DNA from: Escherichia coli
Lineage (GTDB): Bacteria > Pseudomonadota > Gammaproteobacteria > Enterobacterales > Enterobacteriaceae
Assembly: GCF_029227855.1 (NCBI RefSeq)
Contig: NZ_CP074356.1
Strand: one strand, 5' to 3'
Length of the DNA: 64,000 nucleotides
Part shown: positions 1-64,000 of the stretch, one piece after another
How the letters are laid out: every line of letters starts with the position of its first letter
Position numbering within the stretch: position 1 is the stretch's first letter
The notes under the pieces: generated by a model
What the model saw: only the letters and a program-made list of their open reading frames with translations
Database searches by the model: none
Told to the model about the DNA's origin: nothing
Program-made: the position numbers and the translations under genes

Positions 1-1739
1 TCGTTGTACTTCTGCTGTTTCTCGCGGCGACGTTCGGTTTCGCCAATCGCTTTCGCCATTGACGGGGTGATCTTATCGCCGTAGAGAATCGCTTTACCGT
101 TAACGTTACGCGCCGCACGACCAATAGTCTGGATCAACGAACGTTCAGAACGCAGGAAGCCTTCTTTGTCGGCGTCGAGGATCGCCACCAGCGACACTTC
201 TGGCATATCCAGACCTTCGCGCAGTAAGTTGATCCCCACCAGCACGTCGAACTCGCCCAGACGCAAGTCGCGGATAATCTCCATACGCTCGACGGTGTCG
301 ATATCGGAGTGAAGATAACGCACGCGCTCGCCGTGTTCTTCGAGATATTCCGTGAGATCTTCCGCCATTCGCTTGGTCAGAGTTGTAACCAGTACGCGTT
401 CGTTAATTGCCGCTCGCTGACGAATCTCCGAAAGAAGATCATCAACCTGTGTCGCCACTGGCCGCACTTCGATAATCGGATCAAGCAATCCGGTTGGACG
501 CACCACCTGATCCACCACATCGCCGCCCGATTTTTCCAGCTCGTAATTACCCGGCGTCGCCGAAACATAGATGGTTTGCGGCGCTAATGCTTCGAACTCT
601 TCAAACTTCAGCGGACGGTTATCCAGCGCTGATGGCAGGCGGAAGCCGTACTCCACCAGCGTCTCTTTACGCGCCCGGTCACCGCGATACATGCCGCCAA
701 TTTGCGGAATGGTGACGTGTGATTCATCGACCACCAGCAGCCCATCGGCAGGCAGGTAATCAAACAGCGTCGGCGGTGGCTCACCCGGTCCACGACCGGA
801 GAGGAAGCGCGAGTAGTTCTCAATCCCGGAACAGTAGCCCAGCTCGTTCATCATCTCCAGATCAAACTGGGTACGCTGGGTCAGCCGCTGCTCTTCAAGC
901 AACTTGTTGTTCTCCAACAGCACTTTGCGTCTGGCGGCCAGTTCTTCTTTGATCTCTTCCATCGCCTGTACGATGCGCTCGCGCGGCGTGACGTAGTGCG
1001 TTTTCGGGTAGATGGTAAAACGTGGAATAGTGGAAACAATCTGCCCGGTGAGCGGGTCAAATAACGACAATCGTTCCACTTCCTCGTCAAACAGCTCCAC
1101 GCGAAGTGCAATGTCATCCGATTCTGCTGGGAAGATATCAATCACCTCACCACGAACGCGGAAAGTACCACGCTGGAATGCCTGATCATTACGAGCGTAT
1201 TGCAGCTCCGCCAGTCGGCGCAGAATCGCGCGCTGATCGATAATCATACCGACCGTGAGATGGAGCATCATCTTGAGATATAAATCAGGATCGCCCAGAC
1301 CATAAATCGCGGAAACAGAGGCCACTACAACCACATCACGCCGCTCCAGCATCGCTTTGGTGGCGGATAAACGCATCTGCTCAATATGTTCGTTAACCGA
1401 GGCATCTTTCTCAATGAAGGTGTCGGAACTCGGTACATAGGCTTCCGGCTGATAGTAGTCGTAGTAGGAGACGAAATATTCCACCGCGTTTTCCGGGAAG
1501 AACTCTTTCATTTCGCCATACAACTGGGCCGCCAGCGTTTTGTTGGGCGCAAGTACCATGGTAGGGCGCTGAAGATCAGCAATGACATTGGCAATGGTGA
1601 AGGTTTTCCCGGAGCCAGTCACGCCAAGTAACGTCTGATGCGCCAGGCCATCTTCCAGCCCCTCTTCGAGACGTCGAATCGCCTCTGGCTGATCGCCAGA
1701 AGGTTTAAAAGCGGAATTCAGTTTGAACGGTTTACTCAT
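1..1739 (-). CDS. uvrB: Excinuclease ABC subunit B (UvrB), partial; 3' end runs off the window start
   Basis: Minus-strand reading frame from the ATG (complement at 1737-1739) begins [21 protein letters not shown] and continues uninterrupted to position 1, where it reads ...[12 protein letters not shown]; matches remembered UvrB. Not in the ORF track because no stop lies in the window. Confidence 0.95.
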
Positions 1740-1815
1740 GAGTCGCTACCTGAAGGAGTTGGGCGGGCAGGTATGTAATTTTACTCGTCGTACTTAATTA
1801 TGCCAACAAATTATA

Positions 1816-1831
1816 CTGGATAAAAAAACAG
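1816..1831. promoter_or_regulatory. LexA (SOS) box in the uvrB promoter region
   Basis: Sequence ctggataaaaaaacag has the CTG-N10-CAG form of a LexA operator and lies about 90 bp upstream of the uvrB start. Confidence 0.75.
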
Positions 1832-2317
1832 TTCCTCACCATAATATTTCTGTTACAGCGTAAACTCCGCTGTCAATCATGAGCAAAATTTACTCTGTGG
1901 CGAGATAAAACTCCGGCCTTACCGGGTTATCCCCAAAGCAACGGCTTTTTTAACATTTGTCAAGATGAGTGATGACAGTTTTATGGCAAGAGATGCCTCT
2001 TCAGTGACTGCCATTGCAATTATCTAACCAGTTAAAAAATAAAAGATATTTCTTTGAGCCGTCTTTAACGCCAATTCGCGTGCAAGCCGCGTATTCTCTC
2101 GCTTGCCTCGTGTTTTCTAACTCTAATACACATGGTTATCCACAGGAATAGTGGATAACTGTCTGCAGCCCCTATCCCCCGCCGCCTGGGCAATTCCCAC
2201 ATTCATCGCATGATGCGGAAGTAAAATTTTTTTCGTGATTATTTTAGAATTTAATTGGTTAAATTGCAGTCAATCGAAGACGCGATCTCGCTCGCAATTT
2301 AACCAAATACAGGATGG

Positions 2318-2995
2318 CTACAACAAGGCAAGGTTTATGTACTTTCCGGTTGCCGCATTTTCTGGATTTTCTGCAAGCCAGGGGATCTCTCCCAGCAGCG
2401 GCGCGGGAATCATGCGGGTGAGCGTGGTCATATATTCAGCGTGACGTTTTCCCGGAGGCGTGACATCATTCGCCACCCAACCCGCCAGAGTCAGCCCGGC
2501 GTGTTGTATTGCCTGTGCCGTCAACATCGCGTGATTAATACAGCCGAGTTTCACACCAACTACCAGTATCACCGGCAGTTGTTCCTGTGTTACCCAATCT
2601 GCAAAAGTGAAAGTGTCAGAAAGCGGCGTAAACCAGCCGCCAGCACCTTCCACTAACACCCAGTCAGCCTGTTGTTCAAGCGCGCGTAATCCGGCGCTCA
2701 TTACCAATGATTCTATCGGCCTGCCCTCTTGTGCGCTGATGATGTGCGGCGAAGTGGGTTCTGCGAAGGTGTAAGGATTTACCGTTGCGTAATCCAGCTG
2801 CAGGCTGCTGTTGCGCTGTAACGCCAGCGCGTCACTATTACGTAAGCCTTCCGGGGTCTTTTCGCTGCCAGAGGCGACCGGTTTATAACCTGCCGTCCGA
2901 TAACCTGCTGCCTTCGCGGCTTGTAAAAGTGCACAACTGGCGACAGTTTTCCCCACTTCGGTATCCGTTCCGGTGACAAAATAACGTTTACTCAC
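2318..2995 (-). CDS. bioD: Dethiobiotin synthetase (BioD)
   Basis: ORF-track protein ...[27 protein letters not shown]... matches BioD; start placed at the GTG (2993-2995) giving MSKRYF, since the ORF track begins two codons earlier at a TTG. Confidence 0.93.
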
Positions 2996-3743
2996 GAGCA
3001 ATTACTCCCAAAAAAAGATGATACGTCAGAGGATATCGCCCCTGTTGTTGCGGCCAGGCCAGTTGCAATCGCTGCAACTGCGAACGCGTTAATATTCGTG
3101 GGTCGCGCCCTTTATGAATATGCGTGGCACCGATGCCTTTCAGCGAACGCATGGCACTGAGCGCATCAGCAAACCACAGCGTGATGGGCTGAATATGATG
3201 TTGATAATGCACGCCGTTCAGCGACTGTTCGATTTCATCTGGCGGTAAAAAGCGATTAGCATGCGGGCGCTCGTCCACCGCCTGCCACGCCTGATGTAAT
3301 TCAGGGAGCGATCCCTGCGCCAGCGTGGTAAACGCGACCACGCCTCCGGGGCGCACCACCCTGTATAGCTCGCGGAGTGCCGTGGATAAATTACCGCACC
3401 ACTGCACCGCGAGATTGCTCCATGCAAGATCGAACGTCGCAGTCGCTAACGGCAGGGATTCGATATCTCCCGCCAGATAATGGTCTGCGGCATCTTTATG
3501 GCGGGCTTGCGCAAGCATTGGCGGCGAGAGATCTAACGCCGTCACCTGCGCGTGACGTTCCCGCCAGTGGCGGCTCATCCAGCCAGGTCCACAACCCGCG
3601 TCCAGTACGTGGGTGTATTTACGCTGTGGAAGCATTGCCAGTAAGACGTCAGCACTCTGGCGCTGTAACTCTGCGTGTTGCTCATAGTGCGCGGCTGCCC
3701 GACCAAATGCCGCTGCAATGGCTTGTTTATTAACCGTTGCCAT
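2988..3743 (-). CDS. bioC: Malonyl-ACP O-methyltransferase (BioC)
   Basis: Translation from the internal Met reads [28 protein letters not shown]..., a SAM-methyltransferase matching BioC; start trimmed from ORF-track 3782 to 3743; overlaps bioD start and bioF stop as in the bio operon. Confidence 0.9.
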
Positions 3744-4884
3744 GCAGCACCTCCAGCAGACGGTCGATATCCTGCATTTCATGCGCGGCGGTTAGTGTTA
3801 AGCGCAGTCGCGCAGTACCAGCAGGTACGGTTGGCGGGCGAATCGCCGTGACCCAGCAGCCTTGCTGGCGCAGTTTTTCTGCCAGTTGTAACGCACGGCT
3901 GTTATCACCAACAATCAATGGCTGGATGGCGCTGCATGAATCAGCAAGCGTAAACGGTAAATCCTGTACTCCGGCACGAAAACGCGTAATGAGTGCCGCC
4001 AGTTTTTCGCGCCGTGCATCACCCTCATCACTGCGAATGACCGCCAGCGATGCACGTAATGCCTGCGCCTGAGCGGGCGGCATACTGGTGCTGTAGATAA
4101 GATGGCGGGCGAATTGCAGCAGATAATCCGCCACCGTATTGGAGCAAAGCACCGCAGCCCCGCTGACGCCAAATCCTTTGCCAAAAGTCACCACCAGCAA
4201 TTCTGGTTTTACCTTTTGCAACCAGCAGGTGCCGCGCCCCTGCTCCCCGATAACGCCCGTGCCGTGGGCATCATCGACCATCAACCAGCCATTGTGCTGT
4301 TGCGTTACCTGCTGGATTTCCGCCAGTGGCGCACTATCGCCGTCCATGCTGAACACGCCTTCTGTCACCACCAGTTGCTGCCCCGGACAGGGGGAAGCAA
4401 GCAGTCGCGCCAGATGAGTAACATCGTTATGAACAAAACGGCGAAGCTGCGCCGGGCTTAAACTGGCAGCTTCCAGCAATGAGGCGTGACTCAGCCGATC
4501 GGCAACAATACGGTCCTCTTTCGCCGTCATCGCGGTAATAACTGCCTGGTTAGCGGCAAAACCAGAGATAAACAGCAGTGCCCGCGAATAGCCCAGCCAC
4601 TCGGCCAGTTCTTCTTCCAGCGCCTGATGCGCCACGCTATAACCGCTGACGTGACCGGAACCGCCGCTACCGACGCCAAATTGCTCCGCACTCTGCTTCC
4701 AGGCACGGATAATTTGCGGATGATGGCTTAAACCTAAATAATCGTTACTGGAAAAGTTCAGATACTGGCGATCGTCCGCCACCAGCCAGCGTCCGGCCCC
4801 TTGCGCCACTGGATAACGGCGACGCAGGGCATCGGCAGCACGCCGCGCATCGAGCGCCGCGTTGATTTTATCCTGCCAGCTCAT
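3730..4884 (-). CDS. bioF: 8-amino-7-oxononanoate synthase (BioF)
   Basis: 384 aa [55 protein letters not shown]..., PLP-dependent acyltransferase matching BioF. Confidence 0.95.
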
Positions 4885-5921
4885 AGCGCTGCCGCGTTGT
4901 AATATTCGTCAGTGTCCGGGGTCATCAGTGCCTGCTCCAGACGCTGCTGTTGTTCGTTATCCCCTGCCAGCACGGCAGTTTGCTGCGGATTTAGCCCCAG
5001 TTTGCGGAACAGTTGCAGGTCTTTATCTTCTTCCGGATTCGGCGTGGTTAGCAGTTTGCAACCGTAGAAAATCGAGTTAGCCCCGGCCATAAAGCACATC
5101 GCCTGAGTCTGTTCATTCATCTGCTCGCGTCCGGCAGAAAGGCGCACGTATGAGGTCGGCATCATGATCCGCGCTACGGCAATGGTGCGAATAAAATCAA
5201 AGGCATCGACATCATCGTTATCCGCCAGCGGTGTGCCTTTCACCTTCACCAGCATGTTGATTGGCACGCTTTCCGGCGGCGTCGGCAGGTTTGCCAGTTG
5301 CAGTAATAATCCGGCGCGATCTTTCACCGTTTCGCCTAAGCCCACAATGCCACCTGAGCAGACTTTGATCCCGGCATCGCGCACTTTTTCCAGCGTATCA
5401 AGGCGTTCCTGATAAGTGCGTGTGGTGATGATATTGCCGTAAAACTCCGGCGAGGTGTCGAGGTTGTGGTTGTAGTAATCCAGCCCGGCGTTCGCAAGGC
5501 GCTGCGCCTGAGATTCACTCAACGTACCCAGCGTCATACACGCCTCCAGCCCCATCGCTTTTACTCCCTGCACCATTTGTTCCAGGTAGGGCATATCGCG
5601 TTCGTGGGGATTCTTCCACGCCGCGCCCATGCAGAAGCGCGTCGATCCTGCCGCTTTCGCTTTGCGCGCCGACTCCAGCACCTGTTCAACTTCCATCAAC
5701 CGCTCGGCTTCCAGCCCGGTTTTGTAGCGCGAGCTTTGCGGGCAGTATTTGCAATCTTCCGGACAAGCTCCGGTCTTAATTGACAGCAAAGTGCTGACCT
5801 GCACCTGACGTGGATCGAAATGCTGACGATGCACCTGCTGCGCTTCAAACAGCAGATCCAGCAACGGTTTTTCAAATAATTCTGTGACTTGCGACAATGT
5901 CCAGCGTGGGCGGTGAGCCAT
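4881..5921 (-). CDS. bioB: Biotin synthase (BioB), radical SAM
   Basis: 346 aa [67 protein letters not shown]... with the CxxxCxxC radical-SAM motif; matches BioB. Confidence 0.96.
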
Positions 5922-5964
5922 GGGGCTTCTCCAAAACGTGTTTTTTGTTGTTAATTCGGTGTAG

Positions 5965-6004
5965 ACTCGTAAACCTAAATCTTTTCAATTTGGTTTACAA
6001 GTCG
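5965..6004. promoter_or_regulatory. bio operator (BirA binding site) in the divergent bioA/bioBFCD promoter
   Basis: Imperfect palindrome cgtaaacctaaatcttttcaatttggtttacaag (TGTAAACC ... GGTTTACA half-sites) sits between the divergent bioB and bioA starts. Confidence 0.8.
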
Positions 6005-6007
6005 ATT

Positions 6008-7297
6008 ATGACAACGGACGATCTTGCCTTTGACCAACGCCATATCTGGCACCCATACACATCCATGACCTCCCCGCTACCGGTTTATCCGGTGGCGAGC
6101 GCCGAAGGTTGCGAGCTAATTTTGTCTGACGGCAGACGCCTGGTTGACGGTATGTCGTCCTGGTGGGCGGCGATCCACGGCTACAATCACCCGCAGCTTA
6201 ATGCGGCGATGAAGTCGCAAATTGATGCCATGTCGCATGTGATGTTTGGTGGTATCACTCATGCGCCAGCCATTGAGCTGTGCCGCAAACTGGTGGCGAT
6301 GACGCCGCAACCGCTGGAATGCGTTTTTCTCGCGGACTCCGGTTCCGTAGCGGTGGAAGTGGCGATGAAAATGGCGTTGCAGTACTGGCAGGCCAAAGGC
6401 GAAGCGCGCCAGCGTTTTCTGACCTTCCGCAATGGTTATCATGGCGATACCTTTGGCGCGATGTCTGTGTGCGATCCGGACAACTCGATGCACAGCCTGT
6501 GGAAAGGCTATCTGCCAGAAAACTTGTTTGCTCCCGCCCCGCAAAGCCGCATGGATGGTGAATGGGATGAACGCGATATGGTGGGCTTTGCCCGCCTGAT
6601 GGCGGCACATCGTCATGAAATCGCCGCCGTGATCATTGAACCGATTGTCCAGGGCGCAGGCGGGATGCGCATCTACCATCCGGAATGGTTAAAACGAATC
6701 CGCAAAATGTGCGATCGCGAAGGTATCTTGCTGATTGCTGACGAGATCGCCACCGGATTTGGTCGTACCGGCAAACTGTTTGCCTGTGAACATGCAGATA
6801 TCGCGCCGGACATTTTGTGCCTCGGTAAAGCCTTAACCGGCGGTACAATGACCCTTTCCGCCACACTCACCACGCGCGAGGTTGCGGAAACCATCAGCAA
6901 CGGCGAAGCCGGTTGCTTTATGCATGGGCCAACTTTTATGGGCAATCCGCTGGCCTGCGCAGCAGCAAACGCCAGCCTGGCGATTCTCGAATCTGGCGAC
7001 TGGCAGCATCAGGTGGCGGCTATTGAAGGGCAGCTACGCGAGCAACTTGCCCCCGCCTGTGACGCCGAAATGGTTGCCGATGTGCGCGTACTGGGGGCAA
7101 TCGGCGTGGTCGAAACCACTCGTCCGGTGAATATGGCGGCGCTGCAAAAATTCTTTGTCGAACAGGGGGTATGGATCCGGCCTTTTGGCAAACTGATTTA
7201 CCTGATGCCGCCCTATATTATTCTCCCGCAACAGTTGCAGCGTCTGACCGCAGCGGTTAATCGTGCGGTGCAGGATGAAACATTTTTTTGCCAATAA
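6008..7297 (+). CDS. bioA: Adenosylmethionine-8-amino-7-oxononanoate aminotransferase (BioA)
   Basis: ORF-track frame 5897..7297 contains [34 protein letters not shown]... from the ATG at 6008; the upstream 37 codons overlap the operator and bioB and are treated as a spurious extension. Confidence 0.95.
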
Positions 7298-7355
7298 CGG
7301 GAAGTCAGCGTGAGGGTTTCTGGCTACACTTTCTGCAAACTAGAAAGGAGGGTTC

Positions 7356-7832
7356 ATGAAACTCATCAGTAATGATCTGCGCGATGGCGATAAGCTGCCG
7401 CATCGTCATGTCTTTAACGGCATGGGTTACGATGGCGATAATATTTCACCGCATCTGGCGTGGGATGATGTTCCTGTGGGAACGAAAAGTTTTGTTGTCA
7501 CCTGCTACGACCCGGATGCGCCAACTGGCTCCGGCTGGTGGCACTGGGTAGTTGTTAATTTACCCGCGGATACCCGCGTATTACCGCAAGGGTTTGGCTC
7601 TGGTCTGGTAGCAATGCCAGACGGCGTTTTGCAGACGCGTACCGACTTTGGTAAAACCGGGTACGATGGTGCAGCGCCGCCGAAAGGCGAAACCCATCGC
7701 TACATTTTTACCGTTCACGCGCTGGATGTAGAACGTATTGATGTCGATGAAGGTGCCAGCGGCGCGATGGTCGGGTTTAACGTCCATTTCCATTCTCTGG
7801 CAAGCGCCTCGATTACTGCGATGTTTAGTTAA
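7356..7832 (+). CDS. ybhB: PEBP/YbhB-family protein (kinase-inhibitor homologue)
   Basis: 158 aa ORF MKLISNDLRDGDKLPHRHVFNGMGYDGDNISPHLAWDD... matches YbhB. Confidence 0.92.
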   Translation: MKLISNDLRDGDKLPHRHVFNGMGYDGDNISPHLAWDDVPVGTKSFVVTCYDPDAPTGSGWWHWVVVNLPADTRVLPQGFGSGLVAMPDGVLQTRTDFGKTGYDGAAPPKGETHRYIFTVHALDVERIDVDEGASGAMVGFNVHFHSLASASITAMFS

Positions 7833-7983
7833 TCACTCTGCCAGATGGCGCTATGCCATCTGGTATCACTTAAAGGTATTAAAAACAACTTTTTGTCTTT
7901 TTACCTTCCCGTTTCGCTCAAGTTAGTATAAAAAAGCAGGCTTCAACGGATTCATTTTTCTATTTCATAGCCCGGAGCAACCT

Positions 7984-9267
7984 GTGAACACATTTTCAGT
8001 TTCCCGTCTGGCGCTGGCATTGGCTTTTGGCGTGACGCTGACCGCCTGTAGCTCAACACCGCCCGATCAACGTCCTTCTGATCAAACCGCGCCTGGTACC
8101 TCTTCTCGCCCGATTCTGTCGGCAAAAGAAGCGCAGAATTTCGATGCTCAACACTATTTTGCATCCCTGACACTAGGTGCGGCAGCGTGGAATCCTTCCC
8201 CGATTACCCTGCCTGCGCAACCTGACTTTGTTGTCGGCCCGGCGGGTACTCAAGGTGTAACGCATACCACGATTCAGGCGGCGGTAGATGCGGCAATTAT
8301 CAAGCGCACCAACAAGCGCCAGTATATTGCCGTGATGCCTGGTGAGTATCAGGGAACGGTGTATGTCCCTGCCGCTCCGGGTGGAATTACTCTGTACGGT
8401 ACAGGTGAAAAACCGATTGATGTGAAGATTGGGCTTTCCCTTGATGGTGGCATGAGCCCTGCCGACTGGCGTCACGACGTCAACCCGCGCGGCAAATATA
8501 TGCCAGGTAAACCGGCGTGGTATATGTACGATAGCTGCCAGAGCAAACGCAGCGACAGTATCGGCGTTCTCTGCTCTGCGGTCTTCTGGTCACAAAACAA
8601 TGGCCTGCAACTGCAAAACCTGACCATCGAAAACACGCTGGGCGATAGCGTAGATGCGGGTAACCATCCGGCGGTGGCACTGCGTACTGATGGTGACCAG
8701 GTACAGATTAACAACGTTAACATTCTCGGTCGTCAGAACACCTTCTTTGTCACCAACAGCGGTGTGCAGAACCGTCTGGAAACGAATCGTCAGCCGCGTA
8801 CTCTGGTGACCAACAGTTACATTGAAGGGGATGTGGATATCGTTTCTGGTCGCGGCGCAGTGGTGTTCGATAATACCGAATTCCGCGTGGTGAACTCACG
8901 TACTCAGCAAGAAGCGTATGTGTTTGCACCGGCTACGCTGTCTAACATCTATTACGGTTTCCTCGCCGTAAACAGCCGTTTCAATGCTTCCGGTGATGGC
9001 GTGGCGCAACTGGGTCGCTCGCTGGATGTTGATGCCAATACCAACGGTCAGGTGGTGATCCGTGATAGCGCCATCAACGAAGGTTTTAACACGGCTAAAC
9101 CGTGGGCCGATGCGGTGATTTCCAATCGTCCGTTTGCGGGTAATACTGGCAACGTTGATGATAACGACGAAGTACAGCGTAATCTGAATGACACTAACTA
9201 CAACCGCATGTGGGAATACAATAACCGCGGCGTGGGTAGCAAAGTGGTTGCAGAGGCGAAGAAGTAA
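7984..9267 (+). CDS. ybhC: Outer-membrane lipoprotein YbhC (pectinesterase-like fold)
   Basis: 427 aa ORF with lipoprotein signal peptide ...LALAFGVTLTAC-SSTPPDQ; GTG start; matches YbhC. Confidence 0.9.
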   Translation: MNTFSVSRLALALAFGVTLTACSSTPPDQRPSDQTAPGTSSRPILSAKEAQNFDAQHYFASLTLGAAAWNPSPITLPAQPDFVVGPAGTQGVTHTTIQAAVDAAIIKRTNKRQYIAVMPGEYQGTVYVPAAPGGITLYGTGEKPIDVKIGLSLDGGMSPADWRHDVNPRGKYMPGKPAWYMYDSCQSKRSDSIGVLCSAVFWSQNNGLQLQNLTIENTLGDSVDAGNHPAVALRTDGDQVQINNVNILGRQNTFFVTNSGVQNRLETNRQPRTLVTNSYIEGDVDIVSGRGAVVFDNTEFRVVNSRTQQEAYVFAPATLSNIYYGFLAVNSRFNASGDGVAQLGRSLDVDANTNGQVVIRDSAINEGFNTAKPWADAVISNRPFAGNTGNVDDNDEVQRNLNDTNYNRMWEYNNRGVGSKVVAEAKK

Positions 9268-9273
9268 AAAAGA

Positions 9274-9338
9274 AAACCCGATAGTCTGAACCATCGGGTT
9301 AATGAAACAGGGCGCTATATTTCATAGCGCCTTTTTTT
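9274..9338. terminator. Pair of convergent intrinsic terminators between ybhC and ybhJ
   Basis: Hairpin aacccgat-N11-atcgggtt preceded by an A-run (terminator read on the minus strand) and hairpin ggcgctat-N5-atagcgcc followed by ttttttt (read on the plus strand). Confidence 0.7.
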
Positions 9339-11598
9339 ACATCTGACGGTTTTTATTGAAATTAATCAAACTACCCGCCTTGATAATCTCGCGCTCTTCA
9401 GCAGTCAGACTTTCCATATAGAGCGTAATCTCTGTTACCGGCGCATCTTCATGGATCACATAACCTTTAAACGTCGTACCCGGATTATCCAGCGCCGCTT
9501 TAATGCCAGGGATGTAAATGTAATCCCCCACTTCAAACGTTGGTGCTTCCGCCATTTGCAGCGGTAACATCCCCCAGTTGATGACGTTAGAACGGTAGCG
9601 TTTAGTCGCGTATTCCTCGGCAATATTCGCCAGACCGCCAATCACACGCTGGCAGCTCGCCGCCTGCTCACGCGCAGAACCATCGCCTGGTTTCACCGCA
9701 TAGACCATGCTGCCAATTTCAGTTTGCAGCGGATCAATATGCTCCTGACCAGCAATCTGCTTAATGCGCGCAAACACCTCTGTCAGCTCGCTGACATTCC
9801 CCGCCAGACGCTGATTTTCCAGCTCGGCAGTCGCTTTACTTCTGCCAACATAACCTGGATCGCGGCGTGACAGGGTAAACTCCGCCAGACCAATCGGATT
9901 TGAACGATAAGAAGATGTTTCACCGGAAGGAATCAGTTCGTCGGTGGTGGTGACTTCGTCGAGGATCTTCGAGCACACTTTGAGGACGATATTGTCAGTC
10001 AGCGCACCCAATTCCGGCCAGTCTTTAATGTTCGGTCCGTAAATCAGCGGTTGCTGGGTCGCCCCTTTCACAAAGCCCTGATAAACACGGTTTTTATACG
10101 GCGTTACATCGAAGGCGTACTCCGGCACGTTGTCCCAGCAATCGAGTTCGCTGGCAGAAGTTAAATAGCCACCGTTTGCCGCAGTCGCAGCGATAGAACG
10201 AGCGTCCATCAACGCCACCGCTGACATCTGCCCATTAGCTGGCTTAGAGCCTTCGCGGTTCGGGAAGTTACGCGTAGTGTGGCGAATACTTAAACCGTTG
10301 TTGATTGGCGTATCGCCCGCGCCAAAGCATGGGCCGCAGAACGCGGTTCTGATGATTGCGCCTGCGCCAATCAAATCTGCTACCACACCTTTTTTGGCGA
10401 GATCCATAAACACCGGCTGTGATGACGGGTAAACCGCCAGCGAGAAGGTGTCATTGCCACAGGATTGACCGCGCAGTGCATTCGCCGCCGCGATGACGTT
10501 TTCGTAGTTACCGCCAGAACAGCCCGCGATAATCCCCTGCTGCACTTTCAGGCGACCATTTTCCACTTTATCCAGCAGCGAGAGTTTGGCTTTACCGTGC
10601 GCCACGCGTTCGGACTCAATTTCAATCTCACGCAGAATGTCGGTCAGGTTCTGGTTCAGTGTGTCGATTTCATACACGTTGCTCGGGTGGAACGGCAGCG
10701 CAATCATTGGTTTGATAGCGCTTAAATCAACGCTGATGCAGCCATCGTAGTACGCCATCGGTTGAGGGTTAAGCTGGCAGTAATCCTGGCCGCGACCGTG
10801 CAGCGCCAGCCAGTTATGGACTTCTTCATCGGTTTGCCAGACAGAACTTAAACAGGTCGTTTCAGTGGTCATAACGTCAACGCTGTTACGGAAATCGGTA
10901 GAGAGCGCAGCAACACCGGGACCTACGAATTCCATCACTTTGTTTTTGACGTAGCCGTTTTTGAACACCGCGCCGATAATCGCCAGCGCCACATCCTGCG
11001 GACCCACATACGGAGCAGGTTTTCCGGTCAGATGCACCGCAACCACGTCCGGATAGTCGATATCCCATGTGTCATTAAGCAGTTGTTTTACCAGCTCGCC
11101 GCCGCCCTCACCGACTGCCATTGTCCCTAATGCACCGTAACGGGTGTGGCTGTCTGACCCGAGGATCATTTTGCCGCCGCCTGCCATCATTTCACGCATA
11201 TATTGATGGATAACCGCAATATGCGGAGGCACAAAAATACCGCCATAACGCTGCGCTGCCGATAAGCCAAAAATATGGTCATCACCGTTAATGGTGCCGC
11301 CGACGGCGCAGAGTGAGTTATGGCAGTTGGTCAGCACATACGGCAGCGGGAAACGTTCCATACCCGACGCTTTAGCGGTCTGTACAATACCAACAAAGGT
11401 AATATCGTGAGAGGCTAATGAATCAAACTTAATTTTAAGTTTATCCATATTTCCGGACGTATTATGAGAAGAGAGAATAGACCAGGCAATAGTGCCTTTT
11501 TTTGCTTCTTCTTTTTTAATTTCGCCGGTGAAATGTTCTTCGGCAATTATTTCGTTATTACTGGCGAGAAACACGCCTTTTTCAGATAACTTGATCAT
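9337..11598 (-). CDS. ybhJ: Aconitase-family hydratase YbhJ
   Basis: Long minus ORF (761 aa in track) with aconitase-family sequence; start moved to the ATG giving [10 protein letters not shown]..., which has a GGAG ribosome-binding site 6 nt upstream; the track start is an upstream GTG. Confidence 0.88.
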
Positions 11599-11652
11599 CA
11601 AATGCTCCAGATATCTGCGCACCGAGAAGTGCGCAGAAAGATAATAAATGGA

Positions 11653-11779
11653 TATACTCTAAATAATTCGAGTTGCAGGAAGGCGACAATCGAGTGAATC
11701 CCCAGGAGCTTACATAAGTAAGTGACTGGGGTGAGCGAACGCAGACGCAGCACATGCAACTTGAAGTATGACGAGTATA
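11653..11779. repeat. ERIC (IRU) enterobacterial repetitive intergenic consensus element, 127 bp
   Basis: Contains the two classic ERIC core sequences gtgaatccccaggagcttacat and aagtaagtgactggggtgagcg with flanking inverted ends (agttgcagg ... tgcaactt); sits between the ybhI stop and the ybhJ start. Confidence 0.9.
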
Positions 11780-11780
11780 T

Positions 11781-13214
11781 TTACAGCATGTTCCAGCCGA
11801 TCAGCATATTCCACCACCACACGCCAAGGGTGATATGCACCAGGAAGGTTAATATCGTCAGTACCGCACCGACCAACCACCAGGATTTAATATCGTTATA
11901 ACCCACGCCAAAGATGACCGGACCTGCCGCGCCGCCATAGTGAGTAACCATGCCGCCATAGGAGTTGGAGAACAACAGTGCCAGCGCGGTTAACATTAAC
12001 GGTGCGCCGGAGACGTTCGCCAGCATGGCAAATACCGGTAACATGGCAACGATATAGGCACTACCGGAAGCGAAGAAATAACGCACGATAATGCTGAGGA
12101 AAATAATAACGAAGAAAGCAACGTTACCGTGACCATCAAATGCCAGGTTATTTTTAAAGACTTCAGCTAACCATTCGAAGAATTTAACTTTCGATAATAA
12201 GGAGCTTAAGCCGATAATACCGCCGTACCAGATTAAGGTATTCCAGCCGCCTTTATTTTTAACCACGTCTTCCCAGGTAACGATACCCAGCAGCAGCATA
12301 GTCGCCATAACAACGATTGCCACGGTGGATTCATCAACCCCCAGTGACTTACTGAAAATCCAGCCCAGCAGCGCCAGCACGAAGACACCGAGCAGCATTT
12401 TTTCGCGGATTTTCATCGGTCCCAGTTCGGCAAGGCCCGCTTTGGCGATGGTTTTGTTATCCACCTTCTTAATTTCTGGCGGATACATGGTGTAAATCAC
12501 CAGCGGGGTGACCAGCAGCATAATGATACCCGGCAATCCGGCTGCCAGCGCCCATCCACCCCAGCTAATTTGCAGGTGCAGAATGTCGTTGATCATTTTC
12601 AGCGCCAGAATGTTCCCCGCCATTGCGGTAAAGAACATATAGCTGGTGGTTTTGGTGACCATGTAAATGGACATCATCAGGTAATGTCCGACACGACGCG
12701 GACTTTTTTCCGGTTCTGACCCCAAAGCCACCGCCACGCTGTTGATGATCGGTAACACAATGCCGCCCGCACGCGCGGTGTTAGACGGTGTTGCCGGAGC
12801 CAGTACCAGATCGAGGAATACCGTAACGTAACCCAGACCCAGCGTGGTGTTACCGATTTTACCAATCAGCAGATAGGCAATACGTTTACCTAAGCCGGTG
12901 GTCACAAATGCGGCGCTTAAGGTAAACGCGGAGAACACCAGCCAGGTGGTACCTGAAGAGTAACCGCTTAATACGGCGGTGGTCTTAAACGCACCGTCGG
13001 ATAAGTTACCGACCACCACCATGGAGGCAGCAACGGCAATTAACAGTACGACAGGTTCCGGGAAAGGCTTGATAACCAGCCCCACAATGGCCGCCAGGTA
13101 AATACCAAAAAGCACCCACGCCAGTTCGCTTAATCCTGCCGGAGCTGGCATAAAGCCAATAATACATGGGATCGCTAATATCAGAATTAGCTTCCATAAC
13201 GATTTTTTATTCAT
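11781..13214 (-). CDS. ybhI: DASS-family anion transporter YbhI (putative di/tricarboxylate carrier)
   Basis: 477 aa hydrophobic ORF MNKKSLWKLILILAIPCIIGFMPAPAGL... matching YbhI. Confidence 0.92.
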   Translation of the reverse strand: MNKKSLWKLILILAIPCIIGFMPAPAGLSELAWVLFGIYLAAIVGLVIKPFPEPVVLLIAVAASMVVVGNLSDGAFKTTAVLSGYSSGTTWLVFSAFTLSAAFVTTGLGKRIAYLLIGKIGNTTLGLGYVTVFLDLVLAPATPSNTARAGGIVLPIINSVAVALGSEPEKSPRRVGHYLMMSIYMVTKTTSYMFFTAMAGNILALKMINDILHLQISWGGWALAAGLPGIIMLLVTPLVIYTMYPPEIKKVDNKTIAKAGLAELGPMKIREKMLLGVFVLALLGWIFSKSLGVDESTVAIVVMATMLLLGIVTWEDVVKNKGGWNTLIWYGGIIGLSSLLSKVKFFEWLAEVFKNNLAFDGHGNVAFFVIIFLSIIVRYFFASGSAYIVAMLPVFAMLANVSGAPLMLTALALLFSNSYGGMVTHYGGAAGPVIFGVGYNDIKSWWLVGAVLTILTFLVHITLGVWWWNMLIGWNML

Positions 13215-13289
13215 TTAAAATCCTGTTCTTTCTGTATGACTCATACAGAAGTCCTTTATTGATTGTCCTTATCCTGACAACGAATTTTT

Positions 13290-14342
13290 TCAGGGAAGAA
13301 AAACTTCACCGGAAAATATTTTTCTGGTTGTCCGAATAACAGATGCGCGTAACGTCGTGGCATCCTGACCTTCATTACTTAAATGAACGTCGAGCGCACC
13401 ACTGGGGTGTTCAATATTGATATTGCCGTATCCTATAGAAGAGACGATTTGTCGGGTGACGGTGCCTTCCAATGCACAACTACTGGAAATGGCAATAGCA
13501 CCGGTTATCGCCAGCGCGCGATGGCAAGAATGCGGCATAAAATAACGCACATTAATTGCTCCGCCTTTCTGCGCTGGAGAAATAAGCACAGGTTTAGGGA
13601 TAACCATATTACTGACATCGCCTAAGCCCATTGCTTTACCCGCTTGTAGACGGATAGATTCAATGCGAGCTAATAATGCTTTGTCGGCATCCAGTTCCGT
13701 CGGTAATTCATAGCCTGTTTTTCCCAGATATTCAGCAGGAATAATGACAACTGGCATCGCCATATCGATACAGGTCACCGGGACATCGTCAAAATAATCA
13801 ATCTGATTATCCGTCGGGAAGACTTTTCCGGTTTTGGTTCCGGCGGCATTCAGGAAAGTGAGCGCAACCGGTGCGGCAGTACCCGGTACGCCGTCAATTC
13901 TGGCGCTACCCTCGTACTCGACAACACCATTTGGCGTTTGCACATCAGCTTCGATGAACGTACCCGTATTGACGTTGCGGATACGTACGCGGGTAACTGG
14001 CGAAGTCGCTGCAATCAAACCATTTTCAATGGCGAATGCCCCAACGCCAGACAGCATATTGCCGCAGTTAGGCGTGGTATCGACACGTTGCTCATGGACG
14101 ATAACTTGAGCAAACAGATAATCGACATCAGCACGCGGATCGCTGGAACGGCTAATAATGGCGACTTTACTGGTCAGCGGATTACCGCCGCCAATACCGT
14201 CAATTTCCAGATCGTTACCGGAACCCATAATTGCCATCAATATTTTATCGCGCTGCGTTTGATCTTCGGGTAGATGTTCCGCTAACAGGAACGCGCCCCT
14301 CGAGGTTCCACCTCGCATCATCACGCAGGGTATTTTTTTCAT
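13290..14342 (-). CDS. ybhH: PrpF/AcnD-accessory-family isomerase YbhH
   Basis: 350 aa ORF MKKIPCVMMRGGTSRGAFLLAEHLPEDQTQRDKILMAIMGSGNDLEIDGIGGGNPLTSKVAIISRS... typical of the PrpF family. Confidence 0.9.
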   Translation of the reverse strand: MKKIPCVMMRGGTSRGAFLLAEHLPEDQTQRDKILMAIMGSGNDLEIDGIGGGNPLTSKVAIISRSSDPRADVDYLFAQVIVHEQRVDTTPNCGNMLSGVGAFAIENGLIAATSPVTRVRIRNVNTGTFIEADVQTPNGVVEYEGSARIDGVPGTAAPVALTFLNAAGTKTGKVFPTDNQIDYFDDVPVTCIDMAMPVVIIPAEYLGKTGYELPTELDADKALLARIESIRLQAGKAMGLGDVSNMVIPKPVLISPAQKGGAINVRYFMPHSCHRALAITGAIAISSSCALEGTVTRQIVSSIGYGNINIEHPSGALDVHLSNEGQDATTLRASVIRTTRKIFSGEVFLP

Positions 14343-14525
14343 AATAATGCCCTCAATTTAAAAACATAACTTATTGCGATATGGTTACATTAAGGGCAAA
14401 GCATCTCTAATGACTTTAGCTCAACGATTAATAACATTTTTTCATTAATTTAAGTTAGCTAAATGCAGTTAGAATTTTTAACGGCCAGTCACCCAAAATC
14501 GACGCTTCCATTTTCCGGAGTAATA

Positions 14526-15479
14526 ATGAAGCATGAATTATCAAGTATGAAGGCATTTGTCATACTGGCAGAGTCCAGTTCATTTAACAATGCCGCTAAA
14601 TTACTCAATATTACGCAACCTGCATTAACGCGAAGAATAAAAAAGATGGAGGAAGATTTACATATCCAACTATTTGAGCGTACAACTCGCAAGGTTACGT
14701 TAACAAAAGCAGGAAAAAGATTGCTCCCGGAGGCGCGGGAATTAATAAAGAAATTCGATGAAACGCTTTTTAATATTCGTGATATGAATGCTTATCATCG
14801 TGGTATGGTGACATTAGCGTGTATTCCGACCGCAGTATTTTATTTTTTACCGCTGGCAATCGGTAAATTTAATGAGCTTTATCCCAATATTAAAGTGCGG
14901 ATTCTGGAACAAGGTACGAATAATTGCATGGAATCGGTGCTGTGTAACGAATCAGACTTTGGCATAAACATGAACAACGTCACAAATTCATCCATCGATT
15001 TTACCCCACTGGTCAACGAGCCGTTCGTGCTGGCCTGTCGGCGTGACCATCCATTGGCCAAAAAGCAGCTTGTAGAATGGCAGGAGTTAGTGGGTTACAA
15101 AATGATTGGCGTACGCTCCTCCAGCGGCAACCGACTGTTGATAGAACAACAGCTAGCCGACAAGCCCTGGAAGCTGGACTGGTTTTACGAAGTGCGTCAT
15201 CTTTCGACGTCATTAGGACTGGTGGAGGCAGGACTGGGGATTTCGGCGCTTCCTGGTCTGGCAATGCCCCATGCGCCCTATTCTTCGATTATTGGTATCC
15301 CACTGGTGGAACCGGTTATACGTCGGACATTGGGGATTATTCGCCGCAAAGATGCCGTGCTTTCTCCGGCAGCTGAACGCTTTTTTGCCTTGCTGATTAA
15401 TTTGTGGACTGACGATAAAGACAATTTGTGGACCAATATCGTCGAACGCCAGAGACATGCGTTACAGGAGATAGGTTAA
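14526..15479 (+). CDS. ybhD: LysR-family transcriptional regulator YbhD
   Basis: Frame contains MKHELSSMKAFVILAESSSFNNAAKLLNITQPALTRRIKKMEEDL (helix-turn-helix) from the ATG at 14526; divergent from ybhH; the ORF-track upstream extension is rejected. Confidence 0.88.
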   Translation: MKHELSSMKAFVILAESSSFNNAAKLLNITQPALTRRIKKMEEDLHIQLFERTTRKVTLTKAGKRLLPEARELIKKFDETLFNIRDMNAYHRGMVTLACIPTAVFYFLPLAIGKFNELYPNIKVRILEQGTNNCMESVLCNESDFGINMNNVTNSSIDFTPLVNEPFVLACRRDHPLAKKQLVEWQELVGYKMIGVRSSSGNRLLIEQQLADKPWKLDWFYEVRHLSTSLGLVEAGLGISALPGLAMPHAPYSSIIGIPLVEPVIRRTLGIIRRKDAVLSPAAERFFALLINLWTDDKDNLWTNIVERQRHALQEIG

Positions 15480-15519
15480 TACACCGGCGCAGAAGAGACT
15501 GCGCCGGGTAAATCAGCGG

Positions 15520-16551
<1,032 letters not shown>

Positions 16552-16669
16552 CTAAAATTAGTCGCTTTTGGCGGTGAATGCTGAATTAAAACGCAGAATT
16601 TTGTCCGATAGTGGTATCGGTGTACCATTCGCGCAGAAGAAAATTCTTAACCTTAATCTGGAATACGCC

Positions 16670-17488
16670 ATGACCACACGCGTGATTGCTCTCGACTTAG
16701 ACGGCACCTTATTGACCCCGAAAAAGACCTTGCTTCCATCATCGATAGAAGCCCTGGCCCGCGCTCGCGAAGCAGGCTATCAATTAATCATCGTCACAGG
16801 TCGCCATCACGTCGCTATTCATCCTTTTTATCAGGCGCTGGCGCTGGATACACCTGCTATTTGCTGTAATGGCACCTATTTGTATGATTATCATGCAAAA
16901 ACAGTGCTGGAAGCGGACCCAATGCCCGTTAATAAAGCCCTGCAACTCATTGAGATGCTGAATGAACACCACATTCACGGTCTGATGTATGTCGATGATG
17001 CAATGGTCTATGAGCACCCGACCGGGCATGTCATTCGCACGTCTAACTGGGCGCAAACCCTGCCGCCGGAACAGCGTCCGACTTTCACACAAGTCGCTTC
17101 TCTGGCTGAAACGGCGCAACAAGTTAACGCCGTATGGAAGTTCGCCCTGACGCACGATGACCTGCCGCAATTGCAGCATTTTGGTAAGCATGTCGAACAT
17201 GAACTGGGACTTGAGTGTGAATGGTCCTGGCACGATCAGGTTGATATTGCACGCGGCGGCAACAGCAAAGGTAAACGTTTGACGAAATGGGTTGAGGCAC
17301 AAGGTTGGTCGATGGAAAACGTCGTGGCATTCGGCGATAACTTTAATGATATCAGTATGCTGGAAGCCGCTGGTACAGGCGTGGCGATGGGCAACGCCGA
17401 TGACGCGGTAAAAGCGCGCGCCAACATTGTGATTGGTGATAACACTACCGACAGCATTGCCCAGTTCATTTATAGCCACCTGATTTAA
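16670..17488 (+). CDS. ybhA: HAD-family phosphatase YbhA (pyridoxal phosphate phosphatase)
   Basis: From the ATG at 16670: MTTRVIALDLDGTLLTPKK... with the HAD DxDGT motif; the ORF-track upstream extension is rejected. Confidence 0.9.
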   Translation: MTTRVIALDLDGTLLTPKKTLLPSSIEALARAREAGYQLIIVTGRHHVAIHPFYQALALDTPAICCNGTYLYDYHAKTVLEADPMPVNKALQLIEMLNEHHIHGLMYVDDAMVYEHPTGHVIRTSNWAQTLPPEQRPTFTQVASLAETAQQVNAVWKFALTHDDLPQLQHFGKHVEHELGLECEWSWHDQVDIARGGNSKGKRLTKWVEAQGWSMENVVAFGDNFNDISMLEAAGTGVAMGNADDAVKARANIVIGDNTTDSIAQFIYSHLI

Positions 17489-18547
17489 TCAGGCGGTTAT
17501 CGACACACTTTTAATTTGCGCGTACAGCCACAGGCCTGGTTTGATCGCCAGTTCATCCCTGGCCCACGGGCTGATACGCGCCCACAGCGTTTTACCGCCG
17601 ACTTCCAGCTCCACTTCCACCTGGCCGTTGTCGTCATAACTATTAACAACTTTTGCCCGCAATACGTTACGAATGCTGGTTTGCTGCGGCGGTTGTAAAA
17701 CCAGCGAGACATCGGAAGCCTGAATGCGGATGCGTAGTGCAGCTTGCAGCGGTTCGTCCAGCTTATTGACCCACAAATGCTGATCGCCCAGCGCCAGCGC
17801 GGTCATCGCGTAATGCGGATGATGCTCAAGCACCGTCACTTTCAGAATGCTACTTTGTTGCTCTTTCGGCAGCCACGGATTCATCACGCTACTGCCCCAC
17901 ACTTCCTCCAGCGCGCCAAAGGCTTTCACCTGACCGTTTTCCAGTACCATCACTCTGTCTGCCAGATGGAGGATCTCATCCAGCGAATGGCTGACATACA
18001 ACATCGGAATGTTGATTTCCCGTGTCAGCCGTTGCAGATAAGGCAACAGTTCGCGTTTACGCGGAATATCCAGTGACGCCAGCGGTTCATCCAGCAACAG
18101 CAATTCCGGTGCTGTCAGCAAAGCCCGACCAATCGCCACGCGCTGTTTTTCGCCTCCGGACAGGCTGCCTGGTAAACGGTCAAGCAACGGTTCAATGCCT
18201 AAAAGCGCCACCAGCTTATCGAACTGATCGACCATACTTTTCGACATGCCGTAGCGCAGATTGCCACGCACTTTGTAATGCGGGAACAGCCGCGCATCCT
18301 GAAAAACATAGCCAACGCGACGCTTTTCCGGCGTCAGGCAGATACCTTTTTCGGCATCATTTAGTACCCGCCCATTGAGGACAATCCGCCCTTTTTGCGG
18401 ACGCGTCAGTCCACTGATGGCGTTAATCAGCGAAGTTTTTCCGGCACCGGAGACGCCAAAGATAGCAGTGATGCCATTGGCGGGCAGCGTTTCATTAATG
18501 GTCAGGCAATGGTTGCCCAACGTCTGGGAAAAATTCAGTTCCAGCAT
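17489..18547 (-). CDS. modC: Molybdate ABC transporter ATPase ModC
   Basis: 352 aa ORF with Walker [10 protein letters not shown] and ABC signature LSGGEKQR plus a C-terminal Mop-type domain; matches ModC. Confidence 0.95.
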
Positions 18548-18549
18548 GA

Positions 18550-19239
18550 TTAGCGCCCCGCCCGTTCACGGCTGATTCTGGCCAGCCATTCTGAAATCAA
18601 CAGGGAGATCATCGCCAGCGCAATAGAAATAATGCACAGTCTCGCCGCGCCACTTTCCCCGCCGGGGGTCTGGATCAGGGTATACATGGCAGAAGGAATG
18701 GTTCGCGTTTCACCAGGAATGTTCGACACAAAGGTGATGGTTGCACCAAACTCACCGAGAGAACGAGCAAAAGCCAGTACCGTACCAACAATAATGCCCG
18801 GTAAGGTCAGCGGTAACGTGATAGTAAAGAAAACGCGCCAGCGCCCGGCACCCAGTGTTCTTGCGGCCTGTTCCAGTTTGACATCAACCCCTTCCAGCGC
18901 CAGACGAATTGCCCGCACCATCAGCGGAAACGACATGACGGCGGCAGCGAGAACCGCGCCGCGCCAGCTAAAGGCGAAGGTAATGCCAAACCAGTCATAC
19001 AGACGTTCACCGATAAATCCGCGCCGTCCCATCGAAACTAATAATAAGTAACCGACGACCACGGGCGGTAACACCAGCGGTAGATGCAGTACGCTGTCGA
19101 GCAGAGCTTTGCCCGGAAACGTGCAACGCACCAGTAACCAGGCAAAAAAGATCCCAAACGGCAGGCTAAACAGCACAGCCAGGGAAGAAACTTTCAGGCT
19201 TAATAAAACTGCCTGCCATTCTGGATCGGTCAGTATCAT
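18550..19239 (-). CDS. modB: Molybdate ABC transporter permease ModB
   Basis: 229 aa hydrophobic [42 protein letters not shown]...; operon position between modA and modC. Confidence 0.95.
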
Positions 19240-20012
19240 TACTTGGTTGTAAATCCGTAACGTTTAAAGATTTCCGCAGCCTGCGGCCCTTTCAAATAAT
19301 CATAAAATGCTTTCACCGTCGCATTGTTATGCCCTTCCACAACAGCAACCGGATATTCCACTTTTTTATGCGAATCTTCCGGGAAGGTGGCAACCACTTT
19401 TACCCCTTTGCTGGCAACTGCGTCAGAACCGTAAACAATACCCAGCGGCGCTTCATTGCGTTCGACCAACGCCAGCGCGCCACGAACATCTTCCGCCGGA
19501 GCCAGTTTCGGGGAGAGCGTATCCCATGCGCCCAGTTTTTGCAGTGCTTCTTTTGCATAAATGCCAGCGGGAACATGTTCCGGATCGCCAACCGCCAGAC
19601 GACCGCCATTCAGCAGCGAAGTCCAGTTGGTTTTGCTGTCGATGGTGAAATCTTTCTGCTCGCTGGCTTTCGGTGCTACAACGACCAGGCTATTGCCGAG
19701 CAGTGTCTGACGCGTAGCTGTATCGATCGCTTTTTTATCAACCGCATAATCCATCCATTTCTGATCGGCAGAAATAAACAGATCCGCAGGGGCTCCCGCT
19801 TCAATCTGACGGGCGAGAGTAGATGACGAAGCGAAAGAAGAAACCACATCCACGCCTTTCTCTTTTTTATACTGCGTAGCAATGTCCTGCATTGCGTTAG
19901 TCAGTGATGCGGCGGCGAACACCGTGATTTTCCCTTCATCTGCCAGTGCATTGCCAGCAACAGCGAAAGAGAGTGCCGCCCCGGCAAACAAGTTCAACCA
20001 TTTACGAGCCAT
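19239..20012 (-). CDS. modA: Periplasmic molybdate-binding protein ModA
   Basis: 257 aa ORF with signal peptide MARKWLNLFAGAALSFAVAGNALA; matches ModA. Confidence 0.95.
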   Translation of the reverse strand: MARKWLNLFAGAALSFAVAGNALADEGKITVFAAASLTNAMQDIATQYKKEKGVDVVSSFASSSTLARQIEAGAPADLFISADQKWMDYAVDKKAIDTATRQTLLGNSLVVVAPKASEQKDFTIDSKTNWTSLLNGGRLAVGDPEHVPAGIYAKEALQKLGAWDTLSPKLAPAEDVRGALALVERNEAPLGIVYGSDAVASKGVKVVATFPEDSHKKVEYPVAVVEGHNNATVKAFYDYLKGPQAAEIFKRYGFTTK

Positions 20013-20031
20013 TGGTAACCCCTTAATCTAA

Positions 20032-20055
20032 CGTTATGTAGGCGTCAATATAACG
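20032..20055. promoter_or_regulatory. ModE operator at the modABC promoter
   Basis: Inverted repeat cgttatgtaggcgtcaatataacg (CGTTAT-N12-ATAACG) lies 20 bp upstream of the modA start codon, where the ModE site is expected. Confidence 0.8.
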
Positions 20056-20178
20056 GCAAGTTCGGAATTTTCCCAGCAGTTATTGCTAACCTTTGTGAGG
20101 TAGATGAGAAAAAATATCGGCAGGAAAAGCAGGAAGTTGAGAAAAAGAAAATGCCCGACTAAGCGGGCATTCAGGGAA

Positions 20179-20346
<168 letters not shown>

Positions 20347-20456
20347 TCATGAGACTATTCTAACCGCTAAGCACAGAAAAGCACTCCCCTTTTGTGCGGT
20401 CAGCTTTGCGTGGCGTTCGTTTTCCGTCACAATAAGACTTTTGCCAGGATATTGTT

Positions 20457-21245
20457 ATGCAGGCCGAAATCCTTCTCACCCTTAAGCTCCAACAAAAATT
20501 ATTCGCCGACCCGCGCCGCATTTCGCTACTAAAACACATTGCGCTTTCCGGTTCCATTAGCCAGGGAGCGAAAGATGCCGGTATCAGCTATAAAAGCGCC
20601 TGGGATGCCATTAACGAAATGAATCAGTTAAGTGAGCATATTCTGGTCGAGCGCGCAACAGGCGGTAAAGGTGGCGGCGGCGCAGTACTGACCCGCTATG
20701 GTCAGCGACTGATTCAGCTCTATGACTTACTGGCGCAAATCCAGCAAAAAGCCTTTGATGTGTTAAGTGACGATGACGCCCTGCCACTGAACAGCCTGCT
20801 GGCCGCGATCTCACGTTTTTCACTGCAAACCAGCGCCCGTAACCAGTGGTTCGGTACCATCACCGCCCGCGATCATGATGACGTTCAACAGCATGTTGAT
20901 GTCTTACTGGCTGATGGAAAAACACGCCTGAAAGTCGCAATTACCGCACAAAGCGGCGCGCGTCTGGGGCTGGATGAAGGCAAAGAAGTGTTGATATTGC
21001 TAAAAGCGCCGTGGGTAGGCATTACTCAGGACGAAGCTGTCGCACAAAACGCCGACAACCAATTACCGGGTATTATTAGTCATATTGAGCGCGGCGCAGA
21101 GCAGTGCGAAGTATTAATGGCGCTACCCGACGGGCAAACACTGTGCGCCACAGTGCCGGTAAATGAAGCGACTTCTCTTCAGCAAGGACAGAATGTCACG
21201 GCCTACTTTAATGCCGACAGCGTGATTATCGCCACGCTGTGCTAA
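20457..21245 (+). CDS. modE: Molybdate-responsive transcriptional regulator ModE
   Basis: 262 aa ORF MQAEILLTLKLQQKLFADPRRISLLKHIALSGSISQGAKDAGISYKSAWDAINEMN... matches ModE. Confidence 0.95.
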   Translation: MQAEILLTLKLQQKLFADPRRISLLKHIALSGSISQGAKDAGISYKSAWDAINEMNQLSEHILVERATGGKGGGGAVLTRYGQRLIQLYDLLAQIQQKAFDVLSDDDALPLNSLLAAISRFSLQTSARNQWFGTITARDHDDVQQHVDVLLADGKTRLKVAITAQSGARLGLDEGKEVLILLKAPWVGITQDEAVAQNADNQLPGIISHIERGAEQCEVLMALPDGQTLCATVPVNEATSLQQGQNVTAYFNADSVIIATLC

Positions 21246-21312
21246 GCGTGTTGACAATTTGTTATGAAACACGTATCCCTGTCAGTAATCTCTGCAAAAA
21301 ATGGGATATAAA

Positions 21313-22785
21313 ATGTCATCGTTGCAAATTTTGCAAGGCACGTTTCGTCTTAGCGACACAAAAACACTGCAATTGCCTCAGCTAACGTTAAACGCGGGTG
21401 ATAGTTGGGCGTTTGTCGGTTCGAATGGAAGCGGCAAGTCAGCGCTGGCCCGCGCGCTGGCGGGGGAACTTCCGCTTTTGAAAGGTGAACGGCAAAGCCA
21501 GTTTTCCCACATCACTCGTCTCTCCTTCGAGCAATTGCAAAAGCTCGTCAGCGACGAATGGCAGCGGAATAACACCGATATGCTCGGCCCTGGCGAAGAT
21601 GACACCGGGCGTACCACGGCTGAAATCATTCAGGATGAAGTAAAGGATACTCCGCGTTGCATGCAACTGGCGCAGCAGTTCGGTATTACCGCCCTCCTCG
21701 ACCGACGCTTTAAATACCTTTCCACTGGCGAGACGCGAAAAACCCTGCTGTGTCAGGCGCTGATGTCGGAGCCTGACTTGTTGATCCTTGATGAACCGTT
21801 CGATGGCCTGGATGTTGCCTCACGTCAGCAGCTGGCTGAGCTACTCGCCTCGTTACATCAGTCCGGTATTACTCTGGTACTGGTGCTCAATCGCTTCGAT
21901 GAGATCCCAGAATTTGTCCAGTTTGCTGGCGTGCTGGCGGATTGTACGTTAGCGGAAACTGGCGCTAAAGAGGAACTGCTCCAGCAAGCACTCGTCGCGC
22001 AACTGGCGCATAGCGAACAGCTTGAAGGTGTACAATTGCCGGAGCCGGATGAACCTTCAGCACGTCACGCCTTACCCGCCAACGAACCGCGCATTGTGCT
22101 GAGCAATGGCGTGGTTTCTTATAACGATCGCCCCATTCTTAATAACCTTAGCTGGCAGGTGAATCCAGGCGAGCACTGGCAAATTGTCGGGCCAAATGGC
22201 GCGGGAAAATCGACGTTATTAAGCCTGATTACTGGCGATCATCCGCAAGGTTACAGCAACGATTTGACGCTTTTCGGCCGACGTCGCGGCAGCGGCGAAA
22301 CCATCTGGGACATCAAAAAGCATATCGGTTACGTCAGCAGTAGTTTGCATCTGGATTACCGGGTCAGCACTACTGTGCGTAATGTGATTCTTTCTGGCTA
22401 TTTTGATTCGATTGGCATTTATCAGGCCGTTTCGGATCGCCAGCAAAAACTGGTGCAGCAGTGGCTGGATATTCTCGGCATTGATAAACGCACGGCTGAC
22501 GCTCCTTTCCATAGTCTTTCCTGGGGACAGCAGCGTCTGGCGCTGATCGTCCGTGCACTGGTGAAACATCCGACGTTGCTTATTCTCGATGAACCACTAC
22601 AGGGGCTTGATCCGCTCAATCGCCAGCTTATCCGCCGTTTTGTTGATGTGCTGATTAGCGAAGGTGAAACGCAATTGTTGTTTGTTTCGCACCACGCTGA
22701 AGATGCGCCTTCCTGTATTACCCATCGTCTTGAGTTCGTGCCGGACGGTGACTTTTATCGCTATGCGCTGACAAAAATAAACTGA
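21313..22785 (+). CDS. modF: ABC-type ATPase ModF (two nucleotide-binding domains)
   Basis: Frame contains MSSLQILQGTFRLSDTKTLQLPQLTLNAGDSWAFVGSNGSGKSALARALAGELP... and a second Walker A GPNGAGKST; start trimmed to the ATG at 21313. Confidence 0.92.
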   Translation: MSSLQILQGTFRLSDTKTLQLPQLTLNAGDSWAFVGSNGSGKSALARALAGELPLLKGERQSQFSHITRLSFEQLQKLVSDEWQRNNTDMLGPGEDDTGRTTAEIIQDEVKDTPRCMQLAQQFGITALLDRRFKYLSTGETRKTLLCQALMSEPDLLILDEPFDGLDVASRQQLAELLASLHQSGITLVLVLNRFDEIPEFVQFAGVLADCTLAETGAKEELLQQALVAQLAHSEQLEGVQLPEPDEPSARHALPANEPRIVLSNGVVSYNDRPILNNLSWQVNPGEHWQIVGPNGAGKSTLLSLITGDHPQGYSNDLTLFGRRRGSGETIWDIKKHIGYVSSSLHLDYRVSTTVRNVILSGYFDSIGIYQAVSDRQQKLVQQWLDILGIDKRTADAPFHSLSWGQQRLALIVRALVKHPTLLILDEPLQGLDPLNRQLIRRFVDVLISEGETQLLFVSHHAEDAPSCITHRLEFVPDGDFYRYALTKIN

Positions 22786-22939
22786 GTCGGTAATGCTGAC
22801 TGTACCGGAGGCGGCCTAAGCGCCCTCTCCGGCCTAAAGTCCGACGCATCCAGGCATGAAACCGCGACTTTTTTCAGATAAAAAGCGCAATCATTCATAA
22901 ACCCTCTGTTTTATAATCACTTAATCGCGCATAAAAAAC

Positions 22940-23045
22940 GGCTAAATTCTTGTGTAAACGATTCCACTAATTTATTCCATGTCACACTTTTCGCATCTTT
23001 GTTATGCTATGGTTATTTCATACCATAAGCCTAATGGAGCGAATT
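22940..23045 (+). promoter_or_regulatory. gal operon promoter region (P1/P2) with GalR operator OE and CRP site
   Basis: gtgtaaacgattccac (OE, 22952-22967), then taatttattccatgtcacacttttcg (CRP site) and tatgctatggttatttcatacc (-10 region) directly upstream of galE; matches the remembered gal control region. Confidence 0.85.
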
Positions 23046-24062
23046 ATGAGAGTTCTGGTTACCGGTGGTAGCGGTTACATTGGAAGTCATACCTGTGTGC
23101 AATTACTGCAAAACGGTCATGATGTCATCATTCTTGATAACCTCTGTAACAGTAAGCGCAGCGTACTGCCCGTTATCGAGCGTTTAGGCGGCAAACATCC
23201 AACGTTTGTTGAAGGCGATATCCGTAACGAAGCGTTGATGACCGAGATCCTGCACGATCACGCTATCGACACCGTGATCCACTTCGCCGGGCTGAAAGCC
23301 GTTGGCGAATCGGTACAAAAACCGCTGGAATATTACGACAACAATGTTAACGGCACCCTGCGCCTGATTAGCGCCATGCGCGCCGCGAACGTCAAAAACT
23401 TTATCTTTAGCTCCTCCGCCACCGTTTATGGCGATCAGCCCAAAATTCCATACGTTGAAAGCTTCCCGACCGGCACACCGCAAAGCCCTTACGGCAAAAG
23501 CAAACTGATGGTTGAACAGATCCTCACCGATCTGCAAAAAGCCCAGCCGGACTGGAGCATTGCCCTGCTGCGCTACTTCAACCCGGTTGGCGCGCATCCG
23601 TCGGGCGATATGGGCGAAGATCCGCAAGGCATTCCGAATAACCTGATGCCATACATCGCCCAGGTTGCTGTAGGCCGTCGCGACTCGCTGGCGATTTTTG
23701 GTAACGATTATCCGACTGAAGACGGTACTGGTGTACGCGATTACATCCACGTAATGGATCTGGCCGACGGTCACGTCGTGGCGATGGAAAAACTGGCGAA
23801 CAAGCCCGGCGTACACATCTACAACCTCGGCGCTGGCGTAGGCAGCAGCGTGCTGGACGTGGTTAATGCCTTCAGCAAAGCCTGCGGCAAACCGGTTAAC
23901 TATCATTTTGCACCGCGTCGCGAGGGCGACCTTCCGGCCTACTGGGCGGACGCCAGCAAAGCCGACCGTGAACTGAACTGGCGCGTGACGCGCACACTCG
24001 ATGAAATGGCGCAGGACACCTGGCACTGGCAGTCACGCCATCCACAGGGATATCCCGATTAA
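23046..24062 (+). CDS. galE: UDP-glucose 4-epimerase GalE
   Basis: From the ATG at 23046: MRVLVTGGSGYIGSHTCVQLLQNGHDVIILDN... (Rossmann GxxGxxG); the internal GalR operator OI gtggtagcggttacat lies at 23065-23080. Confidence 0.97.
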   Translation: MRVLVTGGSGYIGSHTCVQLLQNGHDVIILDNLCNSKRSVLPVIERLGGKHPTFVEGDIRNEALMTEILHDHAIDTVIHFAGLKAVGESVQKPLEYYDNNVNGTLRLISAMRAANVKNFIFSSSATVYGDQPKIPYVESFPTGTPQSPYGKSKLMVEQILTDLQKAQPDWSIALLRYFNPVGAHPSGDMGEDPQGIPNNLMPYIAQVAVGRRDSLAIFGNDYPTEDGTGVRDYIHVMDLADGHVVAMEKLANKPGVHIYNLGAGVGSSVLDVVNAFSKACGKPVNYHFAPRREGDLPAYWADASKADRELNWRVTRTLDEMAQDTWHWQSRHPQGYPD

Positions 24063-24071
24063 GGAACGACC

Positions 24072-25118
24072 ATGACGCAATTTAATCCCGTTGATCATCC
24101 ACATCGCCGCTATAACCCGCTCACCGGGCAATGGATTCTGGTTTCACCGCACCGCGCTAAGCGCCCCTGGCAGGGGGCGCAGGAAACGCCAGCCAAACAG
24201 GTGTTACCTGCGCACGATCCAGATTGCTTCCTCTGCGCAGGTAATGTGCGGGTGACAGGCGATAAAAACCCCGATTACACCGGGACTTACGTTTTCACTA
24301 ATGACTTTGCGGCCTTGATGTCTGACACGCCAGATGCGCCAGAAAGCAACGATCCGCTGATGCGTTGCCAGAGCGCGCGCGGTACCAGCCGGGTGATCTG
24401 CTTTTCACCGGATCACAGTAAAACGTTGCCAGAACTCAGCGTTGCGGCATTGACGGAAATCGTCAAAACCTGGCAGGAGCAAACCGCAGAACTGGGGAAA
24501 ACATACCCATGGGTGCAGGTCTTTGAAAACAAAGGTGCGGCGATGGGCTGCTCTAACCCGCATCCGCACGGACAGATTTGGGCAAATAGCTTCCTGCCTA
24601 ACGAAGCTGAGCGTGAAGACCGCCTGCAAAAAGAATATTTTGCCGAACAGAAATCACCAATGCTGGTGGATTATGTTCAGCGCGAGCTGGCAGACGGTAG
24701 CCGTACCGTTGTCGAAACCGAACACTGGTTAGCCGTTGTGCCTTACTGGGCTGCCTGGCCGTTCGAAACGCTACTGCTGCCCAAAGCCCACGTTTTGCGG
24801 ATCACCGATTTGACCGACGCCCAGCGCAGCGATTTGGCGCTGGCGTTGAAAAAGCTGACCAGTCGTTATGACAACCTCTTCCAGTGCTCCTTCCCCTACT
24901 CTATGGGCTGGCACGGCGCGCCATTTAATGGCGAAGAGAATCAACACTGGCAGCTGCACGCGCACTTTTATCCGCCTCTGTTGCGCTCCGCCACCGTACG
25001 TAAATTTATGGTTGGTTATGAAATGCTGGCAGAGACCCAGCGAGACCTGACCGCAGAACAGGCAGCAGAGCGTTTGCGCGCAGTCAGCGATATCCATTTT
25101 CGCGAATCCGGAGTGTAA
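24072..25118 (+). CDS. galT: Galactose-1-phosphate uridylyltransferase GalT
   Basis: 348 aa [38 protein letters not shown]... with the HPH motif; matches GalT. Confidence 0.97.
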
Positions 25119-25121
25119 GAA

Positions 25122-26270
25122 ATGAGTCTGAAAGAAAAAACACAATCTCTGTTTGCCAACGCATTTGGCTACCCTGCCACTCACACCATTCAGGCGCCTG
25201 GCCGCGTGAATTTGATTGGTGAACACACCGACTACAACGACGGTTTCGTTCTGCCCTGCGCGATTGATTATCAAACCGTGATCAGTTGTGCACCACGCGA
25301 TGACCGTAAAGTTCGCGTGATGGCAGCCGATTATGAAAATCAGCTCGACGAGTTTTCCCTCGATGCGCCCATTGTCGCACATGAAAGCTATCAGTGGGCT
25401 AACTACGTTCGTGGCGTGGTGAAACATCTGCAACTGCGTAACAACAGCTTCGGCGGCGTGGACATGGTGATCAGCGGCAATGTTCCGCAGGGTGCCGGGT
25501 TAAGTTCTTCCGCTTCACTGGAAGTCGCGGTCGGAACCGTATTGCAGCAGCTTTATCATTTGCCGCTGGACGGCGCACAAATCGCGCTTAACGGTCAGGA
25601 AGCAGAAAACCAGTTTGTTGGCTGTAACTGCGGGATCATGGATCAGCTAATTTCCGCACTCGGCAAGAAAGATCATGCCTTGCTGATTGACTGCCGCTCA
25701 CTGGGGACTAAAGCAGTCTCCATGCCGAAAGGTGTGGCTGTCGTCATCATTAACAGTAACTTCAAACGTACCCTGGTTGGCAGCGAATACAACACCCGTC
25801 GTGAACAGTGCGAAACCGGTGCGCGTTTCTTCCAGCAGCCAGCGCTGCGCGATGTCACCATTGAAGAGTTCAACGCTGTTGCGCATGAACTGGACCCAAT
25901 CGTGGCGAAACGCGTGCGTCATATCCTGACTGAAAACGCCCGCACCGTTGAAGCTGCCAGCGCGCTGGAGCAAGGCGACCTGAAACGTATGGGCGAGTTG
26001 ATGGCGGAGTCTCATGCCTCTATGCGCGATGATTTCGAAATCACCGTGCCGCAAATTGACACTCTGGTAGAAATCGTCAAAGCTGTGATTGGTGACAAAG
26101 GTGGCGTACGCATGACCGGCGGCGGATTTGGCGGCTGTATCGTCGCGCTGATCCCGGAAGAGCTGGTGCCTGCCGTACAGCAAGCTGTCGCTGAACAATA
26201 TGAAGCAAAAACAGGTATTAAAGAGACTTTTTACGTTTGTAAACCATCACAAGGAGCAGGACAGTGCTGA
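25122..26270 (+). CDS. galK: Galactokinase GalK
   Basis: 382 aa [52 protein letters not shown]... GHMP kinase; matches GalK. Confidence 0.97.
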
Positions 26271-27304
26271 ACGAAACTCCCGCACTGGCACCCGATGGTC
26301 AGCCGTACCGACTGTTAACTTTGCGTAACAACGCAGGGATGGTAGTCACGCTGATGGACTGGGGTGCGACTTTACTTTCAGCCCGTATTCCGCTTTCCGA
26401 TGGCAGCGTCCGCGAGGCGCTGCTCGGCTGTGCCAGCCCGGAATGCTATCAGGATCAGGCCGCGTTTCTGGGGGCCTCTATTGGTCGTTATGCCAACCGT
26501 ATCGCCAATAGCCGTTATACCTTTGACGGTGAAACCGTGACGCTTTCGCCAAGTCAGGGCGTTAACCAGCTGCACGGCGGCCCGGAAGGGTTCGACAAAC
26601 GTCGCTGGCAGATTGTGAACCAGAACGATCGTCAGGTACTGTTTGCCCTGAGTTCAGATGATGGCGATCAGGGCTTCCCGGGTAATCTCGGTGCGACGGT
26701 GCAATATCGTCTGACCGACGATAACCGTATCTCCATTACTTATCGCGCCACAGTTGATAAACCTTGCCCGGTGAATATGACTAATCACGTCTATTTCAAT
26801 CTTGACGGCGAGCAGTCTGACGTGCGCAATCACAAGTTGCAGATTCTGGCGGACGAATATCTGCCGGTTGATGAAGGCGGCATTCCGCTCGACGGCCTGA
26901 AATCTGTCGCCGGAACGTCTTTTGATTTCCGCAGCGCCAAAATCATCGCCAGTGAGTTTCTTGCCGACGACGATCAGCGCAAAGTGAAAGGTTACGATCA
27001 CGCATTCTTGTTACAGGCCAAAGGCGATGGCAAGAAAGTGGCGGCGCATGTCTGGTCAGCAGATGAAAAATTGCAGCTGAAGGTCTACACCACCGCTCCG
27101 GCTCTGCAATTCTACTCCGGCAACTTCCTCGGCGGCACACCTTCGCGGGGAACCGAACCTTACGCCGACTGGCATGGGCTGGCTCTGGAAAGCGAGTTTC
27201 TGCCGGACAGCCCGAACCACCCTGAATGGCCGCAACCGGACTGCTTCCTGCGTCCTGGCGAAGAGTATTCCAGCCTGACGGAATATCAGTTTATTGCTGA
27301 GTAA
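26264..27304 (+). CDS. galM: Aldose 1-epimerase (galactose mutarotase) GalM
   Basis: 346 aa [46 protein letters not shown]...; matches GalM. Confidence 0.96.
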
Positions 27305-27308
27305 TGTT

Positions 27309-27338
27309 AAGCCCTCGTCATGAGGGCTTTATCTTCAT
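27309..27338 (+). terminator. Intrinsic terminator after galM
   Basis: GC hairpin gccctc-gtcat-gagggc followed by tttatcttc immediately after the galM stop. Confidence 0.75.
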
Positions 27339-27506
27339 ATTGTTCAAATCACCAGCGAACACCGACATATTTGCAACTCAATATTCACAACAACCTTACA
27401 CTGCGACACTATTTTCGCTATGGTTATGCGTAAGCATTGCTGTTGCTTCGTCACGGCAATATAATGAGAATTATTATCATTAAAAGATGATTTGAGGAGT
27501 AAGTAT

Positions 27507-28259
27507 ATGGCTGTAACTAAGCTGGTTCTGGTTCGTCATGGCGAAAGTCAGTGGAACAAAGAAAACCGTTTCACCGGTTGGTACGACGTGGATCTGTCTG
27601 AGAAAGGCGTAAGCGAAGCAAAAGCAGCAGGTAAGCTGCTGAAAGAGGAAGGTTACAGCTTTGACTTTGCTTACACCTCTGTGCTGAAACGCGCTATTCA
27701 TACCCTGTGGAATGTGCTGGACGAACTGGATCAGGCATGGCTGCCCGTTGAGAAATCCTGGAAACTGAACGAACGTCACTACGGTGCGTTGCAGGGTCTG
27801 AACAAAGCGGAAACCGCTGAAAAGTATGGCGACGAGCAGGTGAAACAATGGCGTCGTGGTTTTGCGGTGACTCCGCCGGAACTGACTAAAGATGATGAGC
27901 GTTATCCGGGTCACGATCCCCGTTACGCGAAACTGAGCGAGAAAGAACTGCCGCTAACGGAAAGCCTGGCGCTGACCATTGACCGCGTGATCCCTTACTG
28001 GAATGAAACTATTCTACCGCGTATGAAGAGCGGTGAGCGCGTCATCATCGCTGCACACGGTAACTCGTTACGTGCGCTGGTGAAATATCTTGATAACATG
28101 AGCGAAGAAGAGATTCTTGAGCTGAATATCCCGACTGGCGTGCCGCTGGTTTATGAGTTTGACGAGAACTTCAAACCGCTGAAACGCTATTATCTGGGTA
28201 ATGCTGACGAGATCGCGGCGAAAGCAGCGGCCGTTGCAAACCAGGGTAAAGCGAAGTAA
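27507..28259 (+). CDS. gpmA: 2,3-bisphosphoglycerate-dependent phosphoglycerate mutase GpmA
   Basis: From the ATG at 27507 with GAGGAG ribosome-binding site: [34 protein letters not shown]... (RHGE motif); a Fur-box-like AT-rich palindrome (aatgagaattattatcatt) lies about 30 bp upstream. Confidence 0.96.
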
Positions 28260-28284
28260 ACGTCATTCGTTTAAAAAATAAATA

Positions 28285-28310
28285 TCCTCCGGCATAGCCG
28301 GAGGTTTTTC
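28285..28310 (+). terminator. Intrinsic terminator after gpmA
   Basis: Hairpin tcctccggc-ata-gccggagg followed by ttttt. Confidence 0.8.
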
Positions 28311-28324
28311 AAATGCGCCTATAA

Positions 28325-29025
28325 GGCTCTCTTACCAGCCGCGCCCTAACAGGCGCACACGATCTGACATTTGCATCCAACTTCGTTACTTACGGCCCGT
28401 AAACGGGCTGCCCGGATAGGGAATCGATAACTGCTCTCCCATTTTATCCTCTTCAAGCTGGTGCTTTATGTAATCCTGTATCTTCGCCGTGTTCTTACCC
28501 ACTGTATCGACGTAGTACCCTCTGCACCAGAACTCCCTGTTCCTGTATTTGAATTTCAAATCACCAAACTGCTCGTAAAGCATCAGACTGCTTTTCCCTT
28601 TCAGATATCCCATAAACCCGGATACGCTCATTTTGGGCGGGATCTCCACAAGCATATGGATATGATCTGCACAGCATTCAGCTTCCAGAATCCGTACGCT
28701 TTTCCACTCACACAGCTTTCTCAAAATACTGCCTATTGCTCTACGCTTCTCTCTGTAGAACACCTGTCTTCGGTATTTTGGCGCAAAAACTATGTGATAT
28801 TTACAGTTCCATCGGGTGTGCGCTAAGCTCTTTTCGTTCCCCATTGGGACCCCCTTTTGATTTCTTGTTTGACACTTGCAGTTGCCAGACCGCAAAGTGT
28901 TTTAACAAATCAAAAGGGGTTTTAATAACTGGCTCAAAGCTGAAAGCTTTCCGGAACCCCCAGCCTAGCTGGGGGTTTTCTGTGCACAATGAGAAAGCCG
29001 ACTGCAAGTGAGTCGGCTTTTTTGT
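28325..29025 (-). mobile_element. IS200-family insertion sequence (IS200/IS605 group); ends approximate
   Basis: Contains a Y1 HuH transposase gene; on the transposase-upstream side there are two strong hairpins characteristic of the IS200 left end (aacccccagc-ctag-gctgggggtt at about 28951-28975 and aagccgactgc-aagt-gagtcggctt plus T-run at about 28994-29025); about 700 bp total, the expected IS200 size. Confidence 0.75.
28386..28844 (-). CDS. tnpA: IS200-type transposase TnpA (Y1 HuH transposase, 152 aa)
   Basis: MGNEKSLAHTRWNCKYHIVFAPKYRRQVFYREKRRAIGSILRKLCEWKSVRILEAECCADHIHMLVEIPPK... with the HxH motif (HIHML) and catalytic-Tyr region; start trimmed from the ORF track to the internal Met. 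Confidence 0.9.
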   Translation of the reverse strand: MGNEKSLAHTRWNCKYHIVFAPKYRRQVFYREKRRAIGSILRKLCEWKSVRILEAECCADHIHMLVEIPPKMSVSGFMGYLKGKSSLMLYEQFGDLKFKYRNREFWCRGYYVDTVGKNTAKIQDYIKHQLEEDKMGEQLSIPYPGSPFTGRK

Positions 29026-29052
29026 TTGTCGTTGCTAACAATGGAGCACATT

Positions 29053-29130
29053 GCCTGATGCGACGCTGCGCGTCTTGTCAGGGCTACGGTGATTCATCGG
29101 ATACGCCACTCTGACGGCGCATCCGACAAT
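29053..29130. repeat. REP (palindromic unit) elements, probable BIME, downstream of aroG
   Basis: gcctgatgcgacgctgcgcgtcttgtcagggctac matches the REP consensus form; a second inverted REP-like unit (ggatacgccactctgacggcgcatccg) follows. Confidence 0.75.
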
Positions 29131-29136
29131 TAAACC

Positions 29137-30189
29137 TTACCCGCGACGCGCTTTTACTGCATTCGCCAGTTGACGTAACAGAGCATCGGTATCTTCCCAG
29201 CCGATGCAGGCATCAGTGATGCTCTTGCCATAGGCCAGCGGTTCCCCACTCTCGAGGCTCTGATTGCCTTCCACCAGATGGCTTTCCACCATCACGCCAA
29301 TAATGGCCTTTTCGCCACCGGCAATCTGCTGGCAAACGTCAGCACAAACATCCATCTGCTTTTTAAATTGTTTTGACGAGTTAGCATGGCTGAAATCGAT
29401 CATCACCTGTGCTGGCAGGCCTGCTTTGTTCAGCCCTTCTTTCACTTCAGCAACGTGCTTCGCGCTGTAGTTAGGCTCTTTACCGCCGCGCAGAATGATA
29501 TGGCAATCGCCGTTACCGCTGGTATTCACAATCGCCGAATGCCCCCATTTCGTTACGGACAGGAAGCAGTGCGGCGCACCGGCGGCATTAATGGCATCGA
29601 TAGCCACTTTAATCGTACCATCAGTGCCATTTTTGAAGCCTACCGGGCAAGAAAGCCCTGATGCCAGTTCGCGGTGCACCTGCGATTCCGTAGTACGTGC
29701 GCCAATTGCGCCCCAGCTCATCAGGTCAGCGAGATACTGCGGGGTGATCATATCGAGAAATTCACCCGCTGCTGGCAAACCGCTGTCGTTAATATCAAGC
29801 AGCAATTTACGGGCAATACGCAGACCGTCGTTGATCTGGAAGCTGTTATCCATATGCGGATCATTAATCAGCCCTTTCCAGCCCACAGTGGTACGCGGCT
29901 TTTCAAAATAGACGCGCATCACGATTTCCAGCTCATCTTGCAGCTCTTCACGCAGCGTCAGCAAGCGAGTGGCATACTCTTTAGCCGCGACAGGATCATG
30001 AATTGAGCACGGACCAATCACCACCAACAGGCGATCATCATTACCTTTCAGGATCTTATGGATCTCTTTTCGGGCATGGGCGACCGTATTCGCGGCATTT
30101 TCAGTAGCGGGGAATTTTTCCAGCAATGCGACAGGAGGAAGTAACTCTTTGATTTCTTTGATGCGTAAATCGTCGTTCTGATAATTCAT
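29137..30189 (-). CDS. aroG: DAHP synthase, Phe-sensitive (AroG)
   Basis: 350 aa ORF MNYQNDDLRIKEIKELLPPVALLEKFPATENAANTVAHARK...; matches AroG. Confidence 0.96.
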   Translation of the reverse strand: MNYQNDDLRIKEIKELLPPVALLEKFPATENAANTVAHARKEIHKILKGNDDRLLVVIGPCSIHDPVAAKEYATRLLTLREELQDELEIVMRVYFEKPRTTVGWKGLINDPHMDNSFQINDGLRIARKLLLDINDSGLPAAGEFLDMITPQYLADLMSWGAIGARTTESQVHRELASGLSCPVGFKNGTDGTIKVAIDAINAAGAPHCFLSVTKWGHSAIVNTSGNGDCHIILRGGKEPNYSAKHVAEVKEGLNKAGLPAQVMIDFSHANSSKQFKKQMDVCADVCQQIAGGEKAIIGVMVESHLVEGNQSLESGEPLAYGKSITDACIGWEDTDALLRQLANAVKARRG

Positions 30190-30504
30190 GTCTGTTCCAG
30201 TGTTGCCATACTTATCTTAGTGAATGCAATACTTCCAATCTATATCTTCCGTCAGAATGTGTAAACGGGGTTTTACACTATGAACGGATTAATCCTGGAA
30301 TTAGCAAGAAAAACGCCAGATTGTCGCGAAAAACGAGATCTCTCCTACAATTTCTAACTGTAACTCCTTTGTTTGTTAATTATTTCAAGATTCTCTGCTG
30401 GATATCTTTGCCTGGCTGAAATCTTAAACCATTGCCTTATATTCACCTGCAAATGCACTGTTGGAAGAGGTTATCCGACATAACGACCATAACAGGAGCA
30501 TCCT

Positions 30505-30885
30505 ATGAAAATGACAAAACTGGCCACACTATTTTTGACTGCCACTCTAAGCCTTGCCAGCGGTGCCACACTGGCTGCCGATAGCGGAGCGCAAAGCAAT
30601 AACGGCCAGGCAAACGCCGCAGCTGATGCGGGCCAGGTAGCCCCTGATGCCCGTGAAAATGTCGCGCCAAATAACGTCGACAATAACGGGGTAAATACCG
30701 GCTCTGGCGGCACAATGCTGCATCCGGATGGTTCTTCAATGAACAATGACGGCATGACCAAAGATGAAGAGCACAAGAACACCATGTGCAAAGATGGTCG
30801 CTGCCCGGATATCAATAAAAAAGTCCAAACCGGTGATGGCATCAACAATGATGTCGATACCAAAACCGACGGTACCACGCAGTAA
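30505..30885 (+). CDS. ybgS: Secreted protein YbgS
   Basis: 126 aa ORF with signal peptide [24 protein letters not shown]; low-complexity Asn/Gly/Asp-rich mature part; matches YbgS. Confidence 0.88.
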
Positions 30886-30998
30886 CCCTGCGAAATAGCC
30901 AATAATGGGAGAGCGGAGTCTCTCCCTTTTAATTTTTCCCTTCTAAAAGCAGTATGATGTCATAAAGTTAAGTGAGAATAATTAAGGGATGACTCGTC

Positions 30999-31940
30999 AT
31001 GGCGCACTCACACTCACACACTTCCTCACACCTGCCAGAAGATAATAATGCTCGTCGCTTGTTGTATGCTTTCGGCGTGACTGCCGGGTTTATGCTCGTA
31101 GAAGTCATTGGTGGTTTTCTTTCCGGTTCTCTGGCATTGCTGGCCGATGCGGGTCATATGTTGACCGATACTGCCGCCCTGCTTTTTGCCCTACTCGCAG
31201 TGCAATTTTCCCGTCGTCCTCCCACCATTCGCCACACTTTCGGTTGGCTAAGATTGACCACGCTCGCGGCGTTTGTGAATGCCATCGCCCTGGTGGTGAT
31301 TACTATTTTGATTGTCTGGGAGGCGATAGAACGCTTCCGCACTCCGCGTCCGGTCGAGGGCGGCATGATGATGGCAATTGCCGTGGCTGGGCTGCTGGCA
31401 AATATACTTTCTTTCTGGTTACTTCATCACGGCAGCGAAGAGAAAAACCTCAACGTGCGAGCAGCGGCACTGCATGTCCTCGGGGACCTGCTGGGTTCGG
31501 TTGGGGCTATTATTGCCGCGTTGATTATTATCTGGACCGGCTGGACACCTGCTGATCCCATTCTCTCAATACTGGTGTCGCTTCTGGTTCTGCGTAGCGC
31601 GTGGCGACTGTTGAAAGATAGCGTGAATGAATTACTTGAAGGTGCACCGGTATCGCTGGATATCGCCGAACTGAAGCGTCGTATGTGCCGGGAAATCCCG
31701 GAAGTCCGCAATGTGCACCATGTACATGTATGGATGGTAGGCGAGAAGCCGGTGATGACGCTGCATGTGCAGGTGATCCCGCCACACGATCACGATGCCT
31801 TGTTAGATCAGATCCAACACTACCTGATGGATCACTATCAGATTGAGCACGCCACTATTCAAATGGAATATCAACCTTGTCATGGGCCAGACTGCCACCT
31901 GAATGAAGGGGGGTCTGGCCATTCACATCATCACCATTAA
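30999..31940 (+). CDS. zitB: Zinc efflux CDF transporter ZitB
   Basis: 313 aa [42 protein letters not shown]... with His-rich termini; matches ZitB. Confidence 0.95.
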
Positions 31941-32656
31941 TGGGACAGCGCGCGTGAACCTCTTTCGCGTGCGCTGTTGATCCACATCCGGCTGCCGTTG
32001 AGGGCAATAAAGGTCAGGATGATGTACTCCAGAGACATGGCGTAAACGCCCTGAAGTGCAAAAATAACGACGCTAATCACGTTAATAATCACCCACAACA
32101 GCCAGTTTTCCACATACTTACGCGTCATCAGAATCATTGCCACGATAGATAACACCATCATGCAGGAATCCCAGAACGGGAAAGCGTCCGGTTGCAGTTC
32201 AGGCATCACAACCTGTAATCCTAATGCTTGCATGATCATGACTGCCACGCGGGTCAAAAATGCAAACACCGGATTGATAAATACCGTCATCAGACCAATC
32301 GAAACAACGCAAACCGCCAACCAGCTTAGCGCCTTCGGCAATGGCAACCAGCGAATTTTCAACTCCGCCTCGTTCTGACTGGTTTGTCGCGACCACGCAT
32401 ACCAACCGTAAATATTCGCGGCAAAGAAAAACACCTGTAATAGCAGGCTGGCATACAGCTGAATCTGAAAGAAAATAATGCCAAACAAGGTGACGTTGAT
32501 CAGGCCAAAGAAGTAGTTGCTGATCTTCTCCAGACTGGCAAGGCCAATACACAGCAACCCGGCGATCGTGCCTACCGCTTCGATCCATGAGAGATCATAA
32601 CCGCCTGCTCCTATTGGTATATGTACCAGGATATTCTGCACACTAAAAAAATCCAT
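31937..32656 (-). CDS. pnuC: Nicotinamide riboside transporter PnuC
   Basis: 239 aa hydrophobic [40 protein letters not shown]...; convergent 4-bp overlap with the zitB stop. Confidence 0.95.
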
Positions 32657-32693
32657 CTTTCCCCCAAAGCGTAACGTTACGCCTTATTATTCG

Positions 32694-33737
32694 TTATCCA
32701 CGTAGTGTAGCCGCAAAATCCAGCATACGATTGAGCGGCACCAGCGCCCTCTCTCGCAGCCTTTCATCAACATGAACCTCGTGATTGCTTCCTTCCTGTT
32801 CTAATGCCTCTGCGATGGCCTGAAGGCCATTCATGGCCATCCACGGACAATGCGCGCAGCTGCGGCAGGTTGCACCCTCACCTGCGGTTGGTGCTTCCAG
32901 TAACTCTTTATCTGGCACCGCCTGCTGCATTTTGTAGAAAATACCCCGATCGGTTGCCACAATAAGCCTCTGATGTGGCAATGTTTTCGCAGCAGCGATC
33001 AGTTGACTGGTGGAACCGACCGCATCCGCCATATCGACAATAGCTTGTGGTGATTCTGGATGCACCAGTATGGCAGCATCCGGGTATTCTTCTTGCAAGC
33101 GGGTTAACGCCTGAGTCTTAAATTCATCATGCACAATGCAGGCACCCTGCCAGCATAAAATGTCTGCGCCCGTCTGTTTTTGCACGTAACGCCCCAGATG
33201 TTTGTCGGGTGCCCAGATGATTTTTTCACCCAAACTATCCAGATGATCAATAAGTTCGACGGCAATGCTTGAAGTTACCACCCAATCTGCCCGCGCTTTT
33301 ACCGCAGCAGAAGTGTTGGCGTAGACGACGACAGTATGATCGGGATGGGCATCGCAAAATGCGTTAAATTCTTCAACAGGGCAGCCGAGATCCAGTGAAC
33401 ATTCAGCCTGAAGTGTCGGCATCAGAATTGTTTTTTCCGGACTGAGAATTTTGGCGGTTTCTCCCATAAATCTCACCCCAGCGACTAACAACGTAGAAGC
33501 GGGATGCTTTGCACCGAAGCGCGCCATTTCCAGAGAATCAGAAATACAGCCACCGGTTTCTTCTGCCAGTTGTTGAATTTCGGGATCGGTATAGTAATGG
33601 GCAACCATCACCGCATTACGTTCTTTTAGCAGACGTTTTATCTTCTCGCGGTAATACGCTTTTTCATCAATGCTTAACGGCGTCGGCTTCGGGGGGAAAG
33701 GATAAATCGCCGTGTCTGGATCAAACATCACGCTCAT
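32694..33737 (-). CDS. nadA: Quinolinate synthase NadA
   Basis: 347 aa [58 protein letters not shown]...; matches NadA. Confidence 0.96.
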
Positions 33738-34169
33738 CTTACCATCTCGTTTTACAGGCTTAACGTTAAAACCGACATGAGCGTAATATTCGCTGTTATC
33801 GGTGTAATTTGTTTTATATGCTAAACAAGATAGTCGAATGGTGGGGAAAAGTCACTCGAATTACGTATGAGATGCCGAATGCCACACTTTGCGTCTTATT
33901 TCTCCGACGTAAAGTTGTTTACGCAGCAAACGCGGAGTATGTCATCTGGGTTAAGAATTGAAATTGAGAGATGCCTGAATAGCAAAAAAGCGCCTTTAGG
34001 GCGCTTTTTTACATTGGTGGGTCGTGCAGGATGACTCGCTTCGCTCGCCCTACGGGCCGTCGCCGCGAGCGGCTCCGTTATTTCGCTGCGCTCAACTCGA
34101 ACCTGCTGCAGGTTCGAATCTTTGAGTATCGCAGATAGTAAAAAAGCGCCTTTAGGGCGCTTTTTTACA

Positions 34170-34245
34170 TTGGTGGGTCGTGCAGGATTCGAACCTGCGA
34201 CCAATTGATTAAAAGTCAACTGCTCTACCAACTGAGCTAACGACC
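34170..34245 (-). tRNA. lysQ: tRNA-Lys (anticodon UUU)
   Basis: Reverse complement is GGGTCGTTAGCTCAGTTGGTAGAGCAGTTGACTTTTAATCAATTGGTCGCAGGTTCGAATCCTGCACGACCCACCA; gene name by position in the K-12 order. Confidence 0.93.
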
Positions 34246-34278
34246 CCTTGCGGGATTATGCTGCTTTAATCATTCAGG

Positions 34279-34354
34279 ATGGTGGGTCGTGCAGGATTCG
34301 AACCTGCGACCAATTGATTAAAAGTCAACTGCTCTACCAACTGAGCTAACGACC
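34279..34354 (-). tRNA. lysZ: tRNA-Lys (UUU)
   Basis: Identical 76-nt tRNA-Lys sequence on the minus strand. Confidence 0.93.
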
Positions 34355-34500
34355 CATACGGGTGTTACCTGAAAGATTTCTACTCGGAACCAATCTTTAA
34401 AATTGGTGGGTCGTGCAGGATGACTCGCTTCGCTCGCCCTACGGGCCGTTGCTGGCGCAACGTTATCCTTCACGCTTAACATCTGAGTTTGATGTTAAAA

Positions 34501-34576
34501 TTGGTGGGTCGTGCAGGATTCGAACCTGCGACCAATTGATTAAAAGTCAACTGCTCTACCAACTGAGCTAACGACC
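34501..34576 (-). tRNA. lysY: tRNA-Lys (UUU)
   Basis: Identical 76-nt tRNA-Lys sequence on the minus strand. Confidence 0.93.
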
Positions 34577-34579
34577 CGA

Positions 34580-34655
34580 GTGGTGGGTGATGACGGGATC
34601 GAACCGCCGACCCCCTCCTTGTAAGGGAGGTGCTCTCCCAGCTGAGCTAATCACC
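34580..34655 (-). tRNA. valZ: tRNA-Val (anticodon UAC)
   Basis: Reverse complement is GGGTGATTAGCTCAGCTGGGAGAGCACCTCCCTTACAAGGAGGGGGTCGGCGGTTCGATCCCGTCATCACCCACCA. Confidence 0.93.
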
Positions 34656-34706
34656 CGATACTGCGCTGGATACTACAAACTACTTCCACCGAACCCACCG
34701 TAATTA

Positions 34707-34782
34707 GTGGTGGGTCGTGCAGGATTCGAACCTGCGACCAATTGATTAAAAGTCAACTGCTCTACCAACTGAGCTAACGACC
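34707..34782 (-). tRNA. lysW: tRNA-Lys (UUU)
   Basis: Identical 76-nt tRNA-Lys sequence on the minus strand. Confidence 0.93.
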
Positions 34783-34784
34783 CG

Positions 34785-34860
34785 GTGGTGGGTGATGACG
34801 GGATCGAACCGCCGACCCCCTCCTTGTAAGGGAGGTGCTCTCCCAGCTGAGCTAATCACC
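34785..34860 (-). tRNA. valT: tRNA-Val (UAC)
   Basis: Identical 76-nt tRNA-Val sequence on the minus strand. Confidence 0.93.
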
Positions 34861-34995
34861 CGATACTACGCTGGATACTACAACTAACTAGGTTAGTGGT
34901 GGGTCGTGCAGGATGACTCGACTTCGTCTCGCCCTTCGGGCCGTTGCTGACGCAACGTTATCCTTCACGTTTTACTACCGCTTCCACCTTAGCGA

Positions 34996-35071
34996 TTGGT
35001 GGGTCGTGCAGGATTCGAACCTGCGACCAATTGATTAAAAGTCAACTGCTCTACCAACTGAGCTAACGACC
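34996..35071 (-). tRNA. lysT: tRNA-Lys (UUU), first gene of the operon
   Basis: Identical 76-nt tRNA-Lys sequence on the minus strand. Confidence 0.93.
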
Positions 35072-35236
35072 CACTTTTTCGTTGCTTTCGGTTTGTTTGA
35101 TATCCCGTGGCAACGGCGGCATATATTACTGATTTCAGACTTGAGCGCAACAAAAATTTCGATGTAGATCACTCAACTGCTTATGATTCGCACGACACGA
35201 CCAGAAATAATGCGACTTCTGGTCGTGTGTTATGCA

Positions 35237-36028
35237 TTACATCGCGTTCAGACGTTTTTGTGCCTGTTTAGCGCCATCAGTACCAGGGTATTTACTGATA
35301 ACCTGCTGGTATACGGCTTTCGCTTTTGCGGTGTCACCTTTGTCCTGCATGATGACGCCGACTTTAAACATCGCATCTGCAGCCTTTGGTGACTTCGGAT
35401 AGTTTTTTACTACCGAAGCAAAATAGTACGCCGCATCATCTTTTTTACCCTTGTTGTAGTTTAACTGACCCAGCCAATAATTGGCGTTTGGCAGGTAAGT
35501 TGAATCAGGGTAATTTTTGATGAAATTCTGAAATGCCACCATTGCGTCATCCTGGCGGGATTTATCCTGCACCAGCGCAATTGCTGCATTGTAATCCGTG
35601 TTTGCATCGCCGCTTTTCACCGGCGCGCCAGCATTCGCAGTACCAGCATCAGCTGTCGGCGTCGTTGATGCCGCCGCACCGCTTTGATCACCGCTGGTTG
35701 ATTGCGCCGCTGCACCACCGCTGCTGAGGCTGTCGATCTGCAACAGGATCTGCTTTTGCCGCTCCACGACCTGATTCAGTTGATACTGATTTTCCTGAAT
35801 CTGGCCACGCAGGGAATCAATATCGGATTGATTATCAGAGAGTTGTTGCTGGAGTTGGGTTAAAAGCTGGCTGTGAGCATTTGAAATACGCTCAAGTTGA
35901 GTGACGCGGTCTTCGACCGAGCCTGAGCCGACACTACTGATTGGTGCCTGAGCAAAAGCGGCCCAGGGGGCCGCTATACCAACCAGTAACGACAGACTCA
36001 ATAGTTGATGTCTGAAGTTACTGCTCAT
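35237..36028 (-). CDS. cpoB: Cell-division coordinator CpoB (YbgF), periplasmic TPR protein
   Basis: 263 aa ORF with signal peptide MSSNFRHQLLSLSLLVGIAAPWAAFA and a coiled-coil/TPR C-terminus; matches CpoB. Confidence 0.95.
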   Translation of the reverse strand: MSSNFRHQLLSLSLLVGIAAPWAAFAQAPISSVGSGSVEDRVTQLERISNAHSQLLTQLQQQLSDNQSDIDSLRGQIQENQYQLNQVVERQKQILLQIDSLSSGGAAAQSTSGDQSGAAASTTPTADAGTANAGAPVKSGDANTDYNAAIALVQDKSRQDDAMVAFQNFIKNYPDSTYLPNANYWLGQLNYNKGKKDDAAYYFASVVKNYPKSPKAADAMFKVGVIMQDKGDTAKAKAVYQQVISKYPGTDGAKQAQKRLNAM

Positions 36029-36037
36029 GCAATTCTC

Positions 36038-36583
<546 letters not shown>

Positions 36584-36593
36584 TTAATTATTA

Positions 36594-37886
36594 TCACAGA
36601 TACGGCGACCAGGCAGGGAATTTGACCTGTCCATCAGTTGCCGGAAGACGCGCTTTGAAACGCCCATCTGTAGAAACCAAATTCAGCACGGATCCCATCC
36701 CCTGAGAAGAGCTGTAGATTACCATAGTGCCGTTAGGTGCCAGACTTGGCGTTTCATCCAGGAACGTGGACGACAGAACTTGTACGCCTCCCGTTGCCAG
36801 ATCTTGTTTGGCAATGTGCTGCTGCCCACCATTGGAGCTGACCATTACCATAAATTTACCGTCGCTGCTGACATCCGCATCCTGGTTCTGCGAACCTTCC
36901 CAGGTAATACGTTGTGGCGCACCGCCGTTGATATTCACTTTATAAACCTGTGGACGACCGGCCTGGTCAGAAGTAAATGCCAGGTTCTGGCTGTCCGGGA
37001 ACCAGGTCGGTTCGGTATTGTTACTGCGACCATCCGTCACCTGGCGGATCTGACCAGAAGCCAAATCCATTACGTACAGGTTCAGACTACCGGTTTTCGA
37101 CAAGGCGAATGCCAGTTTGCTGCCGTCTGGCGAGAATGCAGGTGCACCGTTGTGACGCGGGAATGAAGCCACCTGACGTACAGCGCCATTTGCCAGCGTT
37201 TGGATGACCAGCGCGGAACGACCGCTTTCGAAGGTCACATAAGCCAGTTTAGAACCGTCTGGTGACCACGCCGGAGACATCAGCGGCTGCGGTGAACGGT
37301 GAACGACAAACTGGTTGTAACCGTCATAGTCAGATACGCGCAGTTCATACGGGAACTGACCGCCGTTGGTCTGAACAACGTAGGCAATACGGGTACGGAA
37401 CGCACCTTTAATGCCGGTCAGTTTTTCAAACACTTCATCACTGGCGGTATGACCAGCATAACGCAGCCACTGCTTGTTCACTTTGTACGAGTTCTGAGCA
37501 AGTACAGTACCCGGTGCGCCGCCAGTGTCAACAAGTTGATAAGCAACATTGTAAGAACCATCCGGATTCGGAGTGACCTGACCGACAACTACAGCGTCAA
37601 TGCCCAGTGCGGACCATGCAGCTGGTTGTACTTCCTGCGCACTACCCGGCTGCTGTGGCAGACGAGCGCGATCTAACGGATTAAATTTACCGCTGTTACG
37701 CAAGTCAGCAGCAACGATGCCGCCAATATCTTCAGGTGCCGCACCAGGACCCGCCCACTGGAAAGGAACAACACCAATAGGACGACCGGAATCTACACCG
37801 CTGTCGATCACAATGCGGACTTCAGCATGCAGAACTGATGCCCACAGTATGAGAAAACCAAATGCTACTCGTAATGCCTGCTTCAT
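36594..37886 (-). CDS. tolB: Tol-Pal system periplasmic protein TolB
   Basis: [21 protein letters not shown] signal peptide followed by a beta-propeller domain; start taken at the second Met of the ORF-track protein. Confidence 0.95.
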
Positions 37887-38018
37887 CATATCTCCCTTAT
37901 CTGGACCGATGGCCCACGATAATTTAGCAGAATGTTAACAAACTAAAATACACAAAACTACCAGAACCCCGTGGCAACCGGTGCCTGATGTTGACCGTCG
38001 GAACAGTCAACATCGCGA

Positions 38019-39329
38019 TTACGGTTTGAAGTCCAATGGCGCGTTTTTGAACACTTCATATACTGCCTGGCTTGGTGGTTTCGGGATCTTCGCAAGTTTA
38101 GCTGCTGCCAACGCAGCCTGACAAAGTGCGGGATCGCCACCTTCAGGTTTGATATCCAGTAACATACCATCGGGTGCCAGTTTTATGCGCAGCGTACAGG
38201 TTTTGCCTGCATAGGACGATGCGTCATAGAACTTACTTTCGATAGCAGATTTAATCTGCCCGGCATAGTTATTGATATCGGCCCCTGATGCGCCATTGTT
38301 TTTAGTATTACCACTCCCGGCAGGCGAAGCATTGTTCCCTTTCGCCCCTCCCCCCGTTTTCGGTGCATTCTTACCAGAGCTTAGCTCACCGAAAATATCA
38401 TCTGCCTCTGCGGCAGCTTTTGCTGCAGCGGCTTTTTCAGCTGCTGCTTTTGCAGCTGCTGCTTTTGCAGCTGCCGCTTTTTTGTCTGCGGCGGCTTTTT
38501 CTGCCGCTGCTTTCTTATCAGCTGCTGCCTTTTCAGCAGCTGCCTTTTCAGCAGCTGCCTTTTCAGCAGCCGCTTTTTCTGCTGCTTTTTTGTCGGCTGC
38601 AGCTTTCTCTGCTGCCACTTTCTTATCAGCTGCAGCCTTTTCAGCAGCCGCTTTCTTCTCAGCTTCTGCCTTGGCTTTTTCAGCAGCTTCAGTTGCCGCT
38701 TTCTTTCTTGCTTCAGCTGCAGCTGCTTCTGCCGCTTCCGCTTTCTTCTTCAGTGCCGCAGCGGCTGCCTCGGCTTTTTTCTGCGCTTCGGCTGCGGCTT
38801 TGGCGGCTTCTGCTTCTGCTTTTTTCTTCGCGTCTGCAGCCGCTTTCTTCGCAGCTTCTTCCGCAGCTTTAGCATCCGCTTCAGCCTTCGCTTTAGCATC
38901 TTCCGCCGCTTTCGCTGCCGCTTCTTCCGCTTGCTTCTGCTTTAACTCGGCCTGTTTTGCGGCTTCTTCAGCCTGCTTTTTCTGTTCCTGAGCAGCTAAC
39001 CGCTCTTTCTCAAGTTGCTTCAGGCGTTCCTGTTCAGCCGCTTGTTTCTCACGCAGTTCTTCAGCAGCCTGCTGTTCCTTCATCTTGCGCTGCTCATCAG
39101 AACGCTTCGCGCTTGATTCCTGGCTTTGCATGCGTTTGTACTGCTCAACTACCGCACCTGAATCAACCATGACAGCGTCGATGGATGAACCACCGCCGCC
39201 TCCGGCTGAAGCTTCTATATTCTCATCGAACGAACTCCAGATCAGCGCCGCAAATAAGATGACATGCAGCACTGCTGAAATAATTATCGCCCGCTTGAGC
39301 TTGTCGTTTTGTTCGGTTGCCTTTGACAC
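38019..39329 (-). CDS. tolA: Tol-Pal system protein TolA
   Basis: 436 aa ORF MSKATEQNDKLKRAIIISAVLHVILFAALIW... with a long Ala/Lys/Glu-rich helical domain II and a conserved C-terminal domain; matches TolA. Confidence 0.95.
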   Translation of the reverse strand: MSKATEQNDKLKRAIIISAVLHVILFAALIWSSFDENIEASAGGGGGSSIDAVMVDSGAVVEQYKRMQSQESSAKRSDEQRKMKEQQAAEELREKQAAEQERLKQLEKERLAAQEQKKQAEEAAKQAELKQKQAEEAAAKAAEDAKAKAEADAKAAEEAAKKAAADAKKKAEAEAAKAAAEAQKKAEAAAAALKKKAEAAEAAAAEARKKAATEAAEKAKAEAEKKAAAEKAAADKKVAAEKAAADKKAAEKAAAEKAAAEKAAAEKAAADKKAAAEKAAADKKAAAAKAAAAKAAAEKAAAAKAAAEADDIFGELSSGKNAPKTGGGAKGNNASPAGSGNTKNNGASGADINNYAGQIKSAIESKFYDASSYAGKTCTLRIKLAPDGMLLDIKPEGGDPALCQAALAAAKLAKIPKPPSQAVYEVFKNAPLDFKP

Positions 39330-39393
39330 TCTCGGTTTCCAAAAACTGTTCGCCTGTTACCCGCTCTCTTTCAAGCAAGGGAAACGCAGATGT

Positions 39394-39822
39394 TTAGATA
39401 GGCTGCGTCATTAAACCAACCGATTTCACACCCGCACTATGTAACAAGTTCAGTGCTTTAATTATTTCATCGTAAGGCACATCTTTTGCGCCACCGATCA
39501 GAAAGACCGTTTTCGGGTTGGCCTTGAAACGGCTGGACACTTCCGCCACCACCTGCTCTGGTGGTAAACGCTCCAGGCGATCTTTCTCAACCACCACGGT
39601 GTACTGACCAATACCAGACACTTCAACAATCACTGGCGGATTATCGTTACTGCTAACCGCCTGTGATTCAGTAGCGTCTGGCAGATCGACCTCCACGCTC
39701 TGGGTGATGATGGGCGCTGTCGCCATAAAGATCAGCAACAGCACCAGCAGTACGTCCAGCAACGGTACAATGTTGATTTCGGACTTGAGATCGCGACGAC
39801 CTCGTCCACGCGCTCTGGCCAT
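39394..39822 (-). CDS. tolR: Tol-Pal system protein TolR
   Basis: 142 aa ORF MARARGRGRRDLKSEINIVPLLDVLLVLLLIFMATAPIITQ...; matches TolR. Confidence 0.96.
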   Translation of the reverse strand: MARARGRGRRDLKSEINIVPLLDVLLVLLLIFMATAPIITQSVEVDLPDATESQAVSSNDNPPVIVEVSGIGQYTVVVEKDRLERLPPEQVVAEVSSRFKANPKTVFLIGGAKDVPYDEIIKALNLLHSAGVKSVGLMTQPI

Positions 39823-39825
39823 GGC

Positions 39826-40919
<1,094 letters not shown>

Positions 40920-41068
40920 TTTACATCCCGGTAATGCAACAAAAGTTAGAGCTTTTAAACGCTGCTACTATACGCGCGCGATTGAGGTTTGGGAATGAGG
41001 GCAAGTTAAGGGAGCGTAAAAATTTATGGGCCTGGAGCGGCCCATAATTTTTTAAAGAGAATTCTGAT

Positions 41069-41362
41069 TTAAAAGAAGAAGAAAATCAGCCCGACAATGA
41101 GAACAATATCAGCAAGCAATGGGCAAAAAATCCCTTGCCAAAGAACCTTCTGCGGACGAAAGCCCACGCCGTGAATCACACCAGCACAGACGGCCCACAT
41201 CAGCAATAAACCATGCCAGATTTCCAGTTCACTGGTCTTCGCGGCGAAACGTGATGGGTCCCAAAACATACATCCGGCTAACAGAAGCGCCATCACGAAG
41301 GAAAGCGCCCGCAGGGGGCGCTTGTCCATTACCGCATACAAGGTTGCGATAATCTTACTCAT
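41069..41362 (-). CDS. ybgE: Inner-membrane protein YbgE (cyd operon)
   Basis: 97 aa hydrophobic ORF MSKIIATLYAVMDKRPLRALSFVMALLLAGCMFW... Confidence 0.9.
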   Translation of the reverse strand: MSKIIATLYAVMDKRPLRALSFVMALLLAGCMFWDPSRFAAKTSELEIWHGLLLMWAVCAGVIHGVGFRPQKVLWQGIFCPLLADIVLIVGLIFFFF

Positions 41363-41475
41363 CAGATGTCTTCTTGACCGGCTTTGCCTGATTCGACGTG
41401 CTCAAGCGCCAGCGCGGTGATTACCCCAAACGAACAGGCAAGAAGCGTTCCCAGAATCCATGCGAAATACCACAT
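41362..41475 (-). CDS. cydX: CydX (YbgT), 37 aa subunit of cytochrome bd-I oxidase
   Basis: My own translation of the minus strand gives MWYFAWILGTLLACSFGVITALALEHVESGKAGQEDI; stop overlaps the ybgE start (ATGA); below the ORF-track size floor. Confidence 0.9.
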   Translation of the reverse strand: MWYFAWILGTLLACSFGVITALALEHVESGKAGQEDI

Positions 41476-41489
41476 TTTTAGCTCCTTAC

Positions 41490-42629
41490 TTAGTACAGAG
41501 AGTGGGTGTTACGTTCAATATCTTCTTTGGTGATACGACCGAACATTTTCCAGTAACACCAGGCGGTGTAGAGCAGAATGATCGGTACCAGAACCACCGC
41601 AACCCAGGTCATGACGTTAAGCGTCAGCTGGCTGGAAGTTGCATCCCACATTGTCAGACTTGCGTTCATCATGGTGCTGGACGGCATCACAAACGGGAAC
41701 ATTGCGATACCGGCAGTCAGGATGATGCAGGCCAGCGTCAGGGAGGAGAACACAAACGCCCACGCGGCTTTATCCATACGTGCAGTCAGGATGGTCAGCA
41801 GCGGCAGAACCACACCCAGTGCCGGAATAGCCCACAGAATTGGCGTGTTGTTGAAGTTTACCAGCCATGCGCCAGCTTCACGAACCACTTCTTTATTCAG
41901 TGGGTTAGAGGCTGCGTAATGGTCCATTGTCGATTTCACGACATAACCATCGATACCGTACATCACCCATACGCCAGCCAGTGCGAAACAGACCAGTGTC
42001 ACCAGTGCCGCCACCTGAGCCGTTGCACGGGTACGCAGGTGCAGTTCGCCCACGGTACGCATTTGCAGATAGGTTGCGCCCTGAGTAATGATCATCCCTA
42101 CGCTCACCACGCCTGCCAGCAGGCCGAACGGGTTAAGCAGCTGGAAGAAGTTACCGGTGTAGTACAGACGCAGATATTCATCAACGTTGAACGGTACGCC
42201 CTGCAACAGGTTACCGAACGCTACACCAATCACCAGCGGCGGAACGAAGCTACCAATGAAGATGCCCCAGTCCCACATGTTACGCCAGCGGGTTTCTTCA
42301 ATCTTGGAGCGGTAGTCAAAACCGACCGGACGGAAGAACAAAGACGCCAGCACGAGGATCATCGCCACATAGAAGCCGGAGAACGCAGCGGCATAGACCA
42401 TCGGCCAGGCAGCAAAGAGTGCGCCGCCTGCGGTGATCAGCCAAACCTGGTTACCGTCCCAGTGTGGTGCAATGGAGTTAATCATAATTCGACGCTCGGT
42501 GTCGTTACGACCGAGGAAACGGGTGAGCATGCCCACCCCCATGTCGAAACCGTCAGTGACTGCAAAACCAATCAGCAGAACGCCAACCAGCAGCCACCAG
42601 ATAAAACGCAATACTTCATAATCGATCAT
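41490..42629 (-). CDS. cydB: Cytochrome bd-I ubiquinol oxidase subunit II (CydB)
   Basis: 379 aa ORF MIDYEVLRFIWWLLVGVLLIGFAVTDGFDMGVGMLTRFLG...; matches CydB. Confidence 0.96.
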   Translation of the reverse strand: MIDYEVLRFIWWLLVGVLLIGFAVTDGFDMGVGMLTRFLGRNDTERRIMINSIAPHWDGNQVWLITAGGALFAAWPMVYAAAFSGFYVAMILVLASLFFRPVGFDYRSKIEETRWRNMWDWGIFIGSFVPPLVIGVAFGNLLQGVPFNVDEYLRLYYTGNFFQLLNPFGLLAGVVSVGMIITQGATYLQMRTVGELHLRTRATAQVAALVTLVCFALAGVWVMYGIDGYVVKSTMDHYAASNPLNKEVVREAGAWLVNFNNTPILWAIPALGVVLPLLTILTARMDKAAWAFVFSSLTLACIILTAGIAMFPFVMPSSTMMNASLTMWDATSSQLTLNVMTWVAVVLVPIILLYTAWCYWKMFGRITKEDIERNTHSLY

Positions 42630-42644
42630 TTGACGACTCCTGTC

Positions 42645-44213
42645 TTAGCGTGCCGGCTGAGTAGTCGTGGAAGACTGCTCAAAGTGATAGCGACCGGTTT
42701 TCAGGCTGCTTGGGCCGAGGCGTGCAAACTTGAACATTAAGAACAATTCTGCCACCAGGAACAGGGTATACAGGCCGCAAATCAGCACCATTGAGAAGAT
42801 GAGATCGCCTGCGGTCAGTGACGAGTTCGCCACAGCTGTCGGCAGCACTTCACCGATAGCCCACGGTTGGCGGCCATATTCAGCCACAAACCAGCCCGCT
42901 TCTACAGCAATCCACGGCAGCGGAATACCGTACAGCGCGGCGCGCAGCAGCCATTTTTTCTCGCCAATGCGGTTGCGGATGACACTCCAGAAAGAGAGCG
43001 CGATGATTGCCAGCAGTAGGAAGCCACACGCCACCATGATACGGAACGCGAAGTACAGCGGCGCTACACGCGGAATGGAGTCTTTGGTTGCCTGTTGAAT
43101 CTGCGCTTCAGTCGCATCAGCCACGTTTGGCGTATAGCGTTTCAGCAGCAGACCGTAACCGAGGTCTTTCTTCATGCTATTGAACTGGTCACGAACCGCC
43201 TGGTCGGTAGAACCAGAACGCAGTTGCTCGAGCAGAGAGTACGCCTTCATCCCGTTACGAATGCGTTCTTCATGCTGCACCATCAGTTCTTTCAGGCCGA
43301 TAACTGGAGTATCCACGGAACGCGTTGCAATGATGCCCAGCGCGTAAGGGATCTGGATCGCAAATTTGTTCGTCTCCTCTTCCTGATCAGGAATGCCGAA
43401 CAGAGTAAAGGCAGCAGGCGCAGGTTGCGTTTCCCACTCGGCTTCAATAGCAGCCAGTTTGGTTTTCTGCACGTCGCCCATTTCGTAACCAGATTCATCA
43501 CCCAGAACAATAACAGACAGAACGGCAGCCATACCGAAGCTGGCAGCGATAGCAAAGGAGCGTTTAGCGAAGGCGAAGTCACGACCTTTCAGCATATACC
43601 ATGCGCTGATACCGAGGATGAACATCGCGCCAGTCACATAACCAGACGCTACAGTGTGAACGAATTTCACCTGAGCAACCGGGTTAAGCACCAGCTCGGA
43701 GAAGCTCACCATCTCCATACGCATAGTTTCAAAGTTGAAATCGGACGCGATTGGGTTTTGCATCCAGCCGTTCGCAACCAGAATCCACAGTGCGGACAGG
43801 TTTGAACCGAGCGCCACCAGCCAGGTGACACACATATGCTGAACTTTACCCAGACGATCCCAACCGAAGAAGAACAGACCTACAAAGGTGGATTCGAGGA
43901 AGAAGGCCATCAGACCTTCGATTGCCAGCGGCGCACCGAAGATATCCCCTACATAGTGGGAATAGTAAGACCAGTTAGTCCCGAACTGGAACTCCATGGT
44001 CAGACCGGTAGCCACACCCAGAGCGAAGTTGATACCAAACAACTTGCCCCAGAACTTGGTCATATCTTTATAAATCTGTTTGCCGGAAAGGACGTAGACC
44101 GTTTCCATAATGGCCAGCAGGAACGCCATACCGAGCGTCAGTGGCACAAAAAGGAAGTGGTACATCGCGGTCAAGGCAAACTGTAAGCGCGACAGTTCGA
44201 CTATATCTAACAT
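42645..44213 (-). CDS. cydA: Cytochrome bd-I ubiquinol oxidase subunit I (CydA)
   Basis: [41 protein letters not shown]... (start taken at the second Met of the ORF-track protein); matches CydA. Confidence 0.96.
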
Positions 44214-44550
44214 CATGACTCCTTGCTCATCGCATGAAGACTCCGAGAGTGAACCCCGTTAGAAAGGGTCACACGCATGCCCCAATACAAAATTATTTGC
44301 TCGCCTCTATCGTTGCCATTTCATCAAAAGAGGAAAAGACAATGATAAAAAAGTTACAAATATGTTAATGAATAAACCAAATTGATCCCGTAATTATATT
44401 ACGCCGCAAAATCCTTACAATAAACATGTTTTTATTGAGCAAATTTGCATTTTTCGACAGTGATCAATTTATAGCGAAATTGTCACGATCTCACCAATTT
44501 GATCTACGACAATTTATCGTGTTTTGCAGATTTTTTTCAAGAATTAAAAA

Positions 44551-44564
44551 TTGATTTATATCAA
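44551..44564. promoter_or_regulatory. FNR-type box (TTGAT-N4-ATCAA) in the cydAB upstream regulatory region
   Basis: Perfect match ttgatttatatcaa about 340 bp upstream of the cydA start, within a long AT-rich leader; cydAB is a known FNR/ArcA-controlled operon. Confidence 0.65.
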
Positions 44565-45018
44565 AACCAACCAAATATGTTAATTGTGTATAAACCATAG
44601 ATCATTGGTGATTTTATTGTTAATTTATTGTGAAATATTTATGCAACACAATTATTACAATGAAAAGGTATAGATAAAAAACCAGTGTTTTATTTAACAG
44701 AACCGCCTTATCCACTTTTTATAATACCAATTGATTAGATTAGCCAATTTGTTGCTATTTTACATAACATATTTTTATCAAAGTTAATTGATTGTTGCGT
44801 TTATGAGCACCGGCCGTAAGCCCGTTATGTTATTGTTTCATTAGTAATAATCACTTAAATGTATCGATGAAACAGGTATGACTTAGCGGGAGTGATTGTT
44901 TCTGAGTGAACAGAGACCACTTTCGCCTGATAAATGAAAAATGAGCGATTTTTGCAAGTTAGTTTTTCTATAGCCGAGTACGCTCAGCGCCTCGCTTGAT
45001 TACAATGAGGTTGCTGCT

Positions 45019-45963
45019 ATGAGTCCTGATAATATCAGTTCTGCTGTCAATCGCTTCTCAGGTTGGCCATCTAATGATCCTCTAAAAACAGATAAAGAAT
45101 CAATGACATCACCCATGACTGTGCAGGTAATAAAGATGATTGCCGCCATCCTTGACCCACATCGGATAGTCGTTGGAATCGATACACTTTATACAACGCA
45201 GCGCGAAACATTTACCTCAGAGAGTCAACAGCTCATTGAATCAGCATTGCAAACACTTCATGTGATGAATTTAAATAACCTGGAAACAAATCTCGATGAG
45301 GAAGGTCACTATCTGGCTTTTGGATATAACGTTGACACTCCTGACAGAATAACCGTTTCTGCTTATAATGAAAAAAAGCCTGGCTGCTATGGCCAATGTC
45401 TTTTAATACAGGATGACGAAACAGACTTATTTAACCTGATAAAAGTTAAAATTTTTGAAGCCAGGCATAATTATGTCGCTCAATTGATGAGCGATCCGGA
45501 ATTTATGTTCAAATTTAGTTATAGCGCTCAACAAAATAGATTAGAACCTCATCTTCTGGTTCCCACTTATTTCCCTCTAAAAACAAACGAACCGGTTACG
45601 CAAGAGGATGTACTGTTACTTTATCGTTTCTTTAAAATGGATGGTGATTTTAATATATTAACATCAGATGAATACATGAGTATCATGACACCTCTAATGA
45701 AGTGTGAGCGTAGCATCCACGACCACAACAGGTATGTGACGGGCAAAGATACCCTTCTTCTGGACTATCCTCCTTCTGGTAACCAGATATATTTCCATAT
45801 TTTTCCTGACGAATCAGCAACACTAGTCCTTTATTTTTCAAACAATGACATTGAATGTTTCGTCTTTGAAAGAGATATTCCGAGCCAGTATCGCTTTTTC
45901 AAAATGTTTACCAATCTGGCACTGGTTATTGATCAGTTAACCGATGCCAATCAAATACTTTAA
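45019..45963 (+). CDS. Hypothetical protein, 314 aa, AT-rich accessory gene; no family recognised
   Basis: A long open frame in DNA that is markedly AT-rich (where chance ORFs of this length are unlikely); polar Ser/Thr/Pro-rich N-terminus (MSPDNISSAVNRFSGWPSNDPLKTDKESMTSP), no signal peptide or transmembrane segment evident. Confidence 0.6.
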   Translation: MSPDNISSAVNRFSGWPSNDPLKTDKESMTSPMTVQVIKMIAAILDPHRIVVGIDTLYTTQRETFTSESQQLIESALQTLHVMNLNNLETNLDEEGHYLAFGYNVDTPDRITVSAYNEKKPGCYGQCLLIQDDETDLFNLIKVKIFEARHNYVAQLMSDPEFMFKFSYSAQQNRLEPHLLVPTYFPLKTNEPVTQEDVLLLYRFFKMDGDFNILTSDEYMSIMTPLMKCERSIHDHNRYVTGKDTLLLDYPPSGNQIYFHIFPDESATLVLYFSNNDIECFVFERDIPSQYRFFKMFTNLALVIDQLTDANQIL

Positions 45964-46043
45964 TTTTTATATATTCCCTGTGGCAAATATTGCTAAACAA
46001 TGCCCGGGGATTAATTTTTATTACTCACGGAAAGATTTAAATA

Positions 46044-46466
46044 ATGATCCCATCTCAAATCTCTTTCAACACCCTTCCTGTCAATGCAACATACGCTTCA
46101 GAGACAACAGTTGACACACAAAAATTCTCTGACATCCTCTACTCAGCGGGGTGTTCCCTAAAGGATCTGGCTTATTTGAGCAGATGTCTGGCATCAATAC
46201 ATCCGACTATCGCCAAAAACATTTATGAAACAGAAAATCTCAGCGATCAAAAATTACTACATATTGATTGCCGTAGTACAAATGAAATCAAGATAAATAT
46301 CTTTTTTGGTCGACAACGAGAAGGATTAATTGAAATTAGTTCTGACACAGTCATTTTTTCGATACTGTCTTCATTGATTGACTCCACCATTTCTAAATTT
46401 CAACACCAAAACCCCGTTAACGGTTCTGTAAATCCTGACCTATTGTATGAGGATTATACTGATTAA
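46044..46466 (+). CDS. Hypothetical protein, 140 aa, AT-rich accessory gene; no family recognised
   Basis: ORF 81 bp downstream of the previous gene on the same strand; predominantly acidic, Ser/Thr-rich N-terminus (MIPSQISFNTLPVNATYASETTVDTQKF). Confidence 0.5.
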   Translation: MIPSQISFNTLPVNATYASETTVDTQKFSDILYSAGCSLKDLAYLSRCLASIHPTIAKNIYETENLSDQKLLHIDCRSTNEIKINIFFGRQREGLIEISSDTVIFSILSSLIDSTISKFQHQNPVNGSVNPDLLYEDYTD

Positions 46467-47013
46467 ATCCCTCCTGTCGCGAAAAATGGCCTGCGTTATT
46501 GCCAGACGTAATAAAACTTTTGATTAACGTTTCTCGTACTGGTAGCACCCTCATGTACTTTTCTTTTTTACGAAAAATCAAAAGAGCTAACAAAGGTCAT
46601 AATTCGCATGAATCATTAATTATTTGTTATTTTCAACATTATTTTTACATTAAGCAGAGATGAATTGCAGTGAAATTCGACTTAACTTTTATGAAATGCA
46701 TTTACTCATGGCTAAAGCCACGTCACAAAAATGCAAATTAGAAGTTGATCACAATTATCTCAATACATCAAATCAAGTTAATTTTAAAAATTTAACATTC
46801 ATGACATCAGTTGACATAACACACTGAATTAAAATGAGAATTTGAAAACACACTTTAAACAATCATTTCCCGAAAGACATTTTGAAAATAGATCAATTGC
46901 AACATTACGGTCAGATAAAGACACTCCTGTGATATTAAACCTGTGCCGTTATGAACGGCCATAAATACGACGTGTGTAACTTATTTTACTCTCTGTCTTA
47001 CAAAGGATTACCC

Positions 47014-47463
47014 ATGAAGAAAGCAACACTTGTGATTGGCGTTATTGGCGCGGACTGCCATGCAGTAGGCAATAAAGTTCTGGACCGCGTTTTTAGCAAC
47101 CATGGCTTCAGAGTCATTAATCTGGGCGTAATGGTCAGCCAGGACGAATATATTGATGCTGCCATTGAAACTGGTGCTGACGCGATTGTCGTCTCCTCTA
47201 TCTATGGGCATGGCGATATCGACTGTCTGGACATGCGCGAACGCTGCATCGAGCGTGGACTGGGGGACATCCTGCTCTATGTGGGCGGTAACCTGGTGGT
47301 CGGAAAACATGACTTCGCTGACGTGGAAACCAAATTCAAAGAGATGGGATTTGATCGCGTCTTTGCCCCAAGTCATGACTTAGAAGATGTTTGTCAGCTG
47401 ATGGCCCACGATATCAACCAACGTCATGACGTTGATACTCGTATTCTTGAAGAGGCAATCTGA
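47014..47463 (+). CDS. Glutamate mutase S (sigma) component, B12-binding subunit (methylaspartate mutase small subunit)
   Basis: From the ATG at 47014 (AAGGAT ribosome-binding site): [62 protein letters not shown]...; the DxHxxG cobalamin-binding motif (DCHAVG) and strong similarity to clostridial GlmS/MutS as I remember it. The ORF-track upstream extension is rejected. Confidence 0.88.
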
Positions 47464-48851
47464 TGCAAATCGTCTCTGTCGATATTGGATCGACGTGGAC
47501 CAAAGCAGCCCTCTTCGCCCGGGAGGGGGACGCGTTAACGTTGGTTAACCACGTACTGACCCCAACCACCCCCCATCATCTGGCGAAGGGGTTTTTCTCC
47601 AGTCTGAACCTGGTGTTAAACGTAGATGATGCCCTCCCCCTGTTTAACAGCGGTGAGGTTGCATTGAAGTATTCCTCCTCTGCCAAAGGTGGGCTGGCGG
47701 TTGCCGCAATGGGATTGGTGCCTTCTATCACCCTGGAAACCGCGAAAGTAACCGCTCACTCTGCGGGGGCTAAAATTGCGCAATATTACGCCTACAAGCT
47801 GAACCGCCGTGATATCCAGGCACTGGAAGAAACGCAGCCCGATATTCTCTTGTTCACCGGCGGCACCGACGGCGGAGAAGAAAGCTACGGCCTGAATAAC
47901 GCCCGTGTGCTGGCAGAATCCAAACTCGACTGCGCCATTATTTATGCCGGAAACCGGGATATTCAGGACAAGGTGCAGGAGATCCTAGGGCATAAAGACC
48001 TGACCATCGTCGACAACGTTCTGCCCGATCTTGACCATCCGAACCCTTTAGCTGCACGCCAGGCTATCTGCGACATATTCCTTAAACGCATCGTTAAAGG
48101 GAAAGGGCTGGATGTCGTTGTTGATAAAACAGGCGAAGAACCAATGCCGACACCGTGGACAGTCTTTGAACTGGTTAAGGCAATCAGTAATGTCGATCAC
48201 AGCTGGAAAGAGTTCATGCTGATCGACATGGGCGGCGCAACCACCGATGTCTATTCCGCCTGTGCCAACACGCTCTCGCCCGACACCGTTTTACACGGCG
48301 TACCGGAACCCTTCGTGAAACGGACGGTGGAAGGCGATCTGGGAATGCGCGTCTCGGCAATGGTGGTTGGTGAAAGTGCGAAAGAGTTAGTCAATGTGAA
48401 TTTTGCTCAGCAACCCGCACAGCTGGACGCTTTTTATCATTACCTCCGTCATCTAGTCGCTCATCCCGACTACTTACCCGCGAATTCAGAAGAAAAATAT
48501 TTCGATACCGTCCTGGCCGGACTGTGTGTGGGTTATGCCACCGAAAGACATGCGGGCACCAAAAAAGAGGTCTGCACCTGCGTCGGCAATGTCGATTTAC
48601 AGATGGGACGTGACCTGACAACCGTGCGTAAAGTCGTCGGATCCGGCGGATGGCTCTCGCGTGCCAGTCAGTTCGATATGCATCACTGGTTGAAATACCG
48701 CAAGTTAAACGACGACGGTAAACGCATTCTCTTACCGACCGAATTTGAATATTACCGCGATTCCCGGGGGCTATTACCATTGCTGGCAAACGTCGCCAGA
48801 GTCGATCCGCTGGCCGCCGCGCGCACCAGTATTCAATGCTTAACCCTATAA
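47463..48851 (+). CDS. Glutamate mutase L component (MutL/GlmL-like accessory/reactivating protein)
   Basis: 462 aa [39 protein letters not shown]... (actin-like ATPase N-terminus); start overlaps the stop of the preceding gene (TGATG); position between the S and E subunits as in clostridial operons. Confidence 0.8.
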   Translation: MQIVSVDIGSTWTKAALFAREGDALTLVNHVLTPTTPHHLAKGFFSSLNLVLNVDDALPLFNSGEVALKYSSSAKGGLAVAAMGLVPSITLETAKVTAHSAGAKIAQYYAYKLNRRDIQALEETQPDILLFTGGTDGGEESYGLNNARVLAESKLDCAIIYAGNRDIQDKVQEILGHKDLTIVDNVLPDLDHPNPLAARQAICDIFLKRIVKGKGLDVVVDKTGEEPMPTPWTVFELVKAISNVDHSWKEFMLIDMGGATTDVYSACANTLSPDTVLHGVPEPFVKRTVEGDLGMRVSAMVVGESAKELVNVNFAQQPAQLDAFYHYLRHLVAHPDYLPANSEEKYFDTVLAGLCVGYATERHAGTKKEVCTCVGNVDLQMGRDLTTVRKVVGSGGWLSRASQFDMHHWLKYRKLNDDGKRILLPTEFEYYRDSRGLLPLLANVARVDPLAAARTSIQCLTL

Positions 48852-48869
48852 CAATTAAGGCTGCAATCA

Positions 48870-50315
48870 ATGGAACTTCGAAATAAGAAATTAACCCATG
48901 ACGAATTCATGACCGAGCGGCAACAGGTACTGAAAACCTGGGAAACCGGCAAGGATGTTGAAAACTTTGAAGATGGCGTTAAATACCAACAAACCATTCC
49001 TGAGCATAAACGCTTCTCTCTTGCGCTGTTGAAAGCAGACAAGGAAGGTAAAACCCTTAGCCAACCGCGCGCAGGTGTGGCGCTGATGGACGAACACATC
49101 GAACTACTGAAAACACTACAAGAAGAGTGCGATCTGCTGCCGAGCACTATCGATGCATATACCCGTCTGAATCGGTACGAAGAAGCGGCTGTAGGGATTA
49201 AAAAATCCATCGAAGCCGGAACCTCTAAACTGAACGGTTTGCCGGTAGTTAACCATGGCGTCGCAGCTTGCCGTCGCCTCACCGAAACCCTGCAAAAACC
49301 GCTACAGATCCGCCACGGCACGCCAGATGCGCGTCTGCTGGCTGAAATCTCGATGTCCAGCGGCTTTACCAGTTACGAAGGCGGCGGCATTTCCTACAAC
49401 ATTCCGTATGCCAAACGCGTAACGCTGGAAAAATCGATCCGCGACTGGCAGTACTGCGACCGTTTAATGGGGATGTATGAAGAACACGGGATCCGCATCA
49501 ACCGCGAACCGTTTGGCCCACTAACAGGTACGCTGATCCCGCCGTTTATCTCGCACTCTATCGCGATAATCGAAGGCTTGCTGGCGCTGGAACAGGGTGT
49601 GAAATCTATCACCGTTGGTTATGGACAGGTCGGCAGCCTGACGCAGGATGTTGCGGCGATCCAGTCTCTGCGTGAACTTGCACACGAATATTTTCAGAGC
49701 TATGGCTATACCGACTATGAATTAAGTACCGTGTTTCACCAGTGGATGGGCGGCTTTCCGGAAGACGAATCGAAAGCGTTCGCTATTATCTCCTGGGGCG
49801 CAGCCGTCGCGGGGATGTCTGGTGCCACCAAAGTCATCACCAAAAGCCCGCACGAAGCCTGGGGTATCCCGACTGCCGCTGCCAACATTCAGGGGCTGAA
49901 AGCCTCCCGCCAGATGCTCAACATGGTCAACGAGCAGAAATTCCCGCCGTGCCCTGCGGTTGAACTGGAAATTGAACTGATTAAGAGCGAGGTTCGCGCG
50001 GTACTGAATAAAGTGTTCGAACTGGGTAATGGTGATATTGCGCGCGGTACGGTGCTGGCATTTGAAGCGGGCGTACTGGATGTGCCGTTTGCGCCAGCCG
50101 CCTGCAACGCGGGCAAAATTCTTCCGGTCCGTGACAACACCGGCGCGATACGCGTACTGGAAGCCGGAGCCGTTCCATTGCCAAAAGATATTCTCGACCT
50201 CCACCACGATTACGTTGCTGAACGCGCACGCTTTGAAGGACGCCAACCGACATTCCAGATGGTTGTAGATGACATCAATGCTGTATCCCACAGTAAATTA
50301 ATAGGAAGACCATAA
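48870..50315 (+). CDS. Glutamate mutase E (epsilon) catalytic subunit (methylaspartate mutase large subunit)
   Basis: 481 aa ORF MELRNKKLTHDEFMTERQQVLKTWETGKDVENFEDGVKYQQTIPEHKRFSLALLKADKEGKTLSQPRAGVALMDEHIELLKTLQ... matching remembered GlmE/MutE. Confidence 0.88.
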   Translation: MELRNKKLTHDEFMTERQQVLKTWETGKDVENFEDGVKYQQTIPEHKRFSLALLKADKEGKTLSQPRAGVALMDEHIELLKTLQEECDLLPSTIDAYTRLNRYEEAAVGIKKSIEAGTSKLNGLPVVNHGVAACRRLTETLQKPLQIRHGTPDARLLAEISMSSGFTSYEGGGISYNIPYAKRVTLEKSIRDWQYCDRLMGMYEEHGIRINREPFGPLTGTLIPPFISHSIAIIEGLLALEQGVKSITVGYGQVGSLTQDVAAIQSLRELAHEYFQSYGYTDYELSTVFHQWMGGFPEDESKAFAIISWGAAVAGMSGATKVITKSPHEAWGIPTAAANIQGLKASRQMLNMVNEQKFPPCPAVELEIELIKSEVRAVLNKVFELGNGDIARGTVLAFEAGVLDVPFAPAACNAGKILPVRDNTGAIRVLEAGAVPLPKDILDLHHDYVAERARFEGRQPTFQMVVDDINAVSHSKLIGRP

Positions 50316-51556
50316 TGAAAATAAAACAGGCCCTTTTTACCGCTGGCTACTCCTCATTCTATTTCGATGACCAGCAGGCGATAAAAAACGGAGCGGGTCA
50401 CGACGGTTTTTTTTATACCGGGGAGCCAGTAACACAGGGGTTTAACGCCGTACGTCAGGCCGGGGAGTGCGTATCGGTACAGTTGATTCTGGAAAACGGC
50501 GCGGTCGCCGTAGGTGACTGTGCTGCCGTACAGTATTCCGGGGCAGGCGGTCGCGATCCACTGTTCCTCGCGGAGCACTTTATTCCGTTCCTCAACGACC
50601 ATATCAAGCCATTACTGGTAGGCCGCGATGTGGATGTTTTCCTGCCGAATGCCCGTTTCTTCGACAAATTGCGTATTGACGGCAACTTGCTGCATACCGC
50701 CGTGCGCTACGGATTATCACAGGCTCTGCTTGATGCTACCGCGCTGGCAACCGGCCGTCTGAAAACTGAAGTGATCTGTGATGAATGGCAGTTGCCACGC
50801 GTGGCGGAATCCATTCCATTATTTGGTCAGAGCGGGGACGATCGATATATCGCCGTCGATAAGATGATCCTTAAGGGCATCGACGTGCTGCCCCATGCGC
50901 TGATTAATAACGTCGAAGAGAAGCTGGGCTTTAAAGGTGAAAAACTGCGCGAATATGTCCGCTGGTTGTCGGATCGCATTCTGAGCAAGCGCACCAGCGC
51001 ACGCTACCACCCAATCCTGCACATCGATGTATACGGCACTATCGGTCTGATCTTCGATATGGATCCGCTTCGCTGTGCGCAATACATCGCCAGCCTGGAA
51101 AAAGAAGCGCAAGGCCTGCCGCTCTACATTGAAGGGCCGGTCGATGCCGGTAACAAGCCCGATCAAATTCGCCTGCTGACCGCGATTACCAAAGAGCTGA
51201 CGCGCCTCGGTTCCGGCGTGAAACTAGTGGCCGATGAATGGTGTAACACCTACCAGGATATTGTTGATTTCACAGATGCCGCCAGTTGCCACATGGTGCA
51301 AATCAAAACCCCGGATCTGGGCAGTATTCACAACATCGTCGATGCAGTTCTTTATTGCAACAGCCACAGCATGGAAGCGTACCAGGGCGGCACCTGCAAT
51401 GAAACTGATGTCAGTGCCCGCACCTGTGTCCACGTCGCCCTTGCCGCTCGCCCCATGCGTATGCTGGTAAAACCAGGGATGGGCTTTGACGAAGGCCTCG
51501 ATATCGTCTTCAACGAAATGAATCGTACTATCGCGCTGTTGCAGGCTAAGGATTAA
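50315..51556 (+). CDS. 3-methylaspartate ammonia-lyase (methylaspartase; enolase superfamily)
   Basis: 413 aa ORF MKIKQALFTAGYSSFYFDDQQAIKNGAGHDGFFYTGEPVTQGFNAVRQAGECVSVQLILENG... with conserved blocks (CAAVQYSGAGGRDPLFLA, QSGDDRY, LPHALINNVEEKLG, HMVQIKTPDLG, AKPGMG) shared with the clostridial enzyme; start overlaps the preceding stop. Confidence 0.9.
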   Translation: MKIKQALFTAGYSSFYFDDQQAIKNGAGHDGFFYTGEPVTQGFNAVRQAGECVSVQLILENGAVAVGDCAAVQYSGAGGRDPLFLAEHFIPFLNDHIKPLLVGRDVDVFLPNARFFDKLRIDGNLLHTAVRYGLSQALLDATALATGRLKTEVICDEWQLPRVAESIPLFGQSGDDRYIAVDKMILKGIDVLPHALINNVEEKLGFKGEKLREYVRWLSDRILSKRTSARYHPILHIDVYGTIGLIFDMDPLRCAQYIASLEKEAQGLPLYIEGPVDAGNKPDQIRLLTAITKELTRLGSGVKLVADEWCNTYQDIVDFTDAASCHMVQIKTPDLGSIHNIVDAVLYCNSHSMEAYQGGTCNETDVSARTCVHVALAARPMRMLVKPGMGFDEGLDIVFNEMNRTIALLQAKD

Positions 51557-51559
51557 CAA

Positions 51560-52930
51560 ATGGCTCGTTCTTTTAAAGTCTTATCGCCAACGGCAATCCT
51601 CGGGTATGGATTCCCGGAAGAGAGCTTCCGCAAAGCGATGGCAGAATCGCCCGATCTGATCGCCGTTGATGCAGGCTCTTCCGATCCTGGCCCCCACTAC
51701 CTCGGGGCGGGCAAACCGTTTACCGATCGCGCAGGGGTCAAGCGCGATCTGCGCTATATGATCACCGCAGGCGTGCAAAATAATATACCGGTGGTGATCG
51801 GAACGGCCGGCGGTTCTGGTGCCGCTCCACACCTGGAGTGGTGCCGAGAAATAATTCATGAGATTGCCCGGGAAGAGCACCTCTCGTTCTCGATGGCGTT
51901 GATCCCGGCAGACGTTGACAAAGCCATCGTCCACCAGGCGCTGGATAACGGCAAAATCACGGCGCTGGAGTTTGTCCCGCCGTTAACCCACGACGCGATT
52001 GACGAAAGTACGTATATCGTTGCGCAAATGGGCATCGAACCCTTCCAGCGGGCGCTGAAAGAAGGCGCGCAAGTGGTGCCGGGCGGGCGCGCTTACGACC
52101 CGGCCTGCTTTGCTGCGCTTCCGATCATGCAAGGCTTTGATGAAGGTCTGGCGCTTCATTGTGGGAAAATCCTTGAATGCGCGGCAATCGCCGCAACGCC
52201 CGGCTCAGGCTCTGACTGTGCGATGGGCATCATTGATGACAACGGCTTTACGCTGAAGACATTTAATCCGAAGCGTAAATTTACCGAAACGTCAGCAGCT
52301 GCACACACACTGTATGAGAAATCCGATCCCTACTTCCTGCCTGGACCTGGCGGCGTGTTGAACCTGAAAGGCTGCACATTTAAAGCGGTCAATGACAGCG
52401 AAGTGTACGTCAGCGGTTCTAAGCATGAAGAAACGCCGTATTCCCTGAAACTGGAAGGTGCGCGACGGGTGGGCTTCCGCTGTCTGACCATCGCAGGAAC
52501 GCGCGACCCGATCATGATCGCCGGGATCGATAAAATCATCGATGAAGTCAAAACCAGCGTTTCGCGTAACCTGTCGCTCGACGATGACAGCATTCACATC
52601 AATTTCCACCTGTACGGCAAAAACGGGGTGATGGGCGACCATGAACCGATGCAAACTGCCGGGCATGAGCTGGGGATTGTCCTAGATGTAGTTGCGCCGA
52701 CCCAGGAAATTGCCAACAGCGTTTGCTCGCTGGTGCGCTCTACTATGCTGCACTACGGCTATGAAAACCGCATCGCTACCGCAGGCAACCTGGCGTTCCC
52801 GTTCTCCCCTTCTGATATCCAGGGCGGGCCGGTATACGAATTTTCCATATATCACCTGATTGAAGCCAACGACGCTCTGCGTTTTGATTTCCATATTGAA
52901 CAGGTGACGCCAGAAGGAGTTCAGGCATGA
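51560..52930 (+). CDS. Conserved hypothetical protein, 456 aa (possibly DUF1446/AtuA-like; assignment from memory, unverified)
   Basis: ORF MARSFKVLSPTAILGYGFPEESFRKAMAESPDLIAVDAGSSDPGPHYLGAGKPF... begins 4 bp after the methylaspartase stop; no catalytic motif I can name. Confidence 0.6.
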   Translation: MARSFKVLSPTAILGYGFPEESFRKAMAESPDLIAVDAGSSDPGPHYLGAGKPFTDRAGVKRDLRYMITAGVQNNIPVVIGTAGGSGAAPHLEWCREIIHEIAREEHLSFSMALIPADVDKAIVHQALDNGKITALEFVPPLTHDAIDESTYIVAQMGIEPFQRALKEGAQVVPGGRAYDPACFAALPIMQGFDEGLALHCGKILECAAIAATPGSGSDCAMGIIDDNGFTLKTFNPKRKFTETSAAAHTLYEKSDPYFLPGPGGVLNLKGCTFKAVNDSEVYVSGSKHEETPYSLKLEGARRVGFRCLTIAGTRDPIMIAGIDKIIDEVKTSVSRNLSLDDDSIHINFHLYGKNGVMGDHEPMQTAGHELGIVLDVVAPTQEIANSVCSLVRSTMLHYGYENRIATAGNLAFPFSPSDIQGGPVYEFSIYHLIEANDALRFDFHIEQVTPEGVQA

Positions 52931-53244
52931 AACAGTCAATTGTCTCACTGGCGCAAGTCATTCGTTCGAAAAATGCCGGACCTTACGAACTGGTTTTAGA
53001 TATTTTATTTAAAACGAAAGAAAACTATGAGCGAGTTAAATCATCAGGGCAATTAACCCCAGAACTGATTGCGCGCTTATATCATGTTGAACCTGACTTT
53101 ATTCACCGTATTGTCTGGTTTGATCCTTCTAACGCAGTAAAAATCGTCATGCCACGAGATATTATCTCCGGGAATGTAGGTGACAATGATGTCTATGGTG
53201 CACAGCAACATGCACCTTTATTAAATATGAGTTTCGATTTGTAA
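52927..53244 (+). CDS. Conserved hypothetical protein, 105 aa (possibly DUF4387-like partner of the preceding gene; unverified)
   Basis: ORF MKQSIVSLAQVIRSKNAGPYELVLDILFKTKENYERVKSSGQLTPELIARLYH...; start codon overlaps the stop of the upstream gene (ATGA), implying translational coupling. Confidence 0.55.
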   Translation: MKQSIVSLAQVIRSKNAGPYELVLDILFKTKENYERVKSSGQLTPELIARLYHVEPDFIHRIVWFDPSNAVKIVMPRDIISGNVGDNDVYGAQQHAPLLNMSFDL

Positions 53245-53404
53245 AAATCCGAATACTTTTAGCCAACTGACATCCCGTCACTTATTGCAGTTCAACACTT
53301 CAGCTATTTGTAAGGTTGTAATAGCAGGTAGATGCCTGAATCTCTATTCAGGCATCTACTTCTCCTGATTCTGATTTATCGCCGTGCACCTGATGGAGGA
53401 AAAA

Positions 53405-54685
53405 ATGAAGAAAATAAGTTTAACCACGATGATTCTTTTGGCGCTGGTACTTGGAATGATTATCGGCGTAGTGCTCAATAACACTGCTTCACCGGAAACC
53501 GCAAAACTCTATGCGCAAGAAATATCGATATTCACGACGATTTTCTTACGACTGATAAAAATGATTATCGCTCCGTTAGTGGTCTCTACCCTGGTGGTAG
53601 GTATAGCTAAAATGGGCGATGCCAAAGCCCTTGGTCGTATTTTTTCTAAAACACTCTTTTTATTTATTTGCGCCTCATTGCTGTCAATTGCCTTAGGCTT
53701 GATAACAGTAAATTTCTTCATGCCAGGCACAGGAATTAATTTTGTTGCACACGGAGCCGAAACCACCGGAGTGGTCGCGTCAGAACCCTTTACGCTAAAA
53801 GTATTTATTTCGCATGCTTTCCCCACCAGCATTGTCGATGCCATGGCGCACAATGAAATTTTGCAAATCGTGGTGTTCTCAATTTTCCTCGGCTGTAGCC
53901 TGACGGCGATTGGCGAGAAAGGCAGCGCCATCGTTCACGCCTTAGATTCGCTGGCACATGCCATGTTAAAGCTCACTGGCTACGTCATGCTCTTCGCTCC
54001 CCTGACCGTATTCGCTGCTATTTCAGCATTGATTGCTGAACGAGGACTGGCAGTTATGGTGAGCGCCGGGATCTTTATGGGTGAATTTTATTTCACCATG
54101 TTATTACTTTGGGTGCTGCTTATCGGTCTGGCCATCGTTTATGTTGGCCCCTGCATCAGACGCCTGACCCGCGCCCTTTCGGAACCCGCCCTGCTGGCAT
54201 TTACCACATCCAGTTCTGAAGCGGCTTTTCCGGGAACGCTTGAAAAACTGGAGCAATTTGGCGTTTCCCCAAAAATTGCCAGTTTTGTCTTACCCATTGG
54301 CTACTCATTTAATCTCGTTGGATCAATGGCCTACTGCTCCTTCGCCACAGTTTTCATCGCCCAGGCCTGCAATATCCATTTATCCATCGGTGAGCAAATC
54401 ACCATGCTGTTGATCCTGATGTTGACCTCGAAAGGAATGGCTGGCGTACCACGCGCCTCAATGGTGGTTATCGCCGCCACGCTCAACCAGTTCAATATTC
54501 CGGAAGCGGGGCTGATCTTGCTGATGGGCGTTGATCCGTTCCTTGATATGGGGCGTTCAGCGACAAACGTCATGAGCAACGCAATGGGCGCTGCGATGGT
54601 GAGTCGGTGGGAAGGCGAACATTTCGGCGAGGGCTGTCGGGGTAAAGCATTAAAACCCAATGAATCGAACGTTGCTCTGCCCTGA
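53405..54685 (+). CDS. Dicarboxylate/amino acid:cation symporter (DAACS family; GltP/DctA-like)
   Basis: From the ATG at 53405 (GGAGGA ribosome-binding site): MKKISLTTMILLALVLGMIIGVVLN... multi-pass membrane protein with DAACS-type layout; substrate not inferable from sequence alone. Confidence 0.8.
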   Translation: MKKISLTTMILLALVLGMIIGVVLNNTASPETAKLYAQEISIFTTIFLRLIKMIIAPLVVSTLVVGIAKMGDAKALGRIFSKTLFLFICASLLSIALGLITVNFFMPGTGINFVAHGAETTGVVASEPFTLKVFISHAFPTSIVDAMAHNEILQIVVFSIFLGCSLTAIGEKGSAIVHALDSLAHAMLKLTGYVMLFAPLTVFAAISALIAERGLAVMVSAGIFMGEFYFTMLLLWVLLIGLAIVYVGPCIRRLTRALSEPALLAFTTSSSEAAFPGTLEKLEQFGVSPKIASFVLPIGYSFNLVGSMAYCSFATVFIAQACNIHLSIGEQITMLLILMLTSKGMAGVPRASMVVIAATLNQFNIPEAGLILLMGVDPFLDMGRSATNVMSNAMGAAMVSRWEGEHFGEGCRGKALKPNESNVALP

Positions 54686-54792
54686 GGGGGATCTTAAGCA
54701 ATCAGAAGCCAATGACTACGCATTTTTATAAGCCGGATCATGAAGTTAGACGGCAATTAAGTAAAACTAACGTTTAAGGTGAAAAGTGAAAT

Positions 54793-56445
54793 ATGTCCAA
54801 ACCATTTATCTGGCAAGAACCGTTTCTACAAAATAAAGACGGTACAGAATATACATTAATTAGCGATCAACATATTACAGTAACGGAATTAGACGGCGAA
54901 GAAGTAATAAAAATCGCTCCTGAAGCATTAACGCTGCTTGCCCGGCAGGCATTTTATGAAGCCTCTTTTTTCTTACGTTCCGCTCATTTGCAACAGGTCG
55001 CCAGCATTCTTAACGATCCGCAGGCCAGTAGTAATGATAAATACGTTGCGTTGCAGTTATTACGTAATGCTGAAGTCTCAGCAAAAGGGGTATTACCCAA
55101 CTGTCAGGATACCGGCACCGCAACTATTGTTGCCAGTAAAGGGCAACAGATATGGACGGGAGGTAACGACGCTGAAGCCTTAAGCAAAGGCATTTACACC
55201 ACTTTTCAGGAAAATAATCTGCGCTTTTCACAAAATGCGCCACTGGATATGTTTACCGAAGTCAATACGCAAACCAATCTCCCGGCGCAGATTGATATCA
55301 GCGCCGTCGCTGGTGATGAGTACCATTTTCTCTGTATTAATAAAGGGGGCGGCTCTGCCAATAAAGCCGCGCTTTATCAGGAAACCAAATCCCTATTGCA
55401 ACCAGAAAAACTGACCGCATTTTTAATCGAAAAAATGAAATCGCTGGGCACCGCTGCCTGCCCGCCTTACCACATCGCCTTTGTCGTCGGAGGACTTTCA
55501 GCCGATCAAACCTTAAAAGTTGCCAAGCTGGCCTCAACGAAATATTACGACAATTTGCCCACCAGCGGAAACGAGCAAGGACAAGCATTCCGTGATATTG
55601 AGCTGGAAAAAGTATTGCTCGAGGCCAGTCAGCAATTTGGTATTGGTGCGCAATTTGGGGGTAAATATTTCGCTCATGATATTCGCGTCATTCGTCTGCC
55701 GCGTCACGGTGGCTCTTGCCCGATAGCTATGGCGCTCTCCTGTTCTGCGGATCGCAATATCAAAGCAAAAATTAACAAGCACGGTATCTGGCTGGAAAAA
55801 CTCGAACACAATCCGGGGCAATATATTCCAGCCTCACTGCGGGAAGAAAATCACGCGCAACATGTACAGCTGGATCTAAACCGTCCGTTGCGTGACGTGA
55901 TGCAGGATCTCGCCAGATTACCGGTAGGCACCCGCGTGTCGTTAAGTGGTCCCATCGTAGTGGCGCGCGATATCGCCCACGCCAAAATAAAAGCGCGGCT
56001 GGATAGCGGCGAACCGATGCCGGATTACCTGAAGCATCATATTGTCTATTACGCTGGCCCGGCGAAAACACCGGAGAACATGGCCTGCGGTTCACTGGGT
56101 CCAACCACGGGCGGTCGAATGGACGGTTATGTCGATACCTTCCAGGCGGTTGGCGGCAGTCTGGTGATGTTATCGAAAGGTCACCGCAGCCAGCAGGTCA
56201 CCGATGCCTGTCACAAACATGGCGGCTTCAATCTGGGAAGTATTGGCGGTGCAGCTGCGTTACTGGCGCAAGAATATGTCAAAAGTCTGCGTTGCCTGGA
56301 ATACCCGGAGCTGGGTATGGAAGCGGTGTGGATGATGGAAGTGGAAAATCTGCCCGCATTCATCCTGGTAGATGATAAAGGCAATAATTTCTTTAGTCAG
56401 TTTGAGCAGCAACACCGCTGCGCCAGTTGCCCTGCGGGACATTAA
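54793..56445 (+). CDS. fumD: Class I (Fe-S) fumarate hydratase paralogue; probable mesaconase/fumarase
   Basis: 550 aa [65 protein letters not shown]... collinear with remembered FumA/FumB (e.g. [41 protein letters not shown] blocks). The symbol is from my recollection of a described O157:H7 paralogue. Confidence 0.85.
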
Positions 56446-56454
56446 GGAAAATGA

Positions 56455-57057
56455 ATGGAAGCGCGAATTTCAACTGAACGGCATGTGCAGCGCCAGCAGA
56501 AATTGAAGGAACAGGTCGATACGCGCATCGCGGCGGCGATAGAGAAAAAAGGGATTTTGATTGTTTTCACCGGCAATGGCAAAGGGAAATCCACTGCCGC
56601 GTTTGGTACTGTGACGCGCGCGGTGGGTCATGGCAAAACGGTGGGGGTTGCGCAGTACATCAAGGGGCAATGGGACAACGGCGAATACAACCTTCTCCAG
56701 CCGCTGGGGGTTGAGTTTCATATTATGGGAACCGGTTTTACCTGGGAGACACAGAACCGGCAAGCGGATATCGACGCGGCGAAAGAGGTCTGGTCGGAAA
56801 GCAAACGGATGCTGGCTGACAAGCGTTACGACTTAGTGGTGCTTGATGAGCTGACCTATATGCTGGCTTACCATTATCTGGATACCGAAGAAGTGATCGC
56901 TTCTCTGCAAAACCGCCCGGCACAACAAAGTGTCATTGTCACCGGACGCGGTTGCCACAGTCAGATATTAAAAATGGCGGATACGGTCAGCGAAATCCGC
57001 CCCGTCAAACATGCTTTTGATAACGGCATTCAGGCGCAGCCGGGTATCGACTGGTAA
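56455..57057 (+). CDS. Cob(I)alamin adenosyltransferase paralogue (CobA/BtuR family)
   Basis: 200 aa ORF with P-loop GNGKGKSTAAFG and blocks shared with E. coli BtuR (RAVGHGK, TGFTWETQNR, LDELTYM, GRGCH, ADTVSE, RPVKHAF). Confidence 0.85.
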   Translation: MEARISTERHVQRQQKLKEQVDTRIAAAIEKKGILIVFTGNGKGKSTAAFGTVTRAVGHGKTVGVAQYIKGQWDNGEYNLLQPLGVEFHIMGTGFTWETQNRQADIDAAKEVWSESKRMLADKRYDLVVLDELTYMLAYHYLDTEEVIASLQNRPAQQSVIVTGRGCHSQILKMADTVSEIRPVKHAFDNGIQAQPGIDW

Positions 57058-57090
57058 TAACTGCGCCTGGCATCCCGCCAGGCGCAGGTT

Positions 57091-57996
57091 TTACATCTCC
57101 TGCGGTACAACCGATTTCGCCAGCAACCATTCACGAAATTGCTGCAAGTGCGGTGAGTCAGACTTCTCTTCCTGCCACGTCATAATAAAACGATTACCGG
57201 TACGAATAGGCACATCACAGGGGATCACCATATCGCCACTATCCAAATCATGTTGAATAGCGAAACGTGGTAACAGCGCCACGCCGAGATTAGAGCGCAC
57301 GGCGGCAATCAGCATTGAAAGCAAATCGAAACGTGGTCCGTTGTTGACCAGTGGACTGCTAACGCCAGATAAAGCAAACCACTCTTCCCAGCCAGTAATA
57401 CGGGTGCTTTGATGCAGAAGTGGTAACTCAGTAAGCAGTTCTGCCACTGACAGTTTTTGATCGGACATTGCAAGCAAACTGCCGCTGCATACCGGCAAAA
57501 TCTCCTCATCAAAGAGATATTCTACTTCCGCCCAGGGCGCGCAAAAATTTTCGCGCATAATGACAGCATCGTACTCCCGATTAAGAAAATCGCCGTTATT
57601 AGCTAAAGAGTGAATATTAACAATAATATCGGGATGTAACTTTGTGAATTCATGTAAATTTGGGATTAACCAGTGGGTACTAAACGTAGGATTCACGGCA
57701 AGTTCAATAACCTGAACCGTAGGCTGCCAGGTCATAATAGTATTGGTATCGCGTTCCAGCTTATTTAATGTTTCTTTTACTATCCCCAGGTAATACTTCC
57801 CTGCATCATTAAGAAAAATACGTTTTTTAGAGTGTGAAAATAACGGAGTATGTAAAAATTCCTCCAGCGCACTCACTTGTCTGAATACAGCACTTTGGGT
57901 TAACGCTAACTCCTCTGCCGCTCTGGTATAACTTTCATAACGTGCGACGACCTCAAAAGTCACCAGCAGCTCCGTTTTAGGTATTTTTCCTCGCAT
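57091..57996 (-). CDS. LysR-family transcriptional regulator
   Basis: Minus ORF with N-terminal helix-turn-helix (LVTFEVVARYESYTRAAEELALTQSAVFRQVSALEEFL) and a LysR substrate-binding domain; start assigned to the Met of MRGKIPKTELL (the ORF track begins 10 codons upstream); start uncertain. Confidence 0.8.
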   Translation of the reverse strand: MRGKIPKTELLVTFEVVARYESYTRAAEELALTQSAVFRQVSALEEFLHTPLFSHSKKRIFLNDAGKYYLGIVKETLNKLERDTNTIMTWQPTVQVIELAVNPTFSTHWLIPNLHEFTKLHPDIIVNIHSLANNGDFLNREYDAVIMRENFCAPWAEVEYLFDEEILPVCSGSLLAMSDQKLSVAELLTELPLLHQSTRITGWEEWFALSGVSSPLVNNGPRFDLLSMLIAAVRSNLGVALLPRFAIQHDLDSGDMVIPCDVPIRTGNRFIMTWQEEKSDSPHLQQFREWLLAKSVVPQEM

Positions 57997-58209
57997 AATT
58001 CCGTCCGTGAAAAAATAACAATTCAAAAATTATTTTATAAAAAACAGTAGCACTAATGAATATCATAATTCAAATAAACAAACCAGTCAGCTATATGTCT
58101 AACCAGGAAAATAAAGTGACAATAATCCTAAAACAGGAATTTCACCTCAGTTATCCGCATGCAATACTTTAAAGCTATTATTGCAAGAATATTATTCATA
58201 TACATGAAT

Positions 58210-58334
58210 ATACTCTAAATAAGTCAAGTTGCAGGAAGGGAACAAATAATGAATTTCCAGAAGCTTACATAAGTAAGTGACCTGAGTGAGCGAACATCGA
58301 TGCAGCACATGCAACTTGAATTATGACAAGTATA
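58210..58334. repeat. Diverged ERIC (IRU) element
   Basis: tatactctaaataagtcaagttgcaggaagg ... agcttacataagtaagtgacctgagtgagcgaac ... gcagcacatgcaacttgaattatgacaagtata aligns along its length with the ERIC copy at 11653-11779, with substitutions. Confidence 0.8.
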
Positions 58335-58585
58335 CAATGATAAATTTATATACCCTATGTTATATATTATCTATGTCCGGTTAAATTGAATGAGTCATGG
58401 CCTTAAAAGACTTCACAAAAGATAATTCCTCTTTAACAATAAGCCAGATTTACCACTTGTAAAACTTGCTATCGCCACATACACTACGCGCGTTTTCTTT
58501 CCCTTTTGCTGGCTGCTGACCGGAAAGACAAAATTACCCTCGCAATACAGGGGGTTGTTTAACGTCTATATTTCAGGACAGCGTT

Positions 58586-59983
58586 ATGCATCATCTTTCA
58601 AGGCTTGATAAAGCCTTTCTGCGCAAAGGGATCCAACTTTCCCGCGCCAACAATATTGTTTCATTATCTCGTCCATCAGGTGCCAGTGCCCGCGTACTGC
58701 TGCCGGACGAACTGCCGCTGGAAGAAAAAGCAGTAACACAACTGCTTGATTTTGCAGAAGTGAAGCTACCAGACCACCCAGGTTATGTGCGCCAGACGTG
58801 CGCGACGCCAGATTTTCATCCCGGCAATGGCGTCCCCGTTGGCGCGGTGGTGGCCTCAACGCCGGATTTAGTCATTCCCGCCGCCATCGGCACCGATATT
58901 TCTTGTGGCATGCGGCTGCTGACGACCGGATTAACACTTGAGCAAGCCGAAGCGCATAAAGACATCATCGCTCAGCGGTTAACGCAAGTGCTGCTGCAAA
59001 ATGAGCGCGATGTTCCGTTATCCGCACAGGCGTTCACTGCGCTTTTTGATGGCGGACCGGCAGATTGCGTGTCGACCTTGCCATCAGCAGGTCTCTGGAC
59101 ACGCACGAATATCCCCCGAATGGTACAAGAGATTGACTGCTGCATTGGGCTTAACGAGCATAACAGTCATTCGCGTTATGCCCCACCCGCCCTGCTGGCA
59201 ACGGACCGCGCATTACTCCGCGATCCTTGTCTGGGTACGCCGGGTTCAGGTAATCATTTTATTGAACTTCAGGTCGTTGATAGCGTGGTTGATCGCCATG
59301 TAGCCTGGCAACAAGGGCTGAAAACAGGCGATATTGTGGTGATGATCCACAGTGGATCGCGAGATGTTGGCTTTTACGTCGGAAGACGCTGGATGGATCG
59401 CGCCCGTGCTGAATGGCCCACCGGACATAAACATCCACAAAGCGGGTTATATGGTCTGGCAGGCGGACTGGCGGAGGAATATCTACAAGCGATAGGAATG
59501 GCTGCGCGTTACGCGTGGTTAAATCGCGTCACAATTGCCGAAATGGTGCGCGTATGTCTCGCCAATCTCTTTCATCAGGACAATTCGCATCTGGTGGTGG
59601 ATGTGCCGCATAACATCATCCTTCGCGAGCATGAAATGAATATTCATCGCAAAGGTGCAACACCGGCACGAGTGGGCGATCTGGCATTAATCCCCGGTTC
59701 AATGGGCGATTATTCGTGGCTTGCAGTCGGTTGCGGCAACCCGGAGTGGCTGTGGTCATGCAGTCACGGAGCAGGACGCAGCCAGCGTCGACAGGCCATG
59801 CGCTCAAGCGCGACTGAAGAGTCAACGCTGCCGTGGCAATGCGTCACATTGCGTGAAGAACGACGTCTTGAAGAAGCGCCAGCGGCTTATAAAGATATTG
59901 GTCCGGTTATCGAAGCCCAACAAGAAGCCGGATTAATTCAACCAGCGGTCAGATTTCGACCGTGGTTAACGTTTAAGGGGTAA
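58586..59983 (+). CDS. RtcB-family protein (RNA 3'-phosphate ligase paralogue), 465 aa
   Basis: ORF with RtcB-like blocks: TPDFHPGNGVPVG, GTDISCGM, GSGNHFIEL, HSGSRDVG, HNIILREHE, SCSHGAGR. No rtcA, rtcR or prfH-like gene adjacent. Confidence 0.8.
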   Translation: MHHLSRLDKAFLRKGIQLSRANNIVSLSRPSGASARVLLPDELPLEEKAVTQLLDFAEVKLPDHPGYVRQTCATPDFHPGNGVPVGAVVASTPDLVIPAAIGTDISCGMRLLTTGLTLEQAEAHKDIIAQRLTQVLLQNERDVPLSAQAFTALFDGGPADCVSTLPSAGLWTRTNIPRMVQEIDCCIGLNEHNSHSRYAPPALLATDRALLRDPCLGTPGSGNHFIELQVVDSVVDRHVAWQQGLKTGDIVVMIHSGSRDVGFYVGRRWMDRARAEWPTGHKHPQSGLYGLAGGLAEEYLQAIGMAARYAWLNRVTIAEMVRVCLANLFHQDNSHLVVDVPHNIILREHEMNIHRKGATPARVGDLALIPGSMGDYSWLAVGCGNPEWLWSCSHGAGRSQRRQAMRSSATEESTLPWQCVTLREERRLEEAPAAYKDIGPVIEAQQEAGLIQPAVRFRPWLTFKG

Positions 59984-60127
59984 CTGAAATGATAAATGGC
60001 CTGCGGTTCTCACGCAGGTCAAATCTGGTATCTGCGTAAGCTAACAAACTTGTTTATCAACAATCTCAGGCCATCCGAAGATGGCCTGAAATTATTGCCC
60101 CCCTTAGATACACTTTTAGCGCAATAA

Positions 60128-62761
60128 TCAGCCAAGGCGGTAGCTAAATGTCCGTGACTGCCCCGGTAAAAATGCCCCCAGTTCCTTTAAATTATCTCTT
60201 TCCGCTGTGCTGATGCTTTCATCCATCATCGTTTGCGTACATGAAATCACCTCACGACTGAACGCGACAGTTGCCTCACAGGTTGTCGATTCTGCCGGAT
60301 TAAACAGTCGCAATACCACTTCTTGCCGGTCTTCCGCTTTTTTAAGAGCGCTAATCAGGCATCCCACAGGGGGCATTTTCAGCAAGCTATAGCTTTCCGG
60401 CACATTGAATCCGGCTTTATTTAACTTCATCGCATCCCACGGGATTTTGTTGTAACACTGTACTGGCGTCAGCCATGCACGCGCCTGCTGGGCTACACCG
60501 GCGGTCGAAGGCGTACCTGTATAACTAAATAAGCTCAGACGGCAGCTAAAGGAGCCACGTAATTGTGAATCGGGCACCGGCATTTTTATACCCGAAGGAC
60601 GTCCAGGCCTTAAAAGCAGATCTTCTTTCCCCAGTAAGCCCACGCCACGCAGCAACGTAATGGCAAAGGTTTTCTTCTCTTCACCGATGACTTCGAATTC
60701 ACGTAGCCCTTCGCTAAAGACAGCCAGACCGTTACGCCCTTCCTGTAAGGCAGCATAGTTGAGCATATTCCATACCGGAACAGGCGCTTCTTTCCAGCCT
60801 TCTTGTTGCCAGACATCCATCGCACTGTCGCTCACCGGGCGCGTTAGCGAACCAAACTGGGTATCGGCCAGAACATTGTCGGTGTTGAAAGGTGTAGGGA
60901 CCAGGACGCGAAGGCGATGATCGTCAGCCTGGTTATCAAGGTTGATAACCACATCAATGCGCCTGCTGTTATCACTCAGAGTGACAACCAACTCCACCCC
61001 TACTCTACCCGTGCATTGCCGTGCGCTGCGTTCTTGTAGATTACGCGGCACCGCCATGTCATAGCGGATAACAGCCCTGCTCTGCCAGGCCTCATGAATA
61101 ATCTCGCATTGCGGTTTCGCATTCGCCGAAGTAATTACCCACTCTTCTTTTGCAGGTGAATAGTCATATTCATCACCATCATCAGAGCTTTCTTCAATTT
61201 GCAATACCCGGTCATAGCGCACACCGCTGTCTTTATCTACCAGTTGTAGCGTTCCATCCTCATTGAGCGCAATTTGCCAGAAAGCATTTTCCAGTATCCC
61301 TTCAGCGTCACTTTTTGCCGCAATCACGTTGCCAGGCTGATTCGTTTCGATATAAAGCGTGCGATAGCCCATAGAAGGGACAATCTGGTTGATCTGAATA
61401 TCAAACTCCATAAAGGGATCGTAATTACCGTAATGAACGATTTGCCGATCGATTAGGCCAGGATCGATCTCACGGGCATGGCGAATAAAATACGGTACAG
61501 GCTGACCGCGATCGTCCCGCAAATTAAACTGGCTAGCGCGCAGCCGCACAGTGGTGTTGATCACTTCTTCCCGCGGCCAGGGCATCAGGTTAAACAGCAC
61601 AAGTTTGTCGGCATCACTCTGTGGCATGTTATCGGCAATTTTGCGCATGTAGAAACGAATCAGATTATCCGCCATGTCTTCAGCCAGTTCGAAGCGGGCG
61701 ACGATTTCGCGATGAACTTTGTCACTGCAACAACAACCGATACTGTCGTGGGCATGATTTTTTAAGATCTCTTTCCACATTTTCTCCAGCAAGCCGTGGT
61801 GGTATTCAAAACCTAAAGTCCAGGCCAGTGTTGCCAGCGGTTCCAGCAGATTAACAATCTTATTTTCAATACGCGCGTGGGCAATTTTGATATCCATGCG
61901 CGTGGAACCGATGGTGCGATGCACGCGCATATATTTGCCATCGATAAATTCACCTTTCAGAGTCGCCAGATTATCTCGCTGCGCTTCAATCTGCTCGAAT
62001 ACCTCTTCAAAGCGGCTCATCACAAACTTTCGTTGAGGATAAATTTCGCGAAGTTTCTCCATCACTTCGAAGATATTTTGCTGCAATGGCATCTGATCAT
62101 GACCATTCGGCAATAAAATTTCTTTGGTTACTGACGCTTTTTCCAGCACGTCAAAATAACTGTCGAGACGTTTGCGTAATCCGTCTTCGTCGGCAGGTAA
62201 GTACTTACCGATGGCGTAGCCCAGCGGCAGCACCTGCGCCGTCACTTCGCTACCATCACTGCTTTGCCACAAAAACTCGGTTTTATCAGTACCGTGGCGC
62301 TCAGAACATCCGCGCCAGAACATGGTGCGGGTAATGCCAAATCCATTGTAAATATGCGGCAGTTGCTCGGACATGCCAAAGGAATCTGGTAAATAACCTA
62401 TTTTCATCGGCTCGCCAAACGCGAGGCAGTCACGCATTCCGTACATCAGATTACGGACGATGGATTCCGCAGAAACAATCGTGGTATCGGTCTGGGTATA
62501 CCAGGGGCCGATAATCAACTTACCGGCTTCTACCAGTTTCTTCACGCGCTCTTTGTTTTCCGGTTTCACCGCGAAATAATCTTCGAGGATCGCCGTTTGC
62601 CCGTCGAGTACGTAATATTTGTATTCGTTGTCCTGTTCCAGTCGGCGCAGGATCTCTTCCATATTATTGACCAGCAGAATGCGTGACTCTTCGGTGGTGA
62701 AATACCACTCCCGATCCCAGTGCATATGCGGGGTGATGTGAACGCGAGATACCGCTTTCAT
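60128..62761 (-). CDS. mngB: Alpha-mannosidase MngB (mannosylglycerate hydrolase; GH38)
   Basis: 877 aa [47 protein letters not shown]... matching MngB. Confidence 0.95.
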
Positions 62762-62778
62762 CGTCGTTTCCTTTTTGT

Positions 62779-64000
62779 TTATGGCATTACGCCATCAGTC
62801 AGATAGTTGCCATGCTTAACCGCGTAACGCCGCCAGATCAGGAGAATTGCAGTCGAGATTGCAGCCCCCACCAATGCCGCACCAAACCAGCCAATTGCCG
62901 CCATAACACCGCCCGCGCCATTATCATGAAGTAAAAAGAGCGAGAAAATGCCGGCACCGGGTGTCGAAAGGCCGATATTCATCGCGCCGACAATAGCGCC
63001 CGTTACCATAGAGCCCAGCACAAACGAACCAATAACCCGCAGCGGATCTTCAATCGCCATCGGGATCGCCCCTTCGGTAATACCTGCCAGCCCTAACAGC
63101 CAGGTGGATTTCCCGGTCTCAATTTCAAACTCTTTAAACAGGCGCGGTGCGAGCATCGTGGAAGCGGTTACGGTAAATGCCGAAACCATTTTGACGGAGG
63201 CGAAAATGGCATACGGGCCGTAAACGCCGTTCGCCATTGCGCCCAGGCAGAATGCATAAGCGGCTTTGTTCACTGGCCCTCCAAGGTCAAAGGAACACAT
63301 AAAACCGAGAATGGCACCCAGCAACAGCGCGTTACTTCCTGACAGACCGTTCAGCCAGGCGGTAAGCGAGTTATTGATCCAGGCGACAGGTTCCCCCACC
63401 ACAAACAGCATCAGACTGCCCGCTCCCAACGTACCGAGCACCGGGTAGAGATAAAAAGTCAGGAATCCATTGAATTTACTGCTAAGACGTAAGTGATTTT
63501 TCACCCAGCGCATCAGATAACCGGCTATCAATCCGCCAACGACCGCGCCGAGAAACCCGGAACCGATCATGTTGGCGGCAAGTCCAGCCGCAAAGCCCGG
63601 CGCTAACGCCGGTTTATCTGCCAGCGAATAGGCGGTATAGGCTGCCAGCACCGGCACCATCAAAATCCCGAGCATCCCGCCGCCCAGTTTGCGGTACATC
63701 CACAACCAGGAGTTTTCTTCATTAAATAGATCTTGTAGCCCGAAGATTTGCGACAGTAATACCGCAACCGCCAGCACCGTACCCCCCGCGACAATCAACG
63801 GCACGGCGAAAGAGATCCCGCTTAACAGCGCCTGTTTCAGCTCCGTTTTGACGCTTTTCGCCGGTTGCGTATCTTGCTGTACGGTACGCGTCTCACCGCT
63901 ACGCTCGAGGGTCAGTGCTTGTTGGATCAACGCTTCAGCATGGCGAATCGGCTCGGCAACAGGCACTGAAAGCGCGGGAATGCCGTTAAAACGCTCACTC
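62779..64000 (-). CDS. mngA: PTS 2-O-alpha-mannosyl-D-glycerate transporter MngA (EIIABC), partial; 5' end beyond the window
   Basis: Minus-strand frame is open from the window end (reads ...[27 protein letters not shown]...) to the stop at 62779; the C-terminal part is a hydrophobic fructose-type EIIC domain. The ORF-track start at 63966 is an internal GTG. Confidence 0.9.

Follow-up and report, generated by a model that had tools for sequence, protein, structure and literature searches.

The window analysed here is a stretch of 64,000 nt of Escherichia coli DNA (contig NZ_CP074356.1). Between positions 47014 and 57057 it contains nine genes on the plus strand, in the order glmS, glmL, glmE, mal, cmlA, cmlB, gltP, fumD and cobO. 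We are confident that these genes form one operon, which encodes the full methylaspartate (mesaconate) pathway of glutamate breakdown together with corrinoid salvage, and we infer that it is under the control of a LysR-type regulator. The first-pass annotation had delimited a unit of four genes (47014–51556). This was too narrow, and the four genes are the 5' part of the nine-gene operon.

The genes are closely packed: the first six are separated by -1 to 18 nt, and fumD and cobO by 9 nt. The initial four genes had been described as joined by overlapping stop and start codons. This is true for glmS/glmL, where TGATG at 47461–47465 holds the stop of the first and the start of the second gene, and for glmE/mal, where the same is found for TAATG at 50313–50317, but glmL and glmE are separated by an 18-nt spacer (48852–48869). 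Beyond mal, the close packing continues with 3 nt to cmlA and an overlap of cmlA and cmlB in the ATGA at 52927–52930. The spacer between cmlB and gltP contains a 15-bp stem-loop on the plus strand (53327–53360); the predicted fold of the spacer RNA has an energy of -42 kcal/mol (z = -2.9), and the stem is conserved with differing sequence in Citrobacter, Salmonella, Klebsiella and Lelliottia (alignment A2).

A terminator scan of positions 44200–60200 yielded a sole strong hairpin, which lies directly 3' of cobO (57061–57087; 11 pairs, 9 of them G-C). It is situated between cobO and a convergent gene for a LysR-family transcriptional regulator (57091–57996, minus strand) and probably terminates transcription from both sides, marking the operon end. 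The regulator is closest to the GcvA subfamily, with an NF008352 score of 219.5 bits that falls short of the cut-off of 288. The nine reading frames of the operon are all open, and the gene order is conserved across the Enterobacteriaceae loci.

Glutamate mutase and methylaspartase genes

The initial four genes had been read as the S and E subunits of glutamate mutase, GlmL and methylaspartate ammonia-lyase. Curated models and solved structures back all four identities, and the NCBIfam scores of the proteins lie so far beyond the cut-offs that a chance set of open reading frames is ruled out. The cobalamin-binding sigma subunit GlmS (47014–47463) scores 252.9 bits against a cut-off of 110 (NF002612) and 242.8 bits against 135.8 with a second model. 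GlmL (also MutL; 47463–48851), an accessory protein of the mutase and putative reactivase, reaches 878 bits with TIGR01319 and 506.4 bits with the equivalog model NF040745 (cut-off 475). For the catalytic epsilon subunit GlmE (48870–50315) the score is 863.4 bits (TIGR01503, cut-off 390.1), and for the 3-methylaspartate ammonia-lyase Mal (50315–51556) it is 544 bits (TIGR01502, cut-off 286.15).

The ATG of glmS at 47014 is preceded by AAGGA at 47003–47007. A longer reading frame that starts at 46951 was rejected, as its extra stretch varies between genera while AGAGGATTACCCATG is conserved. The DCHAVG motif of GlmS pointed out earlier is encoded by the codons of D14-C-H16-A-V-G19 at 47053–47070. 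It belongs to the base-off/His-on signature DxHxxG...SxL...GG, which is present with S61-S62-I63 as the SxL element, a conservative change from Leu to Ile. In the match to PDB 1I9C (1.3e-49), residues D14, H16, G19, S61-x-I63 and G91-G92 are all aligned.

GlmE matches PDB 6H9E and 1CB7 at about 1e-189. In the full-length alignment to 6H9E_B, the equivalents of R66, R100, R149, E171, Y177 and Y181 are identical; we take these residues (C. cochlearium numbering) to be the substrate-binding and catalytic set. Mal is near-identical to the Citrobacter amalonaticus enzyme (PDB 1KKO; 892.6 bits over 413 residues). Its alignments to 1KKO and 1KCZ need no gaps and show that Q172, H194, D238, E273, D307, Q329 and K331 are retained, of which D238, E273 and D307 are presumably the Mg2+ ligands and K331, H194, Q329 and Q172 the catalytic residues of these structures. 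Judged by these sequences, GlmS and GlmE are an AdoCbl-dependent glutamate (methylaspartate) mutase (EC 5.4.99.1), whose activity is predicted.

Citramalate lyase, transporter, mesaconase and adenosyltransferase

The two genes downstream of mal encode proteins with the Pfam domains AtuA/DUF1446 (cmlA, 51560–52930) and DUF4387 (cmlB, 52927–53244). CmlA matches the PDB entries 9ERQ_A and 9EVF, "Citramalate lyase, subunit A (cmlA)", over residues 1–456 (4.2e-289), and CmlB matches 9ERQ_B, "Citramalate lyase, subunit B (cmlB)", over residues 1–104 (5.2e-57). Both names are those given by the PDB depositors. In the searched literature we found no primary paper on CmlAB and nothing functional on DUF1446 or DUF4387; a preprint describes the in vivo cleavage of citramalate to pyruvate and acetate by a two-subunit Cml of Raoultella. 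The cmlB gene follows cmlA in loci from many phyla. According to the depositors' names and this preprint, CmlAB matches the pathway step that was left open in 2015 and would fill it as the large and small subunits of a citramalate lyase.

The CmlA of the window carries a private Leu174Pro change, caused by a C at 52080. All 59 homologues compared have Leu, Val or Ile at residue 174, 9ERQ_A has Leu there, and Pro is found in no other E. coli genome. Pro174 may impair the last pathway step in the window's strain.

The gene gltP (53405–54685) encodes a dicarboxylate/amino acid:cation symporter of the GltP/DctA family and likely a glutamate importer; its scores of 304 bits for GltP and 314 bits for DctA are each below the respective cut-off. 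Its start was placed as in RefSeq, where a conserved GGAG is present. The product of fumD (54793–56445) is a class I fumarase (NF011921, 1281 bits, cut-off 1060) that acts as a mesaconase: the orthologue from O157:H7 has been biochemically characterised and prefers mesaconate (PMC4682846). Lastly, the gene at 56455–57057, named cobO in RefSeq, encodes a CobA-type ATP:cob(I)alamin adenosyltransferase (TIGR00708, 246.6 bits, cut-off 167.75).

The first-pass annotation had assumed that E. coli salvages cobalamin but does not synthesise it de novo, which holds at the species level (PMC5282855). The mutase would thus be active only with external corrinoid. The accompanying suggestion, that the pathway depends on imported corrinoid in the manner of ethanolamine utilisation, is strengthened by the CobA-type adenosyltransferase and the reactivase-type protein GlmL that the operon itself encodes; having its own adenosyltransferase fits with a reliance on salvaged corrinoid.

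Conserved elements in the upstream region

The DNA upstream of glmS is AT-rich, as had been noted before: positions 46500–46999 have a G+C content of 30.8%, compared to 49–56% in the genes. Two open reading frames in this AT-rich DNA have no match in NCBIfam, PADLOC or PHROGs. The first reading had found no convincing regulatory box in the region; conserved boxes do exist, but become visible only when genera are compared. In an alignment of the upstream regions from 15 genera (alignment A1), which has a mean column identity of 53%, two blocks on the plus strand stand out.

The first of these, block A (46738–46757), has the core GATCACAA at 46747–46754. Its ATCACAA is invariant in the 15 genera and is also found upstream of glmS in Morganella, Hafnia and Budvicia. 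In E. coli, the 16-mer TTAGAAGTTGATCACA in block A matches 8 of the 10 positions of the CRP consensus; its left half, however, shows no conservation in Enterobacter, Lelliottia and Morganella. The sole candidate for an FNR site, TTGATCACAATTAT at 46745–46758, has 2 mismatches and its halves vary between genera. An assignment of block A to CRP or FNR is thus unsupported, given the unconserved left half.

The second block is the invariant 20-base box TTTTGAAAATAGATCAATTG at 46880–46899, which holds a TGA-N7-TCA dyad (46883–46895) with the T-N11-A pattern and is a candidate LysR-type operator. It occurs as a single copy per locus, 110–135 nt upstream of glmS, and has 0–1 mismatch in 25 Enterobacteriaceae loci. 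A similar box lies within the divergent lysR-glmS spacer of Azoarcus. For FNR or CRP, the TTGA-N7-TCAA spacing in this box is one base too long. Furthermore, both E. coli blocks contain a GATC, but the GATC of the box is lost in Yersinia and Budvicia, where the dyad is retained, so we rejected a Dam-methylation switch as a general feature.

Downstream of the box, the conserved columns of alignment A1 include GACACTCC (46920–46927) and TATTAA (46933–46938) on the plus strand, which are possible weak core-promoter elements. No sigma-70 consensus match was found on the plus strand in 46467–47013, and the number of promoter-like sites in the region, 22, shows no excess over the 24 expected. A search for sigma-54 promoters gave no match at up to 2 mismatches. 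An Rfam scan of 44000–58000 at E <= 10 gave neither a cobalamin riboswitch (RF00174 and relatives) nor any other plausible match, but only three irrelevant ones at chance level. RNAalifold on the 15 leaders returned 3 pairs with -1.8 kcal/mol and no covariation, thus no conserved leader structure, and the folds of single leaders are inconsistent (z-scores of -3.0 to +1.5).

The lysR gene accompanies the cluster in most Enterobacteriaceae loci, where it is convergent and lies at the operon's distal end; the classical arrangement, with lysR divergent from glmS, is found only in Azoarcus. Nearly all full-length loci that bear the box also have lysR, and the four Morganella loci have neither. There are exceptions: Budvicia has a box-like site but lacks lysR within 21 kb, and Enterobacter sp. 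ENT03 lacks the box and has lysR only at a distance. No autoregulatory box was found upstream of lysR, where Escherichia and Citrobacter show no sequence conservation. From the correlation of box and regulator gene, we propose that the invariant box at 46880–46899 is a LysR-type operator. The searchable published sources contain no description of such regulation.

Comparison to known systems

The closest known system is the glutamate cluster of O157:H7 and other Enterobacteriaceae (PMC4682846), which occupies the same cydA-adjacent locus and is identical in gene content and order (GlmS, GlmL/MutL, GlmE, Mal, DUF1446, GltP, FumD, CobA and LTTR). The left part of the island in the window matches an O157:H7 genome at 97.3%. 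Differences to the published cluster are at the strain level only, for example Pro174 in the window's CmlA. The function of the DUF1446/DUF4387 pair was unknown in 2015 (PMC4682846), whereas the pair can now be matched to a structure deposited as citramalate lyase. Between gltP and fumD, roughly 1.2 kb of extra DNA is present in Citrobacter, Klebsiella and Salmonella but absent in E. coli. According to the legend of Fig. 5 in PMC4682846, the genes found in such clusters also include glsA, which encodes a glutaminase.

When comparing the operon to that of clostridia (C. tetanomorphum, C. cochlearium and C. tetani), we find the same chemistry and orthologous glmS-glmL-glmE-mal genes, the first three also called mutS, mutL and mutE, in the same order; the mutase and lyase structures align over the full length with conserved active-site residues. 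The later steps differ. Clostridia have a two-subunit mesaconase (mesAB) and a citrate-lyase-type citramalate lyase, citDEF, with its activation genes, whereas the operon here has the single-chain FumD and the unrelated CmlAB. The cmlAB genes are absent from the Firmicutes loci that we examined and present in other phyla. The regulator is of the GntR type in clostridia and of the LysR type here. In addition, clostridia synthesise their own corrinoid.

The eut operon of E. coli and Salmonella follows a logic analogous to that of the operon here: each encodes an AdoCbl-dependent enzyme in an organism that has to import corrinoid, along with a dedicated adenosyltransferase and a reactivating factor. 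However, the enzymes and the regulator are unrelated and the annotation of the glm locus includes no microcompartment shell genes; the resemblance is one of function, not of shared family. The methylaspartate cycle of haloarchaea activates mesaconate to mesaconyl-CoA in order to assimilate acetate. The mesaconase and citramalate lyase encoded here point to the breakdown direction instead.

Distribution and maintenance of the cluster

The finding of these genes is in itself ordinary. The cluster is already known, all four initial genes are named in RefSeq, and Kronen & Berg described in 2015 the cluster, its presence in 26.5% of E. coli and its B12 dependence (PMC4682846). Gene identities, catalytic residues and operon layout were established here; the activity of FumD and the assignment of CmlAB are the work of others.

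Among 5426 complete E. coli genomes, 1135 contain the cluster. It adjoins cydA in Escherichia, Citrobacter, Salmonella arizonae and Klebsiella. This shared site suggests that the cluster is ancient and was repeatedly lost, rather than newly imported into E. coli.

Is the operon functional? The genes could be intact but permanently silent, for instance by H-NS on the AT-rich upstream DNA, and would then be the legacy of a B12-making ancestor that contributes nothing. O157:H7 showed neither expression nor Mal activity in any condition tried; in strain ATCC 700728, neither Mal activity nor anaerobic growth dependent on glutamate was detected, whether or not one of three cobalamin forms was added (PMC4682846). 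No condition that switches on the cluster in E. coli has been reported, and the Sakai locus tags ECs0759–0764, which we derived from fumD = ECs0757 and cydA = ECs0768, occur in no searchable paper on expression. A G+C content of 31–40% between 44.5 and 47.0 kb, the absence of the cluster from about 79% of the complete genomes and the private, non-conservative change in the window's cmlA would also be in line with a silent remnant. However, dN/dS is only 0.03–0.11 in all seven genes tested (compared to the orthologues of Escherichia sp. E1V33 and Citrobacter youngae). Besides the nine open reading frames, a near full-length cluster (at least 80% query coverage) is found in 1121 E. coli genomes with an identity of 95–100%. 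Furthermore, selection on regulation is implied by upstream boxes that do not vary between genera. We thus consider a silent remnant improbable.

It is even harder to maintain that the operon serves a purpose other than energy-yielding glutamate fermentation, be it the making or consumption of C5-dicarboxylates (mesaconate, citramalate) to affect the host through a secreted metabolite, to gain nitrogen from released ammonia or to utilise mesaconate or methylaspartate. Kronen & Berg considered citramalate secretion possible, noted that the carriers are (opportunistic) pathogens and cited earlier work in which no enterobacterial strain grew on glutamate or methylaspartate alone (PMC4682846). However, the citramalate lyase genes, flanked by mal and the gene of the transporter, are translationally coupled to mal, and the identical six-gene core occurs in anaerobes of many phyla.

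Proposed pathway and its control

In the glutamate breakdown pathway that we favour, glutamate would be taken up by the GltP-like symporter and converted to (2S,3S)-3-methylaspartate by AdoCbl-dependent GlmS and GlmE, with GlmL keeping the mutase active and CobO adenosylating the imported corrinoid. Mal would then remove ammonia from methylaspartate to give mesaconate, which FumD would hydrate to (S)-citramalate. As a citramalate lyase is encoded within the operon, the pathway would not stop at citramalate, and CmlAB would carry it through to pyruvate and acetate.

Expression of the operon appears to be tightly controlled. It would require the activator encoded by the convergent lysR gene, acting on the TGA-N7-TCA box, together with a co-inducer. 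That the box is the operator of this GcvA-like regulator, and that the operon is not cryptic but awaits its co-inducer, is a tentative reading of the sequence comparison, which we regard as possible rather than probable.

With CmlAB, the pathway is apparently complete on paper. Carriers such as O157:H7 could thus in principle ferment glutamate in the gut, given corrinoids from other microbes. The search for the inducing condition has a concrete starting point in the conserved box and the LysR gene linked to the cluster. If the box is indeed the LysR operator, about a fifth of E. coli strains, O157:H7 among them, would possess in box and regulator a direct switch for a complete B12-salvage-dependent route from glutamate to pyruvate and acetate.

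Gene identity and earlier descriptions

The four co-directional genes that the first-pass annotation read as a B12-dependent glutamate mutase and a methylaspartase, glmS (47014–47463), glmL (47463–48851), glmE (48870–50315) and mal (50315–51556), are present in the ORF table as well as in the raw sequence. The proposed stop/start overlaps (TGATG at 47461–47465, TAATG at 50313–50317) are genuine, and glmL and glmE are separated by an 18-nt spacer. A start of glmS at 47014 is favoured over the in-frame ATG at 46951, since the Shine-Dalgarno context AGAGGATTACCCATG is kept between genera and the sequence 5′ of AGAGGATTACCCATG is not.

All four proteins lie far above the cut-offs of the curated NCBIfam equivalog models. 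The DxHxxG motif of GlmS is found as D14-C-H16-A-V-G19 (47053–47070), with D14 and H16 in place when aligned to the clostridial sigma subunit of known structure. The alignment of GlmE to 6H9E/1CB7 is full-length and shows R66, R100, R149, E171, Y177 and Y181 to be retained; Mal is almost the same in sequence as the Citrobacter amalonaticus enzyme (1KKO) and retains Q172, H194, D238, E273, D307, Q329 and K331. The residues are the functional ones of the structural literature, and their conservation was read from the alignments. In comparison to two orthologous clusters, dN/dS was 0.03–0.11 in all seven genes tested, and the genes are thus under purifying selection.

The interpretation of the first-pass annotation is supported, yet the cluster had been both published and annotated before. 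A 5.1-kb query is 100% identical to E. coli JNEC-KY178, where RefSeq lists glmS, glmL, methylaspartate mutase subunit E and methylaspartate ammonia-lyase. Of 5426 complete E. coli genomes, 1135 carry the cluster, and in 1121 of them it is close to full length. The same cluster was described by Kronen & Berg (PLoS One 2015, PMC4682846), with a frequency of 26.5% in E. coli and 90.6% in O157:H7, together with genes for a GltP-like transporter, a cob(I)alamin adenosyltransferase, a LysR-type regulator and FumD, a fourth class I fumarase that was shown to be a mesaconase. Their cells had no Mal activity and no glutamate-dependent growth, with or without three cobalamins, and the fate of citramalate was left open. 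That E. coli can salvage B12 and does not synthesise it de novo, as the first reading held, is stated in PMC5282855.

A predicted citramalate lyase and the probable extent of the operon

Synteny across 80 fetched loci places a DUF1446 gene (cmlA) and a DUF4387 gene (cmlB) 3′ of glmS-glmL-glmE-mal in Enterobacterales and many non-Firmicute phyla. The pair is absent from Firmicutes loci and was therefore suspected to replace a citrate-lyase-type citramalate lyase. Matches in the PDB settle the predicted identity as citramalate lyase CmlAB, the names being those of the depositors: the DUF1446 protein corresponds to chain A of 9ERQ/9EVF (4e-289; 'Citramalate lyase, subunit A (cmlA)') and the DUF4387 protein to chain B (5e-57; 'subunit B (cmlB)'). 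We found no primary paper on CmlAB in the literature searched; in a 2026 preprint, the two-subunit Cml of Raoultella planticola, supplied by the Berg laboratory, was used in vivo for the direct cleavage of citramalate into pyruvate and acetate. On paper, the operon would encode uptake and each of the four reactions that lead to pyruvate, acetate and ammonia, as well as cofactor adenosylation and mutase reactivation.

The gene content of the proposed unit stood, but its end at mal did not, as this cut a nine-gene operon after the fourth gene. Tight packing continues past mal: cmlA follows after 3 nt and overlaps cmlB by ATGA, and the spacers beyond are 160, 107 and 9 nt. Furthermore, the strongest terminator-like hairpin in 16 kb (57061–57087) lies directly 3′ of the adenosyltransferase gene cobO, between cobO and the convergent LysR gene. 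From this layout, and not from transcripts, we thus infer a single operon glmS-glmL-glmE-mal-cmlA-cmlB-gltP-fumD-cobO (47014–57057).

The cmlB-gltP spacer contains a 15-bp perfect stem-loop (53327–53360). In other genera the stem is retained with a different sequence, that is, with compensatory changes, and no U-rich tail follows it. Possible roles are stabilisation of the mRNA, RNA processing, or partial termination to set the ratio of enzyme to transporter.

Compared to the closest genome, only two bases differ over about 23.5 kb, both in cmlA: a synonymous G/A at 52447 and a C at 52080 that makes codon 174 Pro instead of Leu. Of the 1092 E. coli genomes in which this part of cmlA is present, none has Pro174; every one of 59 homologues carries Leu, Val or Ile there, and 9ERQ_A has Leu. 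Either this base is a sequencing error, or Pro174 is private to this strain and may be damaging.

Genomic neighbourhood

The cluster adjoins cydA in Escherichia, Citrobacter, Salmonella arizonae, Klebsiella oxytoca and Pseudescherichia (fetched loci L005–L016, L021–L025, L033 and L048, compared with 42645–47013), and its genes have a G+C content like that of E. coli. Both observations suggest that the cluster has long occupied this chromosomal site and been lost repeatedly, and that it was not imported recently.

Two AT-rich ORFs (45019–45963, 314 aa; 46044–46466, 140 aa; 36–40% G+C) are found with the cydA regulatory region on one side and the glm promoter on the other; neither has a match in NCBIfam, PADLOC or PHROGs. 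They occur in the same ~1134 E. coli genomes as the cluster and are missing from the Escherichia sp. E1V33 and Citrobacter loci; they are an insertion specific to E. coli. The E1V33 locus (L002) also lacks gltP and cobO and retains glmS through cmlB, fumD and lysR, so the transporter and adenosyltransferase are dispensable or supplied elsewhere.

In the six non-enterobacterial loci inspected (L056, L060, L072, L081, L042 and L057; for example L060:14412–15359), cmlB and the fumD homologue are separated by a gene for a P-loop protein of ~315 aa with the motif GxEGSGKS. This protein has no match among NCBIfam families, is absent from E. coli and may serve the pathway as an accessory factor. On the far side of the LysR gene, an RtcB-family RNA ligase homologue (58586–59983, 465 aa) stands alone before mngB; it falls below the NCBIfam cut-offs, matches PHROG 1075 'tRNA splicing ligase' (1e-67) and has no annotated rtcA or rtcR neighbour.

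A conserved box upstream of glmS

The region upstream of glmS is AT-rich, as first noted (30.8% G+C at 46500–46999 versus 49–56% in the genes). We found no riboswitch there (search of 44000–58000), no conserved leader fold and no consensus sigma-70, sigma-54 or FNR site. The first-pass annotation also saw no convincing regulatory box, but the comparison of genera revealed a candidate. In an alignment of 15 genera with a mean column identity of 53%, the 20-mer TTTTGAAAATAGATCAATTG (46880–46899) is invariant. It occurs once per locus, 110–135 nt 5′ of glmS and with at most one mismatch, in 25 Enterobacteriaceae loci, and Yersinia and Budvicia have variants that retain the dyad. The GACACTCC and TATTAA sequences (46920–46938) show conservation too and are possible core-promoter elements.

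A second block, GATCACAA (46747–46754), is conserved more widely than the box, including in Morganella. In E. coli it looks like one half of a CRP site; as the partner half is not conserved, the block was left unassigned.

The core of the 20-mer is TGA-N7-TCA, a T-N11-A dyad, which is the generic pattern of LysR-type operators. Where the box is present the LysR gene is nearly always retained, and the Morganella loci lack both. In Azoarcus, lysR is divergent from glmS and the spacer contains CCTGATGATATATCGTTTG, in which 15 of 19 positions are the same as in the Yersinia box. Because of the dyad, the co-retention and the related Azoarcus site, we propose the box as a candidate operator of the cluster's LysR regulator. 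The conserved box with its linked regulator is the most useful new lead here on how the operon is switched on.

Follow-up and report, generated by a model that had tools for sequence, protein, structure and literature searches.

A translationally coupled AtuA/DUF4387 gene pair in the glutamate mutase operon of Escherichia coli very probably encodes a two-subunit citramalate lyase

The two overlapping genes that follow the methylaspartase gene (mal) in the glutamate mutase operon of the window, the whole 64,000-nucleotide stretch of E. coli DNA that was analysed, are very probably cmlA and cmlB. Their products would form a two-subunit citramalate lyase that operates without CoA or an acyl carrier protein and completes the methylaspartate route. 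The first-pass annotation had described the pair as being of unknown function. This description no longer holds because orthologues with 91% and 85% sequence identity are present in the Protein Data Bank (PDB) as CmlA and CmlB with substrate and product bound, and cmlAB has been put to use in a preprint. The citramalate lyase function is already established by others (PDB, October 2025; preprint, January 2026), and for the window, cmlAB is therefore an annotation result and not a new finding.

ORF-A (456 residues) and ORF-B (105 residues) are real genes that lie on the same strand as the rest of the operon (Table 1). Both are annotated by RefSeq in the near-identical genome NZ_AP045174.1, which differs from the window at 2 of the 10,201 bases between positions 46900 and 57100. 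The first-pass annotation had placed the two ORFs in the glutamate mutase operon as a translationally coupled pair, and the sequence signals agree with this arrangement. Three nucleotides (CAA) separate the stop codon of mal (TAA, 51554-51556) from ORF-A, the start codon of ORF-B overlaps the stop codon of ORF-A in an ATGA sequence, and each start codon is preceded by a Shine-Dalgarno-like site that is located within the end of the upstream gene. The 4-nucleotide overlap is shared by 13 of 14 Enterobacterales loci and by 25 of the 76 loci compared. At the cmlA–cmlB junction of these 76 related loci, the genes overlap or abut in 33 and are separated by a gap of 1-60 nucleotides in 38, placing them in an overlapping arrangement or at most 60 nucleotides apart in 71.

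Table 1. Positions of the operon genes, sequence signals and allele-specific codon in the window, with the evidence for each
Feature	Position	Strand	Evidence
glmS, glutamate (methylaspartate) mutase subunit S	47014..47463	+	NCBIfam NF002612, 252 bits; RefSeq
glmL, mutase accessory/reactivating protein	47463..48851	+	NCBIfam TIGR01319, 878 bits; NF040745, 506 bits
glmE, glutamate mutase subunit E	48870..50315	+	NCBIfam TIGR01503, 863 bits
mal, methylaspartate ammonia-lyase	50315..51556	+	NCBIfam TIGR01502, 544 bits
Shine-Dalgarno-like AAGGA for cmlA, within mal end	51548..51552	+	Sequence; 7 nt 5' of ATG 51560
cmlA (ORF-A), probable large subunit of citramalate lyase	51560..52930	+	Pfam AtuA/DUF1446; 456 aa; ATG 51560, TGA 52928-52930 (ORF list, sequence)
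cmlA codon 174, CCG (Pro), private missense, T to C at 52080	52079..52081	+	Comparison with relatives
Shine-Dalgarno-like AAGGAG for cmlB, within cmlA end	52914..52919	+	Sequence; 7 nt 5' of ATG 52927
ATGA start/stop overlap, cmlA-cmlB translational coupling	52927..52930	+	Sequence
cmlB (ORF-B), probable small subunit of citramalate lyase	52927..53244	+	DUF4387, E 3e-39; 84.6% identity to 9ERQ/9EVF chain B; 105 aa; ATG 52927, TAA 53242-53244
Dicarboxylate/amino acid:cation symporter, GltP-like, probable glutamate uptake	53405..54685	+	NCBIfam DctA/GltP below curated cut-offs; RefSeq start; GltP in PMC4682846
fumD, class I fumarase/mesaconase (mesaconate to (S)-citramalate)	54793..56445	+	NCBIfam NF011921, 1281 bits
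cobO, cob(I)alamin adenosyltransferase, B12 coenzyme for mutase	56455..57057	+	NCBIfam NF004637, 296 bits
Terminator-like hairpin, 11 pairs (9 G-C), operon end	57061..57087	+	Consensus scan
Divergent LysR-family regulator, probable cluster regulator	57091..57996	-	NCBIfam LysR-type; RefSeq; 'LTTR' in PMC4682846

The identity of the pair was derived from family searches and from a comparison with deposited structures. ORF-A matches the Pfam AtuA family (PF07287, formerly DUF1446) at residues 63-393 with a weak score of 65 bits (E 6.4e-18), and ORF-B matches DUF4387 (PF14330) at residues 6-101 (E 2.9e-39). These HMM matches bear out the resemblance to a DUF1446/DUF4387 pair that the first-pass annotation had suggested. 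An NCBIfam search gave zero matches for either ORF. In a PDB sequence search, all 456 residues of ORF-A align with chain A of entries 9ERQ and 9EVF (416/456 identical, 91.2%; E 4e-289), and ORF-B aligns with chain B of the same entries (88/104 identical, 84.6%; E 5e-57). The chains are named by the depositors "Citramalate lyase, subunit A (cmlA)" and "subunit B (cmlB)". The entries, released in October 2025, are titled 'Citramalate lyase - AMPPNP - citramalate complex' and 'Citramalate lyase - ADP - pyruvate complex', and their ligands are taken here from these titles. The AF2 model superposes on 9evf_A with a TM value of 0.97. The window pair and the CmlAB of 9ERQ/9EVF share the two-gene architecture, the lengths of 456 and 105 residues, every clade-invariant residue and the Enterobacterales operon order of glmS-glmL-glmE-mal-cmlA-cmlB-transporter-fumD-cobO. 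The window CmlA and CmlB differ from the deposited proteins by 40 and 16 substitutions, respectively, which leave the conserved columns untouched except for a private L174P substitution in CmlA.

The Raoultella planticola CmlAB of the 2026 preprint may be the same protein as that of 9ERQ and 9EVF. In that study, the Raoultella cmlAB genes were expressed in E. coli for the cleavage of citramalate to pyruvate and acetate. An acetyl-CoA-auxotrophic E. coli strain was able to grow on mesaconate when it carried a cmlAB plasmid, this growth ceased after curing, and mesaconate carbon was recovered in leucine (bioRxiv 10.64898/2026.01.16.699985). Given the depositors' naming, the ligands and the in vivo use of the Raoultella genes, the window CmlAB is predicted to convert (S)-citramalate to pyruvate and acetate. 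It is also predicted to bind an adenine nucleotide, as suggested by the entry titles and by conserved glycine-rich loops. The pair had been put forward as a candidate for an unassigned pathway step, and this step is citramalate cleavage, consistent with the citramalate lyase orthologues in the PDB. Literature searches returned a 2015 paper on FumD and the one 2026 preprint as the works that bear on the pair; a primary biochemical paper on CmlAB was not found among the results.

The pair and its neighbourhood are conserved across distant phyla. A comparative set of 80 species-representative loci, whose CmlA proteins exhibit 55-91% identity, was collected by a genome scan with the clade alignment (A2) and searched by tblastn with the window proteins; it spans Enterobacterales, Riflebacteria, Aminicenantes, Lentisphaerae, Spirochaetes, Bacillota and Chloroflexi. 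The cmlB gene is located directly downstream of cmlA in 75 of 76 evaluable loci, and mal is located directly upstream of cmlA in 60 of 76. The glmE gene is found within the locus in 55 of 62 evaluable cases, and the linkage of the pair to mal and the glm genes is conserved. Seven of the 62 loci, from Accumulibacter, Desulfospira, two Shewanella, Haliea, Dethiobacter and Desulforamulus, contain the pair without mutase genes. The neighbours in the mutase-free loci of Shewanella and Desulfospira encode unrelated proteins, among them HrpA, FadE, RND efflux and histidine kinase proteins, which offer no clue to an alternative pathway. In most non-enteric clusters, an unannotated gene for a P-loop protein (313 residues in a Riflebacteria- or Bacillota-type cluster) follows cmlB.

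The mal-linked proteins are, by sequence, one clade of a family of ∼2,400 clusters at 50% identity. In distant relatives (34-44% identity), the AtuA–DUF4387 adjacency is retained in unrelated neighbourhoods. Natural CmlA–CmlB fusions of 608-621 residues are also observed, and the two for which locus DNA is available are fungal and do not belong to bacterial atu clusters. The adjacency in distant relatives and the fusions indicate that the CmlA and CmlB parts form one functional unit.

CmlA contains two invariant glycine-rich loops (D37-x-G-S-x-D-x-G-P45 and G81-x-x-G-x-x-G87) and further invariant residues (D63, G176-R177, D180, H200, K203, E206 and C207). In CmlB, the R13-S-K-N16, K72, R77 and D88-x-Y-G-A-Q-Q-H95 residues are conserved, and the RSKNxxP (residues 13-19) and DxYGAQQHxP (residues 88-97) motifs are invariant in 75 orthologues. 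Every column that is invariant or at least 90% conserved in the clade alignment (A2) is intact in the window CmlA, in which P174 is the sole unusual residue. The invariant loops and residues of CmlA and the R13-S-K-N16 segment of CmlB are candidate ligand-binding elements.

The location of the pair inside the operon would also suit a mutase-associated protein (a chaperone, a reactivase or a B12-handling protein), a function that the first-pass annotation had considered, and older annotations as '3-methylaspartate ammonia-lyase' would suit a second methylaspartase. Such roles are highly improbable. MAAL, MutL and B12-binding domains are absent from the pair in the NCBIfam and Pfam searches, and the ligands in the PDB entries are citramalate and pyruvate. 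GlmL and CobO, which are already encoded in the operon, cover reactivation and cofactor adenosylation, respectively, and the mutase-associated alternative is therefore unsupported. Moreover, about one in ten orthologous pairs (7/62 evaluable) has no mutase in its locus. ORF-A was rejected as a methylaspartase, as it has no MAAL_N or MAAL_C match and TIGR01502 matches the upstream gene (mal; Table 1) only. A DUF1446 gene 3' of mal had been noted earlier in Enterobacteriaceae and Dictyoglomus, as had the frequent misannotation of these ORF-A homologues as methylaspartase (PMC4682846). A CoA-transferase reading of the pair was likewise rejected.

The RefSeq name of ORF-A, "acyclic terpene utilization AtuA family protein", points to a different substrate, and the pair could on this basis be an AtuA-type terpene enzyme that cleaves HIHG-CoA (3-hydroxy-3-isohexenylglutaryl-CoA). 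The Pfam match favours this assignment, as does the lyase role in acyclic terpene utilisation that has been tentatively given to AtuA (PMC4847356), although other authors give the proposed step of AtuA to LiuE (PMC4097962). AtuA from the acyclic terpene cluster of Pseudomonas and Thauera (∼600 residues) shares PF07287 with CmlA but is distant in sequence (65 bits). The Thauera AtuA (615 residues) is similar in size to the fused CmlA and CmlB in a comparison by length alone, whereas the window pair is split into 456 and 105 residues, unlike the single AtuA polypeptide. The tentative reaction of AtuA, in which acetate is released from a tertiary β-hydroxy acid, involves the same bond chemistry as that of CmlAB. 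However, the AtuA substrate is a CoA ester, and the AtuA gene resides in atu clusters and not in glutamate mutase clusters. The window pair has glm, mal and fumD genes as its neighbours, in a cluster devoid of atu genes (geranyl-CoA carboxylase and others), carboxylase genes and acyl-CoA genes, and no atu genes are found in the window. Together with the weakness of the Pfam match, the mal/glm linkage across phyla and the binding of citramalate and pyruvate by the crystallised orthologue, these observations make a terpene function for the pair scarcely credible.

CmlAB is distinct from the classical citramalate and citrate lyases (EC 4.1.3.22 and 4.1.3.6). The classical citramalate enzyme catalyses the same net reaction, citramalate to pyruvate and acetate, and in clostridial clusters it likewise provides the last step of the methylaspartate pathway (PMC4682846). 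The classical complex, which consists of the acyl carrier protein CitD together with CitE, CitF and CitC/X/G, is unrelated to CmlAB in sequence and fold. CmlAB lacks an acyl carrier subunit, a phosphoribosyl-dephospho-CoA prosthetic group and activation genes, and the crystallised orthologue binds an adenine nucleotide, unlike the classical lyase. ORF-A and ORF-B gave zero NCBIfam or Pfam matches to the CitD, CitE and CitF families or to the accessory CitC/X/G families. In a tblastn search of the 80 loci with E. coli CitC/D/E/F/G, CitD and CitF matched none of the loci, and a single weak CitE-like match was obtained at one unlinked locus. The absence of CitD and CitF, combined with the mal/glm linkage, is the pattern expected of a non-orthologous replacement of the clostridial CitDEF-type citramalate lyase.

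We infer that the nucleotide takes part in CmlAB catalysis. The cleavage of free citramalate needs a carbanion beside a carboxylate, a difficulty that the classical enzyme overcomes with a thioester; for CmlAB, an acyl phosphate is proposed. Transient phosphorylation of citramalate by ATP at the C4 carboxylate would allow the two-carbon unit to leave as an acyl-phosphate enolate and not as a carboxylate dianion. Return of the phosphoryl group to ADP would follow, giving zero net ATP use and a net conversion of citramalate to pyruvate and acetate. The AMPPNP/citramalate and ADP/pyruvate pairs resemble the states before and after a phosphoryl transfer, which would also suit an enzyme that consumes ATP and releases pyruvate, acetyl phosphate and ADP, with ATP recovered by acetate kinase. 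The selection strain of the preprint retains pta-ackA, and acetate and acetyl phosphate are therefore not distinguished there; acetyl phosphate could also feed acetyl-CoA. However, the preprint gives the products as pyruvate and acetate, with cleavage thermodynamically disfavoured by high acetate (bioRxiv 10.64898/2026.01.16.699985). In the window, the cluster has no linked acetate kinase gene, and the release of acetyl phosphate is considered unlikely.

Isocitrate-lyase-type enzymes cleave free hydroxy-acids without activation. This precedent supports a mechanism in which CmlAB, like isocitrate lyase, cleaves the free acid by direct retro-aldol chemistry with stabilisation from a metal or basic residues, while the nucleotide is only structural or allosteric, for example as an energy-charge sensor. 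The invariant Asp, Glu, His and Arg residues of CmlA could serve such a reaction. Nonetheless, the nucleotide accompanies the substrate or product in each of the two PDB entries, the two glycine-rich loops invariant in CmlA and the basic motif invariant in CmlB are features expected for phosphate binding, and no structural similarity to the isocitrate lyase/PEP mutase fold appeared in the comparison. A purely structural or allosteric nucleotide is therefore somewhat doubtful, a little less so than the release of acetyl phosphate. In the N-terminal domain of CmlA, ∼100-115 of 218 residues align with amino-acid kinase fold proteins (N-acetylglutamate kinase, aspartokinase and carbamate kinase) at 10-14% identity, with STAS domains and small GTPases scoring just as high. 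This resemblance is a lead and represents neither homology nor a classification.

Transient activation by phosphorylation may extend beyond citramalate. As the reaction proposed for AtuA also frees acetate from a tertiary β-hydroxy acid, CmlAB makes the AtuA assignment chemically plausible as a hypothesis at the family level. In a tentative and more general proposal, which may well not hold, CmlAB would represent the first characterised enzyme of an AtuA/DUF4387 class that ranges from bacteria to fungi and is always paired or fused. The members of this class would be nucleotide-dependent lyases that free acetate from tertiary β-hydroxy acids via a transient acyl phosphate in place of a thioester. 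If this is true, the role of AtuA in terpene degradation would be settled, and the P-loop protein encoded after cmlB would be suggested as a partner in this chemistry in most non-enteric clusters.

The window carries a distinct cmlA allele. L174P is the one residue difference between the window CmlA and that of the nearest genome, and only one contig was found to encode exactly the window protein. Position 174 is occupied by Leu, Val or Ile in 27 of 28 clade members (82% Leu in the column) and by Leu in all 12 Enterobacterales species representatives checked. The residue is located in a strand just before the invariant G176-R177 residues. The L174P allele may be impaired, or it may be a sequencing error. 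The near-uniformity of the position, the single-residue difference and the single contig favour a crippled allele, in which proline would break the G176-R177 strand and the pathway would stop at citramalate. On the other hand, position 174 varies across the wider family, cmlA contains no frameshift or stop, the effect of one substitution is unpredictable from sequence, and the difference could stem from a sequencing error. A crippled cmlA in this strain thus appears improbable, if by no means far-fetched.

The cluster is located on the + strand between cydAB and mngB in the E. coli chromosome, and of 5426 complete E. coli genomes, 1135 contain the glutamate mutase island. A promoter and terminator consensus scan of the cluster gave matches at the chance level overall, aside from one hairpin. 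This hairpin, located 3' of cobO, is the sole large terminator-like hairpin on the + strand of the cluster and fits a single glmS-to-cobO transcript.

The gene content of the operon outlines a continuous pathway. Glutamate would be imported by the GltP-like transporter and converted to methylaspartate by GlmSE with the aid of GlmL and CobO. Mal would then generate mesaconate, and FumD would convert mesaconate to (S)-citramalate. Finally, CmlAB would cut the C2–C3 bond of (S)-citramalate to yield pyruvate and acetate. With glutamate mutase, methylaspartase, the FumD mesaconase and CmlAB, the operon would encode the whole route. The FumD orthologue of E. coli O157:H7 is an efficient mesaconase whose activity has been measured (Kronen & Berg 2015, PMC4682846). 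The first-pass annotation had stated that the cluster lacks an obvious citramalate lyase or CoA-transferase/hydratase. No recognisable citramalate lyase is indeed present, as the pair itself is the lyase, but the claim of a missing hydratase is wrong because FumD (NF011921) is encoded in the cluster.

In 2015, the fate of (S)-citramalate in E. coli O157:H7 was called "still unclear" (PMC4682846). Citramalate lyase activity was undetected in that strain; the extract assays contained no nucleotide, the cells used were not expressing the cluster, and the study saw no expression of the E. coli cluster (PMC4682846). CmlAB would close this gap by accounting for how (S)-citramalate is consumed in enterobacteria with the glutamate mutase island. 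The assignment would also correct a widespread misannotation of the pair as 'AtuA family', 'methylaspartate ammonia-lyase' or 'acyl-CoA synthetase' proteins.

In the non-enteric loci of cmlAB, which encodes the large and small subunits of citramalate lyase, a conserved gene of 307–318 amino acids is located immediately 3' of cmlB in 37 of the 58 evaluable cases and is present somewhere in the locus in 44. The gene is found in L002, L003 and L004 (loci of CmlA relatives from other genomes) and across most of L024–L090. None of the 14 Enterobacterales loci contains it, nor does the window. The encoded protein carries a Walker A motif (GAEGAGKST) and matches no family in Pfam, NCBIfam or PDB. It has the appearance of a P-loop NTPase that lacks annotation and is linked to the methylaspartate/CmlAB cluster.

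The public names of the cmlA and cmlB products disagree and are mostly incorrect (window 51560-52930; database entries P0002, P0060, P0073, P0278 and P0285). The pair is named '3-methylaspartate ammonia-lyase', 'putative 3-methylaspartate ammonia-lyase, glutamate mutase' or 'AtuA family', and the small subunit CmlB is named 'Acyl-CoA synthetase'; NCBIfam has no model covering either subunit. Fused AtuA and DUF4387 proteins of 608–619 residues, 33–40% identical to CmlA, are encoded in fungal genomes. Nearby genes include those for MFS transporters and for fungal transcription factors, as well as a cyclase-family gene.

The window cmlA contains a private substitution of Leu174 by proline (codon 52079-52081, base 52080), adjoining the invariant Gly176-Arg177. 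Position 174 is leucine in the nearest genome and in every Enterobacterales representative compared. The substitution may make the allele hypomorphic, or it may be a sequencing error. Two ORFs occupy the interval between cydA and glmS, on the margin of the island. Just past the LysR regulator, a stand-alone RtcB-family gene is located between the island and mngB, and neither rtcA nor rtcR is annotated adjacent to it in the surrounding stretch inspected.

Coordinates of genes in the CmlA-relative loci and in the island flanks
Feature	Sequence	Coordinates	Strand	RefSeq
307–318 aa gene	L002	11712-12665
307–318 aa gene	L003	11677-12618
307–318 aa gene	L004	11698-12654
Fungal AtuA+DUF4387 fusion	L008	8001-10630
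Fungal AtuA+DUF4387 fusion	L092	9001-10860
ORF, 314 aa	window	45019-45963	+	hypothetical protein
ORF, 140 aa	window	46044-46466	+	hypothetical protein
RtcB-family (RNA ligase) gene	window	58586-59983	+

About a tenth of the close CmlAB orthologues, 7 among 62 evaluable loci, have no glutamate mutase or methylaspartase gene within 10 kb. These mutase-free orthologues exhibit 55–67% identity and include examples from Accumulibacter, Shewanella, Haliea, Desulfospira, Dethiobacter and Desulforamulus (loci L025, L058, L060, L066, L067, L068, L080 and L086). Because the surrounding genes are unrelated where examined, CmlAB at these loci must either receive citramalate from another source or act on a different substrate.

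Follow-up and report, generated by a model that had tools for sequence, protein, structure and literature searches.

What does the transporter encoded within the enterobacterial methylaspartate cluster carry across the membrane, and what drives it? We addressed this question in a 64,000-nucleotide stretch of the Escherichia coli chromosome (the window), representing the interval from cydA to mngRAB, in which glmS, glmL, glmE, mal, an AtuA/DUF1446 gene, a DUF4387 gene, the transporter gene, fumD, and cobO follow one another in this order and are then met by a convergent LysR gene. An initial annotation had described the transporter as a pathway-associated, GltP/DctA-like DAACS protein that may import glutamate, methylaspartate, or mesaconate, with the reservation that its substrate cannot be read from the sequence. 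The cluster is the one published by Kronen & Berg in 2015 as the enterobacterial glutamate fermentation (methylaspartate) cluster, whose fumarase was characterized biochemically as the mesaconase/fumarase FumD and whose transporter was drawn in their Fig. 5 as "GltP, glutamate transporter," a label given without experiment; 90.6% of O157:H7 strains were reported to carry it (PMC4682846). We found no literature on the transporter beyond that paper. The protein is an ordinary, already annotated pathway transporter of a known family in a published cluster; added here are that it is not an orthologue of GltP or DctA, that its substrate class is readable, that it is tightly linked to the pathway genes, and that its ion sites are changed.

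The transporter gene and its surroundings

The genes around the transporter are as follows.

47014..53244, plus strand: glmS, glmL, glmE, mal (methylaspartate ammonia-lyase), AtuA-family (DUF1446), and DUF4387 genes, the upstream pathway genes
47014-47463, plus strand: glmS, annotated start MKKATL
51560-53244, plus strand: AtuA/DUF4387 pair, directly preceding the transporter gene
53395..53399, plus strand: Shine-Dalgarno sequence GGAGG, read from the sequence, 5-nt spacer before the ATG at 53405
53405..54685, plus strand: CDS of the 426-aa DAACS/SDF transporter, identical to RefSeq WP_000724204.1
54793-56445, plus strand: fumD, class I fumarate hydratase (mesaconase/fumarase; PMC4682846), downstream
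56455-57057, plus strand: cobO, corrinoid adenosyltransferase, downstream
57091..57996, minus strand: LysR-family regulator, convergent with cobO and conserved with the cluster, a candidate regulator

These positions agree with the initial placement of the transporter between a gene pair of unknown function, here AtuA/DUF4387, and a fumarase paralogue, here the fumarate hydratase gene. The stop and start of the AtuA-family and DUF4387 genes overlap, 47 of the 48 loci with a mal gene also have the pair (all but L048), and no NCBIfam match was found for either gene. Upstream, the mechanically called glmS ORF (46951-47463) begins 63 nt before the annotated start at 47014; the annotated start is supported by the NCBIfam match, which begins at residue 22 of the long ORF.

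For the transporter itself, the mechanical ORF spans 53384..54685 on the plus strand (433 aa, GTG start). We dropped this GTG for the ATG at 53405, as initially annotated, on the basis of the Shine-Dalgarno sequence, of the RefSeq annotation, in which the ATG is the exact CDS start (E. coli MEI003, L001 11001-12281), and of the N-terminus MKKI, which is common to all orthologues. RefSeq names the product "dicarboxylate/amino acid:cation symporter." Residues 6-402 matched the Pfam SDF family (PF00375; TC 2.A.23) over its entire profile (1-387 of 387) with 343 bits (E=2e-102; cut-off, 27.9 bits), bearing out the assignment of the 53405-54685 product to the GltP/DctA-like DAACS transporters, and sequences of solved glutamate-transporter homologues in the PDB matched with E-values of 1e-68 to 1e-28. 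Compared with orthologues in other genera, dN/dS was 0.03-0.06, which indicates a selected gene rather than a chance ORF. The gene was present in 1123 of 5426 complete E. coli genomes, with at least 80% of its length in 1121 of the 1123. The full-length Pfam match, the low dN/dS, and these near-complete copies rule out a chance ORF or a pseudogene.

Linkage to the pathway genes in Enterobacterales

When 100,044 species genomes were scanned once, 55 Enterobacterales loci matched the transporter with 74-100% identity, below which identity falls to 57% or less; 54 of the 55 could be scored, with L025 left out for its broken gene and a translation of only 34 aa. Orthologues were found in Escherichia, Citrobacter, Enterobacter, Lelliottia, Buttiauxella, Pluralibacter, Raoultella (a metagenome-assembled genome, MAG), Salmonella arizonae, Pseudescherichia, Yokenella, Trabulsiella, Morganella, Yersinia, Hafnia, and Budvicia, and one in Klebsiella was seen separately by exact-protein look-up. 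When the window's cluster proteins were searched by tblastn, the transporter adjoined the cluster in 53 of the 54 scorable loci, being located directly after glmSLE-mal-AtuA-DUF4387 and/or directly before (glsA)-fumD-cobO. The sole exception, L038 of Trabulsiella odontotermitis (8864-14034), lies in an IS-disrupted region with a truncated class I/II aminotransferase ORF and IS66 transposase fragments.

In Morganella morganii (CP066129.1, 669-726 kb; L092 and L093) the cluster is split in two, with cobalamin-biosynthesis and eut genes in the intervening region of about 36 kb. A separate transporter gene accompanies each part, one with glmSLE-mal-AtuA-DUF4387 and one with fumD-cobO-LysR; these copies are 78% and 74% identical to the query, and dN/dS between them was 0.09.

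No pathway genes were found near relatives at 57% identity or less (Chitinophaga, Zymomonas, and various MAGs) or near the 50-56% cluster representatives. Likewise, the nearest non-enterobacterial relatives (P0121, P0125, P0128, and L065-L080) had no glm, mal, or fumD nearby, so that these relatives give no clue to the substrate. The linkage is therefore confined to a single enterobacterial orthologous group, and within that group the early description of the transporter as pathway-associated is well founded. A 7.3-kb contig from a "Collinsella sp." MAG (L012, JAIJJM010000101.1) has mal-AtuA-DUF4387-transporter-fumD-cobO at 98-100% protein identity to E. coli; almost certainly, this bin was contaminated with E. 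coli DNA.

Relationship to GltP, DctA, and solved homologues

Residues were mapped to the numbering of the archaeal transporter GltPh with MAFFT, and a HMMER alignment to PDB 9BGZ gave the same correspondences; across the motifs, the alignment to solved homologues leaves no ambiguity. The numbering itself follows what we take to be the GltPh sequence, in which 28 of 28 checked positions reproduce published residue identities.

The closest E. coli paralogues of the transporter are GltP (39% identity) and DctA (34%). It scored 302 bits against the GltP equivalog model NF008440, below the cut-off of 638, and 312 and 275 bits against the DctA models NF002461 and NF009587, whose cut-offs are 513 and 570; 312 bits, for the DctA subfamily model, was its highest NCBIfam score. 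In a neighbor-joining tree of 103 sequences, the only tree method used, it fell apart from the GltP and DctA clades into a large clade marked by Arg at the HP2-tip position 357 (GVPRAS), for which we found no characterized member, sources giving generic names only. With both scores below the curated cut-offs and a separate clade, we rejected orthology to GltP or DctA; the orthology implied by the published name GltP is unsupported by the scores and the tree, and the specificity of GltP is not simply transferable.

54452..54454, plus strand: codon of Arg350 (GltPh G357, HP2 tip; GVPRAS), the clade marker

The fold and the family motifs were otherwise intact: HP1 TSSSE, HP2 GVPRAS, and TM8 D377/D381/R384/N388 were present, and the exception was the counterpart of the TM7 motif NMDGT, which reads NLVGS with Val for Asp. 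E. coli GltP (b4077, a glutamate/aspartate:H+ symporter) has the same family and fold and shares D394, M395, R397, and N401 with the transporter, with the conservative change T398S, as well as a hydrophobic residue at 92, L311, N405, and E279 of the H+-clade signature. It differs in having Asp where the transporter has Val (312), Gly where it has Arg (357), and Gln where it has Cys (318), and in being a core stand-alone gene, whereas the transporter is accessory and cluster-embedded. E. coli DctA (b3528, a C4-dicarboxylate/orotate:H+ symporter) has the same family and H+-clade signature but carries Ser394/Glu395/Ala398 and HP2 GVTGSG in place of Asp/Met/Ser and GVPRAS. The best solved relatives were GltPh, GltTk, and the reconstructed Anc-Int aspartate transporter (1XFH, 4KY0, and 9BGZ), which aligned end to end with E-values of 1e-68 to 1e-45 and share the HP1 serine stretch, HP2, D390, D394, R397, and N401. 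Unlike the transporter, with A, S, L, V, and N, they keep the Na+ ligands T92, S93, M311, D312, and D405; they are archaeal or reconstructed and have no pathway link.

Substrate-site residues

The substrate and ion motif of TM8 is encoded as follows.

54545..54580, plus strand: D381-M-G-R384-S385-A-T-N388-V-M-S-N392 (GltPh D394, R397, T398, N401, D405), by alignment

The substrate-site positions compare as follows.

GltPh D390: transporter D377, GltP D, DctA D
GltPh D394: transporter D381, GltP D, DctA S
GltPh M395: transporter M382, GltP M, DctA E
GltPh R397: transporter R384, GltP R, DctA R
GltPh T398: transporter S385, GltP T, DctA A
GltPh N401: transporter N388, GltP N, DctA N

The transporter's DMGRS thus resembles DMART of GltP and not SEARA of DctA. 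It shows the pattern of the acidic amino-acid carriers GltP, GltT, GltPh, and EAAT (Asp394, Arg397, and a hydroxyl at 398), and none of the 54 scorable orthologues departs from D381, R384, and S385; the DctA-type pattern of Ser394 and Ala398, found in E. coli DctA and the DctA-like sequences L084-L091, is absent from it.

This position pair (D444/T448 in EAAT3 numbering, against Ser/Ala) is an experimentally supported discriminator between amino acids and dicarboxylates (PMC2151622, PMC3737229). [quoted passage not shown] (2013) tied dicarboxylate selectivity to positions 444/448, which are Asn/Ala in a mosquito carrier and Ser/Ala in DctA (PMC3737229). The Asp381/Arg384/Ser385 pattern therefore favors L-glutamate, L-aspartate, or 3-methylaspartate and disfavors mesaconate and citramalate, making an acidic α-amino acid the favored substrate class as predicted from these residues, which cannot separate glutamate from aspartate or 3-methylaspartate. 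The initial view that the sequence does not reveal the substrate was too pessimistic at the level of class, and of the substrates it named, glutamate and methylaspartate stay plausible but mesaconate is unlikely, with Asp/Ser rather than Ser/Ala at 394/398.

Coupling-ion sites

Reddy, Boudker et al. described a Na+-binding set of [S/T]92-93, N310, [M/S]311, [D/E]312, and [D/E]405, and an H+-clade (Ext-H) signature of [A/L/I/V/M/F]92, L311, and N405, together with S279E as a putative protonation site (PMC12668577). At the Na+ set the transporter reads A, S, N, L, V, and N (A90, S91, N303, L304, V305, and N392) and so departs from it, and it carries the H+-clade signature and the S279E residue in full (A90, L304, N392, and E272).

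53672..53677, plus strand: codons of Ala90-Ser91 (GltPh T92-S93, TM3, Na3 site); Ala at 92 is an H+-clade signature residue (PMC12668577)
54218..54220, plus strand: codon of Glu272 (GltPh S279, HP1), the putative protonation site of the H+-coupled clade (PMC12668577)
54311..54325, plus strand: N303-L-V305-G-S, counterpart of the NMDGT motif, with Val305 (GTT, 54317-54319) at GltPh Asp312

Since T92A, M311L, D312V, and D405N alter side-chain ligands of all three Na+ sites, Na+-independent transport would be expected, and the H+-clade signature with Glu272 makes coupling to H+ probable; "symporter" is thus a plausible name as far as such comparisons reach.

The D312V change is unusual in that it falls in the most conserved motif of the family. 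Val at position 312 was found in 54 of 54 scorable cluster-linked orthologues, against Asp in the sister group at 46-57% identity, in GltP, in DctA, and in GltPh, and it was fixed together with G82F, Y88L, and G404S at positions that are otherwise universal in the compared set. Residues other than Asp at 312 occurred in 25 of 119 representatives of 50%-identity clusters, most of them in the Arg357 clade of the neighbor-joining tree and some beside amino-acid or peptide enzymes; three look-ups of such relatives for adjoining amino-acid enzymes gave a mixed result. The D312V change may alter the coupling or even the direction of transport. This lineage represents a natural, strongly selected replacement of the NMDGT Asp, with an Asp-containing sister group as a built-in control, and could help define the role of Asp312 in Na+-independent members of the family.

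A glutaminase gene next to the transporter in other genera

In 29 loci, representing most genera but not E. coli, the transporter gene and fumD are separated by a glutaminase gene.

L004 11383-12384 (Klebsiella), and in L014, L016-L026, L028-L036, L039, L041, L042, L058, L061-L063, and L081: glutaminase

Judged by eye, the N-terminus forms a Sec-type signal peptide in 28 of the 29 loci, e.g., MNVKFLGTCLFTASLLFCGAAAAQG; for the Hafnia glutaminase (L058), whose alignment began at query residue 5, the recovered sequence includes just the hydrophobic part. The signal peptide predicts a periplasmic enzyme, which would make glutamate outside the inner membrane, as a glutamate importer would need. 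Kronen & Berg linked the in-cluster glutaminase to acid resistance (PMC4682846).

Proposed function and alternative explanations

From these observations we infer the substrate, direction, and coupling ion of the transporter: with a probability of about 0.6, judged from sequence comparison, it would take up L-glutamate-type amino acids independently of Na+, probably coupled to H+, and thereby supply the methylaspartate pathway. It would act as the inner-membrane, elevator-type DAACS uptake carrier of the enterobacterial methylaspartate (mesaconate) pathway cluster and import an acidic α-amino acid, L-glutamate being the most likely and L-aspartate and possibly 3-methylaspartate further substrates. 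By homology to GltPh, Arg384 would bind the side-chain carboxylate, Asp381 the α-amino group, and Asn388 the α-carboxylate, and the imported glutamate would pass through glutamate mutase and methylaspartase to FumD. E. coli already has GltP, GltS, and GltIJKL, so that a dedicated glutamate importer looks redundant. Counted in favor of glutamate import are the two Morganella copies, the adjoining glutaminase in 29 loci, and the independent label of Kronen & Berg; counting against it are that expression of the cluster was not detectable in their study, that E. coli does not grow anaerobically on glutamate (PMC4682846), and that Asp312 is Val. About one in five complete E. coli genomes has the cluster, and glutamate uptake as its probable entry step would narrow the conditions of induction, for which glutamine- or glutamate-rich, B12-replete, oxygen-poor gut niches are candidate settings; in most genera this uptake would be fed by the predicted periplasmic glutaminase.

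The Val at position 312 also invites a different account of the energetics, tentative and on balance unlikely, in which an ion-uncoupled or differently coupled carrier works as a facilitator or exchanger for glutamate-type amino acids and net influx is driven by consumption in the co-encoded enzymes, not by H+ or Na+ symport. Fixation of Val in all cluster-linked orthologues against Asp in the sister group, the co-fixed G82F, Y88L, and G404S, and the recurrence of non-Asp residues in the Arg357 clade would fit this account, as would the finding of Boudker and co-workers that uncoupled, Na+-independent family members exist and that their genes often adjoin enzymes of amino-acid metabolism (PMC12668577). 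The four substitutions could conceivably represent a filled-in buried Na3/Asp312 site, in uncoupled or atypically coupled glutamate carriers pulled by the B12-dependent pathway, a suggestion that we hold just as tentatively. However, the H+-clade signature and the putative protonation Glu (S279E) are all kept, and one of the three other Val312 relatives checked has a housekeeping context. If this holds, the pairing of an uncoupled transporter with a metabolic enzyme, an idea put forward in 2025 by Reddy, Boudker, and co-workers from Firmicutes ancestors (PMC12668577), would have a proteobacterial example embedded in a pathway.

The remaining alternatives concern the substrate. It is improbable that (2S,3S)-3-methylaspartate or L-aspartate, rather than glutamate, is the main physiological substrate: both are acidic α-amino acids that Asp381/Arg384 could accommodate, the methylaspartase gene lies three genes upstream, and the solved archaeal homologues are, by their molecule names, aspartate-selective, but glutamate mutase and its chaperone are always co-encoded and the predicted periplasmic glutaminase would yield glutamate. 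To our knowledge, free methylaspartate is no abundant nutrient in the environment. Still less probable is a DctA-like C4/C5-dicarboxylate carrier for uptake of mesaconate, citramalate, or fumarate or for export of a dicarboxylate end product, a reading to which the top-scoring DctA subfamily model, the position directly upstream of the mesaconase gene fumD, and the Morganella copy with fumD-cobO only would lend themselves; an exported product is conceivable because the fate of citramalate in E. coli is unexplained, no citramalate-cleaving activity having been found (PMC4682846). Yet the DctA score lies far under its cut-off, the transporter falls outside the DctA clade, residues 394/395/398 are Asp/Met/Ser as in GltP and not Ser/Glu/Ala as in DctA and L084-L091, a carboxylate at the 394 equivalent disfavors dicarboxylate binding in EAAC1 (PMC2151622), and the fumD-linked Morganella copy has the same binding residues. 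Import of glutamine, a neutral amino acid, with glutamate then formed by the associated glutaminase, is very improbable. The glutaminase gene does lie immediately downstream in most genera, but its signal peptide would place deamidation before transport, E. coli keeps the transporter without a glutaminase gene, and Arg397, the side-chain carboxylate ligand missing from neutral-amino-acid SLC1 carriers (PMC2151622), is kept.

Transcription signals and neighboring sequences

Two hairpins flank the transporter-fumD-cobO segment.

53327..53360, plus strand: perfect 15-bp stem with a 4-nt loop in the DUF4387-transporter spacer, without a canonical U-tract
57061..57087, plus strand: strong terminator-like hairpin of 11 pairs, 9 of them G-C, 3' of cobO

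A stem-loop was present at the equivalent place of the spacer in most other genera examined, and the sequences were unrelated; this conservation of place despite unrelated sequence suggests a selected RNA structure, acting as a partial (attenuating) terminator or as an mRNA stabilizer. The 160-nt spacer preceding the transporter gene contained no sigma-70-like site, and over the scanned cluster region as a whole, promoter-like sites were no more numerous than expected from shuffling. The transporter gene is most likely co-transcribed with fumD and cobO, the hairpin at 57061..57087 being the likely end of the transcription unit, and transcripts from glmS possibly read through into it in attenuated form.

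Two sequences outside the cluster deserve mention. At 45019-46466, between cydA and glmS, two ORFs of 314 and 140 aa with 37% GC, annotated as hypothetical and giving no Pfam match, look like separately acquired DNA. An RtcB-family ORF of 465 aa (58586-59983) is intact in the window, and the feature of the same length in MEI003 (L001 16182-17579) is annotated as a pseudogene with an internal stop.

Follow-up and report, generated by a model that had tools for sequence, protein, structure and literature searches.

FumD and a second CobA-type adenosyltransferase as the probable last genes of an optional methylaspartate operon in Escherichia coli

The closest described counterpart of the locus analyzed here is found in Escherichia coli O157:H7. 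Kronen and Berg (PLoS One 2015, PMC4682846) purified the product of ECs0757 (locus also ECATCC700728_0849), named it FumD, and obtained kcat/Km values of 2x10^6 M-1 s-1 for mesaconate and 7.5x10^5 M-1 s-1 for fumarate, that is, an approximately 2.7-fold preference for mesaconate. The enzyme is oxygen-labile, being inactive after aerobic purification and active after anoxic handling, and CobA already appears beside FumD in Figure 5 of that paper (PMC4682846). A literature search with the locus tags ECs0756/0757/0761/0762 and Z0895/Z0896 returned nothing beyond PMC4682846. In the clostridial cluster glmS-mutL-glmE-mal-mesAB-citDEF, the pathway logic and the mutase, reactivase and lyase genes are the same as in the E. 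coli island described below, whereas the mesaconase, MesAB, is a class I enzyme of two subunits rather than a single FumA-like chain, and the citramalate lyase is the citrate-lyase-like CitDEF, unrelated to the AtuA/DUF4387 pair CmlAB of the island (PMC4682846). CobA is absent from the clostridial clusters drawn in Figure 4 of the same paper.

We examined a 64,000-nucleotide stretch of an E. coli chromosome (NZ_CP074356.1; hereafter, the window) that includes an island of about 15.5 kb without a counterpart in K-12, which carries fumD and cobA. The genes of interest form a row on one strand, in the order glmS-glmL-glmE-mal-cmlA-cmlB-gltP-fumD-cobA (47014-57057), and either overlap or are separated by gaps of at most 18 nt, save for two gaps of 160 and 107 nt. 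Glutamate mutase (glmS, glmE), its accessory protein (glmL), methylaspartate ammonia-lyase (mal), the mesaconase and the citramalate lyase are thus all encoded in a single row. The features are as follows.

47014..47463, + strand: glmS, B12-binding subunit S of glutamate (methylaspartate) mutase (annotated so in the identical RefSeq record; 98.7% identity to ECs0764)
47463..48851, + strand: glmL/mutL, mutase accessory (reactivating) protein (RefSeq annotation; Sakai comparison; role per the legend of Figure 4 in PMC4682846)
48870..50315, + strand: glmE, glutamate mutase catalytic subunit E (RefSeq annotation; Sakai comparison)
50315..51556, + strand: mal, methylaspartate ammonia-lyase (RefSeq annotation; Sakai comparison)
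51560..52930, + strand: cmlA candidate, AtuA-family (DUF1446) protein (PDB 9ERQ/9EVF chain A; Pfam AtuA)
52927..53244, + strand: cmlB candidate, DUF4387 protein (PDB 9ERQ/9EVF chain B; Pfam DUF4387)
53405..54685, + strand: gltP-like dicarboxylate/amino acid:cation symporter, presumed glutamate uptake (annotation; label GltP in Figure 5 of PMC4682846)
54793..56445, + strand: fumD, class I (4Fe-4S) fumarate hydratase paralogue, 550 aa, ATG start (NF011921; Pfam; identity to ECs0757)
56446..56454, + strand: fumD-cobA spacer, 9 nt (sequence; conserved in orthologous loci)
56455..57057, + strand: cobA/cobO paralogue, CobA/BtuR-type ATP:co(I)rrinoid adenosyltransferase, 200 aa, ATG start (NF004637; TIGR00708; PF02572)
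57061..57087, + strand: predicted terminator-like hairpin of 11 bp (9 G-C) with a trailing GTTTT, located where cobA and the LysR gene converge
57091..57996, - strand: LysR-family regulator gene, converging on cobA and a candidate for regulating the cluster (annotation; model search)

The fumarase and adenosyltransferase reading frames that an initial annotation of the window had placed next to the mutase genes are present in the ORF list at these positions, downstream of glmS, glmL and glmE (47014-50315) and on the same strand, and neither is a chance reading frame, given that both proteins score above the cut-offs of their family models. The fumD gene is the same as ECs0757 and occupies the same locus, with the gltP-like transporter, cobA and LysR genes as neighbors, and the fumD-cobA junction is identical in sequence in Sakai and in the window. 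The flanks differ: the island in the window lies between cydA and mngB and contains an extra gene of the RtcB family, whereas the Sakai island abuts sucD, and mngRAB is absent there.

FumD scores 1281 bits against the NCBIfam equivalog NF011921 'class I fumarate hydratase' (cut-off 1060) and falls under the cut-offs of the FumA and FumB models (NF011919, 924 vs 1105; NF011920, 919 vs 1094). The Fumerase (PF05681; residues 50-325, E 1.4e-74) and C-terminal Fumerase_C (PF05683; residues 331-536, E 2e-77) domains are combined in one chain of about 550 aa, and the fold, the domain pair and the length (~548-550 aa) are shared with FumA and FumB of K-12, to which FumD is 68% and 67% identical, respectively, compared with 90% identity between FumA and FumB. 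The cluster cysteines of FumA (C105/C224/C318) and all its catalytic residues are identical in FumD. In our alignment to the Leishmania fumarate hydratase, all 13 residues that act as cluster ligands or line the active site in the structure of that enzyme are kept in FumD (C104/C223/C317, Q105, D106, R144, G187, H305, R392, T438, T439, R442, K462), and the same 13 are kept in 43 of the 43 cluster-linked orthologues. A further 17 positions are near-invariant in the FumD clade but unlike the residue shared by FumA and FumB, among them Ala-to-Gly replacements at 440, beside the catalytic Thr438/Thr439, and at 307, beside His305.

The proposal of the initial annotation that this paralogue serves as the mesaconase of the pathway agrees with the published preference of ECs0757 for mesaconate over fumarate, and is not new, because it was tested and published in 2015 (PMC4682846). 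The kinetic comparison on the two substrates applies to the O157:H7 allele, to which the protein encoded in the window is identical at 541 of 550 residues (98.4%), with nine substitutions. Of these, N464H and Y154F are confined to this strain. Because N464H falls in the otherwise invariant KGNRS motif, at a distance of two residues from the catalytic lysine, the kinetics measured for ECs0757 may not hold exactly for this FumD.

The protein encoded after FumD belongs to the CobA/BtuR family, with 296 bits against NF004637 (cut-off 185), 246.6 bits against TIGR00708 cobA (cut-off 167.75) and an E value of 6e-64 against Pfam PF02572 CobA_CobO_BtuR. It is 67% identical to BtuR of K-12 and 68% identical to Salmonella CobA (PDB 1G5R/4HUT). 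In the alignment to 1G5R, the P-loop GNGKGK(S/T) is kept (FTGNGKGKST vs FTGNGKGKTT), as is the GFTW motif with Phe91/Trp93 (GTGFTWETQN vs ATGFTWETQN). Salmonella CobA, E. coli BtuR and the island protein have the same length and align over the full length. In Salmonella CobA, the Phe91/Trp93 pair, with positions counted on the alignment, brings about the four-coordinate state of cob(II)alamin.

The initial annotation had also described the two genes as a third class I fumarase besides fumA and fumB and a second adenosyltransferase, and the family assignments, the identities to FumA, FumB and BtuR, and genome counts bear this out. Among 5426 complete E. coli genomes, fumA/fumB are found in 5425 (a median of two places each) and btuR in 5422, so that the status of fumD and cobA as extra copies in the source strain rests on the presence of fumA, fumB and btuR in more than 99.9% of genomes. 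The fumD-cobA pair itself occurs in 1121 of these genomes (~21%); fumD is thus an accessory gene, whereas fumA and fumB belong to the core.

The step after mesaconate hydration was left open in 2015 and is now supplied by the two genes downstream of mal. The AtuA-family protein matches PDB 9ERQ/9EVF chain A, 'Citramalate lyase, subunit A (cmlA)', with 962 bits over residues 1-456, and the DUF4387 protein matches chain B, 'Citramalate lyase, subunit B (cmlB)', with 193 bits; CmlAB is employed as a citramalate lyase in a preprint (bioRxiv 10.64898/2026.01.16.699985). The assignment in the island relies on the names of the PDB entries and on this preprint, because a search of the available literature collection for a primary CmlAB paper or for DUF4387/DUF1446 retrieved none. 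We had also considered these two genes as an unexplained novelty, an idea that was dropped in view of the PDB matches. The gltP-like symporter matches both the GltP and the DctA models, under the cut-off in each case.

At the junction of fumD and cobA, the sequence reads GGA CAT TAA GGAAAATGA ATG GAA. The spacer is 9 nt long (56446-56454), so that the ATG of cobA begins at the 10th base after the fumD stop, in line with the close spacing from which co-transcription had been proposed. The Shine-Dalgarno sequence AAGGA overlaps the TAA stop codon of fumD (56443-56445), and the arrangement TAAGGAG-N5-ATG with the 9-nt spacer recurs in 29 of 36 orthologous loci, each from a different species, while the other spacer bases drift. 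Directly after cobA, the hairpin at 57061-57087 is the top-ranked terminator-like site of the region 44200-60200, and is predicted to be the probable end of the operon. Co-transcription of fumD and cobA is well supported because of the conserved spacer, with TAAGGAG placed over the stop codon, together with this strongest hairpin immediately downstream. No cobalamin riboswitch or other Rfam element was detected in 44000-60300 (E <= 1), and a scan for sigma-70 promoters yielded 22 sites vs 24 expected from shuffled sequences, none of them in the gltP-fumD or cmlB-gltP gaps. In 42 of 80 related loci, a LysR gene accompanies the cluster, and in Paludibacterium and Azoarcus it is directly divergent from glmS.

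The 80 loci were collected with mal as the query, and 64 of them, from different species, have full flanks. Within these 64, glmE is present in 63, a class I fumarase in 41, and an adjacent fumarase and cobA in 31; cobA without the fumarase is found in none. The fumarase-bearing mal/glmSE loci include those from Alphaproteobacteria, Acidobacteria and Aminicenantes. The placement of fumD on the same strand as mal and 3.2 kb downstream recurs in Sakai and in about 40 other species. In Morganella, the mutase cluster lies directly downstream of cobalamin-biosynthesis genes, with no cluster cobA within 10 kb, and this layout fits the B12 link.

PduO and EutT, encoded in the pdu and eut operons, and MMAB, which accompanies methylmalonyl-CoA mutase, are extra adenosyltransferases that are co-expressed with a B12-dependent enzyme and its reactivase despite the presence of a housekeeping CobA. 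The island cobA follows the same logic, with GlmL as the counterpart of the reactivase; however, the families of PduO, EutT and MMAB have no relation to that of CobA, whereas the enzyme of the island operon is itself of the CobA type. From the identity and published kinetics of FumD and the gene order and conservation described above, we judge it highly probable that an optional chromosomal operon for glutamate breakdown via methylaspartate ends with fumD and the island-borne cobA as its final two cistrons. Under this scheme, the GltP-like symporter would bring glutamate into the cell, and the adenosylcobalamin-dependent glutamate mutase GlmS/GlmE, kept active by GlmL, would convert it into (2S,3S)-3-methylaspartate, from which methylaspartate ammonia-lyase would remove ammonia to produce mesaconate. 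FumD, as an oxygen-sensitive 4Fe-4S hydro-lyase, would then hydrate mesaconate to (S)-citramalate. CobA, translated directly after FumD from what appears to be the same mRNA, would adenosylate salvaged cob(I)alamin, such that the coenzyme could be made, or re-made after inactivation of the mutase, whenever the mutase is expressed, in an apparent parallel to PduO and EutT of the pdu and eut operons. The role of a dedicated adenosylcobalamin supplier, already suggested by the initial annotation, is plausible.

The best-surviving alternative, which we nevertheless consider fairly unlikely, holds that the island cobA is a redundant passenger inherited together with fumD from the donor, with BtuR supplying all the adenosylcobalamin and no dedicated role left for the second enzyme. 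The near-universal presence of btuR (5422 of 5426 genomes) is compatible with such redundancy, as are E. whittamii, Escherichia sp. E1V33, P. vulneris, Escherichia sp. ESNIH1 and UBA7338, five enterobacterial species in which fumD lies next to the mutase genes but cobA is missing, and Morganella and Hafnia, in which neither gene is found near the cluster. Because of these five species, cobA is probably helpful rather than essential. Searches of the literature on corrinoid adenosyltransferases, glutamate mutase and BtuR paralogues found no experimental test of the island cobA, which is likewise in keeping with a passenger. Several observations argue against it. The dN/dS of cobA is 0.06-0.08 and that of fumD 0.04-0.13, similar to mal and glmE (values for the MOD1 fumD and S. 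arizonae glmE, in which in-frame stops shifted the codon register, are artefacts and were excluded), and none of the 36 species copies of cobA contains an in-frame stop; purifying selection of this strength suggests a functional product. The overlap of the Shine-Dalgarno sequence with the stop codon and the 9-nt spacing are maintained while nearby spacer bases change, and in Yersinia, where the pair has been relocated to the opposite side and strand of the cluster, the two genes are still adjacent. Neighbor-joining trees of the fumarase and CobA (midpoint-rooted, with no bootstrap and without the housekeeping FumA and BtuR of other genera) have the same shape and the same three groups, and are used only as an indication of congruent grouping. 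By analogy, the retention by Salmonella of PduO and EutT on top of CobA would also speak against a passenger.

A dedicated role for the island CobA might go further. While btuR adjoins yciK, the island cobA resides in a catabolic operon, with apparent translational coupling to a hydro-lyase, and the encoded enzyme may be a CobA-type adenosyltransferase specialized for the mutase instead of a mere duplicate of BtuR. It might re-adenosylate cob(II)alamin freed by GlmL from inactivated GlmS and hand the coenzyme directly back; alternatively, it might accept non-cobalamin corrinoids that are common in the gut. Direct cofactor hand-off is known for PduO-type and MMAB enzymes; we know of no such case among CobA-type enzymes. 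Separately, a shift of a class I fumarase toward mesaconate could be determined by the clade-specific Ala-to-Gly replacements next to the catalytic Thr438/Thr439 and His305. The two proposals jointly are speculative and rather doubtful. Either specialization of CobA, if true, would provide a counterpart of PduO, EutT and MMAB within the CobA family.

It is improbable that the whole cluster is cryptic in E. coli, that is, carried, unused and decaying. In favor of this reading, E. coli lacks de novo B12 synthesis, the FumD of the window has a private replacement at an invariant residue (N464H), and sporadic in-frame stops occur, each in a single species: at fumD codon 15 in Escherichia sp. MOD1-EC7003, in glmE of S. 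enterica arizonae and in glmL of E. whittamii. Moreover, in E. coli ATCC 700728, neither expression, methylaspartate ammonia-lyase activity nor anaerobic growth on glutamate was detected, but earlier work cited in the same paper found this activity to be widespread among enterobacteria (PMC4682846). Decay is also at odds with the completeness of all 1122 records of the pair, each of which matches no less than 80% of the query with an identity of 95% or higher, and with dN/dS values within E. coli that stay far under 1 (for the window and Sakai, fumD 0.13, cobA 0.06, mal 0.08, glmE 0.03).

Even less probable is that FumD is in practice a third fumarase isoenzyme, used, for example, under a certain redox or host condition, with a mutase neighborhood unrelated to mesaconase function in vivo. 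For this reading, its Vmax is higher with fumarate (671 U/mg) than with mesaconate (292 U/mg), its kcat/Km preference is only ~2.7-fold, and mesaconate is also a substrate of FumA and FumB, hydrated with 4% and 19% of the efficiency that they show on fumarate. Against it, the Km is 0.15 mM for mesaconate vs 0.9 mM for fumarate (PMC4682846), 41 of the 64 species-level loci have a class I fumarase next to mal/glmSE, the genes for the preceding (mal) and following (cmlAB) steps are in the same row, and fumA, fumB and fumC already are core genes.

The operon for methylaspartate-dependent glutamate breakdown, with fumD and cobA as its last two genes, thus remains the preferred interpretation, and that of the initial annotation, the central element of which was published in 2015, is supported. 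The locus had largely been explained before, given that FumD was characterized in 2015 and the lyase is now covered by deposited structures, and the window reveals no new principle. What is added here is support for a dedicated role of cobA, suggested by the conserved junction, the adjacency in Yersinia, the like-shaped trees and the dN/dS of 0.06-0.08. About one-fifth of E. coli strains, including most of O157:H7, have the genetic equipment for converting glutamate to pyruvate and acetate by a B12-dependent route, which could matter for growth in the gut.

Comparison with K-12 identifies positions 44585-60124 as an insertion between cydA and mngB. The genes of this island were assigned from the RefSeq annotation of an identical record, family searches, and PDB matches.

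Genes of the island (window coordinates, strand, assignment)
45019-45963 and 46044-46466, +, two low-GC hypothetical genes
47014-47463, +, glmS
47463-48851, +, glmL
48870-50315, +, glmE
50315-51556, +, mal
51560-52930, +, AtuA-family gene
52927-53244, +, DUF4387 gene
53405-54685, +, gltP-like symporter
54793-56445, +, fumD
56455-57057, +, cobA
57091-57996, -, LysR-family regulator
58586-59983, +, RtcB-family gene

The genes from glmS through cobA lie on a single strand, with junctions that overlap or span at most 18 nt except at two places, where the gaps measure 160 and 107 nt. In O157:H7 Sakai, the equivalent row is ECs0755-ECs0767; there (L006 21515-35160 against window 44585-62761), the island abuts sucD and mngR-mngA-mngB are missing, whereas the window retains mngB and mngA, with the island between mngB and cydA. 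For comparison across species, 80 loci from different species were collected with methylaspartate ammonia-lyase as the query and the island proteins were mapped onto them; locus counts use the 64 loci with enough flank. The two hypothetical genes, which encode 314 and 140 aa and are located in a 37% GC stretch at the cydA-side edge, have no NCBIfam match, are 94% identical to Sakai (98-100% for the rest of the island) and, among the 80 loci, occur only in one metagenome-assembled contig near-identical to E. coli. The RtcB-family protein (465 aa) is matched by RtcB models only at residues ~214-464, under the cut-offs, its N-terminal ~210 residues being without a match; its gene is missing from the Sakai island, the alignment of which to the window stops at 58014.

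The ORF list contains the fumarase (54793..56445, +, 550 aa) and the adenosyltransferase (56455..57057, +, 200 aa) as initially annotated, and both are indeed additional copies: among 5426 complete E. coli genomes, fumA/fumB are found in 5425, btuR in 5422, and the island pair in 1121. The window is E. coli chromosome, and its region 54793-57057 matches strain JNEC-KY178 at 100% identity and another 1121 records at 95-99.7%. At the junction, GGA CAT TAA GGAAAATGA ATG, 9 nt separate the two genes, with an AAGGA ribosome-binding site that overlaps the fumD stop codon. Of 36 loci, 29 show the arrangement TAAGGAG-N5-ATG with the 9-nt spacer, whereas the five bases preceding the ATG vary freely, as a conserved signal for translational coupling would predict. 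Directly 3' of cobA, between this gene and the convergent LysR-family gene, there is a predicted terminator-like hairpin (57061-57087; 11 bp with 9 G-C pairs, followed by GTTTT), the top-ranked site of this kind in the 16-kb region. Most likely, fumD and cobA are co-transcribed.

FumD exceeds the cut-off of the NCBIfam equivalog NF011921 (1281 bits; cut-off 1060) but not those of the model for FumA (924 vs 1105) and of the related NF011920 (919 vs 1094). Its Pfam domains are Fumerase and Fumerase_C. Identity to K-12 FumA amounts to 68% and that to FumB to 67%, compared with 90% between FumA and FumB. The Leishmania class I fumarate hydratase, for which a structure is available, aligns to FumD residues 18-536 (704 bits). 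All 13 Leishmania positions that we take to be cluster-ligand and active-site residues, with the alignment offset checked against the CQD motif, are kept in the window FumD and in 43 of the 43 aligned cluster-linked orthologues. At 17 positions, the cluster-linked clade has a near-invariant residue other than the one shared by FumA and FumB; these include Ala to Gly replacements at 440, beside the catalytic Thr438/Thr439, and at 307, beside His305. Hypothetically, the smaller side chains at these two positions could accommodate the methyl group of mesaconate.

The Sakai protein, ECs0757, from which the window FumD differs at 9 of 550 residues, was purified under anoxic conditions and named FumD by Kronen & Berg (PLoS One 2015, PMC4682846). 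With mesaconate, its kcat/Km is 2x10^6 M-1 s-1 at a Km of 0.15 mM; with fumarate, the values are 7.5x10^5 M-1 s-1 and 0.9 mM; FumA and FumB also hydrate mesaconate (PMC4682846). Thus, the mesaconase role proposed in the initial annotation, along with the kinetic comparison suggested there, had already been published for this near-identical allele, and the central claim has been known since 2015. The same work names GltP, FumD, CobA (cob(I)alamin adenosyltransferase), and the LysR regulator in its Figure 5 legend, so that the adjoining adenosyltransferase was likewise already annotated and drawn (PMC4682846). These published kinetics on a near-identical allele establish the FumD step. We consider it highly unlikely that FumD acts essentially as a fumarase.

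The window allele carries His464 (codon 56182-56184) within the KGNRS motif, two residues past the catalytic Lys462. This position is Asn in 42 of 42 other close orthologues, in FumA, FumB and the Leishmania enzyme, and in distant cluster-linked fumarases of Alphaproteobacteria, Acidobacteria, and Aminicenantes, and, of the 1121 E. coli genomes that bear the island, just one has an exact match to the 61-mer spanning codon 464. His464 is either a private, strain-specific mutation or an assembly or sequencing error and, whichever its origin, calls for caution in applying the published kinetics to this allele. Y154F (codon 154) is likewise private among the orthologues.

The island CobA exceeds the cut-offs of TIGR00708 (cobA) and NF004637, matches the Pfam family CobA_CobO_BtuR, and differs from Sakai ECs0756 at 1 of 200 residues. 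Its identity to Salmonella CobA (PDB 1G5R/4HUT) is 68%, with the P-loop and the GFTW motif kept in the alignment, and its identity to K-12 BtuR is 67%. CobA thus belongs to this family; it is presumably active.

Among the 64 loci, glmE is present in 63, a class I fumarase in 41, and an adjacent fumarase-cobA pair in 31; the fumarase occurs without cobA in 10, and cobA without the fumarase in none of these mal-centred loci. In four Yersinia species, the pair occupies the opposite flank and strand of the cluster, with its two genes still adjacent. In distance trees, built without bootstrap, FumD and CobA form the same three groups, namely, a core Escherichia/Citrobacter/Klebsiella/Salmonella/Enterobacter clade, Yokenella with Enterobacter sp. 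ENT03, and Yersinia. The dN/dS values of cobA (0.06-0.08) and fumD (0.04-0.13) are similar to those of mal and glmE, and none of the 36 cobA copies contains an in-frame stop. In E. whittamii, Escherichia sp. E1V33, Pseudescherichia vulneris, Escherichia sp. ESNIH1, and UBA7338, fumD is followed directly by the LysR gene and cobA is absent, and in Morganella and Hafnia neither fumD nor cobA is found within 10 kb of the cluster; both observations count against cobA being essential. That cobA is a redundant passenger therefore retains some weight; we nevertheless consider it unlikely and favor a dedicated role for CobA, as initially proposed.

Several other features of these loci are of note. In Yersinia (L044, L046, L047, L048), the pair lies upstream of glmS and is encoded on the other strand; both proteins are slightly closer to the E. 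coli housekeeping enzymes than to those of the window: the fumarases are 71-74% identical to E. coli FumA/FumB vs 69-70% to the window FumD, and CobA is 67-72% identical to BtuR vs 63-66% to the window CobA. In Morganella morganii (L053 1454-6044), the mutase cluster sits immediately downstream of genes for cobalamin biosynthesis (uroporphyrinogen-III methyltransferase, CobD, precorrin-2 dehydrogenase-like), and nirB (nitrite reductase) follows gltP. In most other genera, including most Citrobacter, Klebsiella, Enterobacter, and Salmonella loci (for example, L018 14677-15678), gltP and fumD are separated by a glutaminase A gene, an arrangement also shown in Fig. 5 of PMC4682846; the E. coli island lacks this gene. 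Single in-frame stops, in fumD codon 15 of Escherichia sp. MOD1-EC7003 (L010 14478-16127), glmE codon 24 of S. enterica subsp. arizonae (L043 8556-9998), and glmL codon 397 of E. whittamii (L069 7149-8534), represent either sporadic pseudogenisation or sequencing errors. The cluster proteins on the metagenomic contigs L007 (labelled Collinsella sp.) and L008 (Citrobacter sp.) are 98-100% identical to those of E. coli; both contigs probably consist of mis-binned E. coli DNA and not of true Collinsella or Citrobacter sequence.

What becomes of citramalate was left open in 2015 (PMC4682846). The AtuA-family (DUF1446) and DUF4387 proteins match chains A (962 bits) and B (193 bits), respectively, of PDB 9ERQ/9EVF, where the depositors named these chains "Citramalate lyase, subunit A (cmlA)" and "subunit B (cmlB)"; judging by this similarity, the question now appears settled. 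The function of these genes was long unknown, and their RefSeq names are still family-only. The pair directly follows mal in 52 of the 64 loci, including those from Acidobacteria, Aminicenantes, Halobacteroidaceae, and Burkholderiales, a tighter linkage to mal than that of the fumarase.

According to PMC4682846, the cluster is carried by 26.5% of E. coli strains, a share of 90.6% being given for O157:H7, and its expression was not detected in ATCC 700728. We regard it as quite improbable that the cluster is cryptic in E. coli; a complete methylaspartate pathway, presumably operating in vivo, is the best-supported reading.

Dedicated, operon-encoded adenosyltransferases are familiar from PduO in pdu and EutT in eut; the island enzyme would follow the same logic, differing in that it is of the CobA type. 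In the proposed pathway, glutamate would be taken up and converted to methylaspartate by GlmSE with GlmL and adenosylcobalamin, Mal would convert methylaspartate to mesaconate, FumD would hydrate mesaconate to (S)-citramalate, and CmlAB would cleave citramalate to pyruvate and acetate, while CobA, made from the same message, would turn salvaged or reactivase-released cobalamin into the adenosyl form.

Follow-up and report, generated by a model that had tools for sequence, protein, structure and literature searches.

The FumD protein of the enterobacterial methylaspartate cluster has been characterised as a mesaconase (Kronen & Berg, PLoS One 2015, PMC4682846). In Fig. 5 of that paper, the cluster comprises glmS/E, mutL, mal, DUF1446, gltP, fumD, cobA and a gene drawn as a putative LysR-type regulator (LTTR). 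This LTTR belongs to the same gene family and the same cluster as the LysR gene described here, and the assignment of gene and cluster is thus already part of the literature (PMC4682846). Escherichia coli O157:H7 showed no methylaspartate ammonia-lyase activity in the media tried, including anaerobic medium with glutamate, with or without cobalamins, and no condition for expression of the cluster in E. coli has been found so far (PMC4682846). Kronen & Berg (PMC4682846) did not analyse the regulator; the junction with an rtcB-like gene, the start codon, a conserved box upstream of glmS and pan-genome counts are added here. Literature searches found no study of the cluster regulator.

Among LTTRs, the GcvA/DsdC/AmpR branch is the closest described group, and GcvA and DsdC govern amino-acid catabolism in response to small molecules. 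The cluster LysR protein is like members of this branch in its two-domain architecture and length. It differs from GcvA in being encoded in a glutamate mutase cluster and in lying convergent with its presumed target, not divergent from it. Two neighbouring elements also have described relatives. The rtcB-like gene shares membership of the RtcB family with the RtcB2-PrfH module and the RtcR-RtcBA operon of E. coli but has no adjacent prfH, rtcA or rtcR. A repeat between the two genes is like the ERIC / IRU repeats of Enterobacteriaceae in size, palindromic structure and occurrence in several copies per genome, and is about 14–16% diverged from other E. coli copies.

The LysR-type regulator gene

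The gene lies in a 64-kb stretch of E. coli DNA, called the window below. The gene order in the window is sucD, further genes, mngR-mngA-mngB (minus strand), the rtcB-like gene (plus strand), LysR (minus strand), cobO back to glmS (plus strand), two hypothetical ORFs and cydA. By annotation, LysR is the only minus-strand gene of the island between cydA and mngB, as an earlier reading made from the sequence alone (the sequence-only reading) had noted. The genes concerned are:

47014..57057, plus strand: presumed target operon with glmS-glmL-glmE, mal, an AtuA-like gene, DUF4387, a dicarboxylate/amino-acid symporter gene, fumD and cobO (annotation, Pfam, synteny)
57061..57087, no strand assigned: GC-rich hairpin with a stem of 11 pairs where cobO and LysR converge, in the 33 bp between their stop codons (terminator-like scan)
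57091..57996, minus strand: coding sequence of the LysR-type regulator, 301 amino acids, GcvA-like (Pfam, PGAP, NCBIfam, N-termini of orthologues)
58586..59983, plus strand: orphan RtcB-family gene, 465 amino acids (Pfam RtcB, 319 bits)

The genes glmS-glmL-glmE are annotated as those of glutamate mutase, and all cluster genes in the window are intact by annotation. The hairpin at 57061..57087 probably serves as a bidirectional terminator.

The minus-strand ORF at 57091–58026 was confirmed as an intact open reading frame of the LysR family. RefSeq/PGAP places the start at the ATG at 57996, which is codon 11 of this frame, and in ten taxa all orthologues begin with MRGKIPK at this ATG. Nucleotide conservation drops off 18 nt upstream of it. 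Judged by these alignments, the ATG at 57996 is the true start. A TTG start at 58026 was considered and rejected; it lies in non-conserved junction DNA that even the remaining island variants of E. coli do not share, and no orthologue has the extension. The ten codons of low complexity are thus to be placed outside the LysR protein, so the doubt that had been raised about the first 10 codons was justified.

The 301-residue protein combines an N-terminal winged-helix domain (HTH_1, PF00126, residues 9–67, 63.3 bits against a cutoff of 26.6) with a C-terminal substrate-binding domain (LysR_substrate, PF03466, 98.5 bits against a cutoff of 28), the two domains expected of an LTTR. Its best NCBIfam match is the GcvA subfamily (NF008352) with 219.5 bits, which is under the cutoff of 288, and it scores lower for the DsdC, choline-sulfate regulator and PenR models. 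Since it stays below the cutoffs for both GcvA (288) and DsdC (316), it is neither of the two. The nearest solved structure is that of GcvA (8y6u, E=6e-42). By its profile scores, the protein is GcvA-like, with GcvA itself excluded.

Linkage of the regulator to the methylaspartate cluster

Presence of the genes was counted in 5426 complete E. coli genomes, with at least 80% coverage required for LysR. The LysR gene is carried by 1119 genomes, the rtcB-like gene by 289 and the window-type junction of spacer and rtcB by 144. The interval between sucD and cydA is hypervariable among E. coli strains. O157:H7-type strains have sucD, LysR with the cluster and cydA, and carry neither rtcB nor the mng genes. 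Some strains show the order sucD, rtcB, LysR and cluster. In strain WW2, sucD is followed by rtcB and the hut operon, and LysR is missing there. In one further locus (L008), rtcB and hut genes are followed by LysR with its native upstream region. LysR and rtcB therefore sort separately across E. coli variants, which indicates independent modules.

In the window, LysR and the rtcB-like gene are adjacent and divergent, and a divergent target is the textbook layout of an LTTR, common though not obligatory. It could thus be proposed that the regulator binds the 589-bp spacer between them and controls the rtcB-like gene and itself, and in favour of this the 144 genomes keep the junction at 97–100% identity. 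However, about 87% of the E. coli genomes that carry LysR do not have the junction. About half of the genomes with rtcB have another sequence upstream of it and no window-type LysR junction, and at least in WW2 there is no LysR beside rtcB. Outside Escherichia, rtcB is found near no orthologue of the regulator.

A scan outside E. coli, with one genome per species, returned 37 loci. In 30 of them, a LysR orthologue of 79–93% identity lies convergent with the cluster, just after cobO-fumD-...-glmE; these loci come from Citrobacter, Salmonella enterica arizonae/diarizonae, Klebsiella oxytoca/grimontii, Enterobacter, Lelliottia, Pluralibacter, Buttiauxella and Escherichia whittamii. No RtcB was found in the 10-kb flanks of these 30 loci. 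The upstream neighbour of the orthologues differs from locus to locus and may be a SUMT-type methylase, a PocR/AraC regulator, DltD, a RIO1 kinase or an L,D-transpeptidase. An exact-protein look-up with GlmL of Salmonella arizonae gave no match.

The LTTR is convergent with the cluster in E. coli and these 30 loci and divergent only in Yersinia and Yokenella. In Yersinia enterocolitica, the LTTR (63% identity) is divergent from SUMT-GHMP kinase-glmS-glmL-glmE-mal-AtuA-DUF4387-symporter, and fumD-cobO follow after the LTTR, which lies upstream of them. In Yokenella regensburgei, the LTTR (57%) is divergent from a btu-like uptake operon that is followed by glmSLE-mal. A homologue from Leeia (44%) has an unrelated gene neighbourhood and, by this measure, marks the edge of the orthologous group. 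In all, orthologues from more than 30 enterobacterial species adjoin the cluster, and none of them adjoins rtcB. The link to the methylaspartate cluster, kept through rearranged gene order, is the strongest computational evidence for a functional tie between the two. The sequence-only reading had named either the metabolic operon or the rtcB-like gene as the target; synteny in all orthologous loci speaks for the operon, and independent assortment speaks against the rtcB-like gene.

The gene neighbourhoods in the other genera also bring cobalamin into play. In Citrobacter and Yersinia, the gene divergent from the LTTR codes for a SUMT-type tetrapyrrole methylase. Yokenella has a btu-like ABC/TonB uptake operon in this position and Trabulsiella a CobT-like gene, and in E. 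coli cobO adjoins LysR. The LTTR might thus be chiefly a regulator of cobalamin supply (SUMT, the btu-like transporter and cobO), with the link to glutamate mutase being secondary. However, E. coli, Lelliottia, Enterobacter, Pluralibacter and Buttiauxella have no divergent cobalamin gene, and the only element that is invariant across taxa sits directly upstream of glmS. The cobalamin genes of Yersinia and Yokenella run in the same direction as glmS and may form one transcription unit with it, so that the glutamate and cobalamin roles are inseparable there. A primary role in cobalamin supply is considered unlikely.

A PocR/AraC-type regulator is carried beside the cluster in Salmonella, Klebsiella and Citrobacter, and in these genera it could be the real activator of the pathway.

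The spacer between LysR and the rtcB-like gene

The spacer at 57997–58585 physically separates the LysR gene from the rtcB-like gene. As described before from the sequence, the region upstream of LysR is AT-rich, with 28–33% GC over 589 bp (0.28–0.33, compared with about 0.50 in the flanks). The idea that it forms a control region shared with the rtcB-like gene is not supported. Breakpoints from pairwise and multiple alignments divide it into a mosaic of three parts, of which 18 bp go with LysR and 108 bp with rtcB:

57997..58014, minus strand: LysR-linked segment of 18 bp with the ribosome-binding region; homology with O157-type, E. whittamii and other loci ends at 58014
58015..58477, no strand assigned: junction-specific AT-rich segment of 463 bp, which occurs only where rtcB directly abuts LysR
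58209..58334, no strand assigned: diverged ERIC element within the junction-specific segment (inverted arms, ERIC2 primer match, genome-wide copies)
58478..58585, plus strand: rtcB-linked segment of 108 nt, found with the rtcB-like gene in all of its genomic contexts

The first 18 bp are the sole part of the spacer that is common to other E. coli island variants and E. whittamii. The 463-bp segment is present in at most 144 of the 5426 complete E. coli genomes and, apart from the ERIC element, had no match elsewhere in E. coli, in the plasmid collection or in the fetched loci. No spacer ORF exceeds 40 amino acids, and the small ones are confined to junction-specific or ERIC sequence.

The ERIC element had been proposed from the sequence alone and proved to be real. 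It is an intergenic imperfect palindrome of about 126 bp with 25-nt terminal inverted arms that are 80% complementary. The ERIC2 primer, the sequence of which was confirmed from the literature, matches 58271–58292 with 3 mismatches, and 0 such matches are expected by chance. The element shares about 86% identity with a canonical ERIC copy at ~11.66–11.79 kb of the window. A 146-nt segment containing it matches 5425 of 5426 E. coli genomes, with a median of 7 unannotated places in each and mostly 80–90% identity. Palindrome, dispersed copies and primer match are thus all present, as expected for an ERIC repeat.

The 108-nt segment is about 99% identical in a hut-linked locus (L005) and in L008, and 96% in a third locus (L041), and the sequence upstream of it differs entirely. 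In the hut-linked context, it is conserved at 99%, compared with only about 96% for rtcB itself. A possible promoter, TTGTAA-17-TACACT at 58457–58485, straddles its left edge; it was found by eye and has 8 of 12 consensus matches. The form TTGTA(A/T)-17-TACACT, again judged by eye, is kept in both rtcB contexts, which would make most of the 108 nt the 5' UTR of rtcB. The segment at 58478–58585 is probably the 5' UTR of the rtcB-like gene. The RNA fold of this leader is only marginally stable (z = -2.0). An Rfam scan of 56000–60500 at E<=1 gave no match, so that neither the spacer nor the rtcB leader contains a known riboswitch or sRNA. A promoter/terminator scan of the spacer found 6 promoter-like sites, which is not above chance (3.9 +/- 1.8 expected).

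The rtcB-like protein stays under the NCBIfam cutoffs for both TIGR03073 (167.4 against 271.8) and NF007153 (203 against 407). Membership of the RtcB2-PrfH module was examined and rejected because TIGR03073 is below cutoff and the downstream neighbour is mngB, with no prfH. Judged by its distribution, the rtcB-like gene is an independent module outside the unit of LysR and cluster. With regard to control of rtcB by the LysR protein, the gene has its own invariant 108-nt leader and a probable promoter at a distance of about 490 bp from the LysR start, the promoter-like sites of the spacer are at chance level, and the conserved box of the cluster has no counterpart in the spacer. Together with the distribution of the junction, this makes the spacer a very unlikely operator for rtcB and LysR.

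O157-type E. coli, E. whittamii and L008 share a native LysR upstream region that is conserved over at least 400 bp. It is missing here, and in window-type genomes the sequence is replaced from -18 onward. The missing native region and the sharp breakpoints indicate that the AT-rich stretch is a recombination junction that replaced the original promoter. On the alignment evidence, the spacer is best read as a junction formed by recombination within the hypervariable sucD-cydA locus, and hardly as a dedicated divergent control region.

As the native promoter has been replaced in the window lineage, expression of the regulator may be different or poor. The regulator might even be a silent or decaying passenger in this lineage, its promoter swapped for AT-rich and probably H-NS-bound DNA and the cluster cryptic. 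The loss of an upstream region conserved over more than 400 bp elsewhere would fit such a state, as would the failure of Kronen & Berg (PMC4682846) to find a condition in which the O157:H7 cluster is expressed. E. coli also does not have the glsA gene present in other genera. Decay is nevertheless quite unlikely: the reading frame is intact, the protein is 98.7–99.7% identical to the O157-type copies, all cluster genes are intact, and 144 genomes keep the arrangement. In addition, AT-rich DNA readily supplies promoters.

The same replacement put LysR and the rtcB-like RNA-ligase gene back to back across one spacer, so that co-control has now become possible. In the lineage of about 144 genomes, a nucleoid protein or the LTTR itself, for instance, might control both genes together, which we regard as highly improbable. 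If true, this would be a lineage-specific rewiring that couples cryptic glutamate fermentation to RNA repair.

A candidate operator upstream of glmS

The upstream regions of glmS from eight taxa were collected and aligned, and two blocks stand out:

46880..46900, plus strand: invariant 21-nt box TTTTGAAAATAGATCAATTGC, candidate LTTR site (21 of 21 columns invariant in 8 taxa)
46747..46755, plus strand: another conserved block, (G)ATCACAA(A), which precedes the box by about 135 nt (TCACAA invariant across 8 taxa)

The box lies 114–134 nt upstream of the glmS ATG in an alignment that averages 60% identity. Within the 64-kb window it has no second copy at up to 3 mismatches, and each of the 9 fetched loci that hold the glmS upstream region contains its 18-nt core exactly once. 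It contains TGA-N7-TCA, a T-N11-A dyad, and such dyads typify LTTR recognition sites. Yersinia and Yokenella keep TnA-N7-TCAATTG(C/T) upstream of glmS. The first 40 residues of the LTTR, including the recognition helix LTQSAVFRQ, are near-identical in the taxa with the invariant box and differ most in Yokenella, where the box is also most diverged. This hints at a weak covariation of the LTTR N-terminus with the box. No sigma-70-like promoter and no recognisable -35 element were found on the plus strand upstream of glmS, which fits an activator-dependent promoter. The box at 46880–46900 is thus our best candidate operator, and from sequence we infer that the LTTR may bind it.

The box resembles FNR/CRP half-sites and could also be the site of a global regulator. 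However, the spacing of TGA-N7-TCA is one base longer than that of TGA-N6-TCA, and the FNR and CRP readings of the box were rejected for this reason. The second block, at 46747–46755, resembles a CRP half-site. The CRP consensus is TGTGA-N6-TCACA, and it is from this consensus that the block may be read as a CRP site.

Upstream of LysR in the window, O157-type strains, Yersinia and Yokenella, neither the glmS box nor a relaxed TnA-N7-TnA dyad like it gave a convincing match, so that autoregulation via the same operator is unsupported.

Upstream of LysR, another block (...TGGATCAATGAC...) is conserved in Citrobacter, Salmonella, Klebsiella and Lelliottia. It shares GATCAAT with the box at a different spacing and is missing from E. 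coli.

Proposed mechanism

Taken together, the LysR gene is likely to encode a cluster-specific LTTR that has the box upstream of glmS as its operator, with the spacer being a recombination junction. The gene at 57091–57996 would be the pathway-specific regulator of the methylaspartate cluster of enterobacteria, which comprises glutamate mutase, methylaspartate ammonia-lyase and mesaconase. Like others of its family, the protein would most likely bind a T-N11-A site as a tetramer. The most probable operator would be the box TTTTGAAAATAGATCAATTGC at 46880–46900, which lies upstream of glmS at the opposite end of the operon, at a distance of 10 kb. Binding of a co-inducer to the C-terminal domain would then presumably activate transcription, and candidates for this co-inducer are a pathway metabolite or a cobalamin-related signal. 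Glutamate and mesaconate, which the sequence-only reading had put forward as inducers, are guesses. By origin, the spacer would consist of 18 bp belonging to LysR, 463 bp of junction-specific DNA with the ERIC element and 108 bp that form the leader of the rtcB-like gene itself. The convergent layout and the distance of 10 kb from the presumed operator in E. coli are atypical for LTTRs and count against a regulator of the cluster.

Significance

In other respects, the locus is ordinary, with an annotated LTTR of a very large family beside a catabolic operon and near a common repeat. What is added here is a resolved start codon, the demonstration of a mosaic junction and a specific candidate operator. 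As a correction, the long spacer appears to be a recombination scar and should not count as a shared promoter region. About one fifth of the complete E. coli genomes, O157:H7 among them, carry the methylaspartate cluster, as do many opportunistic pathogens. A dedicated regulator together with a precise candidate operator at 46880–46900 would offer a concrete route to the inducing signal.

Gene content around the LysR regulator and the methylaspartate cluster

Directly upstream of the LysR-type regulator gene, Salmonella diarizonae, Klebsiella and Citrobacter have a second regulator, which in Citrobacter comes after a SUMT gene. This second regulator carries an AraC-type HTH, and a PocR sensory domain was found in L011 and L016 only. 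The E. coli island is without an AraC-type second regulator.

Second regulator beside the LysR-type gene in the comparison loci
L016, 8758-9645
L028, 8913-9617
L040, 8839-9618
L011, 7850-8836

In most other genera, glsA (Pfam Glutaminase) is located between the symporter gene and fumD (e.g. L011 13158-14294); in its place, the E. coli interval holds only a 107-bp gap (window 54686-54792).

Between cydA and glmS, two hypothetical ORFs are annotated in the window, for both of which Pfam returned zero matches. No genes are called in the corresponding spacer (~1.2 kb) of Citrobacter, Salmonella and Klebsiella.

Features between cydA and glmS (window positions)
45019-45963, hypothetical ORF, 314 aa
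46044-46466, hypothetical ORF, 140 aa
46747-46755, upstream of glmS, TCACAA-containing block, a CRP half-site look-alike
46880-46900, upstream of glmS, invariant 21-nt T-N11-A box

Both short blocks upstream of glmS are kept in eight enterobacterial taxa, while the surrounding intergenic DNA has diverged.

Other elements of the window

A canonical ERIC element was located at ~11660-11790, within which the ERIC2 primer sequence is matched perfectly (11716-11737). A cluster of seven tRNA genes on the reverse strand (34171-35072; five tRNA-Lys UUU and two tRNA-Val UAC) came to notice because the Lys anticodon stem-loop fits the pattern TTGA-N7-TCAA.

The orphan RtcB-family gene and the sucD-cydA interval

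An orphan RtcB-family gene of 465 aa, together with its upstream segment, occupies window 58478-59983. The protein scores under the cutoffs of the NCBIfam RtcB models, and neither prfH, rtcA nor rtcR was found among the neighbours of the gene. Its 108-nt upstream segment is a constant companion (96-99% identical). The gene adjoins sucD in at least three different contexts, namely with LysR, with a hut operon and with mngB; in ~400 further E. coli genomes it is reduced to 42 nt from the 3' end.

A histidine-utilisation (hut) module can separate rtcB from cydA-side DNA or from the LysR gene (L008 1328-9982; L005 1-4351). This placement shows that the Escherichia sucD-cydA interval is a multi-module hotspot, with mng, rtcB, hut and the glm island as its modules.
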